NCBI GenBank assembly: GCA_963765535.1
Contig: CAVXWU010000017.1
Location: 160,199-224,198 of the forward strand
Source: an uncultured Verrucomicrobiae bacterium
GTDB lineage: Bacteria; Verrucomicrobiota; Verrucomicrobiia; Limisphaerales; JAHDYP01
Direction of reading: 5' to 3'
DNA: 64,000 bases
In this document: one piece after another, positions 1-64,000 of the stretch
Layout of the letters: the number at the start of each line of letters is the position of its first letter
How positions within the stretch are numbered: position 1 is the first letter of the stretch
Translations under genes and position numbers: made by a program
Notes under the pieces: model-generated
Told to the model about the DNA's origin: nothing
The model's input: only the letters and a program-made list of their open reading frames with translations
Database searches by the model: none

Positions 1-1
1 G

Positions 2-874
2 GGAACCAATCCCGATGCTATTGAAGCGTGGGCGTTCGATCCGATCGCGCTGGAAGCTTTACTGCGGCGTTTGTCCAAGCATCGTCGTGTGCTGCTGTTG
101 TCGGGCGATGTGCACTACTCCGCCGCTACCGAGATGTCCTATTGGACCCAAGGCGAGGCCGTGCCGGCGCGCATCGTTCAGTTCACCGGCAGCGGTTTCA
201 AGAACGTGATGCCATGGTACATCGGCGCGGTCGATCGTGTGCTCTCGTTCGCGCAGCGCATGGTGCGCTCCGAGATCGGCGCCGAACGGATGGGATGGAA
301 TGCGGCCGACGACAAGGCGTTCGTTTTGGCGAGCGGGACGAGTTTGGCCGATGTGCCGCCGGTGCTGCGCCGCAAGTTGCGTCAGTCGCCGATGCTCATG
401 CCGACCTTCGGCTGGCCCGAAGGCACGACCGTCGCGCCGAACAAGCTGCCGGACTGGTCGTGGCGGCTCAAACCGGCGCTTGATCTGCGTCCGGATGCCG
501 AGCGTCCAACGCCGAGCCGGCCGCGCCCGCTTGTGCCTGACGAAGCCCGCATTCAGGCCTTGCTGGCCAATCACGTCGATCCCGGCCGAGAGCTTTCCGC
601 CTATGCGACGATTGCGGCGCGACATCAGGATCAGTTCGAGAAGCTGCGTCATGCGCGGCAGATCCTCTTTCGCTCGAACTTCGCGCTCGTGCGCTTCGAA
701 CGCGGTCCGGCGCTCGCCGCGGTGCACGAGGTCTACACGGCGCTGCCTGATCCTGATGCGCCGGCCGATGCGGCGCCGAAGCCATTCGCGTATATGATCC
801 AGCGCGCCTCGCTCGATGGCGATTCCAACGAAATACGCCCGGAACTCGCGCCCTTCCATCCGCCGGCATTCTGA
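2..874 (+). CDS. PhoD-like / calcineurin-fold metallophosphatase, C-terminal part (5' end outside window)
   Basis: The reading frame is open from the window edge (GTNPDAIEAWAFDPIALEALLRRLSKHRRVLLLSGDVHYSAATEMSYW...). The 'M' at 71 in the ORF track is an internal TTG. 'VLLLSGDVHYS' resembles the GD(V/I)H metal-ligand block of PhoD-type phosphatases. The stop is at 872-874, 11 nt before the next ORF. Confidence 0.5.
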   Translation, partial: GTNPDAIEAWAFDPIALEALLRRLSKHRRVLLLSGDVHYSAATEMSYWTQGEAVPARIVQFTGSGFKNVMPWYIGAVDRVLSFAQRMVRSEIGAERMGWNAADDKAFVLASGTSLADVPPVLRRKLRQSPMLMPTFGWPEGTTVAPNKLPDWSWRLKPALDLRPDAERPTPSRPRPLVPDEARIQALLANHVDPGRELSAYATIAARHQDQFEKLRHARQILFRSNFALVRFERGPALAAVHEVYTALPDPDAPADAAPKPFAYMIQRASLDGDSNEIRPELAPFHPPAF

Positions 875-885
875 ATGTTTTTGCC

Positions 886-3800
886 ATGGCTGAACCCACC
901 AACAAGAAAGACGACAAGACGCTGCTGCAGAAAGCCGCCGGCTGCATTGTCGATTTCGGTGAATGGATGTTCGAACATTTCATCGTCGACCCGCACAGCC
1001 GTGCATTGACCGCGCTGGTCGACGATCTCGGCGGCACGCTGAAGGAACCGCCGAAGTTCCCGACTACGTTCAATCTCGCCCAACTCAAGGCCTACCTCGA
1101 AGCGCCGCGTCCGGACCTCGAGGCGTGGATCGGCGGGATCCGCGACATCGCCAAGCTGATTGAGTGTGTGCGGGCGATCAAGGACGCGGTCGAGCTCGGG
1201 GGCGAACCGGCGACGGAAGAATTCGTGCAGTCGGCGCTCGACCTGATGGCCAGCAACTACGTGCGCGATCGCTGGTTCCACCTGTTCGTTGTGATGGAGC
1301 TCCTCCGCTTCAGCTCCGAGCCGATGACCCTCTACGGCCCGCACGGCACCGCCGGCCAACGCTTCTACGGCTCGCTCAAGTCGATCGTCAAATTCGCGCT
1401 CGGCCCGATCGCCGCCGTGTGCGAGCACCCGCTCGAAACCGAGGCCGATGCGCGCAAGCTCTCCGACCAAACGCTGCTCCACCTTGCCGCCGTGTTTGCG
1501 TTCATGGGCAATTCCGCCCGTGAAATCGGCCTCGATGCGATGCCCGAGGACGAACATTGGATCCGGATGTTCTACGGCTGGGATGAGCCGAAGGGCGCAT
1601 TGACCGAGCTGCAGCGCGAAGCCCCGGCCGCCGACGACGTATCGGAGCGGATGCTTTCCGTGCAGGTGCGCAAGCCGCCCGAATCATTCCAGGACGACGC
1701 GATCGATATCGAAGGGGCACTGCGCTTCTCTCTCGGCTGGGTGCCGGCGGAGCATGGCGGACCCGGATTGTTCGTTTCGGTTGGTGGCAGCGCGTTCCGT
1801 TTCTTTGTCGATTCGGAACCCGCGGCATGGGCCGCGCAGGCCGACGTGCGATTCGACGCTCCATTCAGCATCCAGATCGGTGGCGAGAAAGCGCTGCGGA
1901 TCGACGGCGTGCTGGATGATGGGGAGCTTCACGCCGATCTTGCCGTCGCCTCGAAGCCAATGCCGGCGGGAGAGCGCCGCTTCAAGTTTTCGGTCAGCGG
2001 CGACAACGGGCTCGAGATCGGCCGGATCGCCTTGTCGGGGGTTCTCGATCAGGAATCGGCGCGCGGGCAGCTTTCGTTCTACGATTGCCGGTTGGCGCTC
2101 GATGGCACGTCGTTCGACGATTTCATCGGTTCGCTGCTGCCGAAAACCCAGACCAGCGTCGAGTTCAGTTTTGGCGTCGGCATTTCGACGCGCGATGGGT
2201 TTTTCATCACCGGCGATCTCTCCACGCCATCGGCGGCATCGGCCTCGCCGCCGGCGGAAACCCGATCCGGTTCAGCGCCGGCAGAAGCGCGGCCTGCGAT
2301 CAAGCCTCCGGATCTCCCGGTCACTTCGACCGGATTGAAAGGCCGCGGCATTCCGATTCAGATTCCGATCGGCAAGAGCGTCGGTCCGGTGCGCCTGCAT
2401 CACGCGCTGCTGAATCTCGACCGGGACACGAGTGGAGATTCGCCGAAGATGCTCCTTCAGGCGGCGGTGTCGTTCAGCGGGCAGATCGGGCCGGTCCTCG
2501 CGACCGTTGACCTTCTCGGGGTCAAACTCGCAATCGATTTTCCTGACGATCGATCGAAGGCGAATCTGCATTTCGCGCAGGTGGACGTGGGCTTCGTTCC
2601 ACCGGCGGGAATCGGGCTGGCGGTGGATGCCAAGAGCGTCAAAGGCGGCGGCTTCTTGTTTCGGAACGAAGCGAAGCATCAGTATGCCGGAGTTATGGAG
2701 CTGAGTCTGTCGGGCGTCATTGCGCTCAAGGCGATCGGATTGCTGTCGACCCGGCTTCCCGACGGCAGTAAAGGCTATTCGCTGATCATTCTCGTCACGG
2801 GGCAGACTGCAGAGCCGGGGGGATCCTTGCTGCAATTGCCGCTCGGCTGGCGGCTCACCGGCATCGGCGGGTTGATCGCGATCCATCGCACCGTGGATGA
2901 AGACGCGTTACGCATCGGCCTCAAGGATCACACGCTCGAATCGATTCTTTTCCCCAAGGATCCGGTGCGGAATGCCCCAACCATTCTCGCGGCGCTCGAT
3001 CGTGTTTTTCCGCCCAAGCGCGGCAGTTATCTGTTTGGACTCATGGTGCAGCTTCAGTGGGGTTTGCCGACGCTGATCGAGTTGAATCTCGGGCTCATCC
3101 TGGAATTGGGGGGGCGCAATCGCTTTGTTGTTCTGGGCCGAATGACATCGATTCTGCCGCGACGCGATAACGATCTGTTGCGGTTGAACCTCGATGCCGT
3201 CGGCATCTTCGATTTCGATCAAGGCACGGTGGCGATCGACGCGTTGCTGGTCGACTCCCGGTTGTTGCGGCGTTTCCCCCTGACGGGCGCCGGGGCGTTG
3301 CGCGCGCGCTGGACCTCACCACGCAGTTTCGCCCTCGCCGTCGGTGGAATGCATCACGGATTCACCCCGCCGGCGGGATTCCCCGCCCTCGAACGCGTTG
3401 CGCTGAGTCTCACCACGGGCGACAACCCGCGTCTGACGTGCGACGCGTATTTCGCGCTGACGTCGAACACGGTGCAGTTTGGCGCCCACGCCCATCTGTA
3501 TGCCGCCGCTTACGGATTCAACGTGACCGGCGAAGCGGGCTTCGACGTGCTGATTCAACTGCTGCCGTTTCATTTTCTCGCCGAGTTCTACGCCAGCATG
3601 CAGTTGCGCAAGGGCTCGCGCAATTTATTCAAGGTGAAGGTCGAGGGCGCGCTGGAAGGACCGTTGCCGCTCGCGGTCCGCGCGAAATGCACGTTCGAGA
3701 TCTTTTGGTGGGACGTATCGATTCGCGTCAATGTCACACTGGTCAGCGGCCAGGCGCCCCCGGTGGCGATCGCCGTGGATGCGTCGGCGCAACTCCGCGC

Positions 3801-4533
3801 CGCGCTCGCCGACCCCAAGAGCTGGAGCGCCGAGCTGCCTCAAGGGCAATCGCGCATCGTTTCACTGCGCGAACCCGCGGCTGACGGCCAGCCCTGCGTG
3901 CATCCGTTGGGCACGCTCACCGTCCGCCAAAGCGTGGTGCCCCTGAATCTGGAACGCGACATCGACAAGTTCGGCGATGCGCCGGTGGCCGGCGCCCGCC
4001 GTTTCAAAGTCACGCGTGTCACTGTGGGAACTGGCGAGGAATCGGCCAACGCCGTGGCGGACGATTTTGCGCCCGCTCAATTTTTCGAAATGAGCGACGA
4101 TGCCAAGCTTGCGAGCCCGTCGTTCGAGTCGATGCAGGCGGGGCTGCGTATCGGTTCGTCGCAGTTCGCGTTCGGCTTCTCGGAACGCATCGAGTCGCCA
4201 CTCGAATACGAGACGCGCATCATCGATCGTAAAGCGGCCGTGCCGCCTCCGGCGCCAACGCGCGATTACCGTCTGAGCGAGGCGCTGCTGCAAATCCATG
4301 CGCGGCACGGCGCCGCTGGCCGCAGCAAGCTGCGTTCGGCGCGTCCCGCGACGGCGAAACCGTTTGCCAGGATCGAGCCGGCGCGCTGGAACGCGGTCGA
4401 TGAAGACCTGGCGCCATTGCCCAACGCGAAACGCGACGTCACCTTCGTCGAGGCGTTGGGCAGCGCGGCACTCAAGCGCCAACGCATGGTCGTGCGCGAG
4501 TTCGAGTTGGCGCAAACGGAGGAGCCGCAATGA
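886..4533 (+). CDS. giant hypothetical protein B (1215 aa), family not recognised
   Basis: Uninterrupted 3.6-kb ORF with an ATG 11 nt after the upstream stop. Its stop overlaps the next start (ATGA at 4530-4533). I see no signal peptide, long hydrophobic segment, Walker A or HExxH. A Pro/Ser/Ala linker (STPSAASASPPAETRSGSAPAEARPAIKPPDLP) splits the protein. Distinctive blocks are GGMHHGFTPPAGFPALERV and FEIFWWDVSIRVNV. Confidence 0.85.
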   Translation: MAEPTNKKDDKTLLQKAAGCIVDFGEWMFEHFIVDPHSRALTALVDDLGGTLKEPPKFPTTFNLAQLKAYLEAPRPDLEAWIGGIRDIAKLIECVRAIKDAVELGGEPATEEFVQSALDLMASNYVRDRWFHLFVVMELLRFSSEPMTLYGPHGTAGQRFYGSLKSIVKFALGPIAAVCEHPLETEADARKLSDQTLLHLAAVFAFMGNSAREIGLDAMPEDEHWIRMFYGWDEPKGALTELQREAPAADDVSERMLSVQVRKPPESFQDDAIDIEGALRFSLGWVPAEHGGPGLFVSVGGSAFRFFVDSEPAAWAAQADVRFDAPFSIQIGGEKALRIDGVLDDGELHADLAVASKPMPAGERRFKFSVSGDNGLEIGRIALSGVLDQESARGQLSFYDCRLALDGTSFDDFIGSLLPKTQTSVEFSFGVGISTRDGFFITGDLSTPSAASASPPAETRSGSAPAEARPAIKPPDLPVTSTGLKGRGIPIQIPIGKSVGPVRLHHALLNLDRDTSGDSPKMLLQAAVSFSGQIGPVLATVDLLGVKLAIDFPDDRSKANLHFAQVDVGFVPPAGIGLAVDAKSVKGGGFLFRNEAKHQYAGVMELSLSGVIALKAIGLLSTRLPDGSKGYSLIILVTGQTAEPGGSLLQLPLGWRLTGIGGLIAIHRTVDEDALRIGLKDHTLESILFPKDPVRNAPTILAALDRVFPPKRGSYLFGLMVQLQWGLPTLIELNLGLILELGGRNRFVVLGRMTSILPRRDNDLLRLNLDAVGIFDFDQGTVAIDALLVDSRLLRRFPLTGAGALRARWTSPRSFALAVGGMHHGFTPPAGFPALERVALSLTTGDNPRLTCDAYFALTSNTVQFGAHAHLYAAAYGFNVTGEAGFDVLIQLLPFHFLAEFYASMQLRKGSRNLFKVKVEGALEGPLPLAVRAKCTFEIFWWDVSIRVNVTLVSGQAPPVAIAVDASAQLRAALADPKSWSAELPQGQSRIVSLREPAADGQPCVHPLGTLTVRQSVVPLNLERDIDKFGDAPVAGARRFKVTRVTVGTGEESANAVADDFAPAQFFEMSDDAKLASPSFESMQAGLRIGSSQFAFGFSERIESPLEYETRIIDRKAAVPPPAPTRDYRLSEALLQIHARHGAAGRSKLRSARPATAKPFARIEPARWNAVDEDLAPLPNAKRDVTFVEALGSAALKRQRMVVREFELAQTEEPQ

Positions 4534-7463
4534 GCGATGCCAGTGTCGTCTTCCTGCCGTGGGTGCGACAAGGTCTGGCGGCGCGGATCGCGACGGCCGA
4601 TCCGTTGACGGCGCCACTGCCGGCGCAGGCGCCGCTCGACATCGCGCTGGCGGTGAACAACTCGAACGCGGCCTCGATGGGCGTGCGGCTGATTGGACCC
4701 GCCGATGTCCTGGGCATCGACCCGCGACAAGTCATCCGCACCGAGCCGCCGGCCGGCACGGACAACTATGAATCGAACGACCTCGCCGCCATCGAGTTTG
4801 ACAATCCGGATCTGCCGTGGCTGTTCACACCGGCGGCGGCCGGCGCGCAGGGTCGATTGCGTCCCTGGCTGGTCCTGGTGGTCGTGCGCAAGACGGACGG
4901 CGTGCGGCTGCGACCGCCGCGCGATGAACCCCTGCCAGTGCTGGAGATTGCACCGCCGGCCTTGCCGTCGGCGGAGTTGCCGGATCTCGCAGACTCGTGG
5001 GCCTGGGCGCATGCGCAGCTCGGCACGCACGAAAACGCCACGGAAGACGATTTGCGCGCCGTGCTCGACTCGCGCCCGGAGCTGTCGGTCTCGCGGCTGT
5101 TGTCGCCGCGATTGCTCACCGCGTTCACCGATTACATTGCGTGCGTCGTGCCGGCGTTCGAGACGGGACGGCGCGCGGGGCTGGGTCAGAGCGCGGACGC
5201 GAACGCGGCGCTGACGCCGGCCTGGATGAGCGGCGCGAACGCTCCCGGGACGATTGCCTTGCCGGTGTACTACCACTGGGAATTCCGCACCGGTGCGCGC
5301 GAGGACTTCGAGTCGATCGTAGCGCGCCTTGCCCCGCGCGATTTCACCGATACGGTGGGGCGTCGGGCGATGGACATCACCACGCCGGGATTCGCGGTGC
5401 CGGCGACGATCACCCCGCTCGCGATGCTCGAAGGCGCGTTGCAGCCGATCCAGGCGCCGCGCGCGGTTTTCCCCGACGCGGCAACGATGCCGTGGCAAGA
5501 GTCGCTCCGATCGATCCTCAATACCGCCAACTCGCATTCCACGGCGGCCGATGCCGAGCCGGTGCTCGGGCCGCCGATCTACGGCCGCTGGATCGCCAAC
5601 CGTCACGAGGTCGGCACTCTTCCCACCGGAAACTGGCTCGACGAGTCGAATCTCGATCCGCGCGAGCGGGTCGTTGCCGCTTTGGGCACGCGGGTCATTC
5701 AGGAACAGCAGGAAGACCTGATGGCCGATGCGTGGGAACAAGCCGGCGAGATGGCGCGGGTGAACCAGCGACTGCGACAGATGCAACTGAGCCTCGCGAT
5801 CACCCGCAGCCTGCATTTGCGCCATGTCCAACGCATGATCGACGATGACACGCTCTGGCGATTCGCGGCGCCCGCGCAGTCGCGCTTGCTGATGCCCGGC
5901 GTCACGGGGGTCACGATGCGATCGATGCTGGCCTCCTCATCCACGCCGCACGTGGTCACCTCGGCCGCGATGCGACGGTTGTCACGTCCGCGCGGTGCGA
6001 TCAGCCGGCGCGCGGCTGTTGCGGTGCGCGCGGCGGGCATTCAAGCACCGGCGACCTCGGACACCGTTGGCGTCGCGTCCATGTTTCGGCTCTACGACGC
6101 GCAACGCTGGGTCATGATGTTTACCCTGCCGCAGACCCGCGGCATGGTGACTTTCGATGCGGTCACCAAGCGGCTGCCCGCCCAGTTCGCCGGCATGACC
6201 TACGCCCGCGCAACCGACGCCGCCGTCGCGTCCATGCCGGGGCGTCCCGCGTTTGTCGTGACCGCCGAACCGGCTCCCGTCATCGGTGGTTTGCATGCCG
6301 ATGTGCAGGGCGGCGGTCGTGTTGTGACGGCCGCGCTTCCCTCGCACTTAAGGCTGCGACCACGCGACGATGATTTCCCCGAGCCGCCGGACACCGAGCC
6401 TCCCCGGCCGACGGATCCCCTGCCACGACCGCCTCGTGTCGACACCGCCGACGCCAAGGCATTTCGTCAGGCGGCGGTCCGACACCTCGGAGTCGTGAAT
6501 CCACAACAGCCGCTCATTTTCGTTCGGGCGGTCAAGCGCCCGGCCCTCAATTTCGCCGCCGCGCGGGTTCAAGTGCGTGATCTGCTTGACCCGACGCCGG
6601 TATTCAAGCTTCGCGTGGCAGCGACAATTCGCATCGAAGGCGCCGAGGCGCCGCCCGAAGTCGGACCCATCGGCAGCGCACCGGTTTTTCCCCAGCCCAT
6701 GTCCGAGGCGCTGGCCGTGCTATCGCAGGACTGGCTGTTGCCCGGACTGGAGCGCGTGCCGGTCGACAGCGTGGCGCTGCTTGAGCCGAACGAGCGGTTC
6801 ATCGAGGCATTCATGCTCGGTCTGAACGTCGAGATGGGACGCGAGCTGTTGTGGCGCGACTACGCCGTAAACGATCCGCGCGCGACGTTTTTTCGCCGCT
6901 TCTGGCGCGCGGTGAATCCGCAGGGCGACGGCGACATCGCACCGCTCGCCGAATGGGCGGATCGGCATCTCGGAGAGAACCAGGCGACAGAGAATCCATC
7001 GAAGCAAACCGTGCTGCTCGTGCGCAGCGTGTTGTTCCGCCGATATCCAAGCGCGAGCGTCTACGCGGTGCCGGCAGTGAAGGAAGGCAACGGCAGGAAG
7101 CCCGGCCCGCAGACGAGCGAGCTCCATCCGCTATTCCGCGGCTCGCTGCAACCCGACGTCACATTCTTTGGTTTCAGCCTCGATCCCGACGTGGCGACCG
7201 GCGACCCCGGTTGGTACCTCGTCATTCAGCAGCAGCCGACCGAGCCGCGATTCGGGTTCGATGTCGAGATCGATTTCGGCACGGCGACGCACGTTGCGAT
7301 CGACGCACCCCCCGCGGGGCACACCCTGCCCGCCGGCACGACGTGGGCGTTCAATTCGGCGCACATGGCTCAGATCATCCGGCAGCAGCCGGTGCGGGTG
7401 GCCATCCACGCCACGGAGCTGATCAAACCGAACCAGCGAGGTGTCGCCTCGGACCATGCATAA
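4530..7463 (+). CDS. giant hypothetical protein C (977 aa), family not recognised
   Basis: The start is translationally coupled to B (ATGA overlap). Distinctive N-terminus: MSDASVVFLPWVRQGLA ... GPADVLGIDPRQVIRTEPP ... FDNPDLPWLFTP ... LRPWLVLVVVRK. There is a Pro-rich linker (DFPEPPDTEPPRPTDPLPRPPRV). No catalytic motif seen. Confidence 0.85.
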   Translation: MSDASVVFLPWVRQGLAARIATADPLTAPLPAQAPLDIALAVNNSNAASMGVRLIGPADVLGIDPRQVIRTEPPAGTDNYESNDLAAIEFDNPDLPWLFTPAAAGAQGRLRPWLVLVVVRKTDGVRLRPPRDEPLPVLEIAPPALPSAELPDLADSWAWAHAQLGTHENATEDDLRAVLDSRPELSVSRLLSPRLLTAFTDYIACVVPAFETGRRAGLGQSADANAALTPAWMSGANAPGTIALPVYYHWEFRTGAREDFESIVARLAPRDFTDTVGRRAMDITTPGFAVPATITPLAMLEGALQPIQAPRAVFPDAATMPWQESLRSILNTANSHSTAADAEPVLGPPIYGRWIANRHEVGTLPTGNWLDESNLDPRERVVAALGTRVIQEQQEDLMADAWEQAGEMARVNQRLRQMQLSLAITRSLHLRHVQRMIDDDTLWRFAAPAQSRLLMPGVTGVTMRSMLASSSTPHVVTSAAMRRLSRPRGAISRRAAVAVRAAGIQAPATSDTVGVASMFRLYDAQRWVMMFTLPQTRGMVTFDAVTKRLPAQFAGMTYARATDAAVASMPGRPAFVVTAEPAPVIGGLHADVQGGGRVVTAALPSHLRLRPRDDDFPEPPDTEPPRPTDPLPRPPRVDTADAKAFRQAAVRHLGVVNPQQPLIFVRAVKRPALNFAAARVQVRDLLDPTPVFKLRVAATIRIEGAEAPPEVGPIGSAPVFPQPMSEALAVLSQDWLLPGLERVPVDSVALLEPNERFIEAFMLGLNVEMGRELLWRDYAVNDPRATFFRRFWRAVNPQGDGDIAPLAEWADRHLGENQATENPSKQTVLLVRSVLFRRYPSASVYAVPAVKEGNGRKPGPQTSELHPLFRGSLQPDVTFFGFSLDPDVATGDPGWYLVIQQQPTEPRFGFDVEIDFGTATHVAIDAPPAGHTLPAGTTWAFNSAHMAQIIRQQPVRVAIHATELIKPNQRGVASDHA

Positions 7464-7513
7464 ACATTTCAATTCACCAGATGCCAGTGGCCCGTCTGGC
7501 GGACCCTCGCTGA

Positions 7514-7590
7514 TAGAATCCTTGATCCAGCTAAACAACCCCATGAAAACTTGACCTTTTCGCAACACGTTCGAGCGATCAAGGATTCTA
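7514..7590. promoter_or_regulatory. perfect 14-bp inverted repeat with 49-nt spacer in the only real intergenic gap of the giant operon
   Basis: TAGAATCCTTGATC at 7514-7527 and its exact reverse complement GATCAAGGATTCTA at 7577-7590. The local sequence is visibly AT-richer than the flanks. The right arm ends 14 nt before the GGAAGG Shine-Dalgarno-like motif and ATG (7605) of protein D. Confidence 0.5.
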
Positions 7591-7604
7591 GACGGAAGGC
7601 AACG

Positions 7605-10600
7605 ATGGCCCTGCTCCCTCCCCCCAGCGATCTGACCGGATTCACCGCACCGTCTCTGCCGCCGGAACTGACGGCGTCGTTCGCCCCATCCGATCACCCG
7701 CTGCTGCTGTTGCCGGTGCGGCTGGAGACCCGCTTCTTCGCGATGGCCGACGGCACACAGGAGTTGCGCGTCCGCATCTATCCCGATCAGATTCACGTCG
7801 ATTCGCATGAACCTGCGCTCTCGGAGGACGAGCAACGGTGGGGCCAACACTTCTGGGAACAGACCTGGCGCGCCGGCCACGACGAAGCCCGCGAACGCGT
7901 CGCCTGGCAGCAGCTCGCCGATCGATTCGATGCACGGCGCGCCGCGTGGATCGCGCGAGCGTTAAGTCCGACCAACCTGCAGGATTGGCCGTCCTCGGCC
8001 ATTTCACCGGATGAACCGTTGCCGGTCGCGCCCCAGCTCAGTCCTGCCCCGAGGCTTGCAGATCCCACGGGTGGAAGCTGGCAGCGCGCACCGCTTGCAC
8101 GCGCCATGCCCCAACGCTGGATCGCGGTCGCCAGCGCGCGGGGCACGCTGGTGGCCCATGCCCTCGGAGCATCCGTCGATGCCGAGCCCGCAGTCGGTCC
8201 CAACCCGCTCGACCGGACGGATTCGGCCCCGGATCAACCGGCGATTGATGACGGCATGCGCTGGATGATCGACTTCGACGAAGCGGAAAGGCGCGGCATG
8301 GCGATGCGCCTCAAATTGCCGGCGGCGAGCGCCCAGCAAGGCATCGACGCGCTCGTCGTGTTCGGCGTGGCGGAGCTCGATCCAACAGCGGGATCGGCTG
8401 CCATTGCGGCGTTGCTCGACGCGCATCACTACACGGACGGGCTGGGTTTCCTGCGGGTGGGGACACCGACCAATAACAGCGTCGAGGCCGCGTCGGGCTG
8501 GTCGTCGCTCGATTCCATGCATGGGCGCAGCTTCGACCTGGAATGCCGGGCGCCCGAGACGCCGAACGGCAGCAACGCCGATGTCCTGGGCCATGCGCTC
8601 GGGTTCGATACCGCGGTAACGCATGCGACCTTGCGCAACCTTTGCGACGCTGCGTTGATTGAGCAAATCGACGCGCAGCAGATGGCCACGGCCTTGTGGC
8701 CGGCGACGTGGGGCTACTACTTGTTAAATCTAATCGGCTTCGATGGCACCGGCCTCACCGTCGATGCCATCGCTTGGGCGCGCGAACATTTCATCGCTCA
8801 TGTGCGAGCGTTCGGCCCGCTGCCCACGTTACGGGTGGGCCGGCAACCCTACGGCGTGTTGCCGGTGACACCGCTCGACGGGCAGCCGGCAGCGGTCACT
8901 GATGCGCGCGAGCGCTGGCTCGCGACAACGCTGAAGACGCTCTCCAACCGGCTCTGGCAACCCCGCACGCCCGACGTGCCGCGCATCGGGCGGAGCGACG
9001 ATCCCGCTCTGGATCTCTCCGCTGTGCTCCAAAGCGACGCGATCTCGCATTCCTATCGGCTGCGTTACCTGCTCGGGCCGCGTTATCTCGAACACCTGCG
9101 CAAATTCCTGGGCGAGGATCTTGCCACGTCCGGCTGGCTTGGCGCGCAGAACTCCATTGCCCGCGTGGCGCTGAATGCCCTGGGTCTCGCGTGGCATGCG
9201 CGTCTCGAGCATGCCACATTCTCCGAATCGGACATGCCGATGAATGCGCCGCTGGTGCAGGCGGGCGACCTCGAGGGCGCAGACGCGCTGCAACCAGACT
9301 ACATCGCATCGCTGCTCTCCGACCCGCCACTGCCGATGGACGAGACCGCCGTACCGCCTGCGATGCCGGCGCCCGCGACCCTGCTGCATCTGTTGTTGCG
9401 GCACTCGCTGCAGCTCGAGTACACCGCCGCCGCCGCGCGTCTGGCGAACGCCCCGGCTGGTGGAACGACACTCGCCGCGCTGTTGCACGAGCATGAGCTC
9501 GTCAACCTCAATGCGGCGACCGCCGTCACGACGTGGCGCATGCTGCTGTCGCGCCCGAGCCCGGCTACCAACAACGAACCCCCGGCCGCGTTTCTCAAGC
9601 GCCTCACCGATTTCGGCGCGTCCGAGCTCAAGCCGCTGGGTGAGTTGCGCGCCGCGCTCGCGCATCTCCAGGGACTGTCACCCGAAACACTCCGGCGTTT
9701 GCTGATCGGCACGATTGACGTCGCATCCCACCGCGTCGACGCGTGGATCACCTCGCTCGCGTCGCGCAGACTCGCGGCCCTGCGCGCGCAGAATCCTGCG
9801 GGCTTGCGCATCGGTGGTTACGGGTGGGCACTGAACCTGAAGCCCGACATCGCGGTGGCGCCGGTGGCAACGCCCCCCGGCGAGACCGGCCAGGTATGGG
9901 CAAGAACGGACGACAGCGGTTTCATCCACGCGCCATCCATCATGCAGGCGCAAGCGGCCGCCCTGCTGCGTAATGCGCATCTCACCCATTCCCGCAGCGA
10001 TGCGCAGGATCTGTTCGCCGTCGATCTGTCGTCGCGCCGCGTCCGACTCGCGAATCTGCTGCTCGATGGGGTGCGCCAGGGCCAGCCACTGGGCGCGCTG
10101 CTCGGTTATCTGTTCGAGCGACGCCTGCACGAACTGCGGCTCGATCACACGATCGACGATTTCCGTGCGGCGGCGCCGCTGCTGCCGGTGAACATCGCCG
10201 CCACGGCGAAGCCCGAAGAGTCCATCGCCGCGCGCAACGTGGTCGACGGACTCAAGCTGCGCGAGCTGCGTAACGATCCCAATGCTCCCGCCGCGCTCAA
10301 GGCGCTTTTCGCACAGTGCGCGCCCGCGCTCGAGGTCCTCGAGGATGCCGTGGACGCGGTCAGCGATGCGGCGGTGGCCGAAACGGCATTCCAGGCGGTG
10401 CGGGGCAACATCGTGCGGACGGGGGCGACCCTGCAGGCGATTGCCAGCGGCGAAGCGCCGCCGCCGGAACTCGACGTCGCGCGCACACCCCGAACTGGCT
10501 TGGCCGTGGCCCATCGTGTCGTCGTGCTGTTCAACGCCGTTGCGGCTCCCGCTGCCCCGGCGTCGCCTCGCGCGCAGGCCGAGCCGCATCTCAACGCCTG

Positions 10601-11987
10601 GGCGGCGAAGTTGCTGGGGCCGTTCGACAAGGTTCGATTTTCCGTTGAGCAGCTAAACCCCGAAGGCGCCGTGATGCGAACCGTACAAGTCCGCTTCGAC
10701 GCGCTCGCCCTTGCGCCGATCGACGTCGTGCATCTCGCGCCCGCGCGGCCTGGCGAACCGATGCCGGAAATCGACGCGCGCGCTCTCGCCGCCGGCGCAA
10801 CCAACTTGGGCCCCCTGGGTCCCGGACAAATGTTGCGGCTCAATCGCCAGCGCGGCGCCGACTGGCTGCCGGCGGAGATCGGTCTTGACGAGTTGACGGA
10901 GCTCGCAGCGCGGGCGCGGCAAGTGTTCACCGGCGCGCGCGCACTTGACGCTCGTGACCTCTCAGGACTGGAGCAGACCGTGGACGCCGGGATCGATGCG
11001 GCGGAGTTCGACACTCGGGCGCAGGTGTCGATGAACTCACTTGTATCCGCGCTCGCAACACTGCAGTCGCGGCTCGCGGCGCCCGTGCCGGCCAATGCGG
11101 ATTCCCTGCAAAACGCCATCATCATGTTTGGCGGCTTCGGTATCCCGGGCTCGCTGCCACGGCCGCTGGCCGATTCCGCCGAGCTCGCCGCCCAGGGAAG
11201 TGCAGTGTCGCGCGAGGCGGCACATCGCATCGAGCGCGCCAAAGCCGCGACCAGTTCGCTCGATCGCATGCGCGCCGTGTTCGGTGATGCCTTCCTGGCG
11301 CTGCCTCGCTTCACGTTGGGGGATTCCACCGGGTTTGGGCAGTCGCTTGCCGCCACCCGCGCGTTGCAGGGAGGTAGCGTCCTTGCGGTGTATCCGTGGT
11401 TTCAGCAGGCGCAACGTGTGCGCGAGCCGCTATCGCGCCTGGGTGCAAGTCTGCACGCGGCTGAGGTCGTCAGCGCGGGCGCGGGCATGGAGCTTGCCGT
11501 CGCGCAGCTTCCCCATGCGCCGGACGACCGCTGGGTGGGCTTGCCCGCGGATCCTGGGCGCGAGATGCCCGCGGGCCGGCTCTCGTTCGTCGTGCATGCC
11601 GATGCGTCGCTCGATGTGTCGAAGCCGCTCGCCGGAATCCTCGTCGACGAGTGGGTGGAGGTCGTGCCGTCGACGACCGAGACGACGGCGATCGCGTTCC
11701 AGCACGATGCGCCCGATGCGCGCGCGCCCCAGGCAATGTTGCTCGCGGTGCCGGAAGTGCCGGGCGATCCCTGGACCGGCGCGGCTTTGCATCGGTTGTT
11801 GCTCGATACGCTGGCACTGGCCCAGGGGCGTGCCGTCGATGCGGAAGCGCTGGACATCGCGGCGCTGAATCCGATGCCCGGCGCGCAGGCCATTGCCGAG
11901 GTCTCGCACTTCCTACCGGCGCTGCATTTTGCGGTGAATGTCGATGGCGATACGATTTCGCCTGACTTTCGAGCCCTGACGAGTTGA
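7605..11987 (+). CDS. giant hypothetical protein D (about 1460 aa), family not recognised
   Basis: 4.4-kb ORF. I prefer the ATG at 7605 (preceded by GACGGAAGGCAACG) over the TTG at 7551 used by the ORF track. Distinctive blocks: LLLLPVRLETRFF, LRVRIYPDQIHVDSHEPALSEDE, LRVGRQPYGVLPVTPLD, GGYGWALNLKP, GFIHAPSIMQAQAAALLRNAHL. No Walker A, HExxH or TM segment seen. Confidence 0.85.
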   Translation: MALLPPPSDLTGFTAPSLPPELTASFAPSDHPLLLLPVRLETRFFAMADGTQELRVRIYPDQIHVDSHEPALSEDEQRWGQHFWEQTWRAGHDEARERVAWQQLADRFDARRAAWIARALSPTNLQDWPSSAISPDEPLPVAPQLSPAPRLADPTGGSWQRAPLARAMPQRWIAVASARGTLVAHALGASVDAEPAVGPNPLDRTDSAPDQPAIDDGMRWMIDFDEAERRGMAMRLKLPAASAQQGIDALVVFGVAELDPTAGSAAIAALLDAHHYTDGLGFLRVGTPTNNSVEAASGWSSLDSMHGRSFDLECRAPETPNGSNADVLGHALGFDTAVTHATLRNLCDAALIEQIDAQQMATALWPATWGYYLLNLIGFDGTGLTVDAIAWAREHFIAHVRAFGPLPTLRVGRQPYGVLPVTPLDGQPAAVTDARERWLATTLKTLSNRLWQPRTPDVPRIGRSDDPALDLSAVLQSDAISHSYRLRYLLGPRYLEHLRKFLGEDLATSGWLGAQNSIARVALNALGLAWHARLEHATFSESDMPMNAPLVQAGDLEGADALQPDYIASLLSDPPLPMDETAVPPAMPAPATLLHLLLRHSLQLEYTAAAARLANAPAGGTTLAALLHEHELVNLNAATAVTTWRMLLSRPSPATNNEPPAAFLKRLTDFGASELKPLGELRAALAHLQGLSPETLRRLLIGTIDVASHRVDAWITSLASRRLAALRAQNPAGLRIGGYGWALNLKPDIAVAPVATPPGETGQVWARTDDSGFIHAPSIMQAQAAALLRNAHLTHSRSDAQDLFAVDLSSRRVRLANLLLDGVRQGQPLGALLGYLFERRLHELRLDHTIDDFRAAAPLLPVNIAATAKPEESIAARNVVDGLKLRELRNDPNAPAALKALFAQCAPALEVLEDAVDAVSDAAVAETAFQAVRGNIVRTGATLQAIASGEAPPPELDVARTPRTGLAVAHRVVVLFNAVAAPAAPASPRAQAEPHLNAWAAKLLGPFDKVRFSVEQLNPEGAVMRTVQVRFDALALAPIDVVHLAPARPGEPMPEIDARALAAGATNLGPLGPGQMLRLNRQRGADWLPAEIGLDELTELAARARQVFTGARALDARDLSGLEQTVDAGIDAAEFDTRAQVSMNSLVSALATLQSRLAAPVPANADSLQNAIIMFGGFGIPGSLPRPLADSAELAAQGSAVSREAAHRIERAKAATSSLDRMRAVFGDAFLALPRFTLGDSTGFGQSLAATRALQGGSVLAVYPWFQQAQRVREPLSRLGASLHAAEVVSAGAGMELAVAQLPHAPDDRWVGLPADPGREMPAGRLSFVVHADASLDVSKPLAGILVDEWVEVVPSTTETTAIAFQHDAPDARAPQAMLLAVPEVPGDPWTGAALHRLLLDTLALAQGRAVDAEALDIAALNPMPGAQAIAEVSHFLPALHFAVNVDGDTISPDFRALTS

Positions 11988-12005
11988 CCACAATCCAAGA
12001 CCACC

Positions 12006-13736
12006 ATGGGATCGATCACAAGCTGGATCCGGCTCGAGCCGCGCTGCCGCGATGACGATATGAAGGAGGCGGTGCAGGCGCGCATCTACGATCCCTTCTG
12101 GATGCTGGCGCGGCAATGGCAAAGCGGCGAATTTCAAGGCGAGGATGCCGGCACGCCGGTGATCGCGCGCTGGCGCGCCCAGAGCGCGCCGATCACCCGC
12201 TACCATGCCGGCGCCCTACCACCCAATACGCGGATCAACGCGCCGCGCTACGATCTGCGCGCGATGCCCCTCGAAGCATTGGTCGAACATCGATCGTTGC
12301 ACACACCCGCCCTCAATGGTTCCCTGCGGCTGGCGGTCGAATCCGGTTTGCATTTTCTGCGCATGCTGGAGGCCCAACCCACCTCACGCAGCTATCGTCC
12401 GGATTTTCTATCACGCTTCGCCTTGCAGCCGCCCACAGACGCCGAGCGAGCAGAACTCGACGACGAGACGTTGTCGTATTGGAGGCTGATGGCACTGCGC
12501 GCACCCGATGCCCGGCGTCTGCTTGCGGCGTTTCGTGATGCTCAAGGAGGCCGACGCCCGGTGCCTGCGGACATGAGCATTGACCCCGGCGATAAAGCTG
12601 AGGTCGAGGCCGCCATGGGTGACTGGCTCGCGATGCACGATGCCTTGTTCACCCAGCCACAAACCGAGGCACTCGACGCCTGGGACCCCGAACGCCTGGA
12701 ATACGCCTTCTCGATTGCGGGCGCGCCCGGCAACGAAGAGACGCCACTGACCGCCACCCGTTACGCCGAGGGTCATCTCGATTGGTACAGCGTGGATCTG
12801 GACCTGGAGATCAATCTCGGCGCGGCGGCGGACAATGCCAGCGCGTCGCTGGTTCGCACCACGATCCCCGTCCCGGTGAGCTTTCGCGGAGCGCCCGCCC
12901 AGCGCTTTTGGGAGATTGAAGATTCGGCGATCGACTACGGTTTGCTGCCCGCGGGCCCCGGCGATATTCCGCATCTGATGCTGAGCGATTTTGCGACCAA
13001 CTTCGGCAACGACTGGTACGTCATTCCGATCGACCTTGATATTGGCACGCTGACGGTCACGGCCTCGCTCGTGATCACCGACAGCTTCGGGGTGCAGACG
13101 TTGATTTCGCCGATCAACAATCCGTCGAAACCCAGGACGGGCTGGTCGATGTTCGAGCTCAGCTTCGTCCAGCGCGGCGAGACGGGCTTGCGGCCGCGAT
13201 CGAATTTGGTGTTTCTCGCGCCCAGCCTCCTGCGCACGCTCGACAGCCGGCCCGTGGAGGAGGTGCGGTTCATGCGCGATGAGATGGCGAACCTGGCGTG
13301 GGCGGTCGAGCATGTGGTGCAAGGCCCGCTTGAACAGCGCATCGAGCCCACGGCCCTCGCCGACCCACCACAGACCTCTCTGCCGACCCCGGGCGCAATC
13401 CCGTCCTATCGCCTCGCCACGGATGTGCCGCTGAATTGGACGCCCCTTCTGCCGCAGCGAATGACGGACCCGCCATCGCTGCGGTTGGTACGCGCAGGGA
13501 TGCTCGCGCCCGATGGGACAAACGTGGTGAGGCATGCGCGCGGCGAATTGCTGAACGCGTCCCCCAAACTCGCGCTGTTCGACGAGGAGATCCCCAGAGA
13601 AGGAGTGAGCGTCACGCGACAGTTCGAGAGGACTCGATGGATGGGGGGTAGCACCCTGCTTTGGGTAGGGCTTCGGAAGAAGGTGGGAAAGGGCGAGGGA
13701 TCGAGCGCGTTGCGGTTCGATGACGCCAGCGAATAA
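12006..13736 (+). CDS. hypothetical protein E (576 aa), family not recognised
   Basis: The ATG lies 18 nt after the stop of D. Distinctive blocks: IYDPFWMLARQWQSGEFQGEDAGTP, HLDWYSVDL, RFWEIEDSAIDYG, FGNDWYVIPIDL. The stop at 13734-13736 lies about 9 nt before the repeat array. Confidence 0.85.
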   Translation: MGSITSWIRLEPRCRDDDMKEAVQARIYDPFWMLARQWQSGEFQGEDAGTPVIARWRAQSAPITRYHAGALPPNTRINAPRYDLRAMPLEALVEHRSLHTPALNGSLRLAVESGLHFLRMLEAQPTSRSYRPDFLSRFALQPPTDAERAELDDETLSYWRLMALRAPDARRLLAAFRDAQGGRRPVPADMSIDPGDKAEVEAAMGDWLAMHDALFTQPQTEALDAWDPERLEYAFSIAGAPGNEETPLTATRYAEGHLDWYSVDLDLEINLGAAADNASASLVRTTIPVPVSFRGAPAQRFWEIEDSAIDYGLLPAGPGDIPHLMLSDFATNFGNDWYVIPIDLDIGTLTVTASLVITDSFGVQTLISPINNPSKPRTGWSMFELSFVQRGETGLRPRSNLVFLAPSLLRTLDSRPVEEVRFMRDEMANLAWAVEHVVQGPLEQRIEPTALADPPQTSLPTPGAIPSYRLATDVPLNWTPLLPQRMTDPPSLRLVRAGMLAPDGTNVVRHARGELLNASPKLALFDEEIPREGVSVTRQFERTRWMGGSTLLWVGLRKKVGKGEGSSALRFDDASE

Positions 13737-13744
13737 CGGACGGC

Positions 13745-15087
13745 GCGTTCGAGGACGAAACTAACTCGCAATGAACTTCCCGCGCGTCGGTTGTCGTCCT
13801 CGTCCGTCGTCGTCGTCGTCGTTCTCGGGGCAATTCGTATTGAGTGTCGAGGACGAAGGACGAGCCCAACTTCGCGAACATTTCTCGCTGTCCGGTTGTC
13901 GTCCTCGTCGTCGTCGTCGTTCTCGTCCTCGGGGCAATTCGTATTGAGTGTCGAGGACGAGGGACGAGCACGAGCACGAGGAGGAGGCCAACTTCGCGAA
14001 CATTTCCCGCGCGTCGGTTGTCGTCCTCGTGGTCGTCGTCGTTCTCGTCCTCGGGGCAATTCGTTCAGCCATCGAGGACGAAGGACGAGCCCATCTTCGC
14101 GAACGTTGCCCGCGCGTCGGTTGTCGTCCTCGTGGTCGTCGTCGTTCTCGTCCTCGGGGCAAACTCGTTCAGCATCGAGGACGAAGGAGGAGCCCAACTT
14201 CGCGAACGTTTCCCGCGCGTCGGTTGTCGTCCTCGTGGTCGTCGTCGTTCTCGTCCTCGGGGCAATCGTTCAGCATCGAGGACGAAGGAGAGCCATCTTC
14301 GCGAACTTTCCCGCGCGTCGGTTGTCGTCTCGTGGTCGTCGTCGTTCTCGTCCTCGGGGCAAACTCGTTCAGCATCGAGGACGAAGGACGAGCACGAGCA
14401 CGAAGGAGGAGCCCAACTTCGCGAACGTTTCCCGCGCGTCGGTTGTCGTCCTCGTGGTCGTCGTCGTCGTCGTTCGTCCTCGGGGCAAATTCGTTCAGCA
14501 GTCGAGGACGACCGAGCGAGGACGAGCCCAACTTCGCGAACGTTTCCCGCGCGTCGGTTGTCGTCCTCGTGGTCGTCGTCGTTCTCGTCCTCGGGGCAAT
14601 TCGTTCAGCCATCGAGGACGAAGGACGAGCACGAGCACGAAGAGGAGGCCAACTTCGCGAACGTTTCCCGCGCGTCGGTTGTCGTTCTCGTGGTCGTCGT
14701 CGTTCTCGTCCTCGGGGCAAACTCGTTCAGCATCGAGGACGAAGGACGAGCCCACTTCGCGAACGTTTCCCGCGCGTCGGTTGTCGTCCTCGTGCTCGTC
14801 GTCTCGTCCTCGGGGCATTCAGCATAGACGAAGGACGAGACGAGGAGGAGCCCAACTTCGCGAACATTTCCCGCGCGTCGGTTGTCGTCCTCGTGGTCGT
14901 CGTCGTTCTCGTCCTCGGGGCAAACTCGTTCAGCATCGAGGACGAGGACGAGCACGAGGAGAGCCCATCTTCGCGAACGTTTCCCGCGCGTCGGTTGTCG
15001 TTCTCGTCCGTCGTCGTCGTTCTCGTCCTCGGGGCAACTCGTTCAGCCATCGAGGACGAAGGACGAGCACGAGCACGAGGAGGAGCG
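13745..15087. repeat. non-coding tandem array, 12 units of about 98-124 bp
   Basis: The anchor CGCGCGTCGG (a variant in unit 2) occurs at 13781, about 13884, 14008, 14111, 14214, 14312, 14433, 14548, 14669, 14771, 14872 and 14985. Spacings are 103, 124, 103, 103, 98, 121, 115, 121, 102, 101 and 113. Consensus unit: CCAACTTCGCGAACGTTTCCCGCGCGTCGGTTGTCGTCCTCGTGGTCGTCGTCGTTCTCGTCCTCGGGGCAAACTCGTTCAGCATCGAGGACGAAGGACGAGC, with or without an (ACGAGC)n/GGAGGAG tail. Unit lengths are mostly not multiples of 3, and every frame on both strands is low-complexity and broken. Confidence 0.9.
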
Positions 15088-15184
15088 CGGGCGAACGTCG
15101 AAAACTGAACATCGAACGCCCAAGTCCATGCGTCGGACGTTGCAGCTCACTCTCACGTCCTCGGGCGGCGAGGCAACCGCTGCG

Positions 15185-16360
15185 TTACGCGCTCCCGGTA
15201 GCCGCTCGCCACGCGTTGATCAGCGCCCTGACGTTGGCTTGGGCGGTGGGAGAGTTTTCCCGGACATTATCGACCGGCGACAGGATGAACCCCCCGCCGG
15301 GAGCCAGCAGACGTATGGCTTCCCCGACCTCGGCCTCCACTTCCGCCGCGGTGCCCTGTTCGACAGTGAGATGTCCGTTGACGCCGCCCCAAAGGCACAC
15401 CTTATCGCCCAACTCCGCCTTGGTCTGGGCAAGGTCCCATGCGTGAGGATCGACACCAATCACGACATCGATTCCGGCCTCGACGAATAGCGGCAGCAAC
15501 TTCATGCAATTGGAAGTGATGAGGTACCCGAATCGAGCCCCATGGGCATGCGACAGCGCGACATCCGCCTGCACGATCGGCAACAGGAAACGCCGCCAGG
15601 TCGCCGGCGTCCAGAAGTCCAGATTCTCGTACCACGCCCGTTTGATGAAGAGATCGATTCCGGATTCCAGCACGGTGATCATGCGGCGGCGGTTCCAAGG
15701 GGCAATGATCTCCAGAAGATCGGCGACGAATTGCGGCTGGTCGTGGATCGCATACACGAGACTGTCGAGTCCGTGAATCCATGCGATCAAGTCCGCCCCA
15801 ACTCCCCAGCCTCCCGCGACCAGCAACTGATGTTGCCGGGCAAGGGACAGGACCGGCTCTGATTCGCGGCGATAGGCCGTAATCTCCTCAGGGGCTAGCG
15901 GCGCCAGCAAGAAACGCAATGCTTCCAGATCCCGCGGACCCGCGATCAGGAACTTGCGGGATCTGGGCACAATAAAGTCGTCCAGGAAGGGCACGTGCTC
16001 GCCCCAGGGCCAGTCGTCGGTCCGGCGCACCTCGGCCCGCAGCGTGCCAGCAGGGGTAATATACTCCTTGACCATGAGGGGCGACCCCGCCTCCGGGGAA
16101 TCCTCCTGCCACTCCCGAATCGTGACCCGTGGATCGTGGCGAACCGGGAGGCCGTGGAGGTTATAGTGGTCGTTCACTACTATCGGCGGGCGTGGCGGCA
16201 ACTGCACGAAGGGATCCAGGCCAAGTTGCACCTGCCGTTCGATAAAATCGGTGTAGTCGCGGCAGGTTGACTTCAGACTGTTGAATAACATGAAGCTGCA
16301 CGGCACGTGATCCGGCTCCCGTCGGCTGAGCGCGGTGAGCATCCGTTCACGGGAGTTCAT
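15185..16360 (-). CDS. uroporphyrinogen decarboxylase (URO-D) family protein
   Basis: The N-terminus MNSRERMLTALSRREPDHVPCSFMLF is typical of URO-D/MtaA-like family members. The 391-aa length fits. Confidence 0.6.
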   Translation of the reverse strand: MNSRERMLTALSRREPDHVPCSFMLFNSLKSTCRDYTDFIERQVQLGLDPFVQLPPRPPIVVNDHYNLHGLPVRHDPRVTIREWQEDSPEAGSPLMVKEYITPAGTLRAEVRRTDDWPWGEHVPFLDDFIVPRSRKFLIAGPRDLEALRFLLAPLAPEEITAYRRESEPVLSLARQHQLLVAGGWGVGADLIAWIHGLDSLVYAIHDQPQFVADLLEIIAPWNRRRMITVLESGIDLFIKRAWYENLDFWTPATWRRFLLPIVQADVALSHAHGARFGYLITSNCMKLLPLFVEAGIDVVIGVDPHAWDLAQTKAELGDKVCLWGGVNGHLTVEQGTAAEVEAEVGEAIRLLAPGGGFILSPVDNVRENSPTAQANVRALINAWRAATGSA

Positions 16361-16529
16361 GGGGTGGTTGACATCGGGTGTGTCCCCAGACCATGCCGGG
16401 GCCGCGACTCGCCGTCAAATGCGGCGTTGCGGAGTCATCCCTATTCCGGGCAGGCGCAATCCCAACAACGAAAATCGAGTTCGGCGGCTGGGCGTGTCCG
16501 GGTCGCCATTCGGTTTGCGAGAAGAAAGC

Positions 16530-16814
16530 GGCCGGTGGATCAAGGCCTACCAGCGCGCGGCTGTAAAGAAGAGTTGGCAACCGATCCTCCTCTACGCCGT
16601 CGTCGCTCGGGAGGTGGACCCGCCCCGGGGTCAAGAACCGAACCAGTGGGTGCTGGTCACGGATTGGAAAGTCGATCGTCTTGAGATGGCGGTGCGGATG
16701 ATCCAGTGGCACAGCGTGCGCTGGGGAATTGAAAGCTGGCATCAGACGCTCAAAGATGTCTGCAAAGTCCAGAAGCGGCAGGAGGAGCTCGATCCAAATC
16801 TGCGATCGATTGAA
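16530..16814 (+). mobile_element. IS4/Tn5-type transposase remnant (internal fragment only)
   Basis: ..ILLYAVVAREVDPPRGQEPNQWVLVTDWKVDRLEMAVRMIQWHSVRWGIESWHQTLKDVCKVQKRQ.. resembles the C-terminal catalytic region of IS4-family transposases. HSVRWGIESWHQTLK fits the Y(2)R(3)E(6)K signature with Y replaced by H. Only about 95 codons are recognisable, and no N-terminal DDE part or terminal inverted repeats were found. Confidence 0.6.
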
Positions 16815-17000
16815 AAGTGTGACGTTCCCCGTGAGTCGTCGTCCATTAGTGCAGTTCTGGAGACCGGCATCAAGTCCGGATCCTAATGTTCCCCGCCGCC
16901 GGATGGCCAGCATCCCGCCCTCCCGCCTCCGTCTCTCAGGCCTCCCGATCGCGCGACCGATTGCGCTTGATGCCATTTCCGGACCGCCTAAAGTCACGGC

Positions 17001-17459
17001 GTGGCGACGATCATCACGCTCCTGTTGGTCGGTGCCGCATTGCTCCTGCTCGAGACGGTGCTGCCCGGCATGATCGCCGGCCTGGTGGGGTTGGGATGCC
17101 TCATTGCCGGGGTGGTGATTGCGTACACTGATTTCGGACTGCGCACCGGCAATCTCGTGCTGGTCATCGTGCTGGTCGGTTTTGTTGTCGGCACGCTCTG
17201 TTGGATGCATTATTTGCCCGACAGTCCAGTGGCCCGGCTCTTCATTTCCCGAGGCACCATCGGCACGATCGGAGCCGAGAAACCGGAGTTGCTTCAGCGC
17301 ACCGGCACAGCTCTGACCGTCTTGCGGCCTTCCGGAGCCGCCCTGATCGACGGTCAGCGAGTGGACGTGGTCAGCGAAGGCCAAATGATCGAAAAAGGCA
17401 GCCAAATCAAAGTCGTCGCGACCGAAGGGATGCGCGTCGTCGTGCGCGCCCTGGACTGA
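17001..17459 (+). CDS. NfeD family membrane protein
   Basis: GTG start. There are two or three N-terminal hydrophobic helices ([42 protein letters not shown]) followed by a C-terminal soluble beta-type domain (..[32 protein letters not shown]..). It lies immediately upstream of floA, as in yqeZ-yqfA type operons. Confidence 0.7.
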
Positions 17460-17487
17460 GCCTAACCAGACATCGAATAGAATCATC

Positions 17488-18549
17488 ATGAACACGAAAC
17501 TGACCCTCCTGTTGGGACAAGCCATAAGCAGCTGGAACTACATCTTCTATGGGGTTGGTGCGCTGGTCCTGCTGGTCCTTGCCATTGTCGTCCTCAACTT
17601 CGGGATGATCTGGATCCGAGCCTTCGTTTCCGGGGCCAAGGCCACATTCACCGATCTCATTGCCCTGCGCCTTCGGAATATCCCTGTCGGCGCCGTCGTC
17701 GATACCCGCATCACCGCCGTCAAATCCGGCATCGAACTGAGCATTGACGACCTTTCCACGCATTATCTGGCGGGCGGCAGCATCGAAATGGTCGTGCAAG
17801 CCCTCATTGCCGCTCAGAAGGCCGGGATTCATCTGGACTTCGACCGGGCCTGTGCGATCGACCTCGCCACCAAAGGCACCGGCAAGACGGTGATCGAGGC
17901 GGTGAAAACCTCGGTGAACCCCAAGGTCATCGATTGCCCCAACCCCGCCGCCGGCAAGGCCACAATCGATGCCGTCGCCAAAGATGGAATCGTCATCAAG
18001 GCCAAAGCGCGCGTCACCGTCCGCACCAATCTCGACCGCTTCGTTGGGGGCGCCACCGAGGAAACGATCATCGCCCGCGTCGGCGAAGGAATCGTTTCTA
18101 CGATAGGCTCCGCCGACAGCTACAAGGACGTGCTCGAGAATCCCGATCGCATCTCAAAGACCGTCCTCGGTAAGGCCCTCGACAGCAATACCGCCTTCGA
18201 AATCCTCTCCATCGACATCGCCGATGTGGACGTCGGCGATAACATCGGCGCGAAACTCCAGGCGGAGCAGGCGGATGCCAACAAACTCATCGCCCAGGCC
18301 CAGGCCGAAGTGCGCCGCGCCGCCGCAGTCGCCTTGGAACAGGAGATGACCGCGCGCGTCGCCGAAATGCGAGCTCGGGTCGTTGAGGCCGAAGCCCAGG
18401 TCCCCCTCGCCATGGCCGAGGCCTTCCGTCAAGGCAATCTAGGTGTCATGGATTACTATCGCATGCGAAACATCCAGGCCGATTCCAGCATGCGCGAGAG
18501 TATTGGCGGCGCGGGTCACAGTGGGCCCGCCACGCCTCCCAACGGCTAA
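17488..18549 (+). CDS. floA: flotillin-like protein FloA
   Basis: Strong similarity over the full length to my recollection of B. subtilis FloA/YqfA, for example [42 protein letters not shown]...[36 protein letters not shown] and [20 protein letters not shown]. Confidence 0.9.
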
Positions 18550-18575
18550 TCCGGACGCTCTCGCGACGTCAAATC

Positions 18576-19163
18576 ATGGACACCCTGTTGACCATCCTTG
18601 TCCTGGTCGCGCTCTCCGCGCTCTCCGGCTGGCTGAAGAAACGGTCCGAATCGGGAGAAACGGGAAATCGGTCTCTACTGCCACGGACACCAAGACGGTC
18701 AACGCCTCCACCCCGGTCGCCATCACCGCCGCGGACTTCGCCAGAACGACGAAGTTCCACGCGAAGCTGGGAATCGGAATTGCGCCGGCTCCTGGAAGGC
18801 GAGCCTCCTCCGCCACAGCGACCGCAGCCCCCCCCCGTCATTCCGAGTTCGCGCCCAATGCCCATACCGACGTTGATGCCTGAGCCCATAGCGCACGTCG
18901 AGGGCGAGATCGCCCATTTGGTGGAGCTCAAGCAGCAAACTGCCGCTGCCCGTGAACATGCCGAGCGTGTCAGGCAGCGGGCTGCCATTGAACTCAAACG
19001 CGCAGAAGCCGTTCTGGCCAGCAACTTATCTCGTACTCATGTCACGCACCGCGTTTCAATGTCCGCCGAGATCTCCAAGGCCCGCTCCTGGTTAGGCGAT
19101 CCGCTAGCCGCCCGACGGGCGGTCATTGCCTCGGTGATTCTGGGGCCGCCCGTGGGACTGTAA
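18576..19163 (+). CDS. proline-rich single-pass membrane protein, unknown function
   Basis: N-terminal TM helix (MDTLLTILVLVALSALSGWL), then a Pro/Arg/Ser-rich tract and a predicted helical C-terminus. It lies 26 nt downstream of floA. Confidence 0.5.
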   Translation: MDTLLTILVLVALSALSGWLKKRSESGETGNRSLLPRTPRRSTPPPRSPSPPRTSPERRSSTRSWESELRRLLEGEPPPPQRPQPPPVIPSSRPMPIPTLMPEPIAHVEGEIAHLVELKQQTAAAREHAERVRQRAAIELKRAEAVLASNLSRTHVTHRVSMSAEISKARSWLGDPLAARRAVIASVILGPPVGL

Positions 19164-19308
19164 GTTCCCCCGCAAGCGAGATTGTCCCGCCGCCTTCCAC
19201 CTAACTCCTACTCGCTCGCATGCGATCGTCGCCGCTCGCTGCGGAGGATTCCCTTCGGTTTCGTGTTGTATGTACCGATCCCCTTTGGCTTTGATCAACC
19301 CGCAGCCA

Positions 19309-20553
19309 ATGGCCAATCGCTTCAATGCCCAAGCCGCCGCCGGTCGCTTCCGATTTCGAATCGCCGCAGCCGTTGGGCTAGTTTTCCTCGCCACCGGGTG
19401 CGGCAGGCATCCCGCCGCCGCCGTAGCTCCTCCGGCGCCGCGCACGGTGCAGATTGGCAGCGCCGCGCTTCGACCCATGACGCGCGACGTGATCGCGATC
19501 GGGACATTGCTGGCCCGCGAGGAAGCCACCCTAAGTGTCAAGGTCCCTGGCCGCCTCCAACTTCTCGAAGTGGATCTCGGCGCCGCCGTCACCAACGGCC
19601 AGTTGCTCGCGCAAGTCGAGGCTCGGGATTACGAGCTGGAGTTGAGGCAGGCCGAGGCGTTCCTGGCCCAGGCCCGTGCGCGGTTGGGACTGCCGCTGGA
19701 AGGCCAGGAGGACAATGTCGATCCCGCCGAAACGAGCACTGTCCAGCAGACCCGCGCCCGGCTGGTGGAGGCGCGGTTGAATCGGGAACGTCTGATTAAA
19801 TTGGCCGAACAAGGAATCCTTGCGCAATCCGAACTCGAATCCGCGGAGGCGGCCTACGAGGTCGCCGCCAATGTGCATCGCAATGCCCTCGAAGAAGCCA
19901 AGAATCGCCTCGCACAACTTGCCCAACGGAAGGTCGAAGTCGAGATCGCTGAGAAAAAGCTGGTGGATGCCTCGGTCCGGGCGCCGTTTGCGGGTACGGT
20001 CAAAGAACGGCGGGCCAGCTTGGGCGAGTATCTGCCGGTCGGCACCCCAATCCTCACCTTGGTAGCCACGGACCCCCTTCGCCTCCGGTTGGAAGTGCCC
20101 GAACGCGATGCCGCCTCTGTGCGAATGGGCCAGCCCGTCCGGATCCTGGATGATGGCGAACCGACCTCGTATACCGGAGTAATCCGGCGTGTCAGCCCCG
20201 CAATCGATCCCACTACGCGTATGCTCGTGGTGGAAGCCGACGTACCCAACGATGGCTCGCTCCGGCCTGGGGCGTTCGCCCAGGCGGAAATCACGATCGC
20301 AAAGGCCGAGAACACGCTTACGGTGCCGCCGCAGGCCCTGGTCACCTTCGCCGGCATCGAAAAGGTTTTTGTGGTTGAGGATGGCAAGGCTTTGGAAAAG
20401 AACGTTGGCACCGGCCGGCGCGAACGCGATTGGATTGAGATCGTAAGCGGACTGCGTAATGGCGAAACCGTGGTGCTCAATCCCGGTAACCTCCAAAGCG
20501 GCCAGCCCGTCAAGATCGGCCCCGAATCCTCCGTGGCGGCCTCAAGCGGCTAA
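19309..20553 (+). CDS. efflux RND periplasmic adaptor (membrane fusion protein), lipoprotein
   Basis: I chose the ATG at 19309 because it gives a lipobox (AAAVGLVFLATGC). The coiled-coil hairpin and beta-barrel pattern (..VEARDYELELRQAEA..; ..VRAPFAGTVKERRASLGEYL..) is typical of the HlyD/AcrA family. An RND pump gene follows 13 nt later. Confidence 0.8.
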   Translation: MANRFNAQAAAGRFRFRIAAAVGLVFLATGCGRHPAAAVAPPAPRTVQIGSAALRPMTRDVIAIGTLLAREEATLSVKVPGRLQLLEVDLGAAVTNGQLLAQVEARDYELELRQAEAFLAQARARLGLPLEGQEDNVDPAETSTVQQTRARLVEARLNRERLIKLAEQGILAQSELESAEAAYEVAANVHRNALEEAKNRLAQLAQRKVEVEIAEKKLVDASVRAPFAGTVKERRASLGEYLPVGTPILTLVATDPLRLRLEVPERDAASVRMGQPVRILDDGEPTSYTGVIRRVSPAIDPTTRMLVVEADVPNDGSLRPGAFAQAEITIAKAENTLTVPPQALVTFAGIEKVFVVEDGKALEKNVGTGRRERDWIEIVSGLRNGETVVLNPGNLQSGQPVKIGPESSVAASSG

Positions 20554-20566
20554 TACCCGAGCGATC

Positions 20567-23500
20567 GTGCAAAAGCTCGCCGAAATCTCCATTCGCCGGC
20601 CCGTCTTCGCAACGATGTTGGTTCTGGCGCTGGTCGTGGTCGGGATCACAGCATATTTGAATCTCGGCGTGGATCGCTCGCCCCGGGTGGATGTCCCGAC
20701 AATCTATATCTCCACCCGATTGCCGGGCGCATCCCCGGTCGAGATCGAGACCCTCATTTCCCAACCCATCGAGGAAACGGTGAACACTGTCGAAGGCATC
20801 ACCGAATTACGGTCCATCTCCGGCAACGGCTTTTCCTTCGTGATCGTCCAGTTCGATCTAAGGCGAAACGTGAACCTCGCCGCTGAGGATATCCGTACCC
20901 GGCTTGCCACCGTCGTGAATAGTCTGCCGCGGGAGGCCGATCCGCCCGTCATCTTCAAATTCGATACGGAACGTTCCCCCATTCTCTCCATCGCACTGAC
21001 CGGTCCTCGCACGCTTCGAGAGTTGACCGAGCTGGCTGATAAAATCGTGAAACTCCACCTCGAACGCTGCCTCGGCGTCGGCGAGGTGGAACTCCGGGGC
21101 GATCTTGAACGTGCCATCAGTATTTGGATCGATCCCGATCGACTGGCCGCCTACGGAATCGCCATCACTGAAGTGCGCGACGCCATTGCGCGGCAGAACG
21201 CCAATATCCCCGGCGGCTACATCATGTCGCCTCTCCAGGAAAGATCCCTTCGAACTCTGGGGCGCATCGAGAATCCTCGGGAATTTAATGACCTTGTGGT
21301 CGCCACCCGCGAGGGCTCTGCCATCCGCATCCGCGACCTCGGTTGGGCCGAAGACGGCTCCAAAGAACAACGGTCCACGTCACGTTTGAACGGGCAACCC
21401 ACCGTAACGCTGGAAATCAGGCGCCAGACCGACGCCAATACCGTTGAGGTCATCGAAGCTGTAAAAGCGGCCATCCCAGGCCTAGCCTCACAGCTCCCCG
21501 CCGACGTGCGCCTGGAAATCATCGAAGACCAGTCGCGTTACATCTACGAGGCGCTCCACGAAATCCGGGCGCATCTGATTCTCGGAAGTATCCTGGCCAG
21601 CCTGGTCGTCTTTGCCTTCATGCGCAGCTGGCGGTCTACTGTCATCGCGGCCGTCGCCATCCCGGCTTCCGTCATCTCGACGTTCGGCATGATGTGGGCC
21701 ATGGATTTCACGCTCAACAGCGTGACCATGCTCGCCCTCGTCCTCATGGTCGGTGTGGTGATCGACGATGCCATCGTCGTGCTGGAAAATATCTTCCGGT
21801 TCGTCGAGGAGAAACAACTCTCCGCCCGTGAGGCCGCCCGCGCCGCCACGGCTGAGATTGGCCTGGCAGTCCTGGCTACAACGCTCAGCCTCGTGGTCAT
21901 CTTTGTCCCGGTTTCCTTCATGTCCAGCATCGCGGGCCGGTTCCTGTTCCAATTCGGCCTGACCGCGGCGGTGGCCGTGCTCGTGAGTTTGTTGGTCTCG
22001 TTCACTCTCACCCCGATGATGAGCTCGAGACTGTTCGCCTACCGCGCCATCGCTCGGGATGAACAGGCCCGGCCGAAATCGCGAGGCGGCTTCTATGCCC
22101 ACCTCGACCGCGGCTACCACCGGCTCCTGAATTGGGCCATGCACCATCGGCTCGTGGTCGCCGGCGCCGCCCTCTTGGTCATGATCGGCTCCCTTCCCCT
22201 GTATCACGCCGTGCCACAGGAATACACCCCAACGAACACCGACGAGGGCGAATTCGAAGTGCGCCTGACCGCCCGCGAAGGAACCAGCCTTCTGGCCATG
22301 GACGAGGCGGCACGCATCGCCGAGACCCGGATCCTCAGCCTCCCGCAGGTTCGCACTGCGCTTGCCACGATTGGTTCAACCCGTATCGGAGGCGCCAATC
22401 AAGCCAGGTTCTATGTCCGAATTGCCCCTCATGAGGAACGCACGTTCCGCTGGGGGCGGCTTCTTTCCCTGACCCCCTGGCGCGCCTTCTCGGGCAACTA
22501 TTCCCAAAATGATGTCATGCGCGAAATTCGATCGCGCCTGAGCGATCTCGCCGGCATCCGCATTGCCGTGCGCGGCGGCCAATCCTCCATTAGCGCCGGC
22601 GGACCCAACTTTGAAATTGATTTTTCCCTCCTCGGCCCCGAGCTCGAAGACCTCGCGCATTATGGAGAACTGCTCCGCGACCGGGCCCCCGAGCTCGGCC
22701 TCGAAGATGCCGACACCACGCTGAAGCTCGACAAACCCGAACTGAAAGTGGAAATCGACCGCGAACGCGCCGCCGCGCTCGGAGTCGATACCCAGGATAT
22801 CGCCGACGCCCTCCGAATTATGGTGGGCGGCGAGGAGCGCGTCTCTCGTTACCGCGACGCCCAGGTCAATGAGGAGTACGACGTCCAGTTACGCCTCATC
22901 GAGTCCGGGCGTAATAGTGCCGAAACGATTTCGCGTCTTTATGTCCCCAGGCGCGGCCAAGGTCTTATCCGGTTGGATAACCTGGTTCAACTCGTGCCCG
23001 GGACCACGGCCTCCCGCATCGACCGCCTCGACCGCCAGCGCCAGGTCAGCCTCCGCGCGGGCATCGCCGATGGCTATGCCCTCTCCGACCGCCTGGAGGC
23101 CTTGCGCCAGGCCGTGCGCGAAATGAATCTCCCCCCGACCTATACAACTCGCGTCTCCGGACGCGGTCGGGAACTCGAAACCACATTCAACGAGTTCCTT
23201 TGGGCGTTTCTACTCTCCGTCATCTTCATGTACATGATCCTCGCATCCCAATATGAGAGTCTGGTCCATCCGTTCACGATTTTGCTCTCCCTCCCTTTGT
23301 CCCTCCCGTTCGCTCTTTTCTCGCTCTGGATCAGTGGCAACACGCTCAATCTTTACTCCGCCCTCGGCCTCCTCGTCCTCTTCGGCGTGGTCAAGAAGAA
23401 TGCCATCCTCCAGATCGATCACATGAATCAATTGCGTCGGAAAGGCCAGGAACGCCTCTCGGCCATTCTCCAGGCCAATCGTGACCGGCTTCGACCCATC

Positions 23501-23755
23501 CTTATGACCACCCTCACTCTGGTCGCCGGCATGCTCCCGCTCGCGCTGGGCACCGGGCCCGGCGCCGAGGAACGCCGCGCGGTGGCCATCGTCGTCATCG
23601 GTGGACAGACCCTATGCCTGCTCCTTACCCTGCTCGTAACGCCCGTGGTCTACTCGCTCCTGGATGATGCGGCCGAGATGTTCCGTCGACGCCTGCGCCA
23701 CCCCGCCGCCCTTCCGGCGAAATCCGGTTGCGAGGTCCCTTCCTTGGACGGTTGA
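20567..23755 (+). CDS. efflux RND transporter permease
   Basis: An in-frame GTG at 20567 gives VQKLAEISIRRPVFATMLVLALVVVG.., the canonical RND N-terminus. About 1060 aa with repeated 6-TM halves (..DDAIVVLENIFR..; ..KKNAILQIDH..). Confidence 0.85.
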   Translation: MQKLAEISIRRPVFATMLVLALVVVGITAYLNLGVDRSPRVDVPTIYISTRLPGASPVEIETLISQPIEETVNTVEGITELRSISGNGFSFVIVQFDLRRNVNLAAEDIRTRLATVVNSLPREADPPVIFKFDTERSPILSIALTGPRTLRELTELADKIVKLHLERCLGVGEVELRGDLERAISIWIDPDRLAAYGIAITEVRDAIARQNANIPGGYIMSPLQERSLRTLGRIENPREFNDLVVATREGSAIRIRDLGWAEDGSKEQRSTSRLNGQPTVTLEIRRQTDANTVEVIEAVKAAIPGLASQLPADVRLEIIEDQSRYIYEALHEIRAHLILGSILASLVVFAFMRSWRSTVIAAVAIPASVISTFGMMWAMDFTLNSVTMLALVLMVGVVIDDAIVVLENIFRFVEEKQLSAREAARAATAEIGLAVLATTLSLVVIFVPVSFMSSIAGRFLFQFGLTAAVAVLVSLLVSFTLTPMMSSRLFAYRAIARDEQARPKSRGGFYAHLDRGYHRLLNWAMHHRLVVAGAALLVMIGSLPLYHAVPQEYTPTNTDEGEFEVRLTAREGTSLLAMDEAARIAETRILSLPQVRTALATIGSTRIGGANQARFYVRIAPHEERTFRWGRLLSLTPWRAFSGNYSQNDVMREIRSRLSDLAGIRIAVRGGQSSISAGGPNFEIDFSLLGPELEDLAHYGELLRDRAPELGLEDADTTLKLDKPELKVEIDRERAAALGVDTQDIADALRIMVGGEERVSRYRDAQVNEEYDVQLRLIESGRNSAETISRLYVPRRGQGLIRLDNLVQLVPGTTASRIDRLDRQRQVSLRAGIADGYALSDRLEALRQAVREMNLPPTYTTRVSGRGRELETTFNEFLWAFLLSVIFMYMILASQYESLVHPFTILLSLPLSLPFALFSLWISGNTLNLYSALGLLVLFGVVKKNAILQIDHMNQLRRKGQERLSAILQANRDRLRPILMTTLTLVAGMLPLALGTGPGAEERRAVAIVVIGGQTLCLLLTLLVTPVVYSLLDDAAEMFRRRLRHPAALPAKSGCEVPSLDG

Positions 23756-24004
23756 TCTCGAGGGGCACGGATTGCCGCTATGGAGCGAAACGTCCACGCC
23801 GAGTTGTAGTCGCTTCGCGCTAGCGCCTCAGCGGACCCACGACTTCCTTTCAACTGAAAAGCGACGCGAACCTCTCCGCGTTCCCTGAACAATCCTTGCA
23901 TCTCCTCACCCAATCTGTTTTAGAAGAAGAGAACCGCCCAGCTCGGGATCGTCGTCTACGATCCCCGCTGGCTCAGGAAAACGCGAGGCCAACGGAACAA
24001 GACT

Positions 24005-24403
24005 ATGGAAACCACACGAACAGAACCCACGGTCCCTGATCCCATCCGCCGAAATAACCGCCGGTTTGCCGAGGCCTTGCCGAGAAAGGACGCCGCGGGT
24101 ATCGCAGCGCTTTACACGAAAGCGGCGCGCATCTACCCACCCCATGCCGAGATGTGCGAAGGTGGCGAACCCATCCGCGGCTTCTGGCAGGGTGTCATGG
24201 ACATGGGAGTCGCCGAGGTGTCCTTGGAAACCCTCGAATTCGAAGCGCTCGGAGACACCGGCTGGGAAACTGGCCTGGGCACGCTCAAGGGCCGCGATGG
24301 TGCCGTGCTCGACACTGTGAAATACGTGGTCATCTGGAAAAAAGAAAACGGAGAATGGAAGTGGCATCGAGACATTTGGAATAGCAGCAGGGACCCGAGC
24401 TGA
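24005..24403 (+). CDS. SnoaL-like / NTF2-fold (DUF4440-like) protein
   Basis: 132 aa. ..NNRRFAEALPRKDAAGIAALYTKAARIYPP.. ..GRDGAVLDTVKYVVIWKKENGEWKWHRDIWNS is the typical end of NTF2-like small proteins. Confidence 0.55.
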   Translation: METTRTEPTVPDPIRRNNRRFAEALPRKDAAGIAALYTKAARIYPPHAEMCEGGEPIRGFWQGVMDMGVAEVSLETLEFEALGDTGWETGLGTLKGRDGAVLDTVKYVVIWKKENGEWKWHRDIWNSSRDPS

Positions 24404-24625
24404 TGCTGCGTAGAGGAGTCGGGGAGCTAGCCAGTCGACGTTCCAATCCCCGGCGCTTGCTTGCGCATTGAAATGTTCGCGAACTCCTGGCCATACGCTC
24501 GTTCCTGAAAGTATGGCCACAATCTTTTCCCGCCGGATCTTACCCGGCTTCCAGGTCAGTTTCGCGCGTCCCGGGCGCAGTCGCGCACCTTCGATGAGAT
24601 TCAACAGGCGCTCGGATTGCGGCGC

Positions 24626-25174
24626 TCACAGCGCTCCGTCCTCTTGGAGGATGGCGTAAACCACCACATCCTCGAACCTGTCCCACTTGCGGATGGCCTG
24701 CCGGAGCAATCCCTCCCGCCGCAACCCGGCCTTCTCCAGCACCCTGCCGGACGCGGGGTTCCGGGTCATGTGATGAGCGTGGATCCGGTTCAGCCCAAGG
24801 GCCTCGAACCCGTAATGCACCACCGCTCGGGCGGCTTCGGTCGCGTAGCCCTGGCCCCAGCGCTCGACGGCAATCCAGAATCCCATTTCGGCGCAGCGGT
24901 GTTCAGCATCAATGTGCAATCCGATGCCGCCAATCAATTCAGCCGTGCTTGCCAGCACAATCCCAAAGGTCGCGCTTTTGCCTTCCGTCGAGTCGGCGAG
25001 CCGTTGAGCCAGCCAATCCTGCGCCTGTGCCAAAGAGAGCGGATGCGGAATCGATCGGGTTATGGCCGCCACTTCGCGTCTGCCGGCCAGTCGCTGGATG
25101 GTCGTAGCGTCGCCGAGCGTCAGCGGTCTCAACCGCAGTCGTTGCGTCGTGATCGTGGTCGGGGCGGACATCAT
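24626..25174 (-). CDS. GNAT family N-acetyltransferase (RimJ/RimL-like)
   Basis: TQRLRLRPLTLGDATTIQRLAG.. is the typical RimJ/L-type N-terminus. The ..IAVERWGQGYATEAARAVVHYGFEALGLNRIHA.. block is an acetyl-CoA binding motif. Confidence 0.75.
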   Translation of the reverse strand: MMSAPTTITTQRLRLRPLTLGDATTIQRLAGRREVAAITRSIPHPLSLAQAQDWLAQRLADSTEGKSATFGIVLASTAELIGGIGLHIDAEHRCAEMGFWIAVERWGQGYATEAARAVVHYGFEALGLNRIHAHHMTRNPASGRVLEKAGLRREGLLRQAIRKWDRFEDVVVYAILQEDGAL

Positions 25175-25212
25175 GCCTGGCGGACGACCGGCTCCTGGGG
25201 ACGCCGGTGCCG

Positions 25213-25716
25213 CTACGTTTTGCCTGCCGACCGGTTCAAGAACGCCAGCACCTTGGCCGGGTCGTGGTGGTCGCCTTCTTCAAGCTTTCCGGTGTCTTGC
25301 GTGGTCAATGGCCTGCCGTCGGAATCGAGAATCACGATGACCGGCAGCCCATGCTGGGTGGGCCGGCCATACTTTCGATCGATGTCTGCGTTGTGGCCCT
25401 GGTTCACGTCGATCAGGACCACCACGTACGCCTCTTTGAGCTTGGCAGCGATGGAAGCGTCGGTCTGGAACAGCGCGTGCAGCCGGTGACACCAGCCGCA
25501 CCAGTTCGCGCCGAATTGTAGCAGCACGCGCTTGTCCTCCCTTCCCGCCACGACCAGTGCGTCGGCGATTTGCTTGCCGCCGTCTGCAGTTTCGTCGTAG
25601 AGGACTGGGCGGTCCGGTTTCGAGGACACGTCAGCGGCGAAAAGAGAAACGTTGCTGAACCCGGCCAGAGTTACGATGGCCAGGAACCAATTCGCCGGGC
25701 GACGATAGGCTTTCAT
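25213..25716 (-). CDS. secreted thioredoxin-fold protein
   Basis: The start at the internal ATG (25716) gives a signal peptide, MKAYRRPANWFLAIVTLAGFSNVSLFA. There is a CxxC motif in LLQFGANWCGWCHRLH. Confidence 0.65.
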   Translation of the reverse strand: MKAYRRPANWFLAIVTLAGFSNVSLFAADVSSKPDRPVLYDETADGGKQIADALVVAGREDKRVLLQFGANWCGWCHRLHALFQTDASIAAKLKEAYVVVLIDVNQGHNADIDRKYGRPTQHGLPVIVILDSDGRPLTTQDTGKLEEGDHHDPAKVLAFLNRSAGKT

Positions 25717-25872
25717 AGTCTGAATCTTCGGATATGCCGGGAATCTTGCTTCTGCGCGGGTTGGATGCAAGCCCGCACCGAGGGGCCGAGGGGCATTTCC
25801 AGACGAGTCGACCGGAACCAACCTGGTCTTTTGGATCTTGCTCCAAAGACCTTGACGACAGAGCATCCCCGC

Positions 25873-28848
25873 ATGACCACCGCTGTGATTCCATGCCCCC
25901 GTCCCGTTTCATTCTGCCAGAACCGTTCGCGCGGGCTCATTCTGCTGGTCGCTCTTCTGATCGCCGTCCCCCGAAGCGCGATCGCCCGGGCGCCCAGTGA
26001 GGCATCTCCGGACACGATCAAGTCGGTCAGTCTCGCCGTTTCCTCGCTTGTTCCCAAGACCGCAGCGGGCGCGCGCAACCGGCTGGTCGTCACCATGGAT
26101 TCCGCCGGCGCCTCGAACGTGACGGTGCGCCTCTCGAGCCCGGTCTGGCCAGAGCCCAAAGCCGAAGAAGTTGGGACGCTCGAACCGGGGAAGCGAACGG
26201 TGGAATTCACGGTTCCACCGCTCACGACAGACACGCCGGTGACGGTTCGTCTCGATACGCCCGCGGAGCAGCGGGAGTTCGGGCCGTTCACCGTTATGCC
26301 GCCGCGGAAGTGGACCGTCTACCTGACTCAGCACACGCACACGGATATCGGCTATACCCGGCCGCAAACCGAGATTCTTCCCGAGCATCTCCGTTACATC
26401 GACTACGCTTTGGATTACTGCGACCTCACCGACGGTTATCCCGATGATGCCCGCTTTCGTTGGACGTGCGAGACCTCGTGGGCCGTGCGCGAATATCTCA
26501 GGGACCGCCCGCCCCGGCAGATCGAACGCCTCAAAAAACGGGTTGCGGAAGGGCGCATCGAAATCTGCGGGCTGATGCTGAACATGTCCGAAATCGCCAG
26601 CGAAAGTTCCCTGGCGGCGCTGTTGCGCCCACTGCGGGAAATGAAGGACGACTACGGGTTGGCCGTTCACACCGCGATGCAAAACGACGTCAATGGCGCG
26701 GGCTGGTGTCTGGTCGATTATTTCAGCGGCATCGGCATCCGCTATCTCACCATGGGGATCAACCGAACGCGTTCCATTCTGCCGTTTGATCAGCCCACCC
26801 CGTTCTGGTGGGAATCGCCTTCGGGCAAGCGGGTGCTGGCCTACCGCGCGGATCACTATCACCTGGGCAATATGTGGAAGATCCACGAGGGCAAGGTCGA
26901 AACCTTCGGGCCGAACCTCGACAAATATTTGATCTCCCTGGAACAGCGCGACTACCCTTTCGACCGCATCAGCGTCCAATTCTCCGGCTATCACACCGAC
27001 AACTCGCCGCCCGCCGTCATCGAGTGCGACCTGGTTCGCGCCTGGAACGAACAATTGGCGTGGCCCAAACTGAGGCTCTCCACGTCCCAGGAGTTCCTCA
27101 CCTATGTCGAAAAAGAGCACAGTGATGAACTCCCGGTGCATCGCCAGGCGTGGCCGGATTGGTGGACCGATGGCTTCGGCTCGGCCGCCCGGGAAACCGC
27201 CGCCGCGCGCGAGACGGAGACCGCGATGGAGGTCAACCATGGGCTGCTGGCCATCGCCTCCATCCTCGGCGCGCAGATCAAGCCGCAAACCATGCAACGC
27301 TCCCGCGCCATTCAGGACGATCTGCTTTTCTACGAGGAGCACACTTTTGGCGCCGCCGAAAGTATCAGTGACCCGCTCGCCGAGAATTCCCAGGTCCAAT
27401 GGGGCGAAAAATCCGCGTACGCCTGGAGCGCAGTAAAGGATTCTCATCTCCTGCGTGAGGAGGCGTTCGGGCTGATCCAGGATTTTTTACCGCGCGCCGG
27501 CGTGCCCACCGTCGCCGTCTGCAATACTTTGAACTGGCCACGCTCCGGCCTGGTACGGGTATTCATCGACAATGAGATGCTTCCTCCAGACCGCGCGTTC
27601 CGCATTGTCGATGGCTCGCAAACGGTCGCCGTCCAGGGCCTGGAACGACGGTCCGAGGGCACCTACTGGGCCCTGTGGGTGCGGGACGTTCCACCGCTCG
27701 GTTACAAGATTCTACGGATCGAGACCAGTGACGAACCGCGCCCCAAAGAGATGCCCGGGCCCGACTCCCTGGAAAACGAGTTCTATCGACTCGCACTCGA
27801 TCCCGACCGCGGTGTCATCAAAACCTTGTTCGACAAGGAGACCGGTCGCGAACTGGTGGATTCGACCGCGGCTTGGGGTTTGGGCCAGTGCATCTACGAA
27901 ACAATGCCGGACCGCCGCGACCTCAAACCGGAGGCGTTCACCCGCAGATCCGTGCGGAACGTGAAAGTGACACCGGGTGCCGGCGGCCCGATCTGGAAAA
28001 GCCTCATGCTCGAGGCGGACCTGGAGGGTTGCTCCGACCGCAACGGTCTGCGCGCCGAAATCCGGCTGTATGACACCGAGAAACGCATCGAACTGCGATA
28101 CGCCCTTCGCAAGCTGCCGGTCCGATCCCCCGAGGCAGTTTACGTCGCGTTCCCGTTCCAGGCGCCGGGCAGCTCCATGCTCTACGAAGCTCAGGGCGGT
28201 TGCGTCACCCCGGGTGTCGACCAGATCCCCGGGTCATCGTCCGACTGGCAAACGCTCCAGGGCTTCATCGCCATTCGTGGGGCCGACGGTCAGATCATCA
28301 CTGGAAGCGAACAAGTGCCATTGGTTCAATTGGGCGATTTCAATTTGGGCAAATGGCAGCCGGTGACGCGCGTTGAGCAGCCGCACATCTATTCATGGGT
28401 GATGAACAACTACTGGTTCACCAACTTTCGCACCGAACAGGAAGGCGAATTCAAGTTCGATTACTTCCTGACGTCCACCCGGGATACGAGTCGCACGTTC
28501 GCGACGCGATTTGGCTGGGGCAGTCGAACACCCTTGGCCGCGCGCGTGTTGCCACCCGTGAAATCGGGGACCCGACGCATACCCCAGCGGCTGTCCTCCC
28601 TCGCGATCACCGCGCCCAATCTCCTGATCGTTGAAGCGCGTCCCGCCCGGGACGGTGACGGCATCATCCTCCATTTGCGCGAGCTCGAAGGCAATTCGGT
28701 CACGATCACCGAGGACGACGTCCCGGCCGCGAGCCCCATCCAAAGCGCCGACGAAGTGAACGTGCTGGAAGAAGCGATCCGGACGGGAATCGAATCGCTG
28801 ACCTTCAAGCCTTACGAAGTGAAATTCCTGCGACTGAAATTCCGCTGA
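25873..28848 (+). CDS. glycoside hydrolase family 38-like (alpha-mannosidase-like), secreted
   Basis: The ATG at 25873 gives a hydrophobic leader (..GLILLVALLIAVPRSAIA). VYLTQHTHTDIGYTRPQ resembles the GH38 N-terminal metal-binding H-x-H-x-D block. Large multi-domain size (about 990 aa). Confidence 0.6.
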   Translation: MTTAVIPCPRPVSFCQNRSRGLILLVALLIAVPRSAIARAPSEASPDTIKSVSLAVSSLVPKTAAGARNRLVVTMDSAGASNVTVRLSSPVWPEPKAEEVGTLEPGKRTVEFTVPPLTTDTPVTVRLDTPAEQREFGPFTVMPPRKWTVYLTQHTHTDIGYTRPQTEILPEHLRYIDYALDYCDLTDGYPDDARFRWTCETSWAVREYLRDRPPRQIERLKKRVAEGRIEICGLMLNMSEIASESSLAALLRPLREMKDDYGLAVHTAMQNDVNGAGWCLVDYFSGIGIRYLTMGINRTRSILPFDQPTPFWWESPSGKRVLAYRADHYHLGNMWKIHEGKVETFGPNLDKYLISLEQRDYPFDRISVQFSGYHTDNSPPAVIECDLVRAWNEQLAWPKLRLSTSQEFLTYVEKEHSDELPVHRQAWPDWWTDGFGSAARETAAARETETAMEVNHGLLAIASILGAQIKPQTMQRSRAIQDDLLFYEEHTFGAAESISDPLAENSQVQWGEKSAYAWSAVKDSHLLREEAFGLIQDFLPRAGVPTVAVCNTLNWPRSGLVRVFIDNEMLPPDRAFRIVDGSQTVAVQGLERRSEGTYWALWVRDVPPLGYKILRIETSDEPRPKEMPGPDSLENEFYRLALDPDRGVIKTLFDKETGRELVDSTAAWGLGQCIYETMPDRRDLKPEAFTRRSVRNVKVTPGAGGPIWKSLMLEADLEGCSDRNGLRAEIRLYDTEKRIELRYALRKLPVRSPEAVYVAFPFQAPGSSMLYEAQGGCVTPGVDQIPGSSSDWQTLQGFIAIRGADGQIITGSEQVPLVQLGDFNLGKWQPVTRVEQPHIYSWVMNNYWFTNFRTEQEGEFKFDYFLTSTRDTSRTFATRFGWGSRTPLAARVLPPVKSGTRRIPQRLSSLAITAPNLLIVEARPARDGDGIILHLRELEGNSVTITEDDVPAASPIQSADEVNVLEEAIRTGIESLTFKPYEVKFLRLKFR

Positions 28849-28882
28849 TCCCGGCCGATCGCTGATTGGTGAAATTTCCGGG

Positions 28883-30238
28883 CTAGGAAGTCGTGTTCCC
28901 GCTCAATTGGACCTCCGCGCCCGATCGATCTTCCACGGCGGGTTTTCTCCGAAACGAACAGCCCGTAATCGCGGCCGCCTTCAATCCCTTCTCCAGGATG
29001 ACGGGGCGCTTCCCTTCGTCCATGAACTCGCACGCGTTCACCAGCAACCGGCCTCCCGCCGAGCGCACACAGGGATCCCCGTCCCCCGCGTGATCCCATC
29101 CGGTGAAATGACAGGCGGACAACACCAGCGTGCTCGCGCCTTCATGGCGGACCTGCTCCCGGGTGGCGTCCGTTCCCCAAAAGCCGCAGTTGGTAAATTT
29201 GACCGGCCCCTGGTTGCGTGGTCCGATTTCGACGGTAGACATGAATTGGCCGTTCACAAATTGCGCGCCGGCGTGGCTCTGGGTGCGATCGACGCGCACC
29301 GCCACCGGACAGATGTCACTGCCCGATTGCGTGATCACCGCGTTACCCGGCCCATGGCCGAAGTCGTCAAAATGAAAGCCGATCCGCGGGAAGATCACGA
29401 AGCTGTTTGAAATAAACTCCCAATCCGTCTTGCCGATTTTGAAACCCACCAGGTTCCGCTCGAGGTAGGCCTTGATATCACCGCCCGCGAACCCGGGTTT
29501 CAACGCCATCCTCGTCCAGAAATTCGGATTGAAATGCACGTTTTCAATCCGTCCAATGTCGGTGCATTGATCGATGTAAACGCCGGTATTGAGGGGGCAG
29601 GCGAATACGTTGCGGACCAGGTGCAATTCGTTCCATCGAGTCCCGAGATCGATCGCCTGAAAGGGATTGGTGATGGTCAAGTCCAGCACCTGACACAACT
29701 CGCCGTCCACACGGATCGTCCAGGGATAGGGAACCACGTTGCTCAACACCTGGTCCGGGTAGTGAATCACCAGATTTCGAACCACCGCGTTCGGCTTAAG
29801 CGTGATGAGCGGTTCGCCTGCCGGTTCACCGCGACCGCCAACCGCCAGAAGAACCGTGCCGATCGGATGTTCGCTGTGCGGAACCCCGCCCGATGCGCCG
29901 AGCAATGTGACTCCGGGCGGCACCGTCAGGTTTTGGCCAATCCGGTAAAGACCCGGCGGTAGATAACAAACCGGGGTCGACATTCCGGCATTGTCCAAAG
30001 CAGCTTGAACGGCCTCTGAATCGTCGGTCTGACCGTCACCTTTGACGCCGTGGCTCCGGGCGTCCACGACCTGGCTCGAAGTGGAGGGCAACCGACCGGA
30101 TTCGGCGGCCTGCGTCCTGGCCCATCCGACACCCGCGAGACCCGCGCACCCGATTCCGAAGGCGGAGCGCTCGACGAAGGAACGGCGTGAAAACGATGAA
30201 GTGTTGTCTGCGCGGCTCGGTTCTGAATTGGCTGACAT
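28883..30238 (-). CDS. right-handed beta-helix / pectate-lyase-superfamily glycosidase, Tat-type signal
   Basis: The twin-arginine leader is SRRSFVERSAFGIGCAGLAGVGWA. ..VDARSHGVKGDGQTDDSEAVQAALDNAG.. is the characteristic opening of Pectate_lyase_3 / GH55-like beta-helix proteins. Confidence 0.6.
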   Translation of the reverse strand: MSANSEPSRADNTSSFSRRSFVERSAFGIGCAGLAGVGWARTQAAESGRLPSTSSQVVDARSHGVKGDGQTDDSEAVQAALDNAGMSTPVCYLPPGLYRIGQNLTVPPGVTLLGASGGVPHSEHPIGTVLLAVGGRGEPAGEPLITLKPNAVVRNLVIHYPDQVLSNVVPYPWTIRVDGELCQVLDLTITNPFQAIDLGTRWNELHLVRNVFACPLNTGVYIDQCTDIGRIENVHFNPNFWTRMALKPGFAGGDIKAYLERNLVGFKIGKTDWEFISNSFVIFPRIGFHFDDFGHGPGNAVITQSGSDICPVAVRVDRTQSHAGAQFVNGQFMSTVEIGPRNQGPVKFTNCGFWGTDATREQVRHEGASTLVLSACHFTGWDHAGDGDPCVRSAGGRLLVNACEFMDEGKRPVILEKGLKAAAITGCSFRRKPAVEDRSGAEVQLSGNTTS

Positions 30239-30331
30239 GGTGGGAGCCTACCGTGGCCGCCCCGATTTCCGCCATGATTTTGACTTCCAAAGATCGAGGA
30301 CCGGCGTAGCGTTCACAATCGCAGTACCAGC

Positions 30332-31168
30332 ATGAACACCCCTCGTCACCCTATGAATCATCCCTTTGATCCCGGTTGTTCCAAAGAGCCGTTCCGTACT
30401 CTGGCCCGCATGTATCCCGAGGCGGAAGCGTACCCACCCGGCCAATTCCGGATCGAGTGGGGGCCCATCTTCCACCGGGGACGACTGACCGGATCGGCGA
30501 GGGTCCTGGTCCTCGGCCAGGATCCGGCCCAGCACGAAACCATCGTGCGGCGAATCCTGGTGGGAGAGGCCGGGCGGCGGGTGCAGGGTTTCCTGGCCAA
30601 GCTGGGCGTCACCACCCGATACGTGATGATCAACACCTTTCTCTACAGTGTTTATGGGACGGTCAAGGCGGCGACCCGAAAGGGCGCCATCCTCGTGGGA
30701 TATCGCAACCAATGGATCGACGCGTTCCTGACAAAAGGAAAGATCGAGGCCGTCGTGTCGTTGGGAACTGCGGCCAATGAAGCGTGGCAGCTATGGAAAG
30801 GCACTCCCGTGGGCCAATCGATCGATGTCGCTTTTGCCGCCATCACCCATCCGACGCAGCCGGAGAGTTTCTCGAAAGGGGACAAGACCAAGCTCGCCCA
30901 GGCCACGAAAAAGCTGCTCAATAATTGGAATCTCGCATTGGAGATCCTGAGTCCTGCGATCCAACACCCGGATCATGCCGTCGCCATCACGCCTTATGGA
31001 GACTCCTGGACAGAGGGCGATCGTGTGCCGATACCCGAGCAGGATTTCCCTGCCGGCCTGCCCGCATGGATGCACGAAAACGACGGCTGGGCGACGCGCA
31101 AAGGCGCCAATACTCTCGCCAAACGACGCAACATCACCCTCACGGTCCCTAAAGGAGATGTTCCATGA
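30332..31168 (+). CDS. uracil-DNA glycosylase superfamily-fold protein (divergent)
   Basis: VLVLGQDPAQHETIVRRILVGEAGRRVQGFL aligns with the UDG family-4 motif A region G-E-A-P-G-x-x-E-D-x-x-G-x-P-F-V-G-x-A-G-x-L-L. INTFLY aligns with the N-x-V-K-C strand, and AAITHPTQP with the HPS motif B. The stop overlaps the next start (ATGA at 31165-31168). Confidence 0.5.
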   Translation: MNTPRHPMNHPFDPGCSKEPFRTLARMYPEAEAYPPGQFRIEWGPIFHRGRLTGSARVLVLGQDPAQHETIVRRILVGEAGRRVQGFLAKLGVTTRYVMINTFLYSVYGTVKAATRKGAILVGYRNQWIDAFLTKGKIEAVVSLGTAANEAWQLWKGTPVGQSIDVAFAAITHPTQPESFSKGDKTKLAQATKKLLNNWNLALEILSPAIQHPDHAVAITPYGDSWTEGDRVPIPEQDFPAGLPAWMHENDGWATRKGANTLAKRRNITLTVPKGDVP

Positions 31169-33114
31169 AAAACGATCGCACATGGTATCCCCTGACGGGC
31201 ACATTGAGCAGGCCCCGCAACTTGACCGCCGCCGCGAAGAAAAAGGAACCGATTGACCCGCTCGCCGGACCGAAGCTCGCGCTGGCCGGCCGAGTGGTGA
31301 CGATGAACGCGGTACGCGCGATTCAATCGAAAGGAATCGTGTATGTGGAGAATGGTGTGATCGTCGCCGTCCAGGACGAGGAACAATCGGCGCCGGCGGG
31401 ATTTGCGGGCGTGTCGGTGGTGGAGACGGGAGGCACGATCATTCCCGGGTTGATCGAGCTTCACAATCATCTCAGTTACAATGCCCTGCCCCTTTGGGCG
31501 CCCGTGCCGAAGCGTTTCACGCATCGTGGCCAGTGGCCCAACCACAAGGATTACCGTCCTCTGGTCAGCGGACCCATGACCGTTGTCGGCAAGTACAAGG
31601 ACTCGAAGGGCCATTACCCGCTCTTGCCCGCGCTGGTTCGGTACGTCGAGTGCAAGTGCCTGCTCGGGGGAGTCACCACCAGCCAGGGCATCAGGCTGGC
31701 CAGCAACGCTGGAATCCAGCGATTTTATCGCGGCATCGTCCGCAATGTCGAGCAGACCTATGATCTCGAATTGCCGGCCGCCCAGGGTCGGATCCCGGAC
31801 CTCGAGGCAAAAGACGCGAATAGCTTCCTGACCCGCCTGATGAAAGAGGACAGTTGCTTTCTGCTGCACCTCAGCGAAGGCATAACAGACCCCGCACATC
31901 CGCTCTCCATCGCCCGCAAACATTTCCTGGCACTTGAGGTGGCTCCCGACCAGTGGGCACTGAACAAAGTCTTTGCCGGCATCCACGCGGCCGGTCTGTT
32001 GCCGCCGGACTTCGATGTGCTCGCGCAATACGGAAGCTCGATCGTCTGGTCGCCTCTGAGCAATCTGCTGTTGTACGGCGGTACCGCGCGCGTGGAGGAC
32101 GCCAAAAAGGCCGGAGTCACCATCGGTCTGGGCAGCGATTGGTCGCCCACAGGCAGCAAGAACCTACTCGGCGAACTCAAGGTCGCCTGGCTCCACAGCC
32201 AGCACGCCCTCGATGGCCTGTTCACCGCCTGCGATATCCTGGCCATGGCCACCTGCAACGCCGCCCGGATCCTCAAATGGGACAAGGCCCTTGGAACCAT
32301 CGAACGCGGCAAACGCGCCGACCTCATCGTGATCGGCGGGGCGACCTCCGATCCCTACGACACCGTGATCCAGGCAGATGAAACGGATCTCCAATTGGTG
32401 ATGATCAACGGCATCGCCCGTTATGGTGTGCCCAGCCTGATGAACTCTCTTTCTCCCGGCAGCACGAGCGTCAAGATAGGTGGACAATCCCGACGTCTCT
32501 TCCTGAAACAGGAAACCGCCGATCCGGATGTGGCTCACGTGTCGCTTAGCCACGCCACCACCACCCTCCGTAATGCCTTCAAAGATATCGCCAAACTCGC
32601 GAAGGAGACGGAGAAAGCAAAACCCTCCAGCGCGACCGGACGGTTGCTCGACGCAGCCCCTGAACCGGTCTGGTCACTTGCCCTGGATGAGATCTGCTTT
32701 TGCGGCGTCGAACTTAGTCCGCGCCTGCCATTCGCCGGTCCCCGCGACTTCACGGGTCCCGAGCGCGCCCCGAAGATCCTGGCCAAGCCTTCCCCGCCTC
32801 TCTCCGAAATCCTCGAGCCAATCCGGTTGGATCCGCTAACCGTGGTGGATGATGCCGCATTCCTGGATCGGATCGCCCAACAACCCAATGTTCCGGAACC
32901 GGTCCGAAACGGCCTGGCGGAGCTGTACCTGAAGAATCGAATCCGCGTCCTTCCCATCTGCTCGCTCCTTCGCGCTGGTCTCTTCTTCGGCTCAATTCTA
33001 CCTGGAACCGGGCGCGGTTTCAGGGTCGTTGCAGGTGCGCGGCAATGTCCCGTGCCGCCTTGGTCTCGAGGCCGGGCTTCTGGAGAAAACCTAGATCGCG
33101 GAACCAATCGATGA
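31165..33114 (+). CDS. amidohydrolase-superfamily protein with about 200-aa C-terminal extension
   Basis: GGTIIPGLIELHNHLSYN is the metal-binding HxH strand 1 of amidohydrolases and aminohydrolases. Later blocks include ..LLHLSEG.. and ..GLGSDWSPTGS... The last 95 nt overlap the convergent esterase gene and read as R/G-rich low-quality sequence, so the true 3' end is uncertain. Confidence 0.65.
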   Translation: MKNDRTWYPLTGTLSRPRNLTAAAKKKEPIDPLAGPKLALAGRVVTMNAVRAIQSKGIVYVENGVIVAVQDEEQSAPAGFAGVSVVETGGTIIPGLIELHNHLSYNALPLWAPVPKRFTHRGQWPNHKDYRPLVSGPMTVVGKYKDSKGHYPLLPALVRYVECKCLLGGVTTSQGIRLASNAGIQRFYRGIVRNVEQTYDLELPAAQGRIPDLEAKDANSFLTRLMKEDSCFLLHLSEGITDPAHPLSIARKHFLALEVAPDQWALNKVFAGIHAAGLLPPDFDVLAQYGSSIVWSPLSNLLLYGGTARVEDAKKAGVTIGLGSDWSPTGSKNLLGELKVAWLHSQHALDGLFTACDILAMATCNAARILKWDKALGTIERGKRADLIVIGGATSDPYDTVIQADETDLQLVMINGIARYGVPSLMNSLSPGSTSVKIGGQSRRLFLKQETADPDVAHVSLSHATTTLRNAFKDIAKLAKETEKAKPSSATGRLLDAAPEPVWSLALDEICFCGVELSPRLPFAGPRDFTGPERAPKILAKPSPPLSEILEPIRLDPLTVVDDAAFLDRIAQQPNVPEPVRNGLAELYLKNRIRVLPICSLLRAGLFFGSILPGTGRGFRVVAGARQCPVPPWSRGRASGENLDRGTNR

Positions 33115-34150
33115 ATCGCTCCTGCCAGGTCCCAAATGGGATGCCAGCCCGGTCCCCAAGTCCGCCGCCCATCCGGCTGCCATCGCTCAACCGGTCACCC
33201 GGATGCCGCCCGTTTCCGTAAAGGTGGATTTCGAGATTTGGAATCGACGCCTCGAGCATCGCCGCGAAGTATTGATTCGCCCAGATGGCATGAACCCGAT
33301 CGCCGGTGCTGGCTCCGACGATGAATGTCGGAGGCGCGTTGCGTGGAATCGGCGGGTTCGCCCCGTGGTCGAACGGCGTGGGGCCCGGATACACCAGCCC
33401 AACGAAATCCGGACGTGAGGAGATCCCGGCCAGGGGATCGCTGGGGTCCGTCTGGTGATCGAATTCCTCGAAGTCGATCGCAGCCGGTGCGGCCAATTCG
33501 GCGCCGGCCGAGAACCCCATGATCCCGATCTTGTGCGGATCGAGCCCCCAAGCCGTCGCGTGGGCCCGTACCAGTCGGATGGATTGCAAAGCGTCATGGA
33601 CGGCATCGGTTTGGACGTTGTAACCGTCACGACGCAGTCGGTAACGAAGGATAATGGTGTTGACGCCGTAGTTGTAGAAGTAAGGCACAAAGTCGGCGCC
33701 TTCCGTCCCCACGTTCAGCGTCTTATGTCCGCCGCCCGCGGCCAGGATAACGGCTGCGCCGGTGTTCATTCCCCCTTCGACGGTGTGCACCTCAATCGAT
33801 GGGTTGTGGATATTGACGATGCTGTTGATCCGCCCCGGCGCCGCCGAACTCAGATGATACTCCTCCGCCTCACGAACCCGCTCCGCATTCAGATGGGGTG
33901 AGTTCGGCGGATACAGCGGCAGAATCACGCCGCCCGGCAGGATCGGTTGCGGCGCATACGGCGCTTCATTTGCAAGGCCGGGCGCGGGAACTCCCAAGGG
34001 CGGCGGTTCGGGCGGCGATGTTGCGGCTGTCACGGCCGCGCCCCATATCGCAGGCAGGATGGCCGTCAACATCATCCCTTGCATGCGAGCCCGCGAACGC
34101 CGGATCCGCAGGGTCGCGCCGGCACCCTGTTCTTCCCTTGTCGTTATCAT
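33020..34150 (-). CDS. secreted alpha/beta-hydrolase (esterase/lipase)
   Basis: Leader ..RIRRSRARMQGMMLTAILPAIWGAAVTAA. Nucleophile elbow GFSAGAE (GxSxG). The start overlaps the stop of the upstream lipase-CHAT gene by 4 nt (34147-34150). Confidence 0.7.
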   Translation of the reverse strand: MITTREEQGAGATLRIRRSRARMQGMMLTAILPAIWGAAVTAATSPPEPPPLGVPAPGLANEAPYAPQPILPGGVILPLYPPNSPHLNAERVREAEEYHLSSAAPGRINSIVNIHNPSIEVHTVEGGMNTGAAVILAAGGGHKTLNVGTEGADFVPYFYNYGVNTIILRYRLRRDGYNVQTDAVHDALQSIRLVRAHATAWGLDPHKIGIMGFSAGAELAAPAAIDFEEFDHQTDPSDPLAGISSRPDFVGLVYPGPTPFDHGANPPIPRNAPPTFIVGASTGDRVHAIWANQYFAAMLEASIPNLEIHLYGNGRHPGDRLSDGSRMGGGLGDRAGIPFGTWQERFIDWFRDLGFLQKPGLETKAARDIAAHLQRP

Positions 34151-37100
34151 CTTTCTTTGAGTTGAAAATCGGCGCTCCCGTATAAAACGTAATCGGCCCA
34201 GTCCGCCGATCCCAGCGCCTCGACCTTCTGCCGGCCCTGGAGCAAGGCCTCGCCGAGCGAAGTGCCGTTGATCACCTTGGTGTAAAACTCCTCCGCGAAG
34301 GTCATCGCGGCGTCATCATTCACCGGCCAGTATGTGCCAATGTAATTGGCAACGCCGCCACGCAAATAGGCCTCAGCCAGGCCAATGTTCTCCTCAATCC
34401 GTTTCCGCACCGGCTTGTCCGGTTTGGCCTTGCGCGTCCTGCCGCTCTCGCACGCGTTAAAGAACACGAGATTGGGAAGTCTGGCGAGTGAAACCAATTC
34501 GGCCCCGCTCAGGACCTGGTCGCCGGCGCAAATGATCCCACTGCGCAAGGGTTTCGCCGGGTCGAAGAACGCATGTCCGGCGTAATGGAGCACATCAAAA
34601 TCGCCGGAAGAAAAATCCTTTAAAAGTCCGGGTTTGGTGGCTTGGGCTTGAAACCGGCGCACGAGCTCGAATCCCGGGCGCGTTGAGAACAATTTACTGA
34701 TGCGTTCCCCTTCCCGCACCGCGCCATCAAGGTTGCCGGACGGATCGACGACCAGGAGAATCTTCAGCACCGGGTTCTTCTTCCTTTGCTCGAGCATTTT
34801 TGCCACCGACAGGTTCTCCGCAGCGTAGCGACGGCTCAACCCGCCGGTCAGCGCCGGAACCCACTGCTCGATGCGCATGGTCTCCCAGGGAATCCGCGAA
34901 GCCGCGGCATCGTGCACGATCACCAGGTGCTTGTCGCGCATCGCCTCGAGCACGGTCAGAATGTTGCCCCCCAGGACCAGGTCGCTCAATTCTGCCCCGA
35001 ACTCGGCGATCGAACGTTCGAAGTCCGCGCGTTCTATCCGGGCCAGGATCGTGTTGAGGGCCGCGTTGTTGACCAGCTTTCTTTCCGTCACCACAGCCGC
35101 TTTGGAACCGGATGTCAGAAGCGAAGCTTGAAACTCCGAACTGCCGTCCGCCGAGTCTTCCTGCCGGACCAACAGATAAGCGGGCGCGGCCGAGATCGCG
35201 GCCAGCCCGCGGGCCTGCGCTGCCAGGACCGGCGCGATCGGCAATTCTTCTTCTTCGAAACTGACTTCAATGGCGTCGAACAGCTCCGTGCTCGCCAGCC
35301 GGTAAAGCTGCTCGCGAATCTCACTAAAGCGTACCGAGTCCGTCTCGCAAAGGGTCACTCGCCTGAAGTTATGCCCTTTGTCGGCATCCAGAAGCCCGCG
35401 GACGAATCCCGCCAGCATGTGGCGAAGCGAAACGCCGATGTCTTTGCCCGACGCTCCTCCCATAACGACCGTGGCAAAATCATCCACTCCACTCCGGATC
35501 AGCGTCCGGATGACATTCTCCGCCACCAGTTCGAGAACATCCTGGGTGAAGCGATCGAATGTCCCCAAACCGGCGAGCAATATGTGGTCGGGGATCAAGG
35601 CGTGAAAACCCGTTGGGACGATAAACACCTCCCCGACGTCACCGCCAAACATGCGCCGCCGGCTGAAATCCGCAATGGCGCCATCCACGCGGAGATCGAT
35701 GGCCTGGGCCGCCCCGGTGGGCGTGACATCCCGAAAGACTCCTAAAACGTAAGCCTTGCTGTTTGCCTCCGTGATGCTGCCGCGCGCTAATCGCAAGTCT
35801 AATCGCCGTTGCAGCCGTCGGCCAACAACCACTCCTTTGACCGAAACAACCGGGCTCGAAACCGCCGGCGTGGGCTCGTCTTTCGAGGCCGGCGCGGCAA
35901 CCTCTTCCAGGAGTTCGCGCACCGCCTGGTCGCTCACCGCGACCCCTTTGGCGGCTACCGCCGCATCCGGCACCGCGCTTCGCACGGTCGCTTCATCGAT
36001 AACACGCGGCGCGGCCCGCTGCGGCAACCATTGCTGCGGCAGTGCGTCGGTCTTCCCGAGCGAAAGCAGGTCCTTAACCGCCGTGATGACCTTTGAATGG
36101 TTGGGGAGACTGCCGTGTGATTCTTCGACATAATACGTGGGCACGTTCGGAAGCTGCGCGAACGCGAGCGGCACCGTGCCGTCACCATCCTTGCTTAACG
36201 AAAACGTGAACTCGGTTCCGTCAAAATGCGCGTCGGTAACCGTGTCCTGGTTGATCCCCGCAATCAAAAGGAAACGTTCGTCCGGAGCCGCCAGATAACC
36301 TTGCGCTTTCCGCCCCGCATCCAACAGGGCTTGACGCGGTGTCGGCCCGCTCTTGGGCCAGGATTCGACATCGAACACGTCAAACGAGGAAAACTTCTCC
36401 GTCGCCGGCAACATCTGGTGCAGCCCGGGAAAAGTGCTGAATACTTTCTGCGCGAGTTCTTCGGGCGAATGCGCCAGGTCGAGCAGCGCGATCTTTCGGA
36501 TGATCGGGTAAATCGCGCGCAATGCCTGGATGGGAACAAACGAACCGTAGTTGGGTGTCCCCAGCATGATCAGTCGTTTGACTTTCTGCCCCACGGACTT
36601 CAGTGCCACCCGGGAAACCAACCCGCCCATGCTGTGGGCCACCAGCGAAACCTCCTTGGCCGGCTCATCGGCGATGCGCTTCGCAAGTTCCAATCCCAGC
36701 CCGTCGATGCTCTGTCTCCAATCGAACGGGTGAAAAGCCGCGTCATAACCCGCGAGTTTGAGGGCCAGCTTCATTTTGAGGTAACTGAACAAAATGACGC
36801 CAAGCGCCTTGTGCCGGACCGGACCCGGAATCAGCGACAGGCTCAGGAGTTGTCCGGCCGCAATATCGATCGGATCGACCCAGATGACGTCATCGAAGAA
36901 GAAGGCGCGTTCCGAGCCGAGCGTGGAGCCCATGATTCCCGGCAGGATCAGCACGCGAGGTCCACCCCGCACAGAACGCGCGCTGGCATCGCGGGCGAGC
37001 GCCTTTAACTGTTCATACTCGCGCTCGCCAAAATAACGCTTCAGTAAGTCGGAATACTGCCCCGTCACCAAAGCATTCTCGATTTCTTCCGGCTGCATCT

Positions 37101-37248
37101 TGAACGGAGCGGACGGATGATTCGCCACGGCGTGCATCGTATGGACGCGGGTCTCCGCGACGGATTGCGTTGATGACCTCTCCTTCTTGCGCGCGCTGGC
37201 TTTTTTGTTATTGGCTTTGTTCTTCATAGGTGGCGTGTGCTTTCTCAC
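34147..37248 (-). CDS. three-module fusion: LCAT/PGAP1-like lipase + macro-like (M17-N-like) domain + CHAT protease
   Basis: Lipase module (about aa 95-395): ILPGIMGS, AHSMGG (Ser206), GTPNYGS, DGDGTVP (Asp), ESHGS (His378). Middle module (about aa 485-650): KAYVLGVF..AIDLRVDGAIADF..FGGDVGEVFIVP..ILLAGLG resembles the macro-like N-domain of M17 aminopeptidases. CHAT module (about aa 690-1025): DVLHYAGHA (His892) and LVFFNACESG (Cys933). The N-terminus is basic and non-hydrophobic (MKNKANNKKASARKKER), so there is no signal peptide. Confidence 0.8.
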   Translation of the reverse strand: MRKHTPPMKNKANNKKASARKKERSSTQSVAETRVHTMHAVANHPSAPFKMQPEEIENALVTGQYSDLLKRYFGEREYEQLKALARDASARSVRGGPRVLILPGIMGSTLGSERAFFFDDVIWVDPIDIAAGQLLSLSLIPGPVRHKALGVILFSYLKMKLALKLAGYDAAFHPFDWRQSIDGLGLELAKRIADEPAKEVSLVAHSMGGLVSRVALKSVGQKVKRLIMLGTPNYGSFVPIQALRAIYPIIRKIALLDLAHSPEELAQKVFSTFPGLHQMLPATEKFSSFDVFDVESWPKSGPTPRQALLDAGRKAQGYLAAPDERFLLIAGINQDTVTDAHFDGTEFTFSLSKDGDGTVPLAFAQLPNVPTYYVEESHGSLPNHSKVITAVKDLLSLGKTDALPQQWLPQRAAPRVIDEATVRSAVPDAAVAAKGVAVSDQAVRELLEEVAAPASKDEPTPAVSSPVVSVKGVVVGRRLQRRLDLRLARGSITEANSKAYVLGVFRDVTPTGAAQAIDLRVDGAIADFSRRRMFGGDVGEVFIVPTGFHALIPDHILLAGLGTFDRFTQDVLELVAENVIRTLIRSGVDDFATVVMGGASGKDIGVSLRHMLAGFVRGLLDADKGHNFRRVTLCETDSVRFSEIREQLYRLASTELFDAIEVSFEEEELPIAPVLAAQARGLAAISAAPAYLLVRQEDSADGSSEFQASLLTSGSKAAVVTERKLVNNAALNTILARIERADFERSIAEFGAELSDLVLGGNILTVLEAMRDKHLVIVHDAAASRIPWETMRIEQWVPALTGGLSRRYAAENLSVAKMLEQRKKNPVLKILLVVDPSGNLDGAVREGERISKLFSTRPGFELVRRFQAQATKPGLLKDFSSGDFDVLHYAGHAFFDPAKPLRSGIICAGDQVLSGAELVSLARLPNLVFFNACESGRTRKAKPDKPVRKRIEENIGLAEAYLRGGVANYIGTYWPVNDDAAMTFAEEFYTKVINGTSLGEALLQGRQKVEALGSADWADYVLYGSADFQLKER

Positions 37249-37751
37249 TTCCGGATGAATCTGGCGCCAGGATGATCAAAATATTGGTTTTCGCCGCCGC
37301 CTGTGCCGACCACGACAGACCCAGCAGACCGGCGAACAGTATTCGGAGAAGATATGGCATCTAACCCAGTCTGGCTCGCTGAGCTCCAACCCGGCAACGG
37401 GGCGGAATTAATCCCGAAAACCAAAAGCCTCGATCCATGGCTCCGGGAAGTTCAGTTCTTGACCCGCCCGCGATAACATTGCGCGATTAGGGATTGTAAG
37501 GCGTGGCATGAACCGGGGCAAGTTTGGAGATGGTCAACGGTGGGTTGGGTGCGGACTCCATCGCCGATCCTTTGCCAGGCCTGACCCGCCTATTTCATGC
37601 ATGTTCGCTCAATGAGTTGCCGTTGGAACGGAGAGTGAAATGAATATGCGGGCTAAAACGTCGTCACCGAAACCCACACGTCCCGTGCCATGGAACCCGG
37701 CGTGGAGCTGTCGGGGACGGTCACTCCGCCATGCCCAGGACCGAGGAACGT

Positions 37752-37781
37752 TTGACAAGCGGAGCATTGCTAACCTAATCT
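37752..37781 (+). promoter_or_regulatory. possible sigma70-type promoter for the SGNH gene
   Basis: Perfect TTGACA at 37752-37757, and 18 nt later TAATCT (37776-37781), about 27 nt upstream of the ATG at 37808. The -10 element is weak. Confidence 0.25.
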
Positions 37782-37807
37782 AATGGTCTAATGTTGATAA
37801 TTAGAGC

Positions 37808-39805
37808 ATGAAGATACGTTCCTCGCTCCGTCCAGGCCATGCGCATCGCGTCCTCCTTCTGATCAGCCTGATTGCGGCTGCGCTGGCCGCACCCACAAAC
37901 TTACAGGCCCAGCGTCCCTTCACGATCGTATCGGTTGGGGACTCGGTGGCTTCGGGAGAAGGGAACCCGGACGTGCCGCAGGAAATCGCGCTGAACCAGG
38001 CTTACAATCCCATCCCGTTTCTTCCGAATCTGGCGTACGATCCACTGCCTCAGATTCCCAATCGGGCGTTCGATCCGTTCCCGGAACGGATCAATCCCAA
38101 TTACGATCCACGTCCCAGGATCATCAATCTCAGCTACCAGCCGTTTGGGGTGCCGGCATTTCTGGCGCCGTTGCTGCCGGATTTTCCAGCCTACGATCCC
38201 AATTTGACCAAACCCAATCCCAATTATGATCCTGATTTGAAGATGCCGAATCCGGCTTATGATCCTGATCCCCTGGTTTCCAATCCCGATTATAATCCCG
38301 ATCTATTCACCGACATCCCCAACCCGGAGTATGATCCCAATATCTACACCACGAACAGGCCGGCGATTTGGGCGAAGGAAGCGGACCATCGATCGAATCT
38401 TGCCGGGCCGGCCCTGGCGGCGGCTGAATTGATGATGAATCATCCGGCTCAGAATATCAGCTTTTTTCATCGGGCGAAGTCGGGGGCCAACATCTCCGAT
38501 ATCAGCACCCAGATTGATAAAGCACTTACAGAAGCGGGAGGGCGAATCGATGTCCTGATGATTTCAGCGGGCGGAAACAATATTGGGGGAGCCGGTTTTG
38601 GGAAACTCTTTGAAGATGTTTTGGAATCGGTAAAAGGCGGCCAAAGGCCTTCTCAGGATCCTGAACTGAATACGAGGATTGCCGTCGGGTTTACCACCAT
38701 GTCCAACGAGTTTACCCGTTTGGCGACCCACATCCGCCGGTGCGAAGTGGGTGAAGTGTTTATCACGGAGTATTTTGATTTGACCCACGGTTCGGATGGA
38801 GAGTTTTGCATTGATTTCGATTCCGGGATTCCCGGCGTGGCTTTTGAGGAGATGAAGTGGGCTTACGAACGGATCATCATCCCATTGAACCAAACGATCC
38901 AATCGGCGGCTGCGGTCAATGGCTGGCATTACGTGGGTGGGATCGCCGAAGGATTTCGAAATCATGGTTATTGTGCCGACCGGGACGTGGACGCCAGGCC
39001 GATCCTTCCCAACCCCGATTTTGATCCACGCCAGAATATTCCAAACCGGGACTACAATCCCATCGAGCGAATTCCCAATGAAGCTTTTAACCCGGTGCAA
39101 AACCTGCCGAATTTGAATTACAATCCAGTTCAGTGGAAACCCAACCGGAACTATGATCCGAGGGCTAATATTCCCAACCCGGATTTCAATATCAATCCAC
39201 TCAGCCCGGACTACGACCCGCGAATCACCATCCCTAATCCGAATTACGATAACCGGCTGCTCGTTCTCAATCCCGGCTACAATCCGAACCCGACAATTCC
39301 CAATCCTGATTACAATCCCGACCTGACCGGTCCCAACCCGGACTACGACAATCGATGGACGGTTCCCAACCCGAATTACAATCCCAACCTGACGATCTCG
39401 AACCCGGACTTCGATCCTGTGCCGCTCGATGGAGAAAACTGGGTGCGAAGAGTGGAAGAATCGTATTTACTTCAAGGCGACAAGGAAGGCACCGCGCATC
39501 CCAACGGCAGGGGCCAGGAATTCTATGGTCAGCGTTTGGTGGAGGAGATCTCTGCCGTTGGTCTGGAGAATATTTTGCTTTGCCCTGAAATCGTGAGCAT
39601 TGAACGGGGTAATTCGTCGATTCGCTTCAGCCTGAGCAGTGAATATCCCGCGGAATCGCTGAAACTTCAGTCCGCTTCGGATCTCGCGAACTTCATTTGG
39701 ACTGACGAATCCGCCGGCATTTCCGACCTGGGAGACGGCATGATGGGGGCGCACATTGAAGCGGGGAGCGAGGGCGTCAGGTTTTTCCGGGTGGTTGCGG
39801 AATGA
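37808..39805 (+). CDS. secreted SGNH/GDSL hydrolase with two large insertions of 11-residue Asn/Pro repeats
   Basis: Signal peptide MKIRSSLRPGHAHRVLLLISLIAAALAAPTNLQA. SGNH block I VSVGDSVASGEG, block II AKSGAN, block III ISAGGNNIG, block V-like GTAHPNGRG. The C-terminal module ends in VRFFRVVAE. Confidence 0.75.
   Translation: MKIRSSLRPGHAHRVLLLISLIAAALAAPTNLQAQRPFTIVSVGDSVASGEGNPDVPQEIALNQAYNPIPFLPNLAYDPLPQIPNRAFDPFPERINPNYDPRPRIINLSYQPFGVPAFLAPLLPDFPAYDPNLTKPNPNYDPDLKMPNPAYDPDPLVSNPDYNPDLFTDIPNPEYDPNIYTTNRPAIWAKEADHRSNLAGPALAAAELMMNHPAQNISFFHRAKSGANISDISTQIDKALTEAGGRIDVLMISAGGNNIGGAGFGKLFEDVLESVKGGQRPSQDPELNTRIAVGFTTMSNEFTRLATHIRRCEVGEVFITEYFDLTHGSDGEFCIDFDSGIPGVAFEEMKWAYERIIIPLNQTIQSAAAVNGWHYVGGIAEGFRNHGYCADRDVDARPILPNPDFDPRQNIPNRDYNPIERIPNEAFNPVQNLPNLNYNPVQWKPNRNYDPRANIPNPDFNINPLSPDYDPRITIPNPNYDNRLLVLNPGYNPNPTIPNPDYNPDLTGPNPDYDNRWTVPNPNYNPNLTISNPDFDPVPLDGENWVRRVEESYLLQGDKEGTAHPNGRGQEFYGQRLVEEISAVGLENILLCPEIVSIERGNSSIRFSLSSEYPAESLKLQSASDLANFIWTDESAGISDLGDGMMGAHIEAGSEGVRFFRVVAE
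37994..38356 (+). repeat. intragenic repeat tract 1: about 9 copies of N-x-x-[YF]-[DN]-P-x-x-x-[IL]-P (11-aa period)
   Basis: NQAYNPIPFLP NLAYDPLPQIP NRAFDPFPERI NPNYDPRPRII ... NPNYDPDLKMP NPAYDPDPLVS NPDYNPDLFTDIP NPEYDPNIYTT. The tract lies between SGNH blocks I and II. Confidence 0.85.
38993..39427 (+). repeat. intragenic repeat tract 2: about 13 copies of the same 11-aa repeat
   Basis: NPDFDPRQNIP NRDYNPIERIP NEAFNPVQNLP NLNYNPVQWKP NRNYDPRANIP ... NPNYDNRLLVL NPGYNPNPTIP NPDYNPDLTGP NPDYDNRWTVP NPNYNPNLTIS NPDFDPVPL. The tract lies between SGNH blocks III and V. Confidence 0.85.
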
Positions 39806-39809
39806 CGCC

Positions 39810-39839
39810 ACATCCCGCCGCGCTTTTCCGCGGGGATGT
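39810..39839 (+). terminator. hairpin directly after the SGNH gene stop
   Basis: ACATCCC-GC-CGCG / loop CTTTTC / CGCG-GGGATGT: 11 bp with a 2-nt bulge. It starts 5 nt after the stop codon. No U-run follows, so intrinsic-terminator function is uncertain. Confidence 0.35.
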
Positions 39840-40007
39840 CATTGACGGATTCCGATTTCAATCTATCGTTTTCCCGCGGTCCTGCATTCATGGTAACTGA
39901 CCACAGACCGCTTTACTCCTACTTGGCGAAGGAGGTGGATATCGGAACGCGGGATCATCGCCTGATGTTCGCTTTCGCCACGGGAAGTATGGAGTGCCGG
40001 CGCCTTT

Positions 40008-41192
40008 ATGAAATTGATTTGTTGTCGATCCTTGTTCGTTGGTCTCTCGATCCTCCCAGTCCTGTACTTGTCCGTTGGCTGTGGCAAAGTCTCTTCTTCG
40101 GCTCCAAAACGTCCACCCGCGTCCGTTTCCGTGCTCACGGTCACGACCGCACCGTTGAGTCTCACGACAGAACTGCCCGGACGCATCAATCCCGTCCGGG
40201 AGGCCCAGGTGCGCGCGCGGGCCACGGGTATTCTGCTCAAACGCTTGTTCGACGAAGGCGCGGATGTGAAGGAAGGAGATGTCCTGTTTGAAATTGATCC
40301 GGAGCCACTGCAGGCGCGGCTGAACAGCGCCCAGGCCGCCCTCGCCAAGGCCGAGGCCGCCCTGAAAGAATCCACCACCACCTTGGAGCGCTACCGGGAT
40401 CTGGTCCAAATCAATGCCATCAGTAAACAGTCCGTCGACGAAGCCCAGGCGATGGTCGGTCAAAATGAAGCCGAAGTCATGGCCGCAAAAGCCGAAGTGC
40501 GCACCGCCGAGTTGAACCTCAGTTATACACAGGTTACCGCTCCCATCTCCGGACGCATCGGCCGCGCGCTCGTCACCGAAGGCGCCCTTGTGAGCGCGAC
40601 CGAAGCCACGCAACTCGCCCTGATTCGCCAATTGGACCCGGTCTATTTCGACTTTACGGAGTCCAGCGCCGAAGTGCTTCGACTCAAACGCGGCCTCGAT
40701 AGCCCCGCTCCCATTCCTTCCCGTTCGGGGTCGGCCACGGTAACCCTGCTCCTGGAGGACAACCTCACCTATCCCGAACAGGGCGAAATCCTGTTCTCCG
40801 ATATCTCGGTCGATCCCACTACCGGTATGGTCCCATTGCGGGCGCGGGTGCCCAATCCACAACGGATTCTGCTCCCCGGCATGTTCGTGCGCGGTCGAAT
40901 TGTTCAATCCGTTATCACCAATGCCATCACGGTCCCCGAACGCACCGTGACCCACGGCGTGGGCGGCGCTGCAACCGTGCTCATCGTCAACGATCAGAAT
41001 ACGGTCGAACTCCGTCCTGTCGACCTCGAGCGAACGATCGGAACCAAGGTGCTCGTAAGTCGCGGCTTGAGCGCCGGCGATCGCATCATTGTGGAAGGCT
41101 CCCAGAAAGCCCCGCCGGGGTCCGTGGTTGTCCCGGTACCATTCCAATCCGACGCCGCGGATGCCGGAGCCGGCCGCACCGCTGACCGGTGA
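40008..41192 (+). CDS. efflux RND periplasmic adaptor (AcrA/MexA-like), lipoprotein
   Basis: Lipobox ILPVLYLSVGC. ..TELPGRINPVREAQVRARATGILLKRLFDEGADVKEGDVLFEIDP.. is strongly AcrA/MexA-like. Confidence 0.85.
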   Translation: MKLICCRSLFVGLSILPVLYLSVGCGKVSSSAPKRPPASVSVLTVTTAPLSLTTELPGRINPVREAQVRARATGILLKRLFDEGADVKEGDVLFEIDPEPLQARLNSAQAALAKAEAALKESTTTLERYRDLVQINAISKQSVDEAQAMVGQNEAEVMAAKAEVRTAELNLSYTQVTAPISGRIGRALVTEGALVSATEATQLALIRQLDPVYFDFTESSAEVLRLKRGLDSPAPIPSRSGSATVTLLLEDNLTYPEQGEILFSDISVDPTTGMVPLRARVPNPQRILLPGMFVRGRIVQSVITNAITVPERTVTHGVGGAATVLIVNDQNTVELRPVDLERTIGTKVLVSRGLSAGDRIIVEGSQKAPPGSVVVPVPFQSDAADAGAGRTADR

Positions 41193-41198
41193 TTTGTC

Positions 41199-44100
41199 AT
41201 GGCTCGATTCTTCATCTATCGCCCGGTCTTTGCCTGGGTTGTCTCCATCCTCATCATGGTGTTGGGTGGGTTGGCCATCATCCAATTGCCCGTCGCCCAG
41301 TATCCTAACGTCGCGCCGCCTTCCATCTCCGTGACGGCCAATTACGCCGGGGCCTCCGCCGAAACGCTCCAGGACACCGTGACTTCGGTGATCGAGCAAC
41401 AACTCAATGGCATAGATAACCTGCTCTACATGTCATCCAGCAGCGATGCCTCGGGCCTGGCGACGGTAACGCTCTATTTTATGGCCGGCACGAATCCGGA
41501 CACTGCCCAGGTGCAAGTGCAGAATAAAGTGCAGCTCGCTACTCCGAGCCTCCCCCAAACCGTCCAACAGCAGGGCGTCGTTATTGCGAAAGCCACCCGC
41601 AATTTCATGATGTTCTTCACGCTCTCGACCGAGAACGACAGCCTCGATCAGGCCGCTTTGGGCAACTACATCGCTGCCAAGGTTCTCGATCCCATCCGCC
41701 GCGTCAGCGGCGTCGGCGAAGCCCTCATGTTCGGTTCCCAATACGCCATGCGCATTTGGCTCAATCCCGATAAACTGAACAGCTTCGGGTTGACCGCCAG
41801 CGACGTCACCGCCGCCATTCAGGCCCAGAATACCCAGGTGCCGGTCGGCCAGATCGGAGCCAACCCATCCGTTGAAGGTCAGCAGCTCAACGTCATTATG
41901 CAGGGCCGGACCACCTTGCGGACGGTCCCCCAATTTGAACAAATTGTGCTGCGCATGAACCCCGACGGCTCGCGCGTGCTCCTCAAAGACGTCGCCCAAG
42001 TCGCCCTCGGCGCGGAGAATTACGGAACGCAGGCGCGCGTGAACGGCCATCCCTCCGCGGCCGTCGCCATTCGGCTCGCGCCCACCGCCAACGCGCTAAC
42101 CACGGCGAATGCGGTGCACCAAAAGGTGGAAGAACTGGCGAAGTTTTTCCCGGCCGGTGTTCGCGTCGACTATCCCCTCAACACTTCATCGTTCGTCCGG
42201 ATTTCCATCATCGAAGTGTTGAAGACCCTGGCCGAGGCCATCCTCCTCGTCTTCCTGGTCATGTACCTCTTTCTTCAGAATTTCCGCGCCACCCTGATCC
42301 CGACCATCGTTGTGCCGGTGGCATTGCTTGGAACCTTCGGCGCGATGCTCGCCTTCGGCTTCTCCATCAATGTGTTGACGATGTTCGGCATGGTCCTGGC
42401 CATCGGGATCCTGGTCGATGATGCCATCGTCGTGGTCGAAAACGTCGAACGCATCATGGCCGAAGAAGGGTTGTCCCCGCTCGAAGCGACGGTCAAGGCC
42501 ATGAGTCAGATCACGGGCGCGCTGGTCGGTATCACCCTGGTCCTGACTGCCGTCTTCATCCCGATGGCTTTCTTCTCCGGTTCGGTCGGCAATATCTATC
42601 GGCAGTTCTCCCTCTCACTGGTGTCGTCGATGTTGTTCTCGGTGTTTCTCGCGATGTCGTTGACCCCGGCCCTCTGCGCCACATTGCTTCGCCCAATCCC
42701 CAAAGGCCATAAGCATGACAAGCGCGGGATCTTCGGGGGGTTCAATCGCGGTTTTGCGCGCGCGACCAACCGCTACCAAAAATGGGTGGCGCAGCTCCTG
42801 AAAAGAACCCTTGCCGCCATGCTCACGTTCGCTGCGATCATCGGCGCCGTCGCGCTTTTGTATCAGCGAATGCCCTCGGCATTCCTGCCCACGGAAGATC
42901 AAGGCTATTTCATCACCAACATTCAATTGCCCGTCGGCGCAACCCAGGAACGCACAACCAAAGTCCTCGAGCAGGTCGAGGATTATTACTCCAAACAACC
43001 CGAGATCGAAAGCTTCATCACCGTGGCCGGATTCAGCTTTAACGGACGCGGACAGAATTCTGCCCTCTCCTTCGCGCGGCTCAAGGACTGGGATGAGCGC
43101 AGCGGCGCCCAGCACAGTGTCCAAGGGGTGATCGGCCGGGCGGCCGCCCATTTTGCCTCCATCAAGGATGCCATCATTTTCCCGGTAAACCCGCCGCCCA
43201 TCGCAGAGATGGGTAATTCGGCCGGGTTCGATTTTCAGCTTCTGGATCTGGGCGGCCTGGGACATGAGAAACTGATGGAGGCCCGTGATCAGTTGCTTGG
43301 CCTGGCGGCGCAGAATCCCCTTGTCGTAGGTGTGCGCCCGCAGGGGCTGGAAGATGGCGCGCAACTCAAGATCGAGGTGGACCAGGACAAAGCGACTGCC
43401 CTCGGGGTTGAACTCGCCGAGATCAACGCCACCCTGCAAACCTGCTTCGGTTCGACCTATGTGAACAATTTCGTAAACGGCAACCGCGTTCAACGGGTGA
43501 TCGTGCAACTCGACGCGCCGTATCGGATGTCGCCCGATGACATCAAACGTGTTTACGTCCGTAATCGCGGAGGAGAAATGGTGCCTTTATCCGCCTTCGC
43601 CAAGGTGAATTGGGTCTATGGCTCTCCTCAGCTCCAAAAATATAATGGGTTCCCCTCTATCGAAATTGTGGGGTCCGCCGTCCCCGGCAGAAGCACCGGT
43701 GAAGCCATGGAAGCCATGGAAGCCATGGCCGAAAAGCTGCCCGCCGGAATCAGCTACGAATGGACCGGCCAATCGTTCGAGGAACGGTTGGCGGGCGCCC
43801 AGGCCCCGATGCTTTACCTGCTCTCGCTGCTTGTGGTCTTCCTGTGCCTTGCGGCCCTTTACGAGAGTTGGGCCATTCCTTTCTCCGTGATTCTGATCGT
43901 GCCCCTGGGTGTGCTCGGCGGGCTGATCGCCGCCTCGCTTCGTGGCTTGCCGAACGACGTCTACTTCAAGGTCGGCTTGCTGGCCACGGTTGGACTGGCA
44001 ACCAAGAACGCGATCCTCATCATCGAATACGCCAAAGACCTTCAAGCCACCGGCAGAAACCTCATCGACGCCACCCTCGAAGCCGTGCACCTGCGGCTGC

Positions 44101-44357
44101 GACCCATTCTGATGACCTCCTTCGCCTTCATTCTCGGCGTCATGCCGCTCGTCCTGAGTCGAGGCGCCGGATCGGCCAGTCAAAACGCGATCGGCACCGG
44201 CGTAGCCGGCGGAATGTTCGCCGCTACCGTTCTTGGCATTTTTCTGGTGCCGGTCTTCTATGTGGTCGTCGTCCGATTGTTCAAACCCAAAGTGCAGTCA
44301 CGGCCACACCCCGCAAGTGTGGAAGTCGTAGACGGCGACAGCACCCCGGCGGTCTGA
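41199..44357 (+). CDS. multidrug efflux RND permease (AcrB/MexB-like)
   Basis: MARFFIYRPVFAWVVSILIMVLGGLAIIQLPVAQYPNVAPPSISVTANYAGASAETLQDTVTSVIEQQLNG is the canonical AcrB/MexB N-terminus. 1052 aa. Confidence 0.9.
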   Translation: MARFFIYRPVFAWVVSILIMVLGGLAIIQLPVAQYPNVAPPSISVTANYAGASAETLQDTVTSVIEQQLNGIDNLLYMSSSSDASGLATVTLYFMAGTNPDTAQVQVQNKVQLATPSLPQTVQQQGVVIAKATRNFMMFFTLSTENDSLDQAALGNYIAAKVLDPIRRVSGVGEALMFGSQYAMRIWLNPDKLNSFGLTASDVTAAIQAQNTQVPVGQIGANPSVEGQQLNVIMQGRTTLRTVPQFEQIVLRMNPDGSRVLLKDVAQVALGAENYGTQARVNGHPSAAVAIRLAPTANALTTANAVHQKVEELAKFFPAGVRVDYPLNTSSFVRISIIEVLKTLAEAILLVFLVMYLFLQNFRATLIPTIVVPVALLGTFGAMLAFGFSINVLTMFGMVLAIGILVDDAIVVVENVERIMAEEGLSPLEATVKAMSQITGALVGITLVLTAVFIPMAFFSGSVGNIYRQFSLSLVSSMLFSVFLAMSLTPALCATLLRPIPKGHKHDKRGIFGGFNRGFARATNRYQKWVAQLLKRTLAAMLTFAAIIGAVALLYQRMPSAFLPTEDQGYFITNIQLPVGATQERTTKVLEQVEDYYSKQPEIESFITVAGFSFNGRGQNSALSFARLKDWDERSGAQHSVQGVIGRAAAHFASIKDAIIFPVNPPPIAEMGNSAGFDFQLLDLGGLGHEKLMEARDQLLGLAAQNPLVVGVRPQGLEDGAQLKIEVDQDKATALGVELAEINATLQTCFGSTYVNNFVNGNRVQRVIVQLDAPYRMSPDDIKRVYVRNRGGEMVPLSAFAKVNWVYGSPQLQKYNGFPSIEIVGSAVPGRSTGEAMEAMEAMAEKLPAGISYEWTGQSFEERLAGAQAPMLYLLSLLVVFLCLAALYESWAIPFSVILIVPLGVLGGLIAASLRGLPNDVYFKVGLLATVGLATKNAILIIEYAKDLQATGRNLIDATLEAVHLRLRPILMTSFAFILGVMPLVLSRGAGSASQNAIGTGVAGGMFAATVLGIFLVPVFYVVVVRLFKPKVQSRPHPASVEVVDGDSTPAV

Positions 44358-44358
44358 T

Positions 44359-44374
44359 CTCGCCGTCCGGCGAG
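44359..44374 (+). terminator. short hairpin after the RND pump gene
   Basis: CTCGCC-GTCC-GGCGAG (6-bp stem) starts 2 nt after the stop. No U-run follows. Confidence 0.2.
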
Positions 44375-44966
44375 GCACGGCCGCTGGCCGCCAGGGTGTG
44401 GAGTGCGGTGCCGCTTTGCAGTTGAGGATTCCCCAAAAAGTCCCAATCATTCTTCCCACAATCATTCTGCCACTTCTCCCGCTCACACGGATAGGGAGGC
44501 ACCGCGGATTTCGCAGTTTACGCGGATGGAGGCGAATCCGGACTCAGATTCACGAAGGGTTTCATCCGCGTGATCCGCGTCATCCATGGTTTCAATCCCA
44601 TGCGCCTCGCGGTCGTACGTTGAAGCGGCTGGTCCCGCAGACGGGACACAGTCGCGCCCCGGACGAGACGTGCGCAGCTTGGCCGGAGCGCGACTGTGCG
44701 CGAAGCGCCAGTCGCAGCAGCGCGCGCCGGGTGCGAGGCGTTCGATTGTCCCGACGACGCGATGCATTCTCGTCCTCGTTCTCGTTCTCGTCCTCGAACT
44801 GCATGCGATGCTGAGGATTGTTTTCCTCCATTTGCGCTTATTGCGGCTGTCCCTTTGCAGGTTATCTGCGTAATGTCCGTCGTGCCCGTTCGCTTACTAC
44901 CAATGCCCGCCGCGCAGGCCCGCTGATCCGTAAGCATCTCAACCGCGCCGCGTCCAAGCCCACACA

Positions 44967-45155
44967 TCATTCGCAACGGAGAGCGGGCATCGGTTTGATG
45001 CGTGCCGCTTTGCGAGCGGGGAAGTAGCAAGCCGCAATGGCCCACATGGCCAGGAACAGGGGCACGATGAGGAACGTCAGGGGATCGAGTCCCTGGACTA
45101 CATAGAGCATACTCCCAAGCAACAAGCCCAGGCAGATCGCCAGAAAGGACACGCG
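44967..45155 (-). pseudogene. 3'-terminal remnant of an FtsX-family (MacB/ADOP-type) ABC permease
   Basis: ..LGSMLYVVQGLDPLTFLIVPLFLAMWAIAACYFPARKAARIKPMPALRCE* matches the invariant C-terminal end of FtsX-domain permeases (LYGV..DP.TF......A..A...PARRA.R.DPM.ALR.E). Nothing upstream of about 45155 resembles the rest of such a protein. Confidence 0.65.
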
Positions 45156-45515
45156 TGTTTTTTGGGTTTCGAACATTGGGAAAGAGATCCGGACTCTCGT
45201 TGGTTGCCATCTCCCATCATAGGACGCTCGACAAAAAAGCGGACAGGTTTGGGTTCGCACCTGCGCATCCGTCAACACGCGCAAATCCTCAGCAAATCGT
45301 GAAAATCAGGAGGGCTATGTCAGGAGATCTGGATTCTGGCTGCGGTGGGCCTGCAAGTACTGATTCAGAAGCGCTTCCGTGATTCGAGTATAGGCATCCA
45401 CATTGATTCTCTTAGCGAATGCGGTTTGCAACAGAGAAACCTCTAACGCCTCAACGTGCCAAACTTGCAGCCTGAAAAATTTGCGCGCCGTGACAAAACT
45501 TTCACAAATGGTAGT

Positions 45516-45640
45516 ACGAATCACACGAATGAGACTGAGGCGAACGGCAGCTGGCGGTGTGACCGCGCCCGGTCACTGCTCGGTGACCCCAGCGCGCCGG
45601 CAGGAAGCCACAGTTCGCCCATGGTATTCGTGTCATTCGT
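45516..45640. other. 125-nt nested inverted-repeat element (structured RNA or MITE-like relic)
   Basis: The outer arms are ACGAATCACACGAAT (45516-45530) and ATTCGTGTCATTCGT (45626-45640), complementary at 14 of 15 positions. The inner arms are GGCGAAC/GTTCGCC and GTGACC/GGTCAC. The heptamer ATTCGTG is repeated 3 times with 9-nt period on the right (45626-45650), and its complement twice on the left. Confidence 0.45.
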
Positions 45641-45721
45641 GCAATTCGTGGTTTCCCTCAACTGCATAGACACGGCTAAAGAACCCGTCCCTCTCATGAA
45701 CCACCCGGCGTAAGGGGCGGG

Positions 45722-47377
45722 CTAGAACCACTCCAATTTCAGATCCGCGTCGGCAAATTGCCAGGCCTTCTGCCGCTCGCTTTCGACTTCGGCGGCGGCG
45801 ATCCGCTTGTCCTGTTGCCGCAGCGACTCCGCCAAACCAAGCAGACCCCAGCCGTTCCGGGGCGTGCGTTTCAAATCCTCCCGAAATACCGCCTCTGCGC
45901 GCACAGGATCCCCGCTGCGCAAGAGGGCGGCGCCCAGGGTCTGGCGCACCGGGTAGTGCCAAAACGGCGGCTCCATATAGGGCAGCGCGTCCTGCGCCTC
46001 CACGGCCTGCTCGAATTGAACGACGGCTTCCGCCGGGTTCTCGCGTGCCTGCGCAACGTATCCCTCGAGCACCAGGCGCGCGATCCGGAGAATTCCACTC
46101 ACCGGCAGCAATGGAGAATCAAGCGCTGCAGCCTCTTTTCCATCGGAAATCCGCCGGAGCTCGACGAGCTCGGCTTCTGCTTGCTCGGTATTCCTTTTCG
46201 CGGCATAGGCTGCGCCGCGCGCGAAATGCCACATCGCGCGGTCCACCAGGAAATCGTTGGTCGCGGGTGGGCGGGCGGCGGCAAGGACATCGTCCCATTG
46301 GCCGAAGCGCAAATGCACCAGTAGCGGCAGATACCGGAAGCGCGGGGCTTCGTAGACCTTCAGGGGGCCGCAATAGTTGTCTGCGGCGTACTGGGCCACC
46401 TGTTGAGCGGCGCGGAGGGACTCGTGACTGCGGCCCTCGAGGCCGGTTGCGTACCACAGGAAATGAAGATTGTGAGGGTAATAAACGCCGGGATAGAAAC
46501 CCTGACCGCGGCACTCCGCAATGTAGGCACGATCGGCACCCGAGGCGCGCTCGTTGGCCAGGGTGGCCTCGTGGTACTCACCCACCCGCACGTAAATGTG
46601 CGAAGGCATGTGGGTAAGATGCCCGGCTTGCGGTGCGTAATGGGCCAGCCGTCGGGCAGAAACCAGTCCTTCCTCGGGTGTCGGACCCGCTTCAACGACG
46701 TGGATGCGAAAATGATTCGCGCCGGGATGATCCGGATTACGGGCCAGGACCGAACGAAGGGTTTGGATCACTTCCGAGATCCCTGGTCTGGGAGTCATGT
46801 CTTTGTTCCAGTAATTCCAAGGCGTGGTGTCCATCACGGCTTCGCAATACAGAACCGCTGCGTCAAGATCATCTGGATAATTCGCGGCTAACTCGCGCAT
46901 GGCATCGGCGTAGGCCTGGTCGAGTTCCACGCGATCCTCCGGCGGCTTCTCCGCGTAACGGCGTGCCAGGGCATCAATGTAAGCTCGGTCTCTGGCCTCT
47001 GCCTTTGGCTTCAACGCCACGGCCCGCTGCAACGCCTCCCAGGCTTGAGGCACGTCTTCTTCGGCCATCGGCCGGTTGATATTTGGACCGTGGGCGATGG
47101 AGACACCCCACCAGGCCATGGCGCAGTCGGGGTCCAGCACGGTCGCGGCACGGAAGGATCGCACGGCTTCGTCGTGGTTGAATCCGTAGAGGAGGGTCAG
47201 GCCTTGATCAAAATAGCGCTGCGCCAGGGGAACTTGGGTTGTAATGACATGATGCAGATTCCCCAGCCCATCAAAGAGCGGAGCGTTGGCCGAAGCCGGT
47301 GCGGATGCGGCGGCGGCGGAATAACCGGCCGCGAGAAGGACGGGGAGAATCCCCTTCAAGATGTGGACAGGTTTCAT
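45722..47377 (-). CDS. secreted TPR-repeat protein
   Basis: Signal peptide MKPVHILKGILPVLLAAGYSAAAASAPASA. All-helical, with repeated A/Y/W-rich 34-residue-like units (..AVRSFRAATVLDPDCAMAWWGVSIA..). Confidence 0.6.
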   Translation of the reverse strand: MKPVHILKGILPVLLAAGYSAAAASAPASANAPLFDGLGNLHHVITTQVPLAQRYFDQGLTLLYGFNHDEAVRSFRAATVLDPDCAMAWWGVSIAHGPNINRPMAEEDVPQAWEALQRAVALKPKAEARDRAYIDALARRYAEKPPEDRVELDQAYADAMRELAANYPDDLDAAVLYCEAVMDTTPWNYWNKDMTPRPGISEVIQTLRSVLARNPDHPGANHFRIHVVEAGPTPEEGLVSARRLAHYAPQAGHLTHMPSHIYVRVGEYHEATLANERASGADRAYIAECRGQGFYPGVYYPHNLHFLWYATGLEGRSHESLRAAQQVAQYAADNYCGPLKVYEAPRFRYLPLLVHLRFGQWDDVLAAARPPATNDFLVDRAMWHFARGAAYAAKRNTEQAEAELVELRRISDGKEAAALDSPLLPVSGILRIARLVLEGYVAQARENPAEAVVQFEQAVEAQDALPYMEPPFWHYPVRQTLGAALLRSGDPVRAEAVFREDLKRTPRNGWGLLGLAESLRQQDKRIAAAEVESERQKAWQFADADLKLEWF

Positions 47378-47480
47378 AGGCTGCTTGGGCTTGGACTTTA
47401 TAGTCTAATACGCGAAAGAACCAGACCTTCTTTCAACCGAATTGCAGTTTCCTGATCTTTGCTTCCCTTGATCCGGTCGA

Positions 47481-48779
47481 TCAGATGACCGCCGTCTTAA
47501 GGTCTCCCACAATGAATGGGGCGAATTCGGCTCGGAGATGGGGTGGGATGCGGGCCTTGAATGAGGCGCTCTTGCCGCCGTAATGGCGTTCGACGATTTG
47601 TGCCACGGCGTGCAGGCGTGCGATAGTGGGCGCTTCATGCTGAGGCACTTCAAGTTCGACGAAGTCGCGCACGGGCCGCAATAACGTGCCGAGGGCATCA
47701 AACAGGGCGACAAATCCCTCCTTGCAGAGGGCGGAGACAGCCACACTGTGGGCGCACGAAGCGAGTTGTCGTTCGACGGCACCGCCATTATCGACGCGGT
47801 CGATTTTGTTAAACACCGTAAGCGTCGGTTTCTCGGCGGCCCCGATTTCTGTTAAGACCCATTGCACCGCCTTCATTTGCTCATCCATTTGGGGATGGCT
47901 CAGATCGACGACATGGATCAAAAGGTCCGCGGTAACGACTTCTTCGAGTGTGGCCTTAAAGGCCTCGACCAAAGGGTGGGGTAATTTCCGAATGAAACCC
48001 ACCGTGTCCGACAACAAAACATTTTGATTACTGGGGAGTCGCAACCTTCGCGTGGTGGGATCAAGCGTGGCGAACAGTTTGTCTTCGACGAGGACGCCTG
48101 CGTCGGTCAAGGCATTGAGAAGCGTGGACTTGCCGGCATTGGTATAGCCGACGATGGAGGCGACCGGCCATAGATTGCGTCGCCGGCCCTTGCGCTGTGT
48201 TCCTCGTTGGCGTTGAACGACCTTTAATTCCTCGAGGATACGGGTGATCCGTTCCTGGACGCGGCGGCGGTCGGTCTCGAGCTGGGTTTCGCCATCACCG
48301 CGCATGCCGATGCCGCCTTTCTGGCGGGACAGATGGGTCCAGAACCGGGTTAAACGCGGGAGCAAATGCTGCAACTGCGCCAATTCCACCTGCAGCTTCC
48401 CTTCCCGGGTGCGCGCGCGCTGAGCGAATATATCCAGAATCAATGCCGTGCGGTCGAGGACCTTGCATTCAAACACAGTCTCAAGCGTGCGGCTCTGGGC
48501 GGGCGATAGGTCATCGTCAAAAATCACGGTGTCGACCCGGTTCTTTTGACAGAACGCGGCGAATTCATCCGCCTTGCCGCTCCCGATAAAGGTGCTGGCG
48601 ACCGGGGTGGGCAGCTTCTGTAAACCGTCACCGACCACCTCCCCTCCCGCTGTCTCGGCCAACTGCGTCAATTCTTCCATGGAATCGCGCACTTCCAGAT
48701 TGGTCCGATTCCGGAGCTCCGCTCCCACCAGAAAAATCCGCTCCGGGCTTCGATTATGCGTCGATAATAGTGCCTTCAA
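47481..48779 (-). CDS. hflX: GTPase HflX
   Basis: Typical HflX N-domain, then the G-domain SIVGYTNAGKSTLLNALT (G1), DKLFATLDPTTRRL (G2), LSDTVGFI (G3) and FNKID (G4). Confidence 0.9.
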   Translation of the reverse strand: MKALLSTHNRSPERIFLVGAELRNRTNLEVRDSMEELTQLAETAGGEVVGDGLQKLPTPVASTFIGSGKADEFAAFCQKNRVDTVIFDDDLSPAQSRTLETVFECKVLDRTALILDIFAQRARTREGKLQVELAQLQHLLPRLTRFWTHLSRQKGGIGMRGDGETQLETDRRRVQERITRILEELKVVQRQRGTQRKGRRRNLWPVASIVGYTNAGKSTLLNALTDAGVLVEDKLFATLDPTTRRLRLPSNQNVLLSDTVGFIRKLPHPLVEAFKATLEEVVTADLLIHVVDLSHPQMDEQMKAVQWVLTEIGAAEKPTLTVFNKIDRVDNGGAVERQLASCAHSVAVSALCKEGFVALFDALGTLLRPVRDFVELEVPQHEAPTIARLHAVAQIVERHYGGKSASFKARIPPHLRAEFAPFIVGDLKTAVI

Positions 48780-48866
48780 TCCGATTGTCTTAGGTTGTCA
48801 TTCCGATGTCTGTCCGGGCCAGCGAGCAATAAGCTATCATGGGCCGCGCCAAAGAAAAGTCGCATG

Positions 48867-49832
48867 TTATTCGCGAACCAAAAGTCGTGCGATGCGTTGC
48901 GCAATCTCGAGCGCGGTGTCCCCAGGCGCAATGTTCAGCCACCTGACCTCCATTTGCCGCCGGAACCAGGTCATTTGGCGTTTGGCAAGCTGCCGCGTCT
49001 TAAGTTGGATTCGCTCCCGTGTTTCGGCCAGCGAATATTGTCCGCGGAGATACTCGACCACCTGACGATAACCGATCGCCTGCATGGCGGTGGGGTTCTT
49101 CTCCAACCCGGCTTCCAATAGTTGCTCCGTCTCCTGGATGAGCCCGCCCTGGAACATCTCTTCCACGCGCGCTTGAATGCGCGCCGAGAGGTCGCCCGGC
49201 TCACGAGCCAGGCCGAACATTTTCCAGCCATCGTCGAGGAGCTGCCCGCGTCCGGCTTCAAGCCGTGGCCATTCGGCTTGTTGTTGGGAGAACGGCTTGC
49301 CACTCAACCGCACCACTTCAACCGCGCGGATCACGCGTCGCCGATTCTGACGATCGACCTTTGAGTAACTACCCGGATCTCTGCGTCGAAGTTCGTCCAA
49401 CAACTCCTCAAGGGAGGCCTCATCCAAAGCCATGCGCAAAGCCTGGGATCCGGGTGGGGCCGCACCCAGGCCATGCCGGAGCGCGGCAAAGTAAAGCCCG
49501 GTGCCTCCACAAAGGACGGGGGTCTTCCGGTCTTCCAGCAAGGCATGAATCTCCGCTCGGGCGGTATCGCGAAAGGATGCCGCGTCGAAGCTCCGATCCA
49601 AATCGAGGAGGTCGATGAGGTGGTGTTTGACGCGGTTCTGGTCTGCGACGGTGGGTTTGGCCGTGCCGATATTCATGCCGCGGTAGACCTGCATGGAATC
49701 GACCGACACGACTTCGCCTCCCACCAACAGGCTCAATTCGAGGGCCACGCCCGATTTACCGCTCGCCGTGGGTCCGACGATGCCGATAATTCTCCCGAGA
49801 GGCGTCTCAGTAACCGGAGGCAGGTCTTTCAC
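48867..49832 (-). CDS. miaA: tRNA dimethylallyltransferase MiaA
   Basis: IIGIVGPTASGKSGVALELS.. VSVDSMQVYRGMNIGTAKPT.. HHLIDLLD.. are canonical MiaA blocks. Confidence 0.9.
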   Translation of the reverse strand: MKDLPPVTETPLGRIIGIVGPTASGKSGVALELSLLVGGEVVSVDSMQVYRGMNIGTAKPTVADQNRVKHHLIDLLDLDRSFDAASFRDTARAEIHALLEDRKTPVLCGGTGLYFAALRHGLGAAPPGSQALRMALDEASLEELLDELRRRDPGSYSKVDRQNRRRVIRAVEVVRLSGKPFSQQQAEWPRLEAGRGQLLDDGWKMFGLAREPGDLSARIQARVEEMFQGGLIQETEQLLEAGLEKNPTAMQAIGYRQVVEYLRGQYSLAETRERIQLKTRQLAKRQMTWFRRQMEVRWLNIAPGDTALEIAQRIARLLVRE

Positions 49833-50389
49833 TCGCGGCGAGATTCGGTGATCGGCTTGGGTGAGGATGGGCTCTCACCGGTGGTCCGGGCATCATCGGT
49901 TTCCTCCTCTTTCTGCCAGGACAGGAGGAAGAGCAATCCCACGCCAACGCAAATCGCGCTGTCCGCGATATTAAAGGCCGGGAATCCGAGCTCTCCGCCA
50001 CCACGCCGGTTGAGGTAGAAGTAAAGAAAATCGATCACGTGTCCGCGGAGGAACCGGTCCACGAGATTGCCGGCGATTCCCCCGAAAATCAGTCCCAGGG
50101 CGATCTGCCCCGGTTTGGTGTGCACGTCAAAGTGATGCCGGGTTGCGAAGAGGACCAACAGGGCGAGCACGGCGAACACGGCGAGGAACATATTACTGCT
50201 GGAAAACCGGTTGAAAAGGCTCCAGGCGGCGCCGGTATTGCCCCAATGAACCAGCGTGAAAAAGCCATCCACCACCACCTTTTCCTGGGCATAACCAAGA
50301 TACCGAAGGACCAGAAGTTTGGTCAGTTGGTCACAAATCAGGACCGCCGATGCCACCAGGATCAATCGACGTGTAGAACCCAGCTTCAC
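49829..50389 (-). CDS. lspA: lipoprotein signal peptidase (signal peptidase II)
   Basis: Four TM segments. VHWGNTGAAWSLF and FPAFNIADSAICVGV carry the two catalytic Asp/Asn blocks. There is a 4-nt overlap with the miaA start. Confidence 0.85.
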   Translation of the reverse strand: MKLGSTRRLILVASAVLICDQLTKLLVLRYLGYAQEKVVVDGFFTLVHWGNTGAAWSLFNRFSSSNMFLAVFAVLALLVLFATRHHFDVHTKPGQIALGLIFGGIAGNLVDRFLRGHVIDFLYFYLNRRGGGELGFPAFNIADSAICVGVGLLFLLSWQKEEETDDARTTGESPSSPKPITESRRE

Positions 50390-50392
50390 AGG

Positions 50393-51499
50393 TCAACTCA
50401 TCCGCATCGGCATGATCACGTAAAGAAACGGACCATTGATCTTGATCACGCCCGGACTCAACTCGTCCGCGATCTCGAAGAAGACCTCATCGACGTCCAG
50501 GGCCCGGAGGGGATCAATCAGGAAAGCGGGGTTGAAGGCTATCGCACGGTCATCGCCCTTGTAGTTGATCGCCAGGTTTTCGCAGGCTTCACCCACTTCG
50601 GGTGTGTTCGCCGTGATCGACAGGCTGTTCCGTGTAAATGCCAGCTTTACGGAATTGGACTTCTCGCTGGTCATAATCTCCGCCCGCCGGAGGGCCTGCA
50701 GCAATTCCTCGCGCGCCAGGGCAATCCGCTCGGCTGTTTCGGTCGGAATGACCTGTTTATAGTTGGGGTAATTCCCTTCCACGAGTTTCGTGACGATCAG
50801 GGTGCCCCCTTGTTCTCCGTTCAAACGAAACGCCGCCTGGTTCTCGCTCACTTTTATTTCGACGTCGCCCTTGGTCTGTAACAGGCGATTGAGCTCATTG
50901 ATGGCCTTGGTCGGGATGATGAACTCGAGTGGCCCATCCGGGCTCGCCTCCACTTCCTCATCGGTGAGGGCGAGGCGCCGTCCATCCGTGGCTACGAGTG
51001 TCACCCGATGCTCCTTAAGGCTGAGAAAAATCCCATTAAGCACATAGCGGGTCTCGTCCGTCGATACAGCGAAGGATGTGCGCTTGAGCATGCCCTTCAG
51101 TTTCTCCTGCGGAAGGACGAGCTTCCCGTTATCGGCGAACTGTGGGAGTGGAGGAAATTCTTCAGCGGACAGGCCGTTGATTCGGTAATAAGAGCCTCCG
51201 GCTTTGATGCGGCAACCGTTCTTGTCGTCCACTTCCACATCCAATTCGAGCGCGCCAAGTTCGCGGGCGATCCCGAAGAGCTTCTTGACCGGGACAGTGA
51301 TTGCGCCGGGGCGTTTGATGTTGGCCTGGACCGAGCTGCTGACGGTGACATCGAGGTCCGTGGCCGTGAGCACCAAACGCTCCTCCTCACCCCGCAGCAA
51401 CACGTTCGAAAGAATAGGAAGCGTGGTGCGCGACCCCACGACGTTCTGCACTGCTTGCAGGCCGTTGAGGAGTTGCTCTTTGGCAATGGTCAATTTCAT
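50393..51499 (-). CDS. dnaN: DNA polymerase III beta sliding clamp
   Basis: MKLTIAKEQLLNGLQAVQNVVGSRTTLPILSNVLL.. is the canonical DnaN N-terminus. 368 aa, ending ..LYVIMPMRMS. Confidence 0.9.
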   Translation of the reverse strand: MKLTIAKEQLLNGLQAVQNVVGSRTTLPILSNVLLRGEEERLVLTATDLDVTVSSSVQANIKRPGAITVPVKKLFGIARELGALELDVEVDDKNGCRIKAGGSYYRINGLSAEEFPPLPQFADNGKLVLPQEKLKGMLKRTSFAVSTDETRYVLNGIFLSLKEHRVTLVATDGRRLALTDEEVEASPDGPLEFIIPTKAINELNRLLQTKGDVEIKVSENQAAFRLNGEQGGTLIVTKLVEGNYPNYKQVIPTETAERIALAREELLQALRRAEIMTSEKSNSVKLAFTRNSLSITANTPEVGEACENLAINYKGDDRAIAFNPAFLIDPLRALDVDEVFFEIADELSPGVIKINGPFLYVIMPMRMS

Positions 51500-51519
51500 C
51501 TGTCCCTTAATATGCTGTT

Positions 51520-51716
51520 TCTTGGATAAAGGAAAAGCGTCTTATTAAGGGCTGTGAATAATAGAGCCGCGTCGCGCTGTCAAGGAGACCGGAAGGACTT
51601 ACATCCGTAAAGCGCGGTGAATAACAGCGCCGCCTGCCTGCTGCCCGCTGCCCGTAACAAAACGGTAACCTGCTTGTGCCGCCTTTGCTCCCATCCTATT
51701 CACCGTGTTTTCCACA
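51520..51716. promoter_or_regulatory. cluster of DnaA-box-like 9-mers upstream of dnaN
   Basis: TGTGAATAA (51553-51561) has 1 mismatch to TGTGGATAA. TTTTCCACA (51708-51716) has 1 mismatch to TTATCCACA. GGTGAATAA (51616-51624) and CTTGGATAA (51521-51529) each have 2 mismatches. All lie in the 286-nt gap between dnaN and the upstream gene. Confidence 0.35.
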
Positions 51717-51785
51717 ATCCTTCCTCATCCGATTCTTCCTCGCCCGCCCCTGATCACCCGGTCCCAACCCTTGCCAACGCGATGT

Positions 51786-52934
51786 TTAGCCGAATTCCCG
51801 GAGTCTCCCCACCAGCGATGGAAATATTCGGGCAACGCGCTCGATCTCTTCCGCCGTCGTTTCGCGTCCCAGGGAAAATCGCACGAAACTATTGGCCAGC
51901 GACTCGGGCACGCCCATGGAAAGGAGGACGTGTGATGGCCGGAGGGACCCTGAAGAACAGGCGGCGCCGCTTGAGGCGCAAATGCCTTCGAGATCCAGGG
52001 CCGCCAGCAAACCGAGGCTGTCGCAGCCTCCCACAGTTACGGCGACCGTATTGGAGAGGCACTCTTCTCCGGCCCCGGTTAAGGCGACTCCTTCGACGGC
52101 CAGGAGTGATTGGCGCAGAAGTGCGCGCAGGGGAAGGAGTTTATTTGCCGGGAAGACCGGGGTGGAAATGAAGTGTTCCGCGGCCTTAACAAGTCCGATA
52201 ATCCCCGCCAGATTCTCGGTACCCGCTCGGCGTTCCCATTCATGCCCGCCACCCACGAGGATCGAATGGGGCTGCAAGGGCGAACGGATAAACAAGACCC
52301 CGGCGCCCTTTGGGCCATGGAACTTATGCGCGCAAATGGACACCAGGTCGGCATGGAATTGATCGATTCCCTGGAACGGTTCCTTTCCGAACCACTGCAC
52401 CGCATCCGTATGAAAACAGACCTCTCGTTCTCGGCAGAGGTCTCCCACCTCCGACACCGACTGGATCGTGCCCGTCTCATTGTTCGCAGCCATAAGCGAG
52501 ACCAGGATTGTATCCTCGCGGAGGGCGATGCGGACCGCTTCGGGATCGACCCAGCCCTCCGAATTTGGGGCGAGCAGCGTAGCTTCAAACCCTTCATGTC
52601 GCACCAGATATTCGATGCAATGCAAGACGGCGTGGTGCTCGGATGAAGAGGAAATCAAGTGCCGGCCATGTTCTTTTCGAAGCCGCGCCGTGCCGAAGAT
52701 TGCGAGGTTATTGCTTTCCGTACCGCCACTAGTGAAGACAAGCTCCCCCGGCTTGCACAGGAGTTGTGCCGCGAGTCGTTCTCGAGCGTCGTCCAGGGCG
52801 GCGCGCGAGCGTCGTCCGACGCTATGGATGCTCGACGGGTTACCATAGGTTTCCTGGAGGAAAGGAAGCATGGCCTCGAGCACGATCGGGTCGAGCGGTG
52901 TGGTCGCATTATAGTCGAGATAGAGCGGCGACAT
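51786..52934 (-). CDS. cysteine desulfurase (NifS/IscS class)
   Basis: MSPLYLDYNATTPLDP.., SSSEHHAVL, PLP-lysine block CAHKFHGPKGAG, catalytic Cys loop SSGAACSSG. Confidence 0.85.
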   Translation of the reverse strand: MSPLYLDYNATTPLDPIVLEAMLPFLQETYGNPSSIHSVGRRSRAALDDARERLAAQLLCKPGELVFTSGGTESNNLAIFGTARLRKEHGRHLISSSSEHHAVLHCIEYLVRHEGFEATLLAPNSEGWVDPEAVRIALREDTILVSLMAANNETGTIQSVSEVGDLCREREVCFHTDAVQWFGKEPFQGIDQFHADLVSICAHKFHGPKGAGVLFIRSPLQPHSILVGGGHEWERRAGTENLAGIIGLVKAAEHFISTPVFPANKLLPLRALLRQSLLAVEGVALTGAGEECLSNTVAVTVGGCDSLGLLAALDLEGICASSGAACSSGSLRPSHVLLSMGVPESLANSFVRFSLGRETTAEEIERVARIFPSLVGRLREFG

Positions 52935-53058
52935 TTCAGGATCCTGGATGGCTCTGGGCGGTCACGGACCGGTTGAACATTGCCGGGTTGCTTGCCGGGA
53001 GCAAGGATTCAATGAGGATGGCGCTTCCCTCGCCGCCTGGTTCTGTCTTTAATCGGGC

Positions 53059-53700
53059 ATGCTTGACGTTGAGCTCATTCGGGCGCAGGAAAAGGGGTCA
53101 CGGCGGCTGACAGTTGTGCTGCATGGCCTGGGGGATAGCATGGAGGGGTATCGCTGGTTGCCTGATGCCATGAAATTGCCGGGGATGAACTACCTCCTGG
53201 TCAATGCGCCCGACCGCTATTACGGCGGATACTCCTGGTATGATTTCGCGCAGGACGACCGCGTTGGGGTGAGTCGGAGCCGTCGGCTTTTGTTTTCGTT
53301 GCTGGACGCCCAGGAAAAGGAAGGGTACCCCGCGGCGGAGACGGTATTATTCGGTTTTTCGCAAGGATGTCTGATGACGATTGACGTGGGATTCCGATAT
53401 CGGCGGCGCCTGGGCGGGATGGTGGGAATCAGCGGTTACGTGTATTCGCCGGCGGAACTGCTATCAGAATTATCGCCTGTGGCCCGCGAACAGCGCCTGT
53501 TATTCACCCATGGCCGCTATGATCCCCTCATTCCCATTGGACCTGTCCGAGCTCAGGTTGCCCAGCTTCAGACGGCCGGGCTACAGATCACCTGGCGCGA
53601 ATTCGATAAAGACCATACCATCGCCGGCGAACCGGAACTCGCCTGCATCCGCGAATTTGTAAGTCACGTCTATGAGCCTTTTCACGCCAGCCCGCCTTGA
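53059..53700 (+). CDS. phospholipase/carboxylesterase-family alpha/beta hydrolase
   Basis: LTVVLHGLGDS.., nucleophile elbow GFSQGC, ..LFTHGRYDPLIP.., ..DKDHTI... The 213-aa size fits the Abhydrolase_2 type. Confidence 0.7.
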   Translation: MLDVELIRAQEKGSRRLTVVLHGLGDSMEGYRWLPDAMKLPGMNYLLVNAPDRYYGGYSWYDFAQDDRVGVSRSRRLLFSLLDAQEKEGYPAAETVLFGFSQGCLMTIDVGFRYRRRLGGMVGISGYVYSPAELLSELSPVAREQRLLFTHGRYDPLIPIGPVRAQVAQLQTAGLQITWREFDKDHTIAGEPELACIREFVSHVYEPFHASPP

Positions 53701-56321
53701 TGCGATATCCGGTCCCGCCCTCTCAATCCTGCATCTCCCGGCCCGCCGTAAAACCGGCCTGCTTGCGATGCTGCTGCTTTGGCCAACCGCCGCATCGCTC
53801 CTGGGCGCTCCGTCCGTTTCCAGTTTCGCGCCCGATCGGGGTGTTCCCGGCACCCAGGTGATCGTGCGAGGGTCGGGCCTCGCCACTGCCAGCAAGATTC
53901 TATTTGGAGACGCGCCCGGGGATTTCACGGCGATCGCCGACGACCGTTTGCTGGCCATCGTGCCCCCGGACGGCATCAGCGGTCGAATTCGGGTCACCAA
54001 CCCAACCGGGTCAGGGAACAGCGCGAGCGATTTCATGGTGGCTCCGCGCGTCACATCATTCGATCCTGCGCGCAGCGGCACCAACACGGCGGTGACGATC
54101 GAGGGGTTCAATTTCCTGAGCGTGACGAATGTGCAATTCGCGGGACGCACCGCCGCGTTTACTGCCACGGCGGCGACGCAGATCCGAGCCATCGTCCCGG
54201 TCGAAGCCACCAATGGTTCGATCCGGGTTTCGAGCCCGGCAGGAGTCGCCACCAGCACTGCGGAGTTCATTGTGACGGGACCGGGGCCGATCATCGATTC
54301 GTTCGAGCCGCCGATCGGGCTGCCGGGGACGGAGGTGCTTATCCAGGGAGCGAATTTTACTCACGTGACGGCAGTCCGCTTTAACACCGCGAACGCCACC
54401 ACGGTTTCAACACCGGCAGAGACCCAGTTGCGCGCCCTGGTGCCCGCCGGCGCGACCACGGGGAAGATCATCGTATCGACCAGCGGCGGGTCGGTGACGA
54501 GCGCGGTGGATTTCGTCGTGTCGGGCCGGCCATTGATCCGTTCCTTCAGTCCGCGGTTCGGTCGTGATGGTTTCACCCAGGTCACCCTCGAAGGATTGAA
54601 CTTCACGGGATTGTCCGGAGTCGGATTCAACGGGAAGCCCGTGAGCGGGATCGCGACTCCGGCCGAGAACCAGATCCAGGTGACCGTGCCGCCGGGCGCG
54701 ACCACGGGATTGATCACGGTGACCAACGCGAGCGGCGTGGGAACAAGCGGGGAAAACTTCACGATCACTCTGGCCCCGATCATCGAGTATTTTGATCCGC
54801 TCCAGGGCGGGCCGGGAACGCCGGTGACGATCGGCGGCATTAATCTCAGCAATGGCTTCACCGTGCTCAAGTTCGGTGAAGTTCCCGCTCCGTTCACCGT
54901 CACCGGTCAGAACGGGACGCAGGTTCGTGCCCTTGTGCCGGCGGGCGCGAAATCGGGGCCTCTCACCATGACGAACGCGTTTGGCCGCTTCGTAACCTTC
55001 GAGACCTTTTTCGTGGCGGGATCCGAACCGTATGTCTCGAAACTCACACCCGATCGGGGCGCTCGCGGGACCGAGGTGATCCTTTCGGGCGGCAATTTTA
55101 CCAGCCCGGCCACCGTCCGATTTGGGGGCGTGCTTGATTCCACCGCGGCCGTCACGGCGCTCACGCAAATTCGGGCCATCGTGCCCGCTGGCGCGTTGTC
55201 CGGTCCGGGTACTCGTGACCACAGCGTCGGGAACGAGCACCAATGGGCCGGTCTTCCATGTACCGCCGAGGTTGGCTTCGATCACGCCTGGTGAAGGTGT
55301 CGTTGGCGCGACGGTGGCATTGGTGGGGACTAATTTCATTGATGCCGCCGCGGTGCTCTTCGATGGCATCGAAGCCGACTTCCAGTTGACGGCCTCGAAT
55401 CACATTGATGCGGTCGTGCCGGACAACGCGAGGTCAGGGCCCATCACGGTCGTAACCCCGGGCGGCGCCATTATCAGCACGAACCAGTTCAAGGTCACTC
55501 CAGATATCCAATCATTCTCGCCGGTCCTCGGGCCGGCGGGGATTCCAGTGAACATCTTGGGCACGACCTTTACCAACGTCACGAGCGTCACTTTCAACAA
55601 TGCGGCCGCCGCTTTTACCACACTCTCTCGGGGCGAGCTGGTGGCCACCGTGCCGGCTCAAGCGACAACCGGCGCGATCCGAGTCACGACGCAGGCGGGG
55701 ACATCCGTCAGCACAAATGCCTTTCTGGTAACTCAAAGCAGCGATATGGAGCTCAAGATGACCGTGACGCCGGCGTTGGTCGCTCCCAACAATACGCTGG
55801 TATTCACGATCGTGGCTTCAAATCTTGGTCCGTCCGTAGTCTCTGAGGTTAAGATCAGCGATCCCCTGCCGCTGGGCCTGCAGGTCCTTGAGGTCAATTC
55901 CGATCGCGGACTCGTTACGCACACCAATGGCGTGGTCAGTGGCGCGGTCGAGGCCTTGACCAACGGCACTGCCATGACGCTTAACATTTCCGCACTCGCT
56001 ACCGAAATCGGAGGATTTACCAACCGCGCCTCGGTCACGTTCCGGGAGGTCGATACTATGCCGGCCGACAACCAGGCGGGTGTGGCGTTTACGGTGATTG
56101 CGGATGAGGCCAGGGACCTGGCCATTCAAGCCGCCTCCGGCCCGTTGGTGATCGTGAGTTGGCCGGCCTCAGCCGTGCCCTTCATCCTCCAATCCACGAC
56201 CAACTTTAATTCCACCAACTCATGGATGGCGTTTCCCGTGACCCCCGTCGTAGTTCAGGGGCGAAACACCATAACAAACGAAGCCCAGGGGGAACGCTTT
56301 TTCCGACTGCTCCGTCCGTGA
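53672..56321 (+). pseudogene. IPT/TIG-repeat surface protein with DUF11-like domain, interrupted by a +1 frameshift near 55208
   Basis: There are about 11 repeats of the pattern P..G..G..V.I.G.NF......V.F.G..A.F......I.A.VP.GA.SG.I.V.. across two ORFs (53672-55294 and 55122-56321). At CCGGG (55205-55209), removing one G turns ..ALSGPGTRDHS.. into ..ALSGPVLVTTASGTSTNGPVFHV.., which restores the repeat consensus. The C-terminus carries a DUF11-like segment and an ..ERFFRLLRP tail. Confidence 0.75.
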
Positions 56322-56368
56322 ATGTCGATCCCGGTCCGCATATGCGGCCCTCGAACCCATAAACATCC

Positions 56369-57529
56369 ATGCCAGGCCCGGTGAAGCTCACTCAACTCCG
56401 CGCCGGGATTATCGGCACGGGGTTCATTGGCCCCGTGCACATCGAGGCCTTGCGGCGGATCGGAGTTAAGGTCACCGCGGTATGCGACACCACCGAGCGG
56501 GCGCGCGTGGCGGCGGGGCGGTTTGACATTCCGGAGGTCTATGGCGATATGGACTACCGGCGGTTGGCGCGGTCTTCCCAGGTGGATGTGGTGCATATCA
56601 CCGCGCCGAACCGGTTCCATTGTGTCATGGCGCTAGAAGCCTTGCGTGCGGGCAAACATGTGGTGTGCGAGAAACCGTTGGCGATGAATTCAATCGAGGC
56701 CGCCCGCATCGGCGCGGCGGTCGATGCCGGACGATCGGTCTTTGCCGTGAACTACAACGTGCGCTTCTATCCGGCAGTCCTCGAACTGCGGCATTTGGTG
56801 GCTCGTGGCGCATTGGGCCGGATCATGCATGTCAACGGCAGTTATTTTCAGGACTGGTTGTTCAAGGCCACGGATTACAATTGGCGATTGCTGCCGCGAG
56901 AAGGCGGACGGTTGCGCGCCGTGGCCGACATCGGCACGCACTGGATGGATACGGCTTCGTTCATCCTCGGTTCCAGGATCAAATCAGTCCTCGCGGACCT
57001 GGCCACGTTCCACCGGAAACGCAAACGGCCCTTGGGCGAAGTGCAGACTTTTTCCGCATCATCGAAAGGGATCCGTTACGCCACCTATCCCGTCCAGACG
57101 GAGGATTTCGCCAACCTCCTCCTTCACTTCGAAAACGGGGCGCGCGGCAACGTGGGGGTTTCGCAAGTGGCCGCCGGCCGTAAGAACAGCATCCGGATCG
57201 AGATCTACGGGTCCAAAAAAGCATCCTGGTGGAATTCCGAGCAGCCGGAGGAGCTTCGTTTCGGAAACCGCGACGAAGCGAATCAGTCTGCGGTGCGGAA
57301 TGCGCCGGGATTTGAAGTTGGCGCGCGCGGGAATATGGATTATCCCGCGGGGCACGTGGAGGGCTTTCCTGATACTTTCAAGATGTTGTTCCGATCGGTC
57401 TACGGGGTGATTGTCCGGGGTGGTCGGGGCGAGCGCCTGTTCGCCGGGGCGGCGGACGGCCAGCACGAAGTGGCCGTGTGCGAAGCAATTCTGCGTAGCC
57501 ACCGTTGCAGGGCGTGGGTGGAGGTATGA
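56369..57529 (+). CDS. Gfo/Idh/MocA family oxidoreductase
   Basis: LRAGIIGTGFIGPVHIEALRR (Rossmann GxGxxG) and EKPLAMN are classic family motifs. Confidence 0.8.
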   Translation: MPGPVKLTQLRAGIIGTGFIGPVHIEALRRIGVKVTAVCDTTERARVAAGRFDIPEVYGDMDYRRLARSSQVDVVHITAPNRFHCVMALEALRAGKHVVCEKPLAMNSIEAARIGAAVDAGRSVFAVNYNVRFYPAVLELRHLVARGALGRIMHVNGSYFQDWLFKATDYNWRLLPREGGRLRAVADIGTHWMDTASFILGSRIKSVLADLATFHRKRKRPLGEVQTFSASSKGIRYATYPVQTEDFANLLLHFENGARGNVGVSQVAAGRKNSIRIEIYGSKKASWWNSEQPEELRFGNRDEANQSAVRNAPGFEVGARGNMDYPAGHVEGFPDTFKMLFRSVYGVIVRGGRGERLFAGAADGQHEVAVCEAILRSHRCRAWVEV

Positions 57530-57545
57530 GAGAAACTGGCGAAAG

Positions 57546-58316
57546 ATGGACATGAAATACAGCTACGAAGAGCTTGCGGGAATGATTGATCATTCGTTGC
57601 TGCATCCCACCATGACGGATCGCGACTTGATCGCGGGGTGCAAGCTGGCAGCCAGATACGAAGTCGCCTCCGTCTGCATCAAACCGTATGCGGTGAAAAC
57701 GGCGGCGAAACTCCTTCGCGGGACAGCCGTGGCGGTCGGTGCAGTGGTGGGTTTCCCTCACGGCAGCAGTACCACGGACATCAAGGTGGCCGAGACGGAA
57801 ACCGCCTGCCGCGACGGGGCGACTGAAATCGATGTGGTCATCAACGTTGGCAAGGCACTGTCGGGCGATTGGGTCTATGTGGAGAAAGAACTCCGGCGGG
57901 TGGCGCGCGCGGCCCACCGGCGGGGCGCGCTGGTGAAGGTCATTTTCGAAAATGACTTTCTGCCCAGCGACAGCATCAAACGCAGACTCTGCCACCTGTC
58001 GGAAAAGACCGGAGCCGACTTCATCAAAACTTCGACCGGTTACGGGTTCGTAAAGGGCAGCGACGGCAAATACTCCTACCGGGGCGCCACCGAATCCGAT
58101 CTCGAGCTGATGCGCGCGAGTGTCTCCGGGAAGGTCCAGATCAAGGCGGCGGGTGGAGTTCGTGATCTGGATGGCCTTGTGCGGTGTCGGGACTTGGGGG
58201 TGTCTCGAGTAGGCGCAACTGCGACGGCGGCCATCTTGGACGAATACCGAAAGCGGGCGAAGGTCCCTCGTCCGCCGATGAATCTCCGCGCCCGGCTTGG
58301 TGCCGGCGGTTACTGA
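57546..58316 (+). CDS. deoC: deoxyribose-phosphate aldolase
   Basis: I chose the internal ATG at 57546. ..[16 protein letters not shown].., ..ASVCIKPY.., ..EIDVVINVG.., ..VKVIFE.., Schiff-base lysine block DFIKTSTGY, ..IKAAGGVR... Confidence 0.85.
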
Positions 58317-58336
58317 TATCAATCGCTTCAAAACCT

Positions 58337-58642
58337 ATGCTGATTATCCATGTTCATGTGCGGGTGAAACCGGATGAGATTGAGGCCTTCCGGGAAACGA
58401 CCATTGCCAATGCCAGGGCCAGCCTCCGCGAACCGGGCATTGCCCGGTTCGATGTGGTTCAACAACTCGAGGACCCGACGCGCTTCGTGTTGATCGAAGT
58501 CTATCGCGATGAGAAAGCACCCGCTCGGCACAAGGAAACGGCCCACTACGCCGCCTGGCGCGATACGGTCGCCCCCATGATGGCCGAACCGCGGCGCAGC
58601 GTGAAATTCTTGAATGTCTACCCGGATGACGAGGGCTGGTAG
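58337..58642 (+). CDS. antibiotic biosynthesis monooxygenase (ABM) family protein
   Basis: The ATG at 58337 gives a 101-aa protein. [22 protein letters not shown].. ..[23 protein letters not shown] is a typical ferredoxin-like ABM pattern. Confidence 0.7.
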
Positions 58643-58662
58643 CTCTTCTCCTTTCAAGGGCT

Positions 58663-59880
58663 ATGGATGCCCGTAGCTTCCACGCCATGATCCCCTTCGA
58701 ATTTCGCCTCCCCGGGCGGGTCCTTTTCGGCCGCGGCAGACTCAGCGAAGCCGGGAAACTCGCGGGCGATTGGGGACGGTTCGCCTTCGTGGTAACGGGA
58801 AGCTCCAGTCAACGCGCCGCCCCATTGGTGAATCTGCTCGAGGGCGCCGGCCTGAAGGTCGAACTTCTTGCCGTGGCGGGGGAACCCACCTTGGCCGCAA
58901 TCGAGTCCGGTGTCGATCGGGCCCGAAAATCGGGTGCCGACCTGGTTATCGGATTCGGTGGTGGCAGCGCCCTCGACGCGGCCAAGGCGATCGCGGCACT
59001 GGCGACAAATCCCGGTTCGATCCTGGACTATCTGGAAGTGATCGGTGCGGGAAGGGCGATTTCTCAAGAACCGCTTCCAGTGATCGCCATACCGACGACC
59101 GCGGGAACGGGGGCGGAGGCGTCTCGCAACGCAGTGCTTTCCTCACCGGAACATAAAGTCAAGGCCAGCTTGCGCAGCCCCCGCATGCTGCCAAAGGCGG
59201 CCATTGTTGATCCCGAGTTGACGTACGGGATGCCACCGGGCATCACGGCGATCACTGGGCTGGATGCGCTAACGCAGCTCATCGAGGCTTTTGTTTCCTC
59301 TCGGGCCAACTCTTTCACCGACACGCTCTGCCGCGATGGCATCGGGCGCATCGCCGTAGCCCTGCCGACCGCCTGCGCCCACGCCAGCCTCACTCCACAC
59401 GATCCGGCATGGTCCGACCCCCAGTACTGTGCCGCCCGCGAGGAAATGGCGCTCGCCAGTTTATGGAGCGGCGTCGCACTGGCAAATGCCGGGTTGGGCG
59501 CCGTTCACGGCTTCGCTGGGCCGCTGGGAGGTACGTTTGACGCCCCGCACGGCGCCATTTGCGCGGCCCTCCTGCCGAACGTCATGCGGGCGAACATCAT
59601 CGCCGCTCGCCGGCGGGCCCCGGACGGTCCCACGATCGTCCGATACGATCAAATTGCGCGCTGGTTGACAGGGCGTCCGGAAGCCACCTCCGAGGACGGC
59701 GTGGACTGGGTACGACAGCTCGGTGCGGATTTGGGCGTCGCCTCGTTGGGCGAGTTCGGCGTGAAGCCCGGGCATTTCGCGGGATTGGTCGCGAGCGCGT
59801 GCCGGTCGAGCAGCATGAAAGGAAACTCCCTCGAATTGACCGAGTCGGAACTGACGTCAATCCTGGAACAATCCTTGTGA
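58663..59880 (+). CDS. iron-containing (group III) alcohol dehydrogenase
   Basis: GFGGGSALDAAKAIA, IAIPTTAGTGAE, and metal-His region ..GAVHGFAGPLG.. / ..PHGAICAALLP... Confidence 0.8.
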   Translation: MDARSFHAMIPFEFRLPGRVLFGRGRLSEAGKLAGDWGRFAFVVTGSSSQRAAPLVNLLEGAGLKVELLAVAGEPTLAAIESGVDRARKSGADLVIGFGGGSALDAAKAIAALATNPGSILDYLEVIGAGRAISQEPLPVIAIPTTAGTGAEASRNAVLSSPEHKVKASLRSPRMLPKAAIVDPELTYGMPPGITAITGLDALTQLIEAFVSSRANSFTDTLCRDGIGRIAVALPTACAHASLTPHDPAWSDPQYCAAREEMALASLWSGVALANAGLGAVHGFAGPLGGTFDAPHGAICAALLPNVMRANIIAARRRAPDGPTIVRYDQIARWLTGRPEATSEDGVDWVRQLGADLGVASLGEFGVKPGHFAGLVASACRSSSMKGNSLELTESELTSILEQSL

Positions 59881-59909
59881 AACCGGCGCATTGAAGACGG
59901 CCGGCGATC

Positions 59910-60797
59910 TCAGCGCACCAGGCCGAGGTTATGCAGGATGGCGGTAGTGGAACGGCCCTTGTTAAGAGTGTAGAAATGCAGCCCCGGAGCGCCTTCCCGA
60001 AGCAGTTCGCCACATTGTTGGCTGGCATGCTCAATCCCAAACTCGACAGTCGCATCACCATCTCCCAATTGATTCAACCGTTGCAGCAGCGGCTCCGGTA
60101 ATTTCGCGCCGCACAGGGCAGTAAATTTTTTGATCTGGCTGGCGCTCAGGATCGGGATGATTCCCGGAAAGATCGGCACGGTAACCCCGAGGCGAGCGAG
60201 ATGTTCGCGGAACTGGTAGTAGTGATTGTTGTCGAAGAATAATTGCGTGATGACGAAATCAGCGCCCTGGTCCACCTTGGCCTTGACCCGCTGCCAGTCC
60301 ACTTCCTTTCCTTCGGTGCAGGCGATATGCCCCTCGGGAAACCCGGCGACACCGATGCAGAACCCGCCGAATTCGCGCAGAAGCGCCACCAATTGCCAGG
60401 CGTATTCGAACCCACCTTCAGTGGGTTCGAAAGCGGAACTGCCCGCCGGCGGGTCCCCACGCAACGCCAGAATGTTGTGAATACCAAGTGCGCGAGCCTG
60501 ACCGGCGATCTCGAGCAATTGTTCGCGAGTCGACCCGACGCAGGTCAAGTGAGCCAACGCCGTCAGGCTGTGCTCGCGTTGAATCTGGTCGACGATAGCC
60601 AAAGTTTTCGCGCGGGTCGTGCCGCCAGCGCCATAAGTTACCGAGCAGAAATCGGGCTTCAGCGCAGCCAGGCTGGGCACAGTCTTGGACATGAAGCTGC
60701 GCTCGCCTTCTTCCGTCTTAGGCGGAAAGAACTCGAATGAAATGACCGGCTCCGAGCGCGCGGCCTTTCCAGCGTGGATGTCCCGGATCGATAGCAT
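59910..60797 (-). CDS. metF: methylenetetrahydrofolate reductase
   Basis: I chose the internal ATG at 60797. ..VISFEFFPPKTEEGE.., ..CSVTYGAGGTTR.., ..AHLTCVG.., ..ILALRGDPP.., ..DFVITQLFFD... Confidence 0.85.
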   Translation of the reverse strand: MLSIRDIHAGKAARSEPVISFEFFPPKTEEGERSFMSKTVPSLAALKPDFCSVTYGAGGTTRAKTLAIVDQIQREHSLTALAHLTCVGSTREQLLEIAGQARALGIHNILALRGDPPAGSSAFEPTEGGFEYAWQLVALLREFGGFCIGVAGFPEGHIACTEGKEVDWQRVKAKVDQGADFVITQLFFDNNHYYQFREHLARLGVTVPIFPGIIPILSASQIKKFTALCGAKLPEPLLQRLNQLGDGDATVEFGIEHASQQCGELLREGAPGLHFYTLNKGRSTTAILHNLGLVR

Positions 60798-60980
60798 GCG
60801 TATCCGCCCGGACTTAGGACGCAACCTTTCCGGGGGATCTCTGCGATCCCCTGGCCCGCCGCAAGCCCAGGCTCCCTGAAAGTAAGAGGAGGGACGCGTC
60901 TCAAGCCAGCCCTTTTTGCGGAATGGGATGGGATTGGCCAAAACCTCCTGTCAGCGGTAAGCTGCTCGAGTTCTGGAACT

Positions 60981-61637
60981 ATGAATGACGAGCCGGTCTA
61001 CGATGAAATGTGGTGGGAGCGAGAGCTGCATCGCAACGAGAAACTCATGGACCGTTATCTGGCCGCTTTGGCCGAAAACCCCGACTTGGCCCGGCTTCAA
61101 CAACCGGATCCCGGCCCTAACGCGAGCCTCGCAGACCTCGACGCGGTCGACGATGGCGCCTCGTCGAAGCTGGACGCTTTGGAGATCGAACGGTTGGAAG
61201 AATCGAGGTTCGAGTCCTGTGACAGTGACAACGATGCGGGTGATCCTTTTGAAGACATCGAGAATGGCTTGGAAAACAGCCCGCCAGACAACGAAGGATA
61301 TGCCGATGTCGCCCGGCTCGCCCGGAAATTCGCGGTTGCCATTGCCAGCCTCGAGCCGCGCCGGGAAATCCCCCAGATCCTTTTCCTGTCCGCACCCAAG
61401 ATCGGCGCGAATCTCGCCGGCGGACATGGGCTCGGCTATGATGAAGAAACGCTTTGTGGCAATATCGTCAAATGCCGTTGGGCGCTGGCCGATTGCGAAT
61501 TCTGCCGGGAGATGCTCGAACAACTGGCGCAGAGGACCGGCGGGGCGGACTACCGTTCGTTGGCCTCCGAGAGCAGCCGACTTTCCCGGCACATCCGCGA
61601 GCGGGTCGCCCGCCTGCGCGAGCGGGTGTGGTGGTGA
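60981..61637 (+). CDS. acidic hypothetical protein (218 aa)
   Basis: The ORF has reasonable codon usage. It has an Asp/Glu-rich centre and a Cys-containing C-terminal helical part (..CGNIVKCRWALADCEFCREML..). No family recognised. Confidence 0.5.
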   Translation: MNDEPVYDEMWWERELHRNEKLMDRYLAALAENPDLARLQQPDPGPNASLADLDAVDDGASSKLDALEIERLEESRFESCDSDNDAGDPFEDIENGLENSPPDNEGYADVARLARKFAVAIASLEPRREIPQILFLSAPKIGANLAGGHGLGYDEETLCGNIVKCRWALADCEFCREMLEQLAQRTGGADYRSLASESSRLSRHIRERVARLRERVWW

Positions 61638-61751
61638 TCCGGCGGCGCAGCCACCAACCCAGGGCTGACGCTTTTCATGGGCGGCCGCGTCGCAATTCGG
61701 CCTCGGGCTTGAGTGTGCCAATTTCCAATCTGAAACCTCAGACGTCGGCGC

Positions 61752-63560
61752 TTACTTTTCGTTAGGTTTCTTGCCGCCAAGAATGTTATTGAGGACGCTC
61801 TTGCCATCCACGCCGAGTTTCTTGCCCACCTCGCGGTTAAGAGTCTCTTCGGCTTTCCCGCGCAATTGATTCGCCATTTCGCTGGCGCCCGCCTTGACCA
61901 GGGCATCGGCGAAGGCCTTCTCATCCACTTGAATTCGCGGGTTATCGAGCGGCCCGGCCAGACCGATGGGCAGGACCAGTTGATCAACCAGGGTCGGTTT
62001 GATATTGGGCAGTGCAAAGGTGACCTGCTTCAGCGTGGCCTGCAAAGGCAGGTTCACTTGAATCCCGTTCATGGCTTCCCACGTGCCCTGCAACGAAAGA
62101 TCAATTGTCCCGCCTGAAATCGGATGCGCGCCGCCCACGACGAGTTCCGACGCGACGCGGTCCGTCGACAAACCGCGGTACTCAAAGTTCAGGACGTTCG
62201 CCGAAGGTGTGCTGGCGAAGCGCTCCAATTGCGTGCCAAAACGGAGGGTTTGACCGCTGGATTCGATGATGAGCTCCGGTGGCTTGCCCAGCAACGCCGG
62301 TTGCGTCGAGAGATTGCGGGCGGTGATGGACAAGGTTTCATCGGGCAGTTCCGTGGTCCGCACCTTGTCCGCAACCAGTTCAAGCACGGTAAACGTGGGA
62401 CTGCCTTCGATCAGATGCGTTGCGCGCACCCGGCCATAACCTAATTCGAGCGCCTGGCGCTCCAGCCTCTCGCGCAAAGTCTCTTCCTTCTCCGCGCTCG
62501 GCTTCGCCGGCCCGGAGAGCTTTTCGAGCCAGCGTCGAGCCTGCGCGAGTCTTTCTTTCCAGACCTTGGCTTTTTGAAGGTAGTCATCCAGGGTCTTCGT
62601 GCTCGGGGGGGTCTCGCTCGGGATCGGTTCCGGTGGCGGGCCGATCAAGTGCCCGGGAGCGACCCTCTTTTCCCCCGAGGTCGCGCCGCTTACGATCACC
62701 CGGTCCAGTTGGAGCCTTTTGCGGAGGAGATTTGCCCCACTGATCTGCGCCTCGATTTTCGCCGCGCGAAGCAGATCGGTATTCAGGGCATTCGGGTCCG
62801 CCATGGCGAGACCGGTCAAGGTCAGTCGTTGGCTCTTCAAATCAAGATCCGCGTTTTCAAGGTCGACCGTGGCGCCGTTGGCACGTTCGAGACCGCGTTG
62901 TAGTGCGGCGGACACAATGGGCCCGGCCGCGAAGCTCTGGAGCAGGATCAGGAGCACGACCACCAGCAGGGCGAAAACCACCCCCAGCATCCGGATCGGA
63001 TTGCCCACTTTCTTCGCCAGCACCTGTTCGTAGGATTGTTTGCCAAGACCGCCACCGACGAAGATGTAGGTCATGAGTTTTACCCAGCGTTTTTGCGTGA
63101 ACTGGTTGAAACGTTCAGAACCCTTTTCCAGCGCCGACATCCTATTCCTGAACGTATTGACGGCGTAAACCATGAACAGCCCGGCAGCGAATCCGCAGAG
63201 CAACCCCATCCCCAGGCCCCCGGTGACCACATAGTATTCAAAACCGAATAGCGCGAAAACCGGCGCGTTGATCAAGGCACGGAAAACCCCTTGCGTGGGG
63301 CCGTCCAACAACAGGCCGCCTGCATTGAAGGTTAAAGGGACAATTAAGAACGACAGAAGTTTCGCCAGACCCGCCACGATCGCGGCGACGCCCAGATTGG
63401 CGTTAAACATCACGAGCGCCAGCGTCACGGCGATCATTAGACCCGGGGCCTGCGCGAACCCCGGCATGAATCCGAGCACGGCTCCCAACACGCAGGCCGT
63501 GAACAATTGGAACGGTGTGGCTTTGCCTCGCAGGATGCGACCAACGGTCCGGGTGATCAT
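61752..63560 (-). CDS. membrane protein of unknown function (polytopic N-domain plus large soluble domain)
   Basis: There are 4-5 N-terminal TM helices (..FQLFTACVLGAVLGFMPGF.., ..LGVAAIVAGLAKLLSFLIV..), another TM (..VVFALLVVVLLILLQSF..), then about 380 aa of soluble sequence. Family not confidently recognised. Confidence 0.6.
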   Translation of the reverse strand: MITRTVGRILRGKATPFQLFTACVLGAVLGFMPGFAQAPGLMIAVTLALVMFNANLGVAAIVAGLAKLLSFLIVPLTFNAGGLLLDGPTQGVFRALINAPVFALFGFEYYVVTGGLGMGLLCGFAAGLFMVYAVNTFRNRMSALEKGSERFNQFTQKRWVKLMTYIFVGGGLGKQSYEQVLAKKVGNPIRMLGVVFALLVVVLLILLQSFAAGPIVSAALQRGLERANGATVDLENADLDLKSQRLTLTGLAMADPNALNTDLLRAAKIEAQISGANLLRKRLQLDRVIVSGATSGEKRVAPGHLIGPPPEPIPSETPPSTKTLDDYLQKAKVWKERLAQARRWLEKLSGPAKPSAEKEETLRERLERQALELGYGRVRATHLIEGSPTFTVLELVADKVRTTELPDETLSITARNLSTQPALLGKPPELIIESSGQTLRFGTQLERFASTPSANVLNFEYRGLSTDRVASELVVGGAHPISGGTIDLSLQGTWEAMNGIQVNLPLQATLKQVTFALPNIKPTLVDQLVLPIGLAGPLDNPRIQVDEKAFADALVKAGASEMANQLRGKAEETLNREVGKKLGVDGKSVLNNILGGKKPNEK

Positions 63561-63570
63561 AGAAAAATCC

Positions 63571-64000
63571 TTATAAGCCCGACTTGCGGCAAGCGCAATG
63601 CCAACGTATCCGCTTCACTTCAAAACGCGCCGGCGAGCCCAAGTCCGGATCCAGCTCAATCCGCGCGTATCCGCCATCTTTGAGTAATTCGATGCCGGAA
63701 AGGGCTGGACAAAGCCGCACCTTGAACGGATCCCAAAGGCGCGCTTCGCGCAAAGCGCCGCTCATCCGGCGGACGGCATTCCCAAGGAAATGGATGTGTG
63801 GCATCCCCGCCAACGCCCGGCTTTGCCACAGGATCAGCGGCGAATGCAGATGGCCGATCACCGTCCACTCGATTTGCGCCGCCCGACTTCGTACGGAATG
63901 CTCCCGCCAGAGAAAAGGCAATGCTGTCGGGTCGTGGCAGAAGAGGAGGATCCGGCGGTCCGGCTCCAGCCCCTCGAAGGCGGCTGCGATCGTCGTGAGA
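63571..64000 (-). CDS. metallophosphoesterase-like protein, C-terminal part (5' end outside window)
   Basis: The frame stays open to the window edge (..RRILLFCHDPTALPFLWREH..). ..TVIGHLHSP.. resembles the GHxH block of calcineurin-fold phosphoesterases. The 'M' at 63921 in the ORF track is an internal TTG. Confidence 0.4.
   Translation of the reverse strand, partial: LTTIAAAFEGLEPDRRILLFCHDPTALPFLWREHSVRSRAAQIEWTVIGHLHSPLILWQSRALAGMPHIHFLGNAVRRMSGALREARLWDPFKVRLCPALSGIELLKDGGYARIELDPDLGSPARFEVKRIRWHCACRKSGL

Follow-up and report, generated by a model that had tools for sequence, protein, structure and literature searches.

The gap between two convergent genes, the last gene of a DUF6603 operon and a URO-D-like gene, is occupied by a genuine, non-coding tandem array of about 1.3 kb, which consists of 12 head-to-tail units of 99–122 bp (about 110 bp each) at positions 13766–15087 of the window (the whole 64-kb stretch of DNA analysed), with degenerate half-units at both edges. 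We consider it likely that the array is a lineage-private, and most likely strain-specific, intergenic minisatellite. The unit was found nowhere else in the data searched, which argues for a private minisatellite rather than for a REP family or a conserved functional element, and this result, together with the absence of the array beside every related operon examined, makes it most likely a minisatellite and not a partner of the operon. Its head-to-tail intergenic arrangement and unit length are also those of a minisatellite (units of tens to about 100 bp).

Organization of the array

Each unit is a module formed by a spacer, a GTC-rich left arm, a loop of 12–19 nt and a complementary, GAC/GAG-rich right arm. 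The spacer, of about 25–30 nt, carries TTCGCGAA and CCCGCGCG, and the right arm ends in an (ACGAGC)n tail whose length differs among units. The features of the array and its surroundings are as follows (window coordinates, strand):

12006–13736, +: protein E, 576 aa, last gene of the DUF6603 operon; intact, and of full length when compared with over 1,200 homologues
13745–13765, +: leading degenerate half-unit, with the right-arm fragment TCGAGGACGAA at 13749–13759
13766–13868, +: unit 1, 103 bp; the most divergent, without TTCGCGAA; inner left arm truncated (GTTCTCGGGGCA); loop type C (AATTCGTATTGAGTG)
13869–13990, +: unit 2, 122 bp; loop type C, long tail
13991–14093, +: unit 3, 103 bp; loop type A (AATTCGTTCAGCCA), short tail
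14094–14196, +: unit 4, 103 bp; loop type B (AAACTCGTTCAGCA), short tail
14197–14295, +: unit 5, 99 bp; loop type B minus 2 nt (deletion), short tail
14296–14415, +: unit 6, 120 bp; loop type B, long tail
14416–14530, +: unit 7, 115 bp; two extra GTC in the left arm, right arm rearranged
14531–14651, +: unit 8, 121 bp; reference unit
14531–14555, +: spacer of unit 8, with TTCGCGAA at 14533–14540, then CCCGCGCG
14556–14593, +: left arm of unit 8
14594–14611, +: loop of unit 8
14612–14651, +: right arm of unit 8, with the (ACGAGC)n tail
14652–14753, +: unit 9, 102 bp; loop type B, short tail; 95% identity with unit 4
14754–14854, +: unit 10, 101 bp; shortened by deletions in both arms and the loop, stem still about 26 bp
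14855–14967, +: unit 11, 113 bp; loop type B, intermediate tail
14968–15087, +: unit 12, 120 bp; loop type A, long tail; 93% identity with unit 8
15088–15184, +: right flank; faint traces of the unit (GCGAACGT at about 15092, TCACGTCCTCGGG at 15152–15164)
15185–16360, −: URO-D / MtaA-CmuA-like gene, 391 aa; convergent, intact
16335–16886, +: IS4-family transposase remnant (NCBIfam NF033590, E = 6e-19, profile positions 198–305 of 405)

The twelve units and the spacings given in a preliminary description of this DNA were reproduced exactly by anchoring on GTCGGTTGTCGT ((103+124), 103, 103, 98, 121, 115, 121, 102, 101 and 113 bp), and Tandem Repeats Finder returned a single array at 13777–15068 (periods 102/103/121/122, score 1766), with an additional higher-order period of 437 bp. 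A profile derived from the units retrieves exactly 12 copies in the window, all on the + strand (E = 1e-24 to 2e-36), and the core motifs, at up to 3 mismatches, gave 9 and 4 matches versus 0 in shuffles. Counting also confirmed the palindrome TTCGCGAA in 11 of the 12 units (11 occurrences in the array); outside the array it occurs twice in the window (0.77 expected), both times in ordinary coding sequence.

The array begins 9 nt past the stop codon of protein E (which ends at 13736), opening with the partial unit TCGAGGACGAA, and its right end lies about 97 nt short of the stop of the − strand URO-D-like gene (15185), so that the earlier claims about its start and about its filling the convergent gap both hold. 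The leading half-unit aligns locally with the consensus unit at 11/11 positions, a score equalled by 2% of shuffles, and the best local alignment of the right-flank remnant is 12/13, equalled by 3% (marginal). Judging from its sequence, the right flank may be a decayed 13th unit or a single-copy progenitor; a search for a progenitor in the immediate flanks gave only 11–13-nt matches of marginal significance. The open reading frames over the array are artefacts, as had been stated, and one of them, at 13948–15108, appears in the public record as a 386-aa "protein" (P0142), which is spurious and has no homologue among 5.8 billion proteins.

Variation and folding of the units

The variable part of the units comprises only three loop types and a few tail types, common to several units and found in different combinations: loop A with a short tail in unit 3 and a long tail in units 8 and 12, loop B with a short tail in units 4 and 9 and a long tail in unit 6. 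The most degenerate parts are the edge units 1 and 2 and the flanks. Because the loop and tail variants are mosaic and the edges decayed, we infer that the growth of the array, and its continued reshuffling, are probably due to slippage during replication and to unequal recombination among units, both of which the self-complementary arms would favour. The MIRU/VNTR arrays of Mycobacterium tuberculosis, which evolve by slippage or recombination and have a strain-variable copy number, are likewise composed of head-to-tail intergenic units of the 40–100-bp class, in operon-rich DNA, with indel differences between units (PMC3635867, PMC3184786). The mycobacterial elements are present at about 40 loci per genome and contain short ORF fragments overlapping the flanking genes (PMC3635867, PMC3184786), whereas the present unit is single-locus as far as visible and consists largely of a long inverted repeat. 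As DNA, the array would be prone to cruciform formation and is likely to vary in copy number and, if the minisatellite reading is true, it could be used as a strain-typing (VNTR) marker for this uncultured lineage.

All 12 units fold into a hairpin with a stem of at least 16 bp (range 16–33 bp), although the statement that the inverted repeat is present in every unit was a slight overstatement, as the inner left arm of unit 1 is truncated and unit 10 is altered (TAGACGA replaces TCGAGGACGA, and the loop is of 12 nt). As RNA, unit 8 folds with −59.2 kcal/mol on the + strand (z = −4.0) and −51.7 kcal/mol on the − strand (z = −3.3), and folds of 994 nt are strong on both strands (z = −6.1 and −7.1), with no strand preference in z-score over this length; unit by unit, the + strand is modestly more stable than the − strand. 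The short-tail units fold no better than shuffled sequence (z about 0). Pairing of arms within a unit and between units is equally stable (−36.4 versus −36.1 kcal/mol), and an arm-swap permutation, with arms from the same or the adjacent unit, revealed no co-variation, 70% of the permutations being at least as stable, so that selection for the hairpin is not demonstrated. In units 3–12, variable columns amount to 8 of 68 in the spacer and left arm versus 25 of 60 in the loop and right arm, an asymmetry that is not predicted by a purely neutral model but that slippage-prone tails and alignment ambiguity could produce.

By analogy, the array may act like a REP/BIME cluster, most likely as a hairpin barrier for convergent transcripts. 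There is no canonical terminator between either stop codon and the array, and read-through transcripts would thus include it; coming from either gene, they would fold into a chain of 16–33-bp hairpins, at which 3'-to-5' exonucleases would stall and which would hamper read-through into the gene on the other side.

Distribution of the unit and comparison with REP elements

The repeat is private, with no copy elsewhere in the window or in the collections searched. No copy was found in 18 related loci, nor, with the unit profile, in the remaining 62.7 kb of the window. The contig is at least 249 kb long, of which the window covers 64 kb, and low-copy dispersed relatives may lie elsewhere in the same genome. 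A scan with the pattern GGTTGTCGTYCTCGT-N(10–40)-CTCGGGGCA, which matches 11 of the 12 units, gave one match among 185,579 GTDB representative genomes, two in the JGI metagenomes and none in IMG/VR; these three were rejected as chance matches, since they lie inside genes (two in ferredoxin-like ORFs) and show no similarity beyond the pattern. Searches with blastn in distant mode against plasmids and phages returned nothing, or a 40-nt low-complexity match in a phage head gene. Spurious translations of the array from both strands served as bait for further arrays: with that of the + strand, only the window's own P0142 was returned from the 5.8 billion proteins, and the − strand ORF had 0 matches among 1.84 billion representatives. 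The genome-wide dispersed repeat by which the preliminary description would have been refuted was not found in these searches.

REP elements are imperfect palindromes of 20–40 bp, with stems of 5–13 bp and a GTAG or CGTC tag; in the CGTC type the stems are of 8–9 bp and the loops of 4–5 nt, with the tag unpaired at one end, and copies are dispersed in tens to thousands, with only 20–100 per genome in some families (PMC3733652). In E. coli, the BIME-2 cluster REP325 contains six 77-bp Y-l-Z2 units between yjdM and yjdN, where Y and Z2 are palindromes of 35–40 bp each, present at about 355 genome loci and tied to the RAYT transposase (PMC4550694, PMC2817692), and its units give rise to HU-binding naRNAs (PMC4550694). 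Like REP325, the array is made of intergenic tandem hairpin/cruciform units, with complementary elements alternating in orientation and two alternating linkers (here the loop, of 12–19 nt, and the spacer, of about 25–30 nt), as in a BIME alternating cluster. The number (6 versus 12) and size (77 versus about 110 bp) of the units are similar, and both clusters lie directly downstream of a gene and are thus probably transcribed by read-through. In contrast to REP325, the arms of the array are not palindromic on their own, no copy was found elsewhere, and the array is not known to bind HU, gyrase or IHF. The structural likeness to a BIME-type cluster suggested earlier holds in this alternation of complementary arms with two linkers.

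We consider it unlikely that a REP/BIME- or MITE-like family, mobilised by a RAYT or similar transposase, is dispersed through the source genome, with this array as one of its clusters and the other copies outside the 64-kb window. The alternating arms and linkers do mimic BIME-2/REP325 (PMC2817692, PMC4550694), an IS remnant lies nearby, the source species is missing from the genome collection searched, and, given the REP families with 20–100 copies per genome, finding zero in 62.7 kb is not decisive (PMC3733652). However, neither the window flanks nor any collection yielded a copy, and no ORF-level match to a second array was obtained, although proteins of the source contig (P0001, P0142) are in the database. 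Moreover, the array shares with the GTAG/CGTC superfamilies its GC-rich extragenic stem-loops and a left arm abounding in CGTC, but neither the tag nor, in the data searched, dispersed copies, its arms are not individual palindromic units, and its stems (16–33 bp), loops (12–19 nt) and units (99–122 bp) are far outside REP dimensions (PMC3733652).

The palindrome and other readings of the repeat

The preliminary description had drawn an analogy with a centromere. The F-plasmid sopC, which adjoins sopAB, has 12 repeats of 43 bp with a fixed period, each with a 7-bp inverted repeat, and the array resembles it in its twelve tandem repeats with a short palindrome each. The analogy fails in that the array has a period of 99–122 bp and no phasing, there are no partition genes nearby (the proteins encoded on either side include none of parA/parB type), and the array lies on a chromosome. 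The TTCGCGAA palindromes are spaced by 122, 103, 103, 99, 120, 115, 121, 102, 101 and 113 bp, and their helical-phase residuals are scattered over 0.43–0.95 of a turn. A centromere-like or nucleoid-organising landing pad, with a dimeric protein binding at 11–12 sites to TTCGCGAA or to the invariant spacer and left arm, is for this reason among others a quite unlikely explanation. A perfect 8-bp palindrome in 11 of the 12 units would suit such a protein, as would the roughly fourfold lower variability of the spacer and left arm in comparison with the loop and right arm, and the hairpin without co-variation suggests that the constraint may not be on pairing. However, the adjacent genes include none for ParA/ParB or another DNA-binding protein, the two further occurrences of TTCGCGAA in the window fall in ordinary coding sequence, nothing of the array is conserved in any relative examined, and in a young, homogenised array the identity of the units is explicable without selection.

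The internal order and copy number of the units are taken from a single assembly. In an independent short-contig assembly of the locus (Logan, run ERR11718635), the contig crosses the right end of the array and stops after 20 nt of it; these 20 nt contain one nucleotide more than the window, inserted at 15078, and the remainder of the contig differs by one SNP in 2,657 nt. This supports the right junction, but not the internal order or copy number. Tandem repeats are known to cause errors in assembly (PMC6868369), and the break and the indel could be taken to mean that the repeat is present but that its copy number, variant order and 1–2-nt length differences are products of assembly. We find this improbable, because the independently reproduced junction places the repeat really at the locus, the variants, with their three loop types and distinct tails, have a structure unlike random noise, and a contig break at the edge is exactly the effect of a true repeat; short-read assembly breaks at the locus are indeed explained by the array, if it is a minisatellite.

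There is also a small chance that the array is a recently evolved functional cis-element, born de novo in one Verrucomicrobiota lineage and not derived from a dispersed repeat family. It would then be either a protein landing pad on the invariant TTCGCGAA spacer and left arm, or a cluster of the REP325/naRNA kind, in which hairpin RNAs or cruciforms serve to organise the local DNA or to insulate the newly acquired GC-rich operon from host transcription. Only if it were under selection (as an insulator at the edge of an acquired island, or a cluster binding a protein or HU and RNA) would the array be informative as a de novo structured repeat cluster outside the REP/RAYT system.

Two further repeat systems were compared. 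CRISPR arrays have direct repeats of about 23–55 bp, unique spacers of similar length and adjacent cas genes; here the whole 99–122-bp unit repeats, with loops and tails shared among units, and no Cas domains occur in the flanking proteins, so that the array is not CRISPR, as already recognised. Integron attC sites consist of an imperfect palindrome between two core sites, R'' (RYYYAAC) and R' (GTTRRRY), which lie on one and the same strand; in the array, the + strand has 5 RYYYAAC and 0 GTTRRRY, the − strand shows the converse, and no integrase was found among the scanned proteins.

Transcription signals and relationship to the DUF6603 operon

No promoter-like site was found in a sigma-70 promoter scan. 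A − strand ECF-type promoter noticed by eye (GGAAAC-N17-CGTC) fits only the short-tail units and was deemed a coincidence. A cluster of intrinsic (Rho-independent) terminators was likewise rejected, as there is no such site within the 12 units and no T-run after the hairpins; the sole terminator-like match, on the − strand at the left edge of the array (13784–13767), has a weak stem of 5 bp, and 2.0 such matches are expected in shuffles. Rfam 15 gave 0 matches in the whole window at the gathering score, and at E ≤ 10 only generic hairpin matches to miRNA models over the array (16–26 bits versus gathering scores of 38–95). The array of small RNAs proposed earlier thus has neither promoter- or terminator-like signals nor an Rfam match.

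Type III toxin–antitoxin systems (ToxIN-like) have tandem repeats of about 36–40 nt directly upstream of a same-strand endoRNase toxin gene; the array differs in its units of 99–122 nt and convergent next gene, and had no PADLOC match.

The array is not a conserved companion of the operon. The DUF6603 operon of four genes recurs, with protein E 69–80% identical, at seven loci that represent six separate contexts (L003–L006 are counted as one, and L015 and L016 share a context), and in addition a JGI contig was considered through its gene calls alone. None of them has an array. The gaps downstream of the homologous operons are of 44–470 nt, and of about 2.1 kb in one case, and contain neither a tandem array nor unit-like sequence. 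The array is also missing from two loci with URO-D homologues and from two syntenic (FloA) Verrucomicrobiota loci. The functional link to the operon raised in the preliminary description, tempting as it was, is thereby left without support and, if the minisatellite reading is right, work on the DUF6603 operon need not account for the array.

A functional structured-RNA array tied to this operon, giving for instance unit-length RNAs from its 3' UTR in the manner of type III antitoxin repeats or of the REP325 naRNAs of E. coli (PMC4550694), is very improbable: the array does start 9 nt past the last stop of the operon with no terminator between, and each unit folds, modestly better on the + strand, but it is missing from every homologous operon examined, matches no Rfam family above threshold, favours neither strand in z-score, shows no co-variation, has no promoter-like site, and is not followed by a same-strand gene, as a type III toxin gene would be.

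Genomic neighbourhood

Scans of the flanking proteins against Pfam, NCBIfam and PADLOC identified DUF6603, URO-D, the IS4 fragment, NfeD and FloA, and a literature search on DUF6603 returned no papers. The GC content of the operon is 0.655–0.684, versus about 0.60 elsewhere, and this GC-rich operon was probably acquired horizontally. Relatives with FloA at least 90% identical have NfeD-FloA-HlyD-ACR_tran in common and differ to the left of NfeD. The array is thus located in a variable region of the chromosome, which differs between related Verrucomicrobiota, and rearrangement in this region is marked by the IS4 remnant, the sole transposase among the scanned ORFs of the window.

Organization of the repeat array

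A genuine tandem array occupies 13745-15087 (Tandem Repeats Finder: 13777-15068, score 1766), as first observed in the preliminary description, with periods of 102, 103, 121 and 122 bp and a higher-order period of 437 bp. Cutting it at conserved anchors gave 12 units, U1 to U12, of 103, 122, 103, 103, 99, 120, 115, 121, 102, 101, 113 and 120 bp. The unit spacings reported earlier were recovered exactly from those of the anchor GTCGGTTGTCGT, and the palindrome TTCGCGAA is present in 11 units, the number previously counted; beyond the array the window holds two copies of it against 0.77 expected, both within ordinary coding sequence. The genes that concern the array are:

886-13736, + strand, four-gene DUF6603 operon (1215 (DUF6603 protein), 977, 1478 and 576 aa, in order)
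12006-13736, + strand, 576-aa gene (protein E), full length relative to its homologues
15185-16360, - strand, URO-D / MtaA-CmuA-like gene, convergent, full length relative to its homologues
16335-16886, + strand, IS4-family transposase fragment, a 183-aa ORF flanked by the URO-D-like gene and NfeD

The array indeed begins 9 nt past the stop of the 576-aa gene, with a right-arm fragment, and ends about 97 nt short of the stop of the convergent URO-D-like gene. It is non-coding, and the ORFs across it are artefacts, as had been proposed: the 386-aa ORF at 13948-15108 (+) is a mere frame through the array, yet it exists as a public protein entry (P0142), which is without homologues.

Each unit comprises four parts:

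spacer, 25 nt, (A/T)CTTCGCGAAC(G/A)TTTCCCGCGCGTC
left arm, about 38 nt, GTC-rich
loop, 12-19 nt
right arm, 20-41 nt, GAC/GAG-rich, ending in an (ACGAGC)n tail

This tail accounts for most of the differences in unit length, in agreement with the earlier reading. A hairpin is predicted for every unit, with a stem of at least 16 bp that reaches about 30 bp in long-tail units. The long units fold far above shuffled sequences on either strand (z = -3.3 to -4.0); U4, the sole 103-bp unit tested, folds no better than its shuffles (z about 0), and 994 nt of the array show strong structure (z = -6.1 on the + strand, -7.1 on the - strand). The alternation of the arms lets a right arm pair equally well with the left arm of the next unit (-36.1 kcal/mol) and with its own (-36.4 kcal/mol). 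Permuting the arm partners did not lower stability, 70% of the permutations being at least as stable, and therefore gives no covariation evidence for selection on the hairpin.

Nature and origin of the array

We read the array, with some reserve, as a lineage-private minisatellite whose units bear hairpins and have been made and shuffled through slippage or unequal recombination. The central units (U3-U12) share 91% identity at aligned bases and differ mostly by indels. Loops of three types and tails of short, intermediate or long size are variously combined among units. Variable columns number 8 of 68 in the spacer and left arm versus 25 of 60 in the loop and right arm, and degeneracy is greatest in the edge units and flanks. 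Arrays that slippage and unequal recombination have homogenised usually show this combination of mosaic variants and decayed edges.

No relatives of the unit were found anywhere searched. A unit profile HMM retrieved, window-wide, the 12 array copies on the + strand (E = 1e-24 to 2e-36) and no further one. Across IMG/VR, the JGI metagenome contigs and 185,579 representative genomes, a pattern fitting 11 of the 12 units gave only three matches, all due to chance and located within genes, and plasmid and phage searches returned nothing relevant. Since gene callers routinely report false ORFs in arrays of this kind, translations of the array were also used as bait: among 5.8 billion proteins the + strand translation matched none but the ORF of the window itself, and a - strand ORF had zero matches among 1.84 billion representatives. 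Some REP families have just 20-100 members (PMC3733652), and low-copy dispersed relatives are possible in the same genome, the window being 64 kb of a 248,780-bp source contig; a dispersed family not sampled in the window nevertheless seems unlikely.

A protein-binding array is slightly less probable still. The preliminary description evoked the sopC centromere; the palindromes of the array lack helical phasing, and the adjacent genes include none for partition or DNA binding. Mis-assembly of the locus appears improbable. Copy number, unit order and small indels are based on a single assembly; the Logan contig of run ERR11718635 that covers the locus (L002) ends 20 nt into the array and reproduces its URO-D side, and thus this junction is real. 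Compared with the window, L002 has a C/T substitution at 17122, the sole SNP, and, within its 20 array nt, a 1-nt insertion at 15078, in the last repeat unit; the cause is either population variation or repeat assembly error.

Among known elements, no Rfam family was matched at threshold, the core-site test spoke against attC sites, and neither sigma-70-like promoters in the array nor hairpin-plus-U-tract terminators within the 12 units were found. CRISPR is excluded, as was held before, entire units being repeated. Of known objects, E. coli REP325/BIME-2, a set of six intergenic 77-bp Y-l-Z2 units, comes closest in architecture, although element size and structure exclude the array from REP/BIME membership; the earlier REP/BIME analogy stands in its structural part, and the operon link proposed earlier does not. 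Clusters of the REP/BIME type aid termination and shield the 3' ends of mRNAs, and read-through transcription can extend into them (PMC2817692, PMC4550694). On this analogy, the likeliest effect of the array would be that of a two-way hairpin barrier to convergent transcripts.

Relationship to the DUF6603 operon

The operon keeps its gene order across many metagenomic and genomic contigs. Its homologues show 69-80% identity, the named ones coming from Burkholderiales, Betaproteobacteria and Luteimonas, and over 1,200 homologues exist for protein E, the nearest of which is 80% identical. Only one of the four proteins matches Pfam, and NCBIfam and PADLOC recognise none of them; a literature search found no paper mentioning DUF6603. 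We examined seven operon loci in six distinct contexts (contigs L003-L006 (one), L007, L013, L014 and L015/L016 (shared)); one more JGI operon contig is known from gene calls alone. The downstream gaps (185, 356, 470, about 2,100, 44 and 73 nt), with neighbours all different, contain no tandem array or unit-like sequence, and the regions downstream of the closest URO-D homologues (85% and 79%) are short and unrelated. The array does not accompany the operon as a conserved partner, and the functional link suggested earlier fails, the array being absent beside every homologous operon examined. An operon-linked RNA array is accordingly very improbable.

Downstream of the operon homologue in L014, about 2.1 kb (7758-9845) is poor in genes and free of tandem repeats, and contains a tRNA gene (9631-9703, -); tRNA genes are typical landmarks of island integration. 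The metagenomic contig L003, which carries an operon homologue, has a 13-bp x 4 tandem repeat (CGCAGTGAAATCG) at 10574-10625, just upstream of a GCV_H gene.

Genomic setting

The housekeeping side of the window groups with Verrucomicrobiota, because the FloA cluster at >=90% identity contains a Verrucomicrobiota MAG. The order NfeD-FloA-(~210 aa)-HlyD-ACR_tran is common to the window and two FloA relatives, which carry entirely different genes left of NfeD; there the window has the IS4 fragment (NCBIfam NF033590, E = 6e-19, matching positions 198-305 of the 405-position profile), the URO-D-like gene, the array and the operon. Operon GC is 0.655-0.684 versus about 0.60 for the remaining window. 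This high GC and the non-Verrucomicrobiota names of the homologues, set against the Verrucomicrobiota FloA, suggest horizontal acquisition of the operon. The differences between relatives left of NfeD, the IS4 fragment and the operon GC therefore place the array at the edge of a probably horizontally acquired island, within a rearrangement-prone region.

The 392-aa ORF at 16347-17525 (-), overlapping the IS4 fragment, is probably spurious, because the L002 gene calls put + strand genes there. Elsewhere in the window, a 33-bp x 2.3 tandem repeat (38195-38269) lies inside a 665-aa ORF (37808-39805) with no Pfam match, and the GC content of the window reaches its minimum, 0.53, at 38001-40000.

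Follow-up and report, generated by a model that had tools for sequence, protein, structure and literature searches.

Several described systems come close to the protein analysed here. SAVED-CHAT, which is associated with CBASS and type III-B CRISPR (Haliangium ochraceum, PDB 8tl0), is activated by ligand-induced filamentation, upon which a C14 protease, PCaspase, is cleaved and activated (bioRxiv 10.1101/2023.06.23.546230). In type II Thoeris, the macro domains of ThsA (TM-macro) bind ADPR/IAD and oligomerise (PMC11204291), and in type IV Thoeris (TIR plus caspase-like ThsE) TIR-made N7-cADPR switches on the caspase-like effector (PMC13243611). Borvo is a single-gene defence (BovA, PADLOC) consisting of one polypeptide with a CHAT protease. 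In TPR-CHAT/Csx29 (type III-E CRISPR, Craspase) and in separase, an N-terminal non-catalytic region regulates a protease of caspase-like CHAT/C50 fold with a His/Cys dyad.

We analysed one stretch of DNA, hereafter the window, of 64,000 nt from a Verrucomicrobiae bacterium (contig CAVXWU010000017.1, positions 160,199-224,198, forward strand). It contains a complete lipase/macro-like/CHAT gene on the minus strand (34147..37227, 1026 aa, coordinates verified by translation; TGA stop codon at 34147-34149), and all domains, motifs and residues located below lie on that same strand. The longest reading in the ORF list and its translation (34147..37248, 1033 codons) starts at a GTG at 37248, which adds seven in-frame residues before the ATG at 37227. 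Since the public gene call (P0001, 1026 aa) begins at the Met seven codons inside this frame, and a homologue with 83% identity (P0002) starts at the equivalent Met, the ATG appears to be the likelier start. The 1033-aa frame given in an earlier sequence-only reading is present, but its likelier product is 1026 aa long, and the residues previously numbered S206, H892 and C933 become S199, H885 and C926. The proposed fusion itself is real, as judged by Pfam profiles that detect LCAT, Peptidase_M17_N and CHAT each above its cut-off, by an AlphaFold2 model of the whole protein (pLDDT 82.5) and by Foldseek matches. All motifs cited earlier were found (ILPGIMGS, AHSMGG, GTPNYGS, DGDGTVP, ESHGS, HYAGHA and FFNACESG). 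On sequence grounds, a chance origin of the architecture is excluded because of the Pfam scores and more than 1000 full-length homologues. It should be underlined that the pTM of the model (0.54) is uninformative on inter-domain contacts.

The N-terminal head comprises a conserved helical lead-in (aa 44-85) and an LCAT/LPLA2-like alpha/beta-hydrolase lipase domain (aa 86-400; together 36028..37098), with catalytic Ser199 (AHSMGG, 36631-36633), Asp349 (DGDGTVP, 36181-36183) and His371 (ESHGS, 36115-36117). It scored 31 bits with Pfam LCAT (PF02450, E 1.9e-7, cut-off 21) and 27.7 bits with PGAP1 (cut-off 24.3), its sequence matches in the PDB were lipases, and Foldseek paired the region with LPLA2 (4x90, TM 0.60), LCAT (5txf) and viral LCAT-like phospholipases. 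By HMM, fold and Ser-Asp-His triad it resembles the subfamily of LCAT, lysosomal phospholipase A2 and PGAP1-like lipases; it differs from LPLA2, to which it is 17% identical, in being bacterial, cytoplasmic and fused to a protease. S199, D349 and H371, together with the CHAT residues H885 and C926, are invariant in 69 aligned homologues of 48-83% identity, which bears out the claims that the lipase set is complete and that both CHAT catalytic residues are present.

Ahead of the head lies a disordered, Lys/Arg-rich tail (aa 1-43, 37099..37227; net charge +8; pLDDT <50 at residues 1-36), devoid of a signal peptide or transmembrane segment. The corresponding tails of 110 homologues, with a median length of 36 aa, differ in sequence but share a basic character: the median net charge is +7, and in 78% it reaches at least +4. 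A signal peptide or transmembrane segment was found in 0/120 homologues, and the longest hydrophobic run in their first 45 aa is 5 residues. The N-terminus had been described as Lys/Arg-rich without a signal peptide, and this agrees with the homologues, where the basic tail is a conserved property. These findings argue against a role as an exported lipase toxin aimed at other bacteria or at eukaryotes, which would reach its target cells as T6SS Tle-type effectors do and be self-processed by CHAT on arrival; we consider this highly improbable. Lipase toxins are common secreted effectors, and such a role would fit the Tle1-like lipase and Imm53 in a Nitrospira defluvii island as well as the exported esterase encoded next to the gene in the window. 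However, neither PAAR/VgrG/Rhs nor any further delivery domain was seen at the loci examined, which also lack a conserved immunity gene next to the family member, and the esterase adjacency is restricted to this genome.

The esterase in question is a 376-aa BD-FAE/PaeX-like carbohydrate esterase (33020..34150, minus strand; Pfam and NCBIfam), with a twin-arginine-like n-region followed by a hydrophobic leader, and its ATG overlaps the TGA of the lipase/macro/CHAT gene (ATGA, 34147-34150). The reported overlap and secretion leader are thus genuine, but functional coupling was not detected, the same esterase occurring beside family members in 0 of ~98 other loci, relatives at 74-81% identity included. 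The adjacency is incidental to the lipase/macro/CHAT protein, is seen in this genome only, and the esterase is a downstream neighbour outside the system. With regard to the upstream side, the non-coding stretch previously put at about 560 nt measured 559 nt (37249-37807), with one weak promoter-like site and no Rfam match. The window flanks consist of ordinary chromosomal genes (HflX, MiaA, FloA, RND pumps and glycosidases) of normal GC, and no tRNA, integrase or defence gene was found near the gene in the window; its own locus is not a defence or mobile island. The sole PADLOC match in the window was a weak partial one to BovA (E 5e-6), covering profile positions 509-666 of 711, which correspond to the CHAT core; in its remaining architecture the protein is unrelated to Borvo.

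The middle domain (aa 468-650, 35278..35826) is a macro fold of Peptidase_M17_N type according to Pfam (E 6.5e-8, 33 bits, cut-off 23.4), Foldseek and a domain profile. Foldseek matched it to the PepA N-domain, TTHA0132 (TM 0.80), a viral protein-ADP-ribose hydrolase (TM 0.75) and alphavirus nsP3 macro domains, and its profile matched LAP N-domains at E 1e-6 and AF1521 over the full length, but marginally (E 0.012). Its loops read G-S-I-T, P-x-G-A-A and G-x-G-S-G. The closest sequence relatives are the N-domains of M17 aminopeptidases, for which nucleotide binding is not known. The PepA N-domain shares the macro fold, whereas the M17 catalytic domain is absent after the middle domain here. In this family, moreover, G[SD]IT and the G-x-G-S-G loop are retained and align with the ADP-ribose cleft elements of AF1521. 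Comparison with AF1521 showed that, besides G[SD]IT, the glycines of loop 1 and loop 2 are kept, but that the hydrolase Asn is missing. The segment earlier called macro-like is thus a true macro fold with three elements of the ADP-ribose ligand cleft.

A beta-rich and helical connector (aa 651-743, 34999..35277) without a Pfam match leads to the CHAT domain; in the AlphaFold2 model, strands are predicted at 654-661, 683-691, 697-704 and 712-719, followed by helices. The caspase-like CHAT protease domain (aa 744-1018, 34174..34998) scored 104 bits with Pfam CHAT (E 1e-29, cut-off 24) and matched separase, DdvA and SAVED-CHAT in Foldseek. Its catalytic residues are His885 (HYAGHA, 34573-34575) and Cys926 (FFNACESG, 34450-34452), the latter followed by a variable, basic, low-confidence loop (aa 927-945; pLDDT <50 at 927-931). 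As in SAVED-CHAT, the (here putative) sensor is N-terminal to CHAT, and the C14 partner of that system is mirrored by adjacent or fused Peptidase_C14 in the macro-CHAT family; the sensor fold differs (SAVED versus macro/M17_N-like), the lipase head is extra, and neither CD-NTase nor Cas10 was found near the lipase/macro/CHAT gene. Parallels to Thoeris are its macro receptor of a TIR-made ADP-ribose derivative, its caspase-like protease as the effector of a TIR signal, macro-CHAT variants with fused TIR and TIR genes at some loci. In contrast to Thoeris, a linked TIR gene is absent from the window and from most loci, the macro-like domain is nearest to M17_N rather than to the ThsA macro domain, and the protease is CHAT rather than C14. 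TPR-CHAT/Csx29 and separase differ in that the present protein has no TPR/HEAT repeats or CRISPR context, and a securin- or Csx30-like partner was not identified.

The architecture belongs to a family of more than 1000 full-length homologues that spans many phyla at about 50% identity, and it is retained down to 27% identity in Pyrinomonadaceae. The databases call it only "CHAT domain-containing protein"; the architecture had been presented as unrecognised, and it is indeed unstudied, but the family is large and widespread, not rare. The macro and CHAT part alone retrieved 479 representative clusters at E<=1e-30. Pfam-confirmed variants include stand-alone macro-CHAT cores as complete genes (P0131 and others), TIR_2-core fusions (P0175 and P0241; complete gene), a Peptidase_C14-core fusion (P0156) and a lipase-core-Peptidase_M64 fusion (P0148). 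Among 132 representatives, the head was a lipase in 72, short in 37, TIR in 2 and a caspase in 1, and the connector was conserved together with the core in all head variants. The macro-like and CHAT domains thus form a constant core with an interchangeable head (lipase, TIR, C14 caspase or none). The lipase head also occurs fused to a trypsin-like peptidase, in one example on a Qingshengfaniella plasmid.

Between lipase and core lies a variable, low-confidence linker (aa 401-467, 35827..36027; pLDDT 37-74) that holds a conserved short motif, VSDQAVRELLEEVAAP (35890-35937; family consensus L-S-x-x-[ED]-x-R-x-L-L-[ED]-E-[VL]-[AV]-[SA]-P), and a short helix predicted at 433-444 in the AlphaFold2 model. 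Arg437 is present in 69/69 sequences, with its flanking pattern also conserved, and the motif may be a cleavage or pseudosubstrate site.

The reading to which we give about half of our confidence is that the protein acts in the cytoplasm as a single-chain effector of conflict or cell death, with ligand sensing by macro-CHAT controlling a phospholipase. The macro-like domain, itself non-catalytic, would sense a small ligand (a nucleotide derived from ADP-ribose is the most plausible) and/or drive oligomerisation; ligand binding or oligomerisation, on a model borrowed from SAVED-CHAT, would turn on the CHAT protease. CHAT would then cleave its own chain, possibly at the invariant-Arg linker motif, and/or partner proteins, and thereby release the LCAT/LPLA2-like phospholipase, which the basic tail may help to recruit to the inner face of the cytoplasmic membrane, damaging the cell from inside. 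We infer each of these steps (ligand binding, activation by oligomerisation and proteolytic licensing), as well as the nature of the lipid substrate and of the trigger, be it phage or another stress. The sensor-protease-lipase effector proposed earlier is supported in part, for its architecture, catalytic sets and conflict-like behaviour, but not for the esterase link.

The chain might instead carry two independent effectors, a macro-CHAT executioner and a lipase serving as parallel toxin or membrane-localising module, without licensing. The activated core would cleave cellular proteins as in type IV Thoeris or Borvo, neither enzyme needing the other's cleavage. Stand-alone macro-CHAT genes are complete, and therefore the core works without any head; moreover, single-gene CHAT defence is known (BovA model, PADLOC), TIR and C14 heads are themselves effectors, and indiscriminate caspase-like effectors have been described (PMC13243611; bioRxiv 10.64898/2025.12.03.692087). 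We nevertheless regard this arrangement as rather unlikely, the lipase head being repeatedly fused to unrelated protease classes (CHAT, trypsin-like, plus M64) and the lipase-headed forms sharing the linker motif with its invariant Arg. Because the lipase joins several protease classes and the linker motif is conserved, the sequences suggest that protease and lipase depend on each other functionally and are not simply delivered together. Since a caspase-like protease and a macro-type sensor carry interchangeable heads, we regard the macro-CHAT family with its swappable "killer" heads as a good candidate for a new device of immunity or cell suicide.

A cell-death effector governed by ligand sensing also has to be weighed against a housekeeping or developmental enzyme, i.e. 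an acyltransferase/phospholipase that remodels lipids in the cytoplasm and has its level or activity adjusted by the attached protease. Such an enzyme could serve the turnover of membranes, adaptation to stress or programmed lysis where bacterial lifestyles are complex, and would be unrelated to invaders. The gene is single-copy and of stable size, a conserved immunity-like partner was not found, and most loci, the window included, lie beside ordinary genes (Rho, MurB, trehalose synthesis and transporters). Set against this are a star-like, phylum-mixed tree, close relatives without synteny, head exchange with TIR and caspase, and recurrent, tightly linked TIR, SIR2, TPR-S and caspase genes; phylum-mixed phylogeny, head swaps and conflict-type linked genes are atypical for housekeeping genes, and we judge such a role improbable. 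Synteny is lacking even between relatives at 74-81% identity, and because the distribution is patchy and phylum-mixed as well, the view that the family behaves as a conflict-system gene is supported. Neither viral contigs nor phage records yielded a full-length member, which counts against the conflict-effector reading.

In the survey of neighbours, conflict-type genes (TIR, SIR2, TPR-S, caspase or astacin-like) recur, but at just ~15/78 independent loci as a raw count; about 80% of independent loci have no such neighbour inside 5 kb. A signal-producing partner (TIR or cyclase) linked to the family gene is absent in most genomes. A C14 caspase lies directly upstream in Nitrospiraceae and Pyrinomonadaceae, an astacin/M10-like peptidase adjoins the gene in 6 independent groups, SIR2 is immediately downstream at two loci (L005 and L075) and on a Rhizobium plasmid, and TIR genes lie near some members. 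A TPR-S protein gene follows at 3-42 nt in 2 groups; a third candidate, L062, was rejected, its phmmer match being weaker and its domain scan giving Response_reg/TIR-like. The neighbours mirror domains seen in the fusions, and a PLD-like gene follows a stand-alone macro-CHAT core. The Nitrospira defluvii family locus is a TIR/WD40/transposase island, which the Tle1-like lipase and Imm53 gene share.

The minus-strand reading frame at 34147..37248 comprises 1033 codons when read from its GTG, according to the ORF list and its translation. In both the public gene call of the protein (P0001) and an 83%-identical homologue (P0002), the first Met lies seven codons inside this GTG start, and since both begin there, the ATG at 37227 is the likelier start, yielding a protein of 1026 aa. 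The frame put forward in the sequence-only reading is present as described, but the 1033-aa version is probably seven residues too long; its S206, H892 and C933 become S199, H885 and C926 in the 1026-aa numbering used here. Pfam placed all three domains above their cut-offs: CHAT (PF12770) with 104.3 bits against a cut-off of 24 (E 1e-29, profile positions 4-289 of 289), LCAT with 31.1 bits against 21 (E 1.9e-7) together with PGAP1 (27.7 bits against 24.3), and Peptidase_M17_N on the middle domain with 33 bits against 23.4 (E 6.5e-8). NCBIfam returned only sub-threshold leucyl-aminopeptidase matches, also over the middle domain. An AlphaFold2 model built from 69 homologues (mean pLDDT 82.5, pTM 0.54) predicts the single domains with confidence, but not their mutual arrangement. 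When compared with the PDB by Foldseek, the lipase domain resembled lysosomal phospholipase A2 (target TM 0.60) and LCAT, and the CHAT region resembled separase, the DdvA anti-sigma CHAT protein and SAVED-CHAT (E 4e-10 to 1e-5); among viral models, the lipase domain matched LCAT-like phospholipases. When the full-length profile was run against PDB sequences, it gave lipases and weak LAP matches and no CHAT structure, so the CHAT relationship rests on Pfam and Foldseek. The lipase triad S199/D349/H371 (Ser of the AHSMGG elbow, Asp of DGDGTVP, His of ESHGS) is invariant in the 69 sequences, as are H885 and C926 and the surrounding HYAGHA and NAC of the CHAT domain (HYAGHA and NACE in the protein itself). 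At the domain level the protein is therefore a bona fide CHAT, LCAT/PGAP1-like and macro (M17_N) member, and both the three-domain architecture and the complete catalytic sets previously read from the sequence are confirmed.

The middle domain, described earlier as macro-like and similar to the M17 N-domain, was recovered as such by both Pfam and Foldseek. In the PDB it resembled TTHA0132, a protein of macro fold (TM about 0.8), as well as the PepA N-domain, and among viral models a viral protein-ADP-ribose hydrolase (TM 0.75) and alphavirus nsP3 macro domains. Its closest relatives in sequence are the N-domains of M17 aminopeptidases (LAP N-domains at E 1e-6 in a profile search), and a profile made from 27 diverse family domains reached AF1521 over its whole length at E 0.012. 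A local realignment with the AF1521 sequence reproduced the score of the profile search exactly. In this marginal alignment the family's G-[SD]-I-T falls on the GDIT of AF1521, whose Asp contacts the adenine, P-x-G-A-A falls on its Gly-rich loop 1 and G-x-G-S-G on its loop 2 (SAGIYG). The Asn expected of a hydrolase is absent in the same alignment, 'NAAN' of AF1521 standing opposite 'LGVF' in the family. The loop glycines are the most conserved residues in every head variant. Since the elements of the ligand cleft are retained and the NAAN Asn is not, the domain would fit a binding, non-hydrolytic macro domain.

With regard to the N-terminus, no homologue has a hydrophobic run of more than five residues, and the tail is disordered and rich in Lys and Arg, with a median net charge of +7 across homologues; the basic character is conserved as a property and not as a sequence. 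The earlier observation of a basic N-terminus lacking a signal peptide thus extends to the homologues. These data bear on the idea that the protein is an exported toxin, which its lipase domain might bring to mind, as in the Tle-type lipase effectors of type VI secretion. Neither the protein nor the loci surveyed showed delivery domains, a conserved adjacent immunity gene or an export signal. The protein differs from the Tle-type effectors in having no delivery domain, T6SS linkage or cognate immunity gene, and export is a less likely explanation.

A word-indexed search with the protein gave 1270 matches, the best 120 of which are 930-1113 aa long, align with 90% or more of the query (48-83% identity) and have the same three Pfam domains. 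The names among these 120 were only "CHAT domain-containing protein", "alpha/beta fold hydrolase" and a JGI carboxylesterase label. Two short motifs alone retrieved 494 confirmed relatives from JGI metagenomes, and among species-representative genomes the family occurs in Nitrospirota, Verrucomicrobiota, Planctomycetota, Acidobacteriota, Gamma- and Deltaproteobacteria and Binatia. A Pyrinomonadaceae branch is only 27% identical to the protein yet collinear with it, and the nearest genomic matches to the window are 81-84% identical, which makes a verrucomicrobial origin probable. The distance tree is star-like with phyla interleaved: one Nitrospirales protein, for instance, is placed beside sequences from Verrucomicrobiales and Deltaproteobacteria, and no common cluster unites three lineages of Nitrospirota. 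Even relatives of 74-81% identity showed no similarity to the window's flanks, and tblastx against nine related loci detected no synteny outside the gene. The mixed, star-like tree and the lack of flanking similarity indicate an accessory, horizontally moving gene. A phage origin was not supported, as IMG/VR and the GenBank phages contained relatives of the lipase domain only and no full-length members. Low-GC, prophage-like contigs in IMG/VR (L039 at 9986-12616, also L040-L042) encode an 876-aa LCAT-like-lipase protein with N-terminal PGIMGS, AHSMGG and GDGDGTVP (Pfam LCAT, E 9e-20), the same lipase type; the 500 aa or so beyond it have no family assignment, and the gene is located among methyltransferase, ThyX and sigma-factor genes.

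To the core, the macro-like plus CHAT half (aa 473-1026), a search of 1.8 billion representative proteins assigned 479 clusters at E<=1e-30. Many of the proteins are core proteins of 550-670 aa in which Met and a short, often basic tail are followed directly by the macro-like domain. Among 132 representatives, 72 had a full lipase, eight a partial lipase and 37 a short N-terminus, while the 15 others include two TIR heads, one caspase, diverged lipases and some truncated calls. Pfam scans defined the combinations TIR_2 + M17_N + CHAT (P0175 and P0241), Peptidase_C14 + M17_N + CHAT (P0156) and LCAT + M17_N + CHAT + Peptidase_M64 (P0148), and contig look-ups placed the whole gene inside its contig for the TIR-headed, stand-alone and caspase-headed forms. 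Several representatives of intermediate length (e.g. P0235 and P0123) were not accepted as new architectures; they begin inside the lipase or the linker and were for that reason taken as truncated gene calls. H885 and C926 are retained by every head variant. The constant unit is the macro-like plus CHAT core, to which different N-terminal enzymes can be attached. The lipase head, too, is a module: an 840-aa protein on a Qingshengfaniella alkalisoli plasmid (NZ_CP042263.1, L126 at 6983-9505) combines the same lipase head, 42% identical over aa 47-399 with the helical lead-in included, with a C-terminal trypsin-like serine peptidase and has no macro-CHAT. At another locus (L124, 2374-3654) a PLD-like (HKD) protein with a NAL1_N-like region is encoded 47 nt downstream of the stand-alone core gene (P0131); its PLDc_2 match of 26.4 bits falls just short of the Pfam cut-off.

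The domains fused to the core are of the same kinds as those found among neighbouring genes, and this Rosetta-stone pattern, together with the head swaps, makes the best case for placing the family in a conflict or cell-death repertoire. All ORFs within 5 kb were clustered for 99 loci, which form 78 groups at under 85% identity. Most of the loci have no neighbours in common. Tight, co-directional neighbours that did recur were an astacin/M10-like zincin peptidase (six groups), a large Peptidase_S9 protein, and CAP12/Pycsar-type or TIR_2 proteins; a Peptidase_C14 caspase lies immediately upstream in three groups (Nitrospiraceae and the distant Pyrinomonadaceae branch), and a Pfam-confirmed TPR-S sensor-domain protein 3-42 nt downstream in two. 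A third TPR-S neighbour, at L062, was discarded, being a weaker phmmer match that scanned as Response_reg/TIR-like, and the amidohydrolase was dropped as a recurrent neighbour because it occurred in only two independent groups and did not match the window's amidohydrolase. SIR2_2 is directly downstream at L005 (overlapping the stop) and at L075, where the family gene lies between an astacin-type gene and SIR2, and on a Rhizobium leguminosarum megaplasmid (NZ_CP071627.1, L127 at 11369-13328) a full-length member is followed, in the same direction, by an annotated SIR2 family protein and a DNA/RNA non-specific endonuclease.

In Nitrospira defluvii (L023-L026, about 1-23000) the family gene resides inside a TIR-rich island with a transposase, three TIR-WD40/AAA proteins, a ThsB-like TIR, a Tle1-like lipase, a CAP12/Pycsar TIR, a GDPD and a small TIR_2 protein; the far flank varies by strain, carrying integrase/Rep_trans/Imm53, PglZ/HD or GH15. 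In Pyrinomonadaceae (L019 at 4730-10282, also L018) a Peptidase_C14 caspase, the 27%-identical family gene and a murein hydrolase (SLT + PG_binding_1 + Peptidase_M74) follow one another co-directionally with overlapping or near-overlapping junctions, a three-gene cassette that looks like a lysis module. Overall, a TIR, SIR2, TPR-S, C14 or astacin gene was found within 5 kb in 15 of the 78 groups, and in 12 of 46 when only groups with 6 kb or more of flanking sequence were counted. The same families came first when the 119 immediate neighbours were tallied by Pfam and PADLOC, the rest being singletons and mostly metabolic. These neighbours represent a recurrent association and not a demonstrated enrichment. 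At L032 (410-9973), a 3187-aa LysM-repeat giant protein stops 28 nt before the family member, which is followed by ParE/HTH and Phd-like toxin-antitoxin genes.

The protein belongs to none of the known systems with which it was compared. It is not a member of Borvo, since the PADLOC model of BovA matched only partially and weakly (positions 509-666 of 711, E 5e-6, 23.7 bits). A SAVED-CHAT effector of the CBASS type combines SAVED with a linked oligonucleotide cyclase or Cas10, whereas the protein had no SAVED match at E<=1 in Pfam, and cyclase or CRISPR genes were absent within 10 kb on either side in the window and did not recur at the surveyed loci. In type III-E, TPR-CHAT (Csx29)/Craspase has TPRs and a gRAMP/CRISPR context; Pfam found no TPR in the protein, and the window showed no CRISPR context. 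Thoeris has a linked, ThsB-like TIR gene, in contrast to the gene's neighbourhood in the window, where there is none; TIR genes lie within 5 kb in three of the 78 groups and TIR is fused in two representatives, so that TIR linkage is recurring in the family and not defining. The searched literature, which included Aravind-lab surveys and a 2025 TIR survey and was incomplete in coverage, contained no description of the macro-CHAT core or of the three-domain protein, in agreement with the initial impression that the architecture is undescribed.

The linker between lipase and core is variable and of low confidence, and its sole conserved element is L-S-x-x-[ED]-x-R-x-L-L-[ED]-E-[VL]-[AV]-[SA]-P (35890-35937; VSDQAVRELLEEVAAP in the window), in which Arg437 is invariant in 69 of 69 sequences. 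As judged from this conservation, the motif is a candidate cleavage site. A variable, basic loop of low pLDDT directly follows the catalytic Cys926 of CHAT, at the position of the intersubunit linker in caspases. Several characterised systems offer analogies. SAVED-CHAT is switched on by ligand-induced filaments and then cleaves and activates a C14 PCaspase (bioRxiv 10.1101/2023.06.23.546230). In TM-macro ThsA, ADPR/IAD is bound by the macro domains, which oligomerise (PMC11204291). A macro domain is also the sensor of His-ADPR in type II Thoeris, and in type IV Thoeris N7-cADPR activates a caspase-like protease (both PMC13243611; bioRxiv 10.64898/2025.12.03.692087). By analogy with SAVED-CHAT and Thoeris, the macro-like domain would sense a small ligand and/or drive assembly, upon which CHAT would become active and cut its own chain or partners, thereby arming the lipase, and the basic tail would help to direct the lipase to the inner membrane leaflet. 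The protein may work most like a sensor-fused CHAT effector, and we consider the chances of this conflict-effector model to be evenly balanced. In the leading alternative, head and core would act as two parallel effectors and licensing would play no part; stand-alone cores, and heads such as TIR and C14 that are effectors themselves, would suit it, and the invariant Arg437 and the joining of the lipase head to unrelated proteases speak against it.

Sensor-fused CHAT or caspase-like proteases such as Craspase, SAVED-CHAT, type IV Thoeris and Borvo are among the latest recognised bacterial immune effectors and parallel the caspase cascades of eukaryotes. To these the family would add a CHAT protease equipped with a macro-type sensor, a lipase in the same chain that attacks membranes and so amounts to a direct protease-to-lipase death switch, and natural head swaps (lipase, TIR, caspase, none) that make the module logic testable. 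More tentatively, and with considerable doubt on our part, macro-like plus CHAT might be an unrecognised, widespread signal-sensing protease core that reads a nucleotide alarm (ADP-ribose-derived or other) and proteolytically arms the head or partner it carries, be it a phospholipase, TIR NADase, C14 caspase, SIR2, PLD or zincin peptidase. If so, it would be a bacterial single-chain 'initiator caspase plus executioner', and the window's protein its commonest, lipase-armed form. The family is large, at hundreds of clusters of 50% identity, and its members come mainly from little-studied phyla of soil and fresh water (Nitrospirota, Verrucomicrobiota, Planctomycetota, Acidobacteriota and Myxococcota); any function established for it would therefore extend to thousands of entries now labelled "CHAT domain-containing". 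The interest lies chiefly in this family-level picture and not in the window locus itself.

At that locus the surroundings encode RND efflux pumps, a GH38 mannosidase, and pectate-lyase-like, UDG-like, amidohydrolase, FloA, HflX and MiaA proteins. There is no tRNA, the flanking genes gave no integrase or defence Pfam matches and the GC content is typical; no mobile or defence island was found in the window. The proposed sensor-protease-lipase effector has accordingly gained comparative support at the family level, but not a defence-island location for the window copy. Such ordinary flanks would suit a housekeeping role, which the accessory, horizontally moving character of the gene makes less likely; even then, the protein would be an unusual protease-regulated cytoplasmic LCAT-like lipase. 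Two pairs of HlyD-type adaptor and AcrB-type RND genes (19270-23755 and 40008-44357, plus strand) flank the gene within 25 kb.

The stop codon overlaps by 4 nt the ATG of a 376-aa BD-FAE/PaeX-like esterase (33020..34150, minus strand) with a twin-arginine-like leader, and the two genes are likely co-transcribed. BLAST and phmmer found no homologue of the esterase but itself among 605 neighbour proteins of 98 other loci, the pairing being unique to this organism; in the closest relatives (74-81% identity) its place is taken by a SNF2/SWIM helicase (L007) or a convergent amidohydrolase (L034). The overlap and the secretion leader noted earlier are real, but a functional partnership was rejected. 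Given its PaeX/AxeA-like profile and the glycoside-hydrolase-rich neighbourhood, the esterase is best read as an exported carbohydrate esterase merely abutting the gene.

Upstream, the non-coding stretch previously estimated at about 560 nt measures 559 nt. Nothing marked it as a regulatory RNA or element: it had no Rfam match of note, and promoter-like sites (two across the region scanned, of which one lies upstream of the gene) and terminator-like sites did not exceed the level in shuffled sequence. Its only ORF of note (37208-37360, minus strand; 50 aa, MPYLLRILFAGLLGLSWSAQAAAKTNILIILAPD...) has no Pfam match and overlaps the start of the gene in another frame. It resembles a signal peptide running into the beginning of a sulfatase-type N-terminus, and may be what is left of a gene cut short by the arrival of the CHAT gene. 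Beyond the gap, a divergent gene at 37808-39805 (plus strand), in the lowest-GC stretch of the window (0.53), encodes a 665-aa exported protein with a GDS(L)-like block (IVSVGDSVASGEGN; weak Lipase_GDSL_2 match, E 0.0025) that has long Pro/Asn-rich PNP-x-Y-[DN]-P repeats on both sides.
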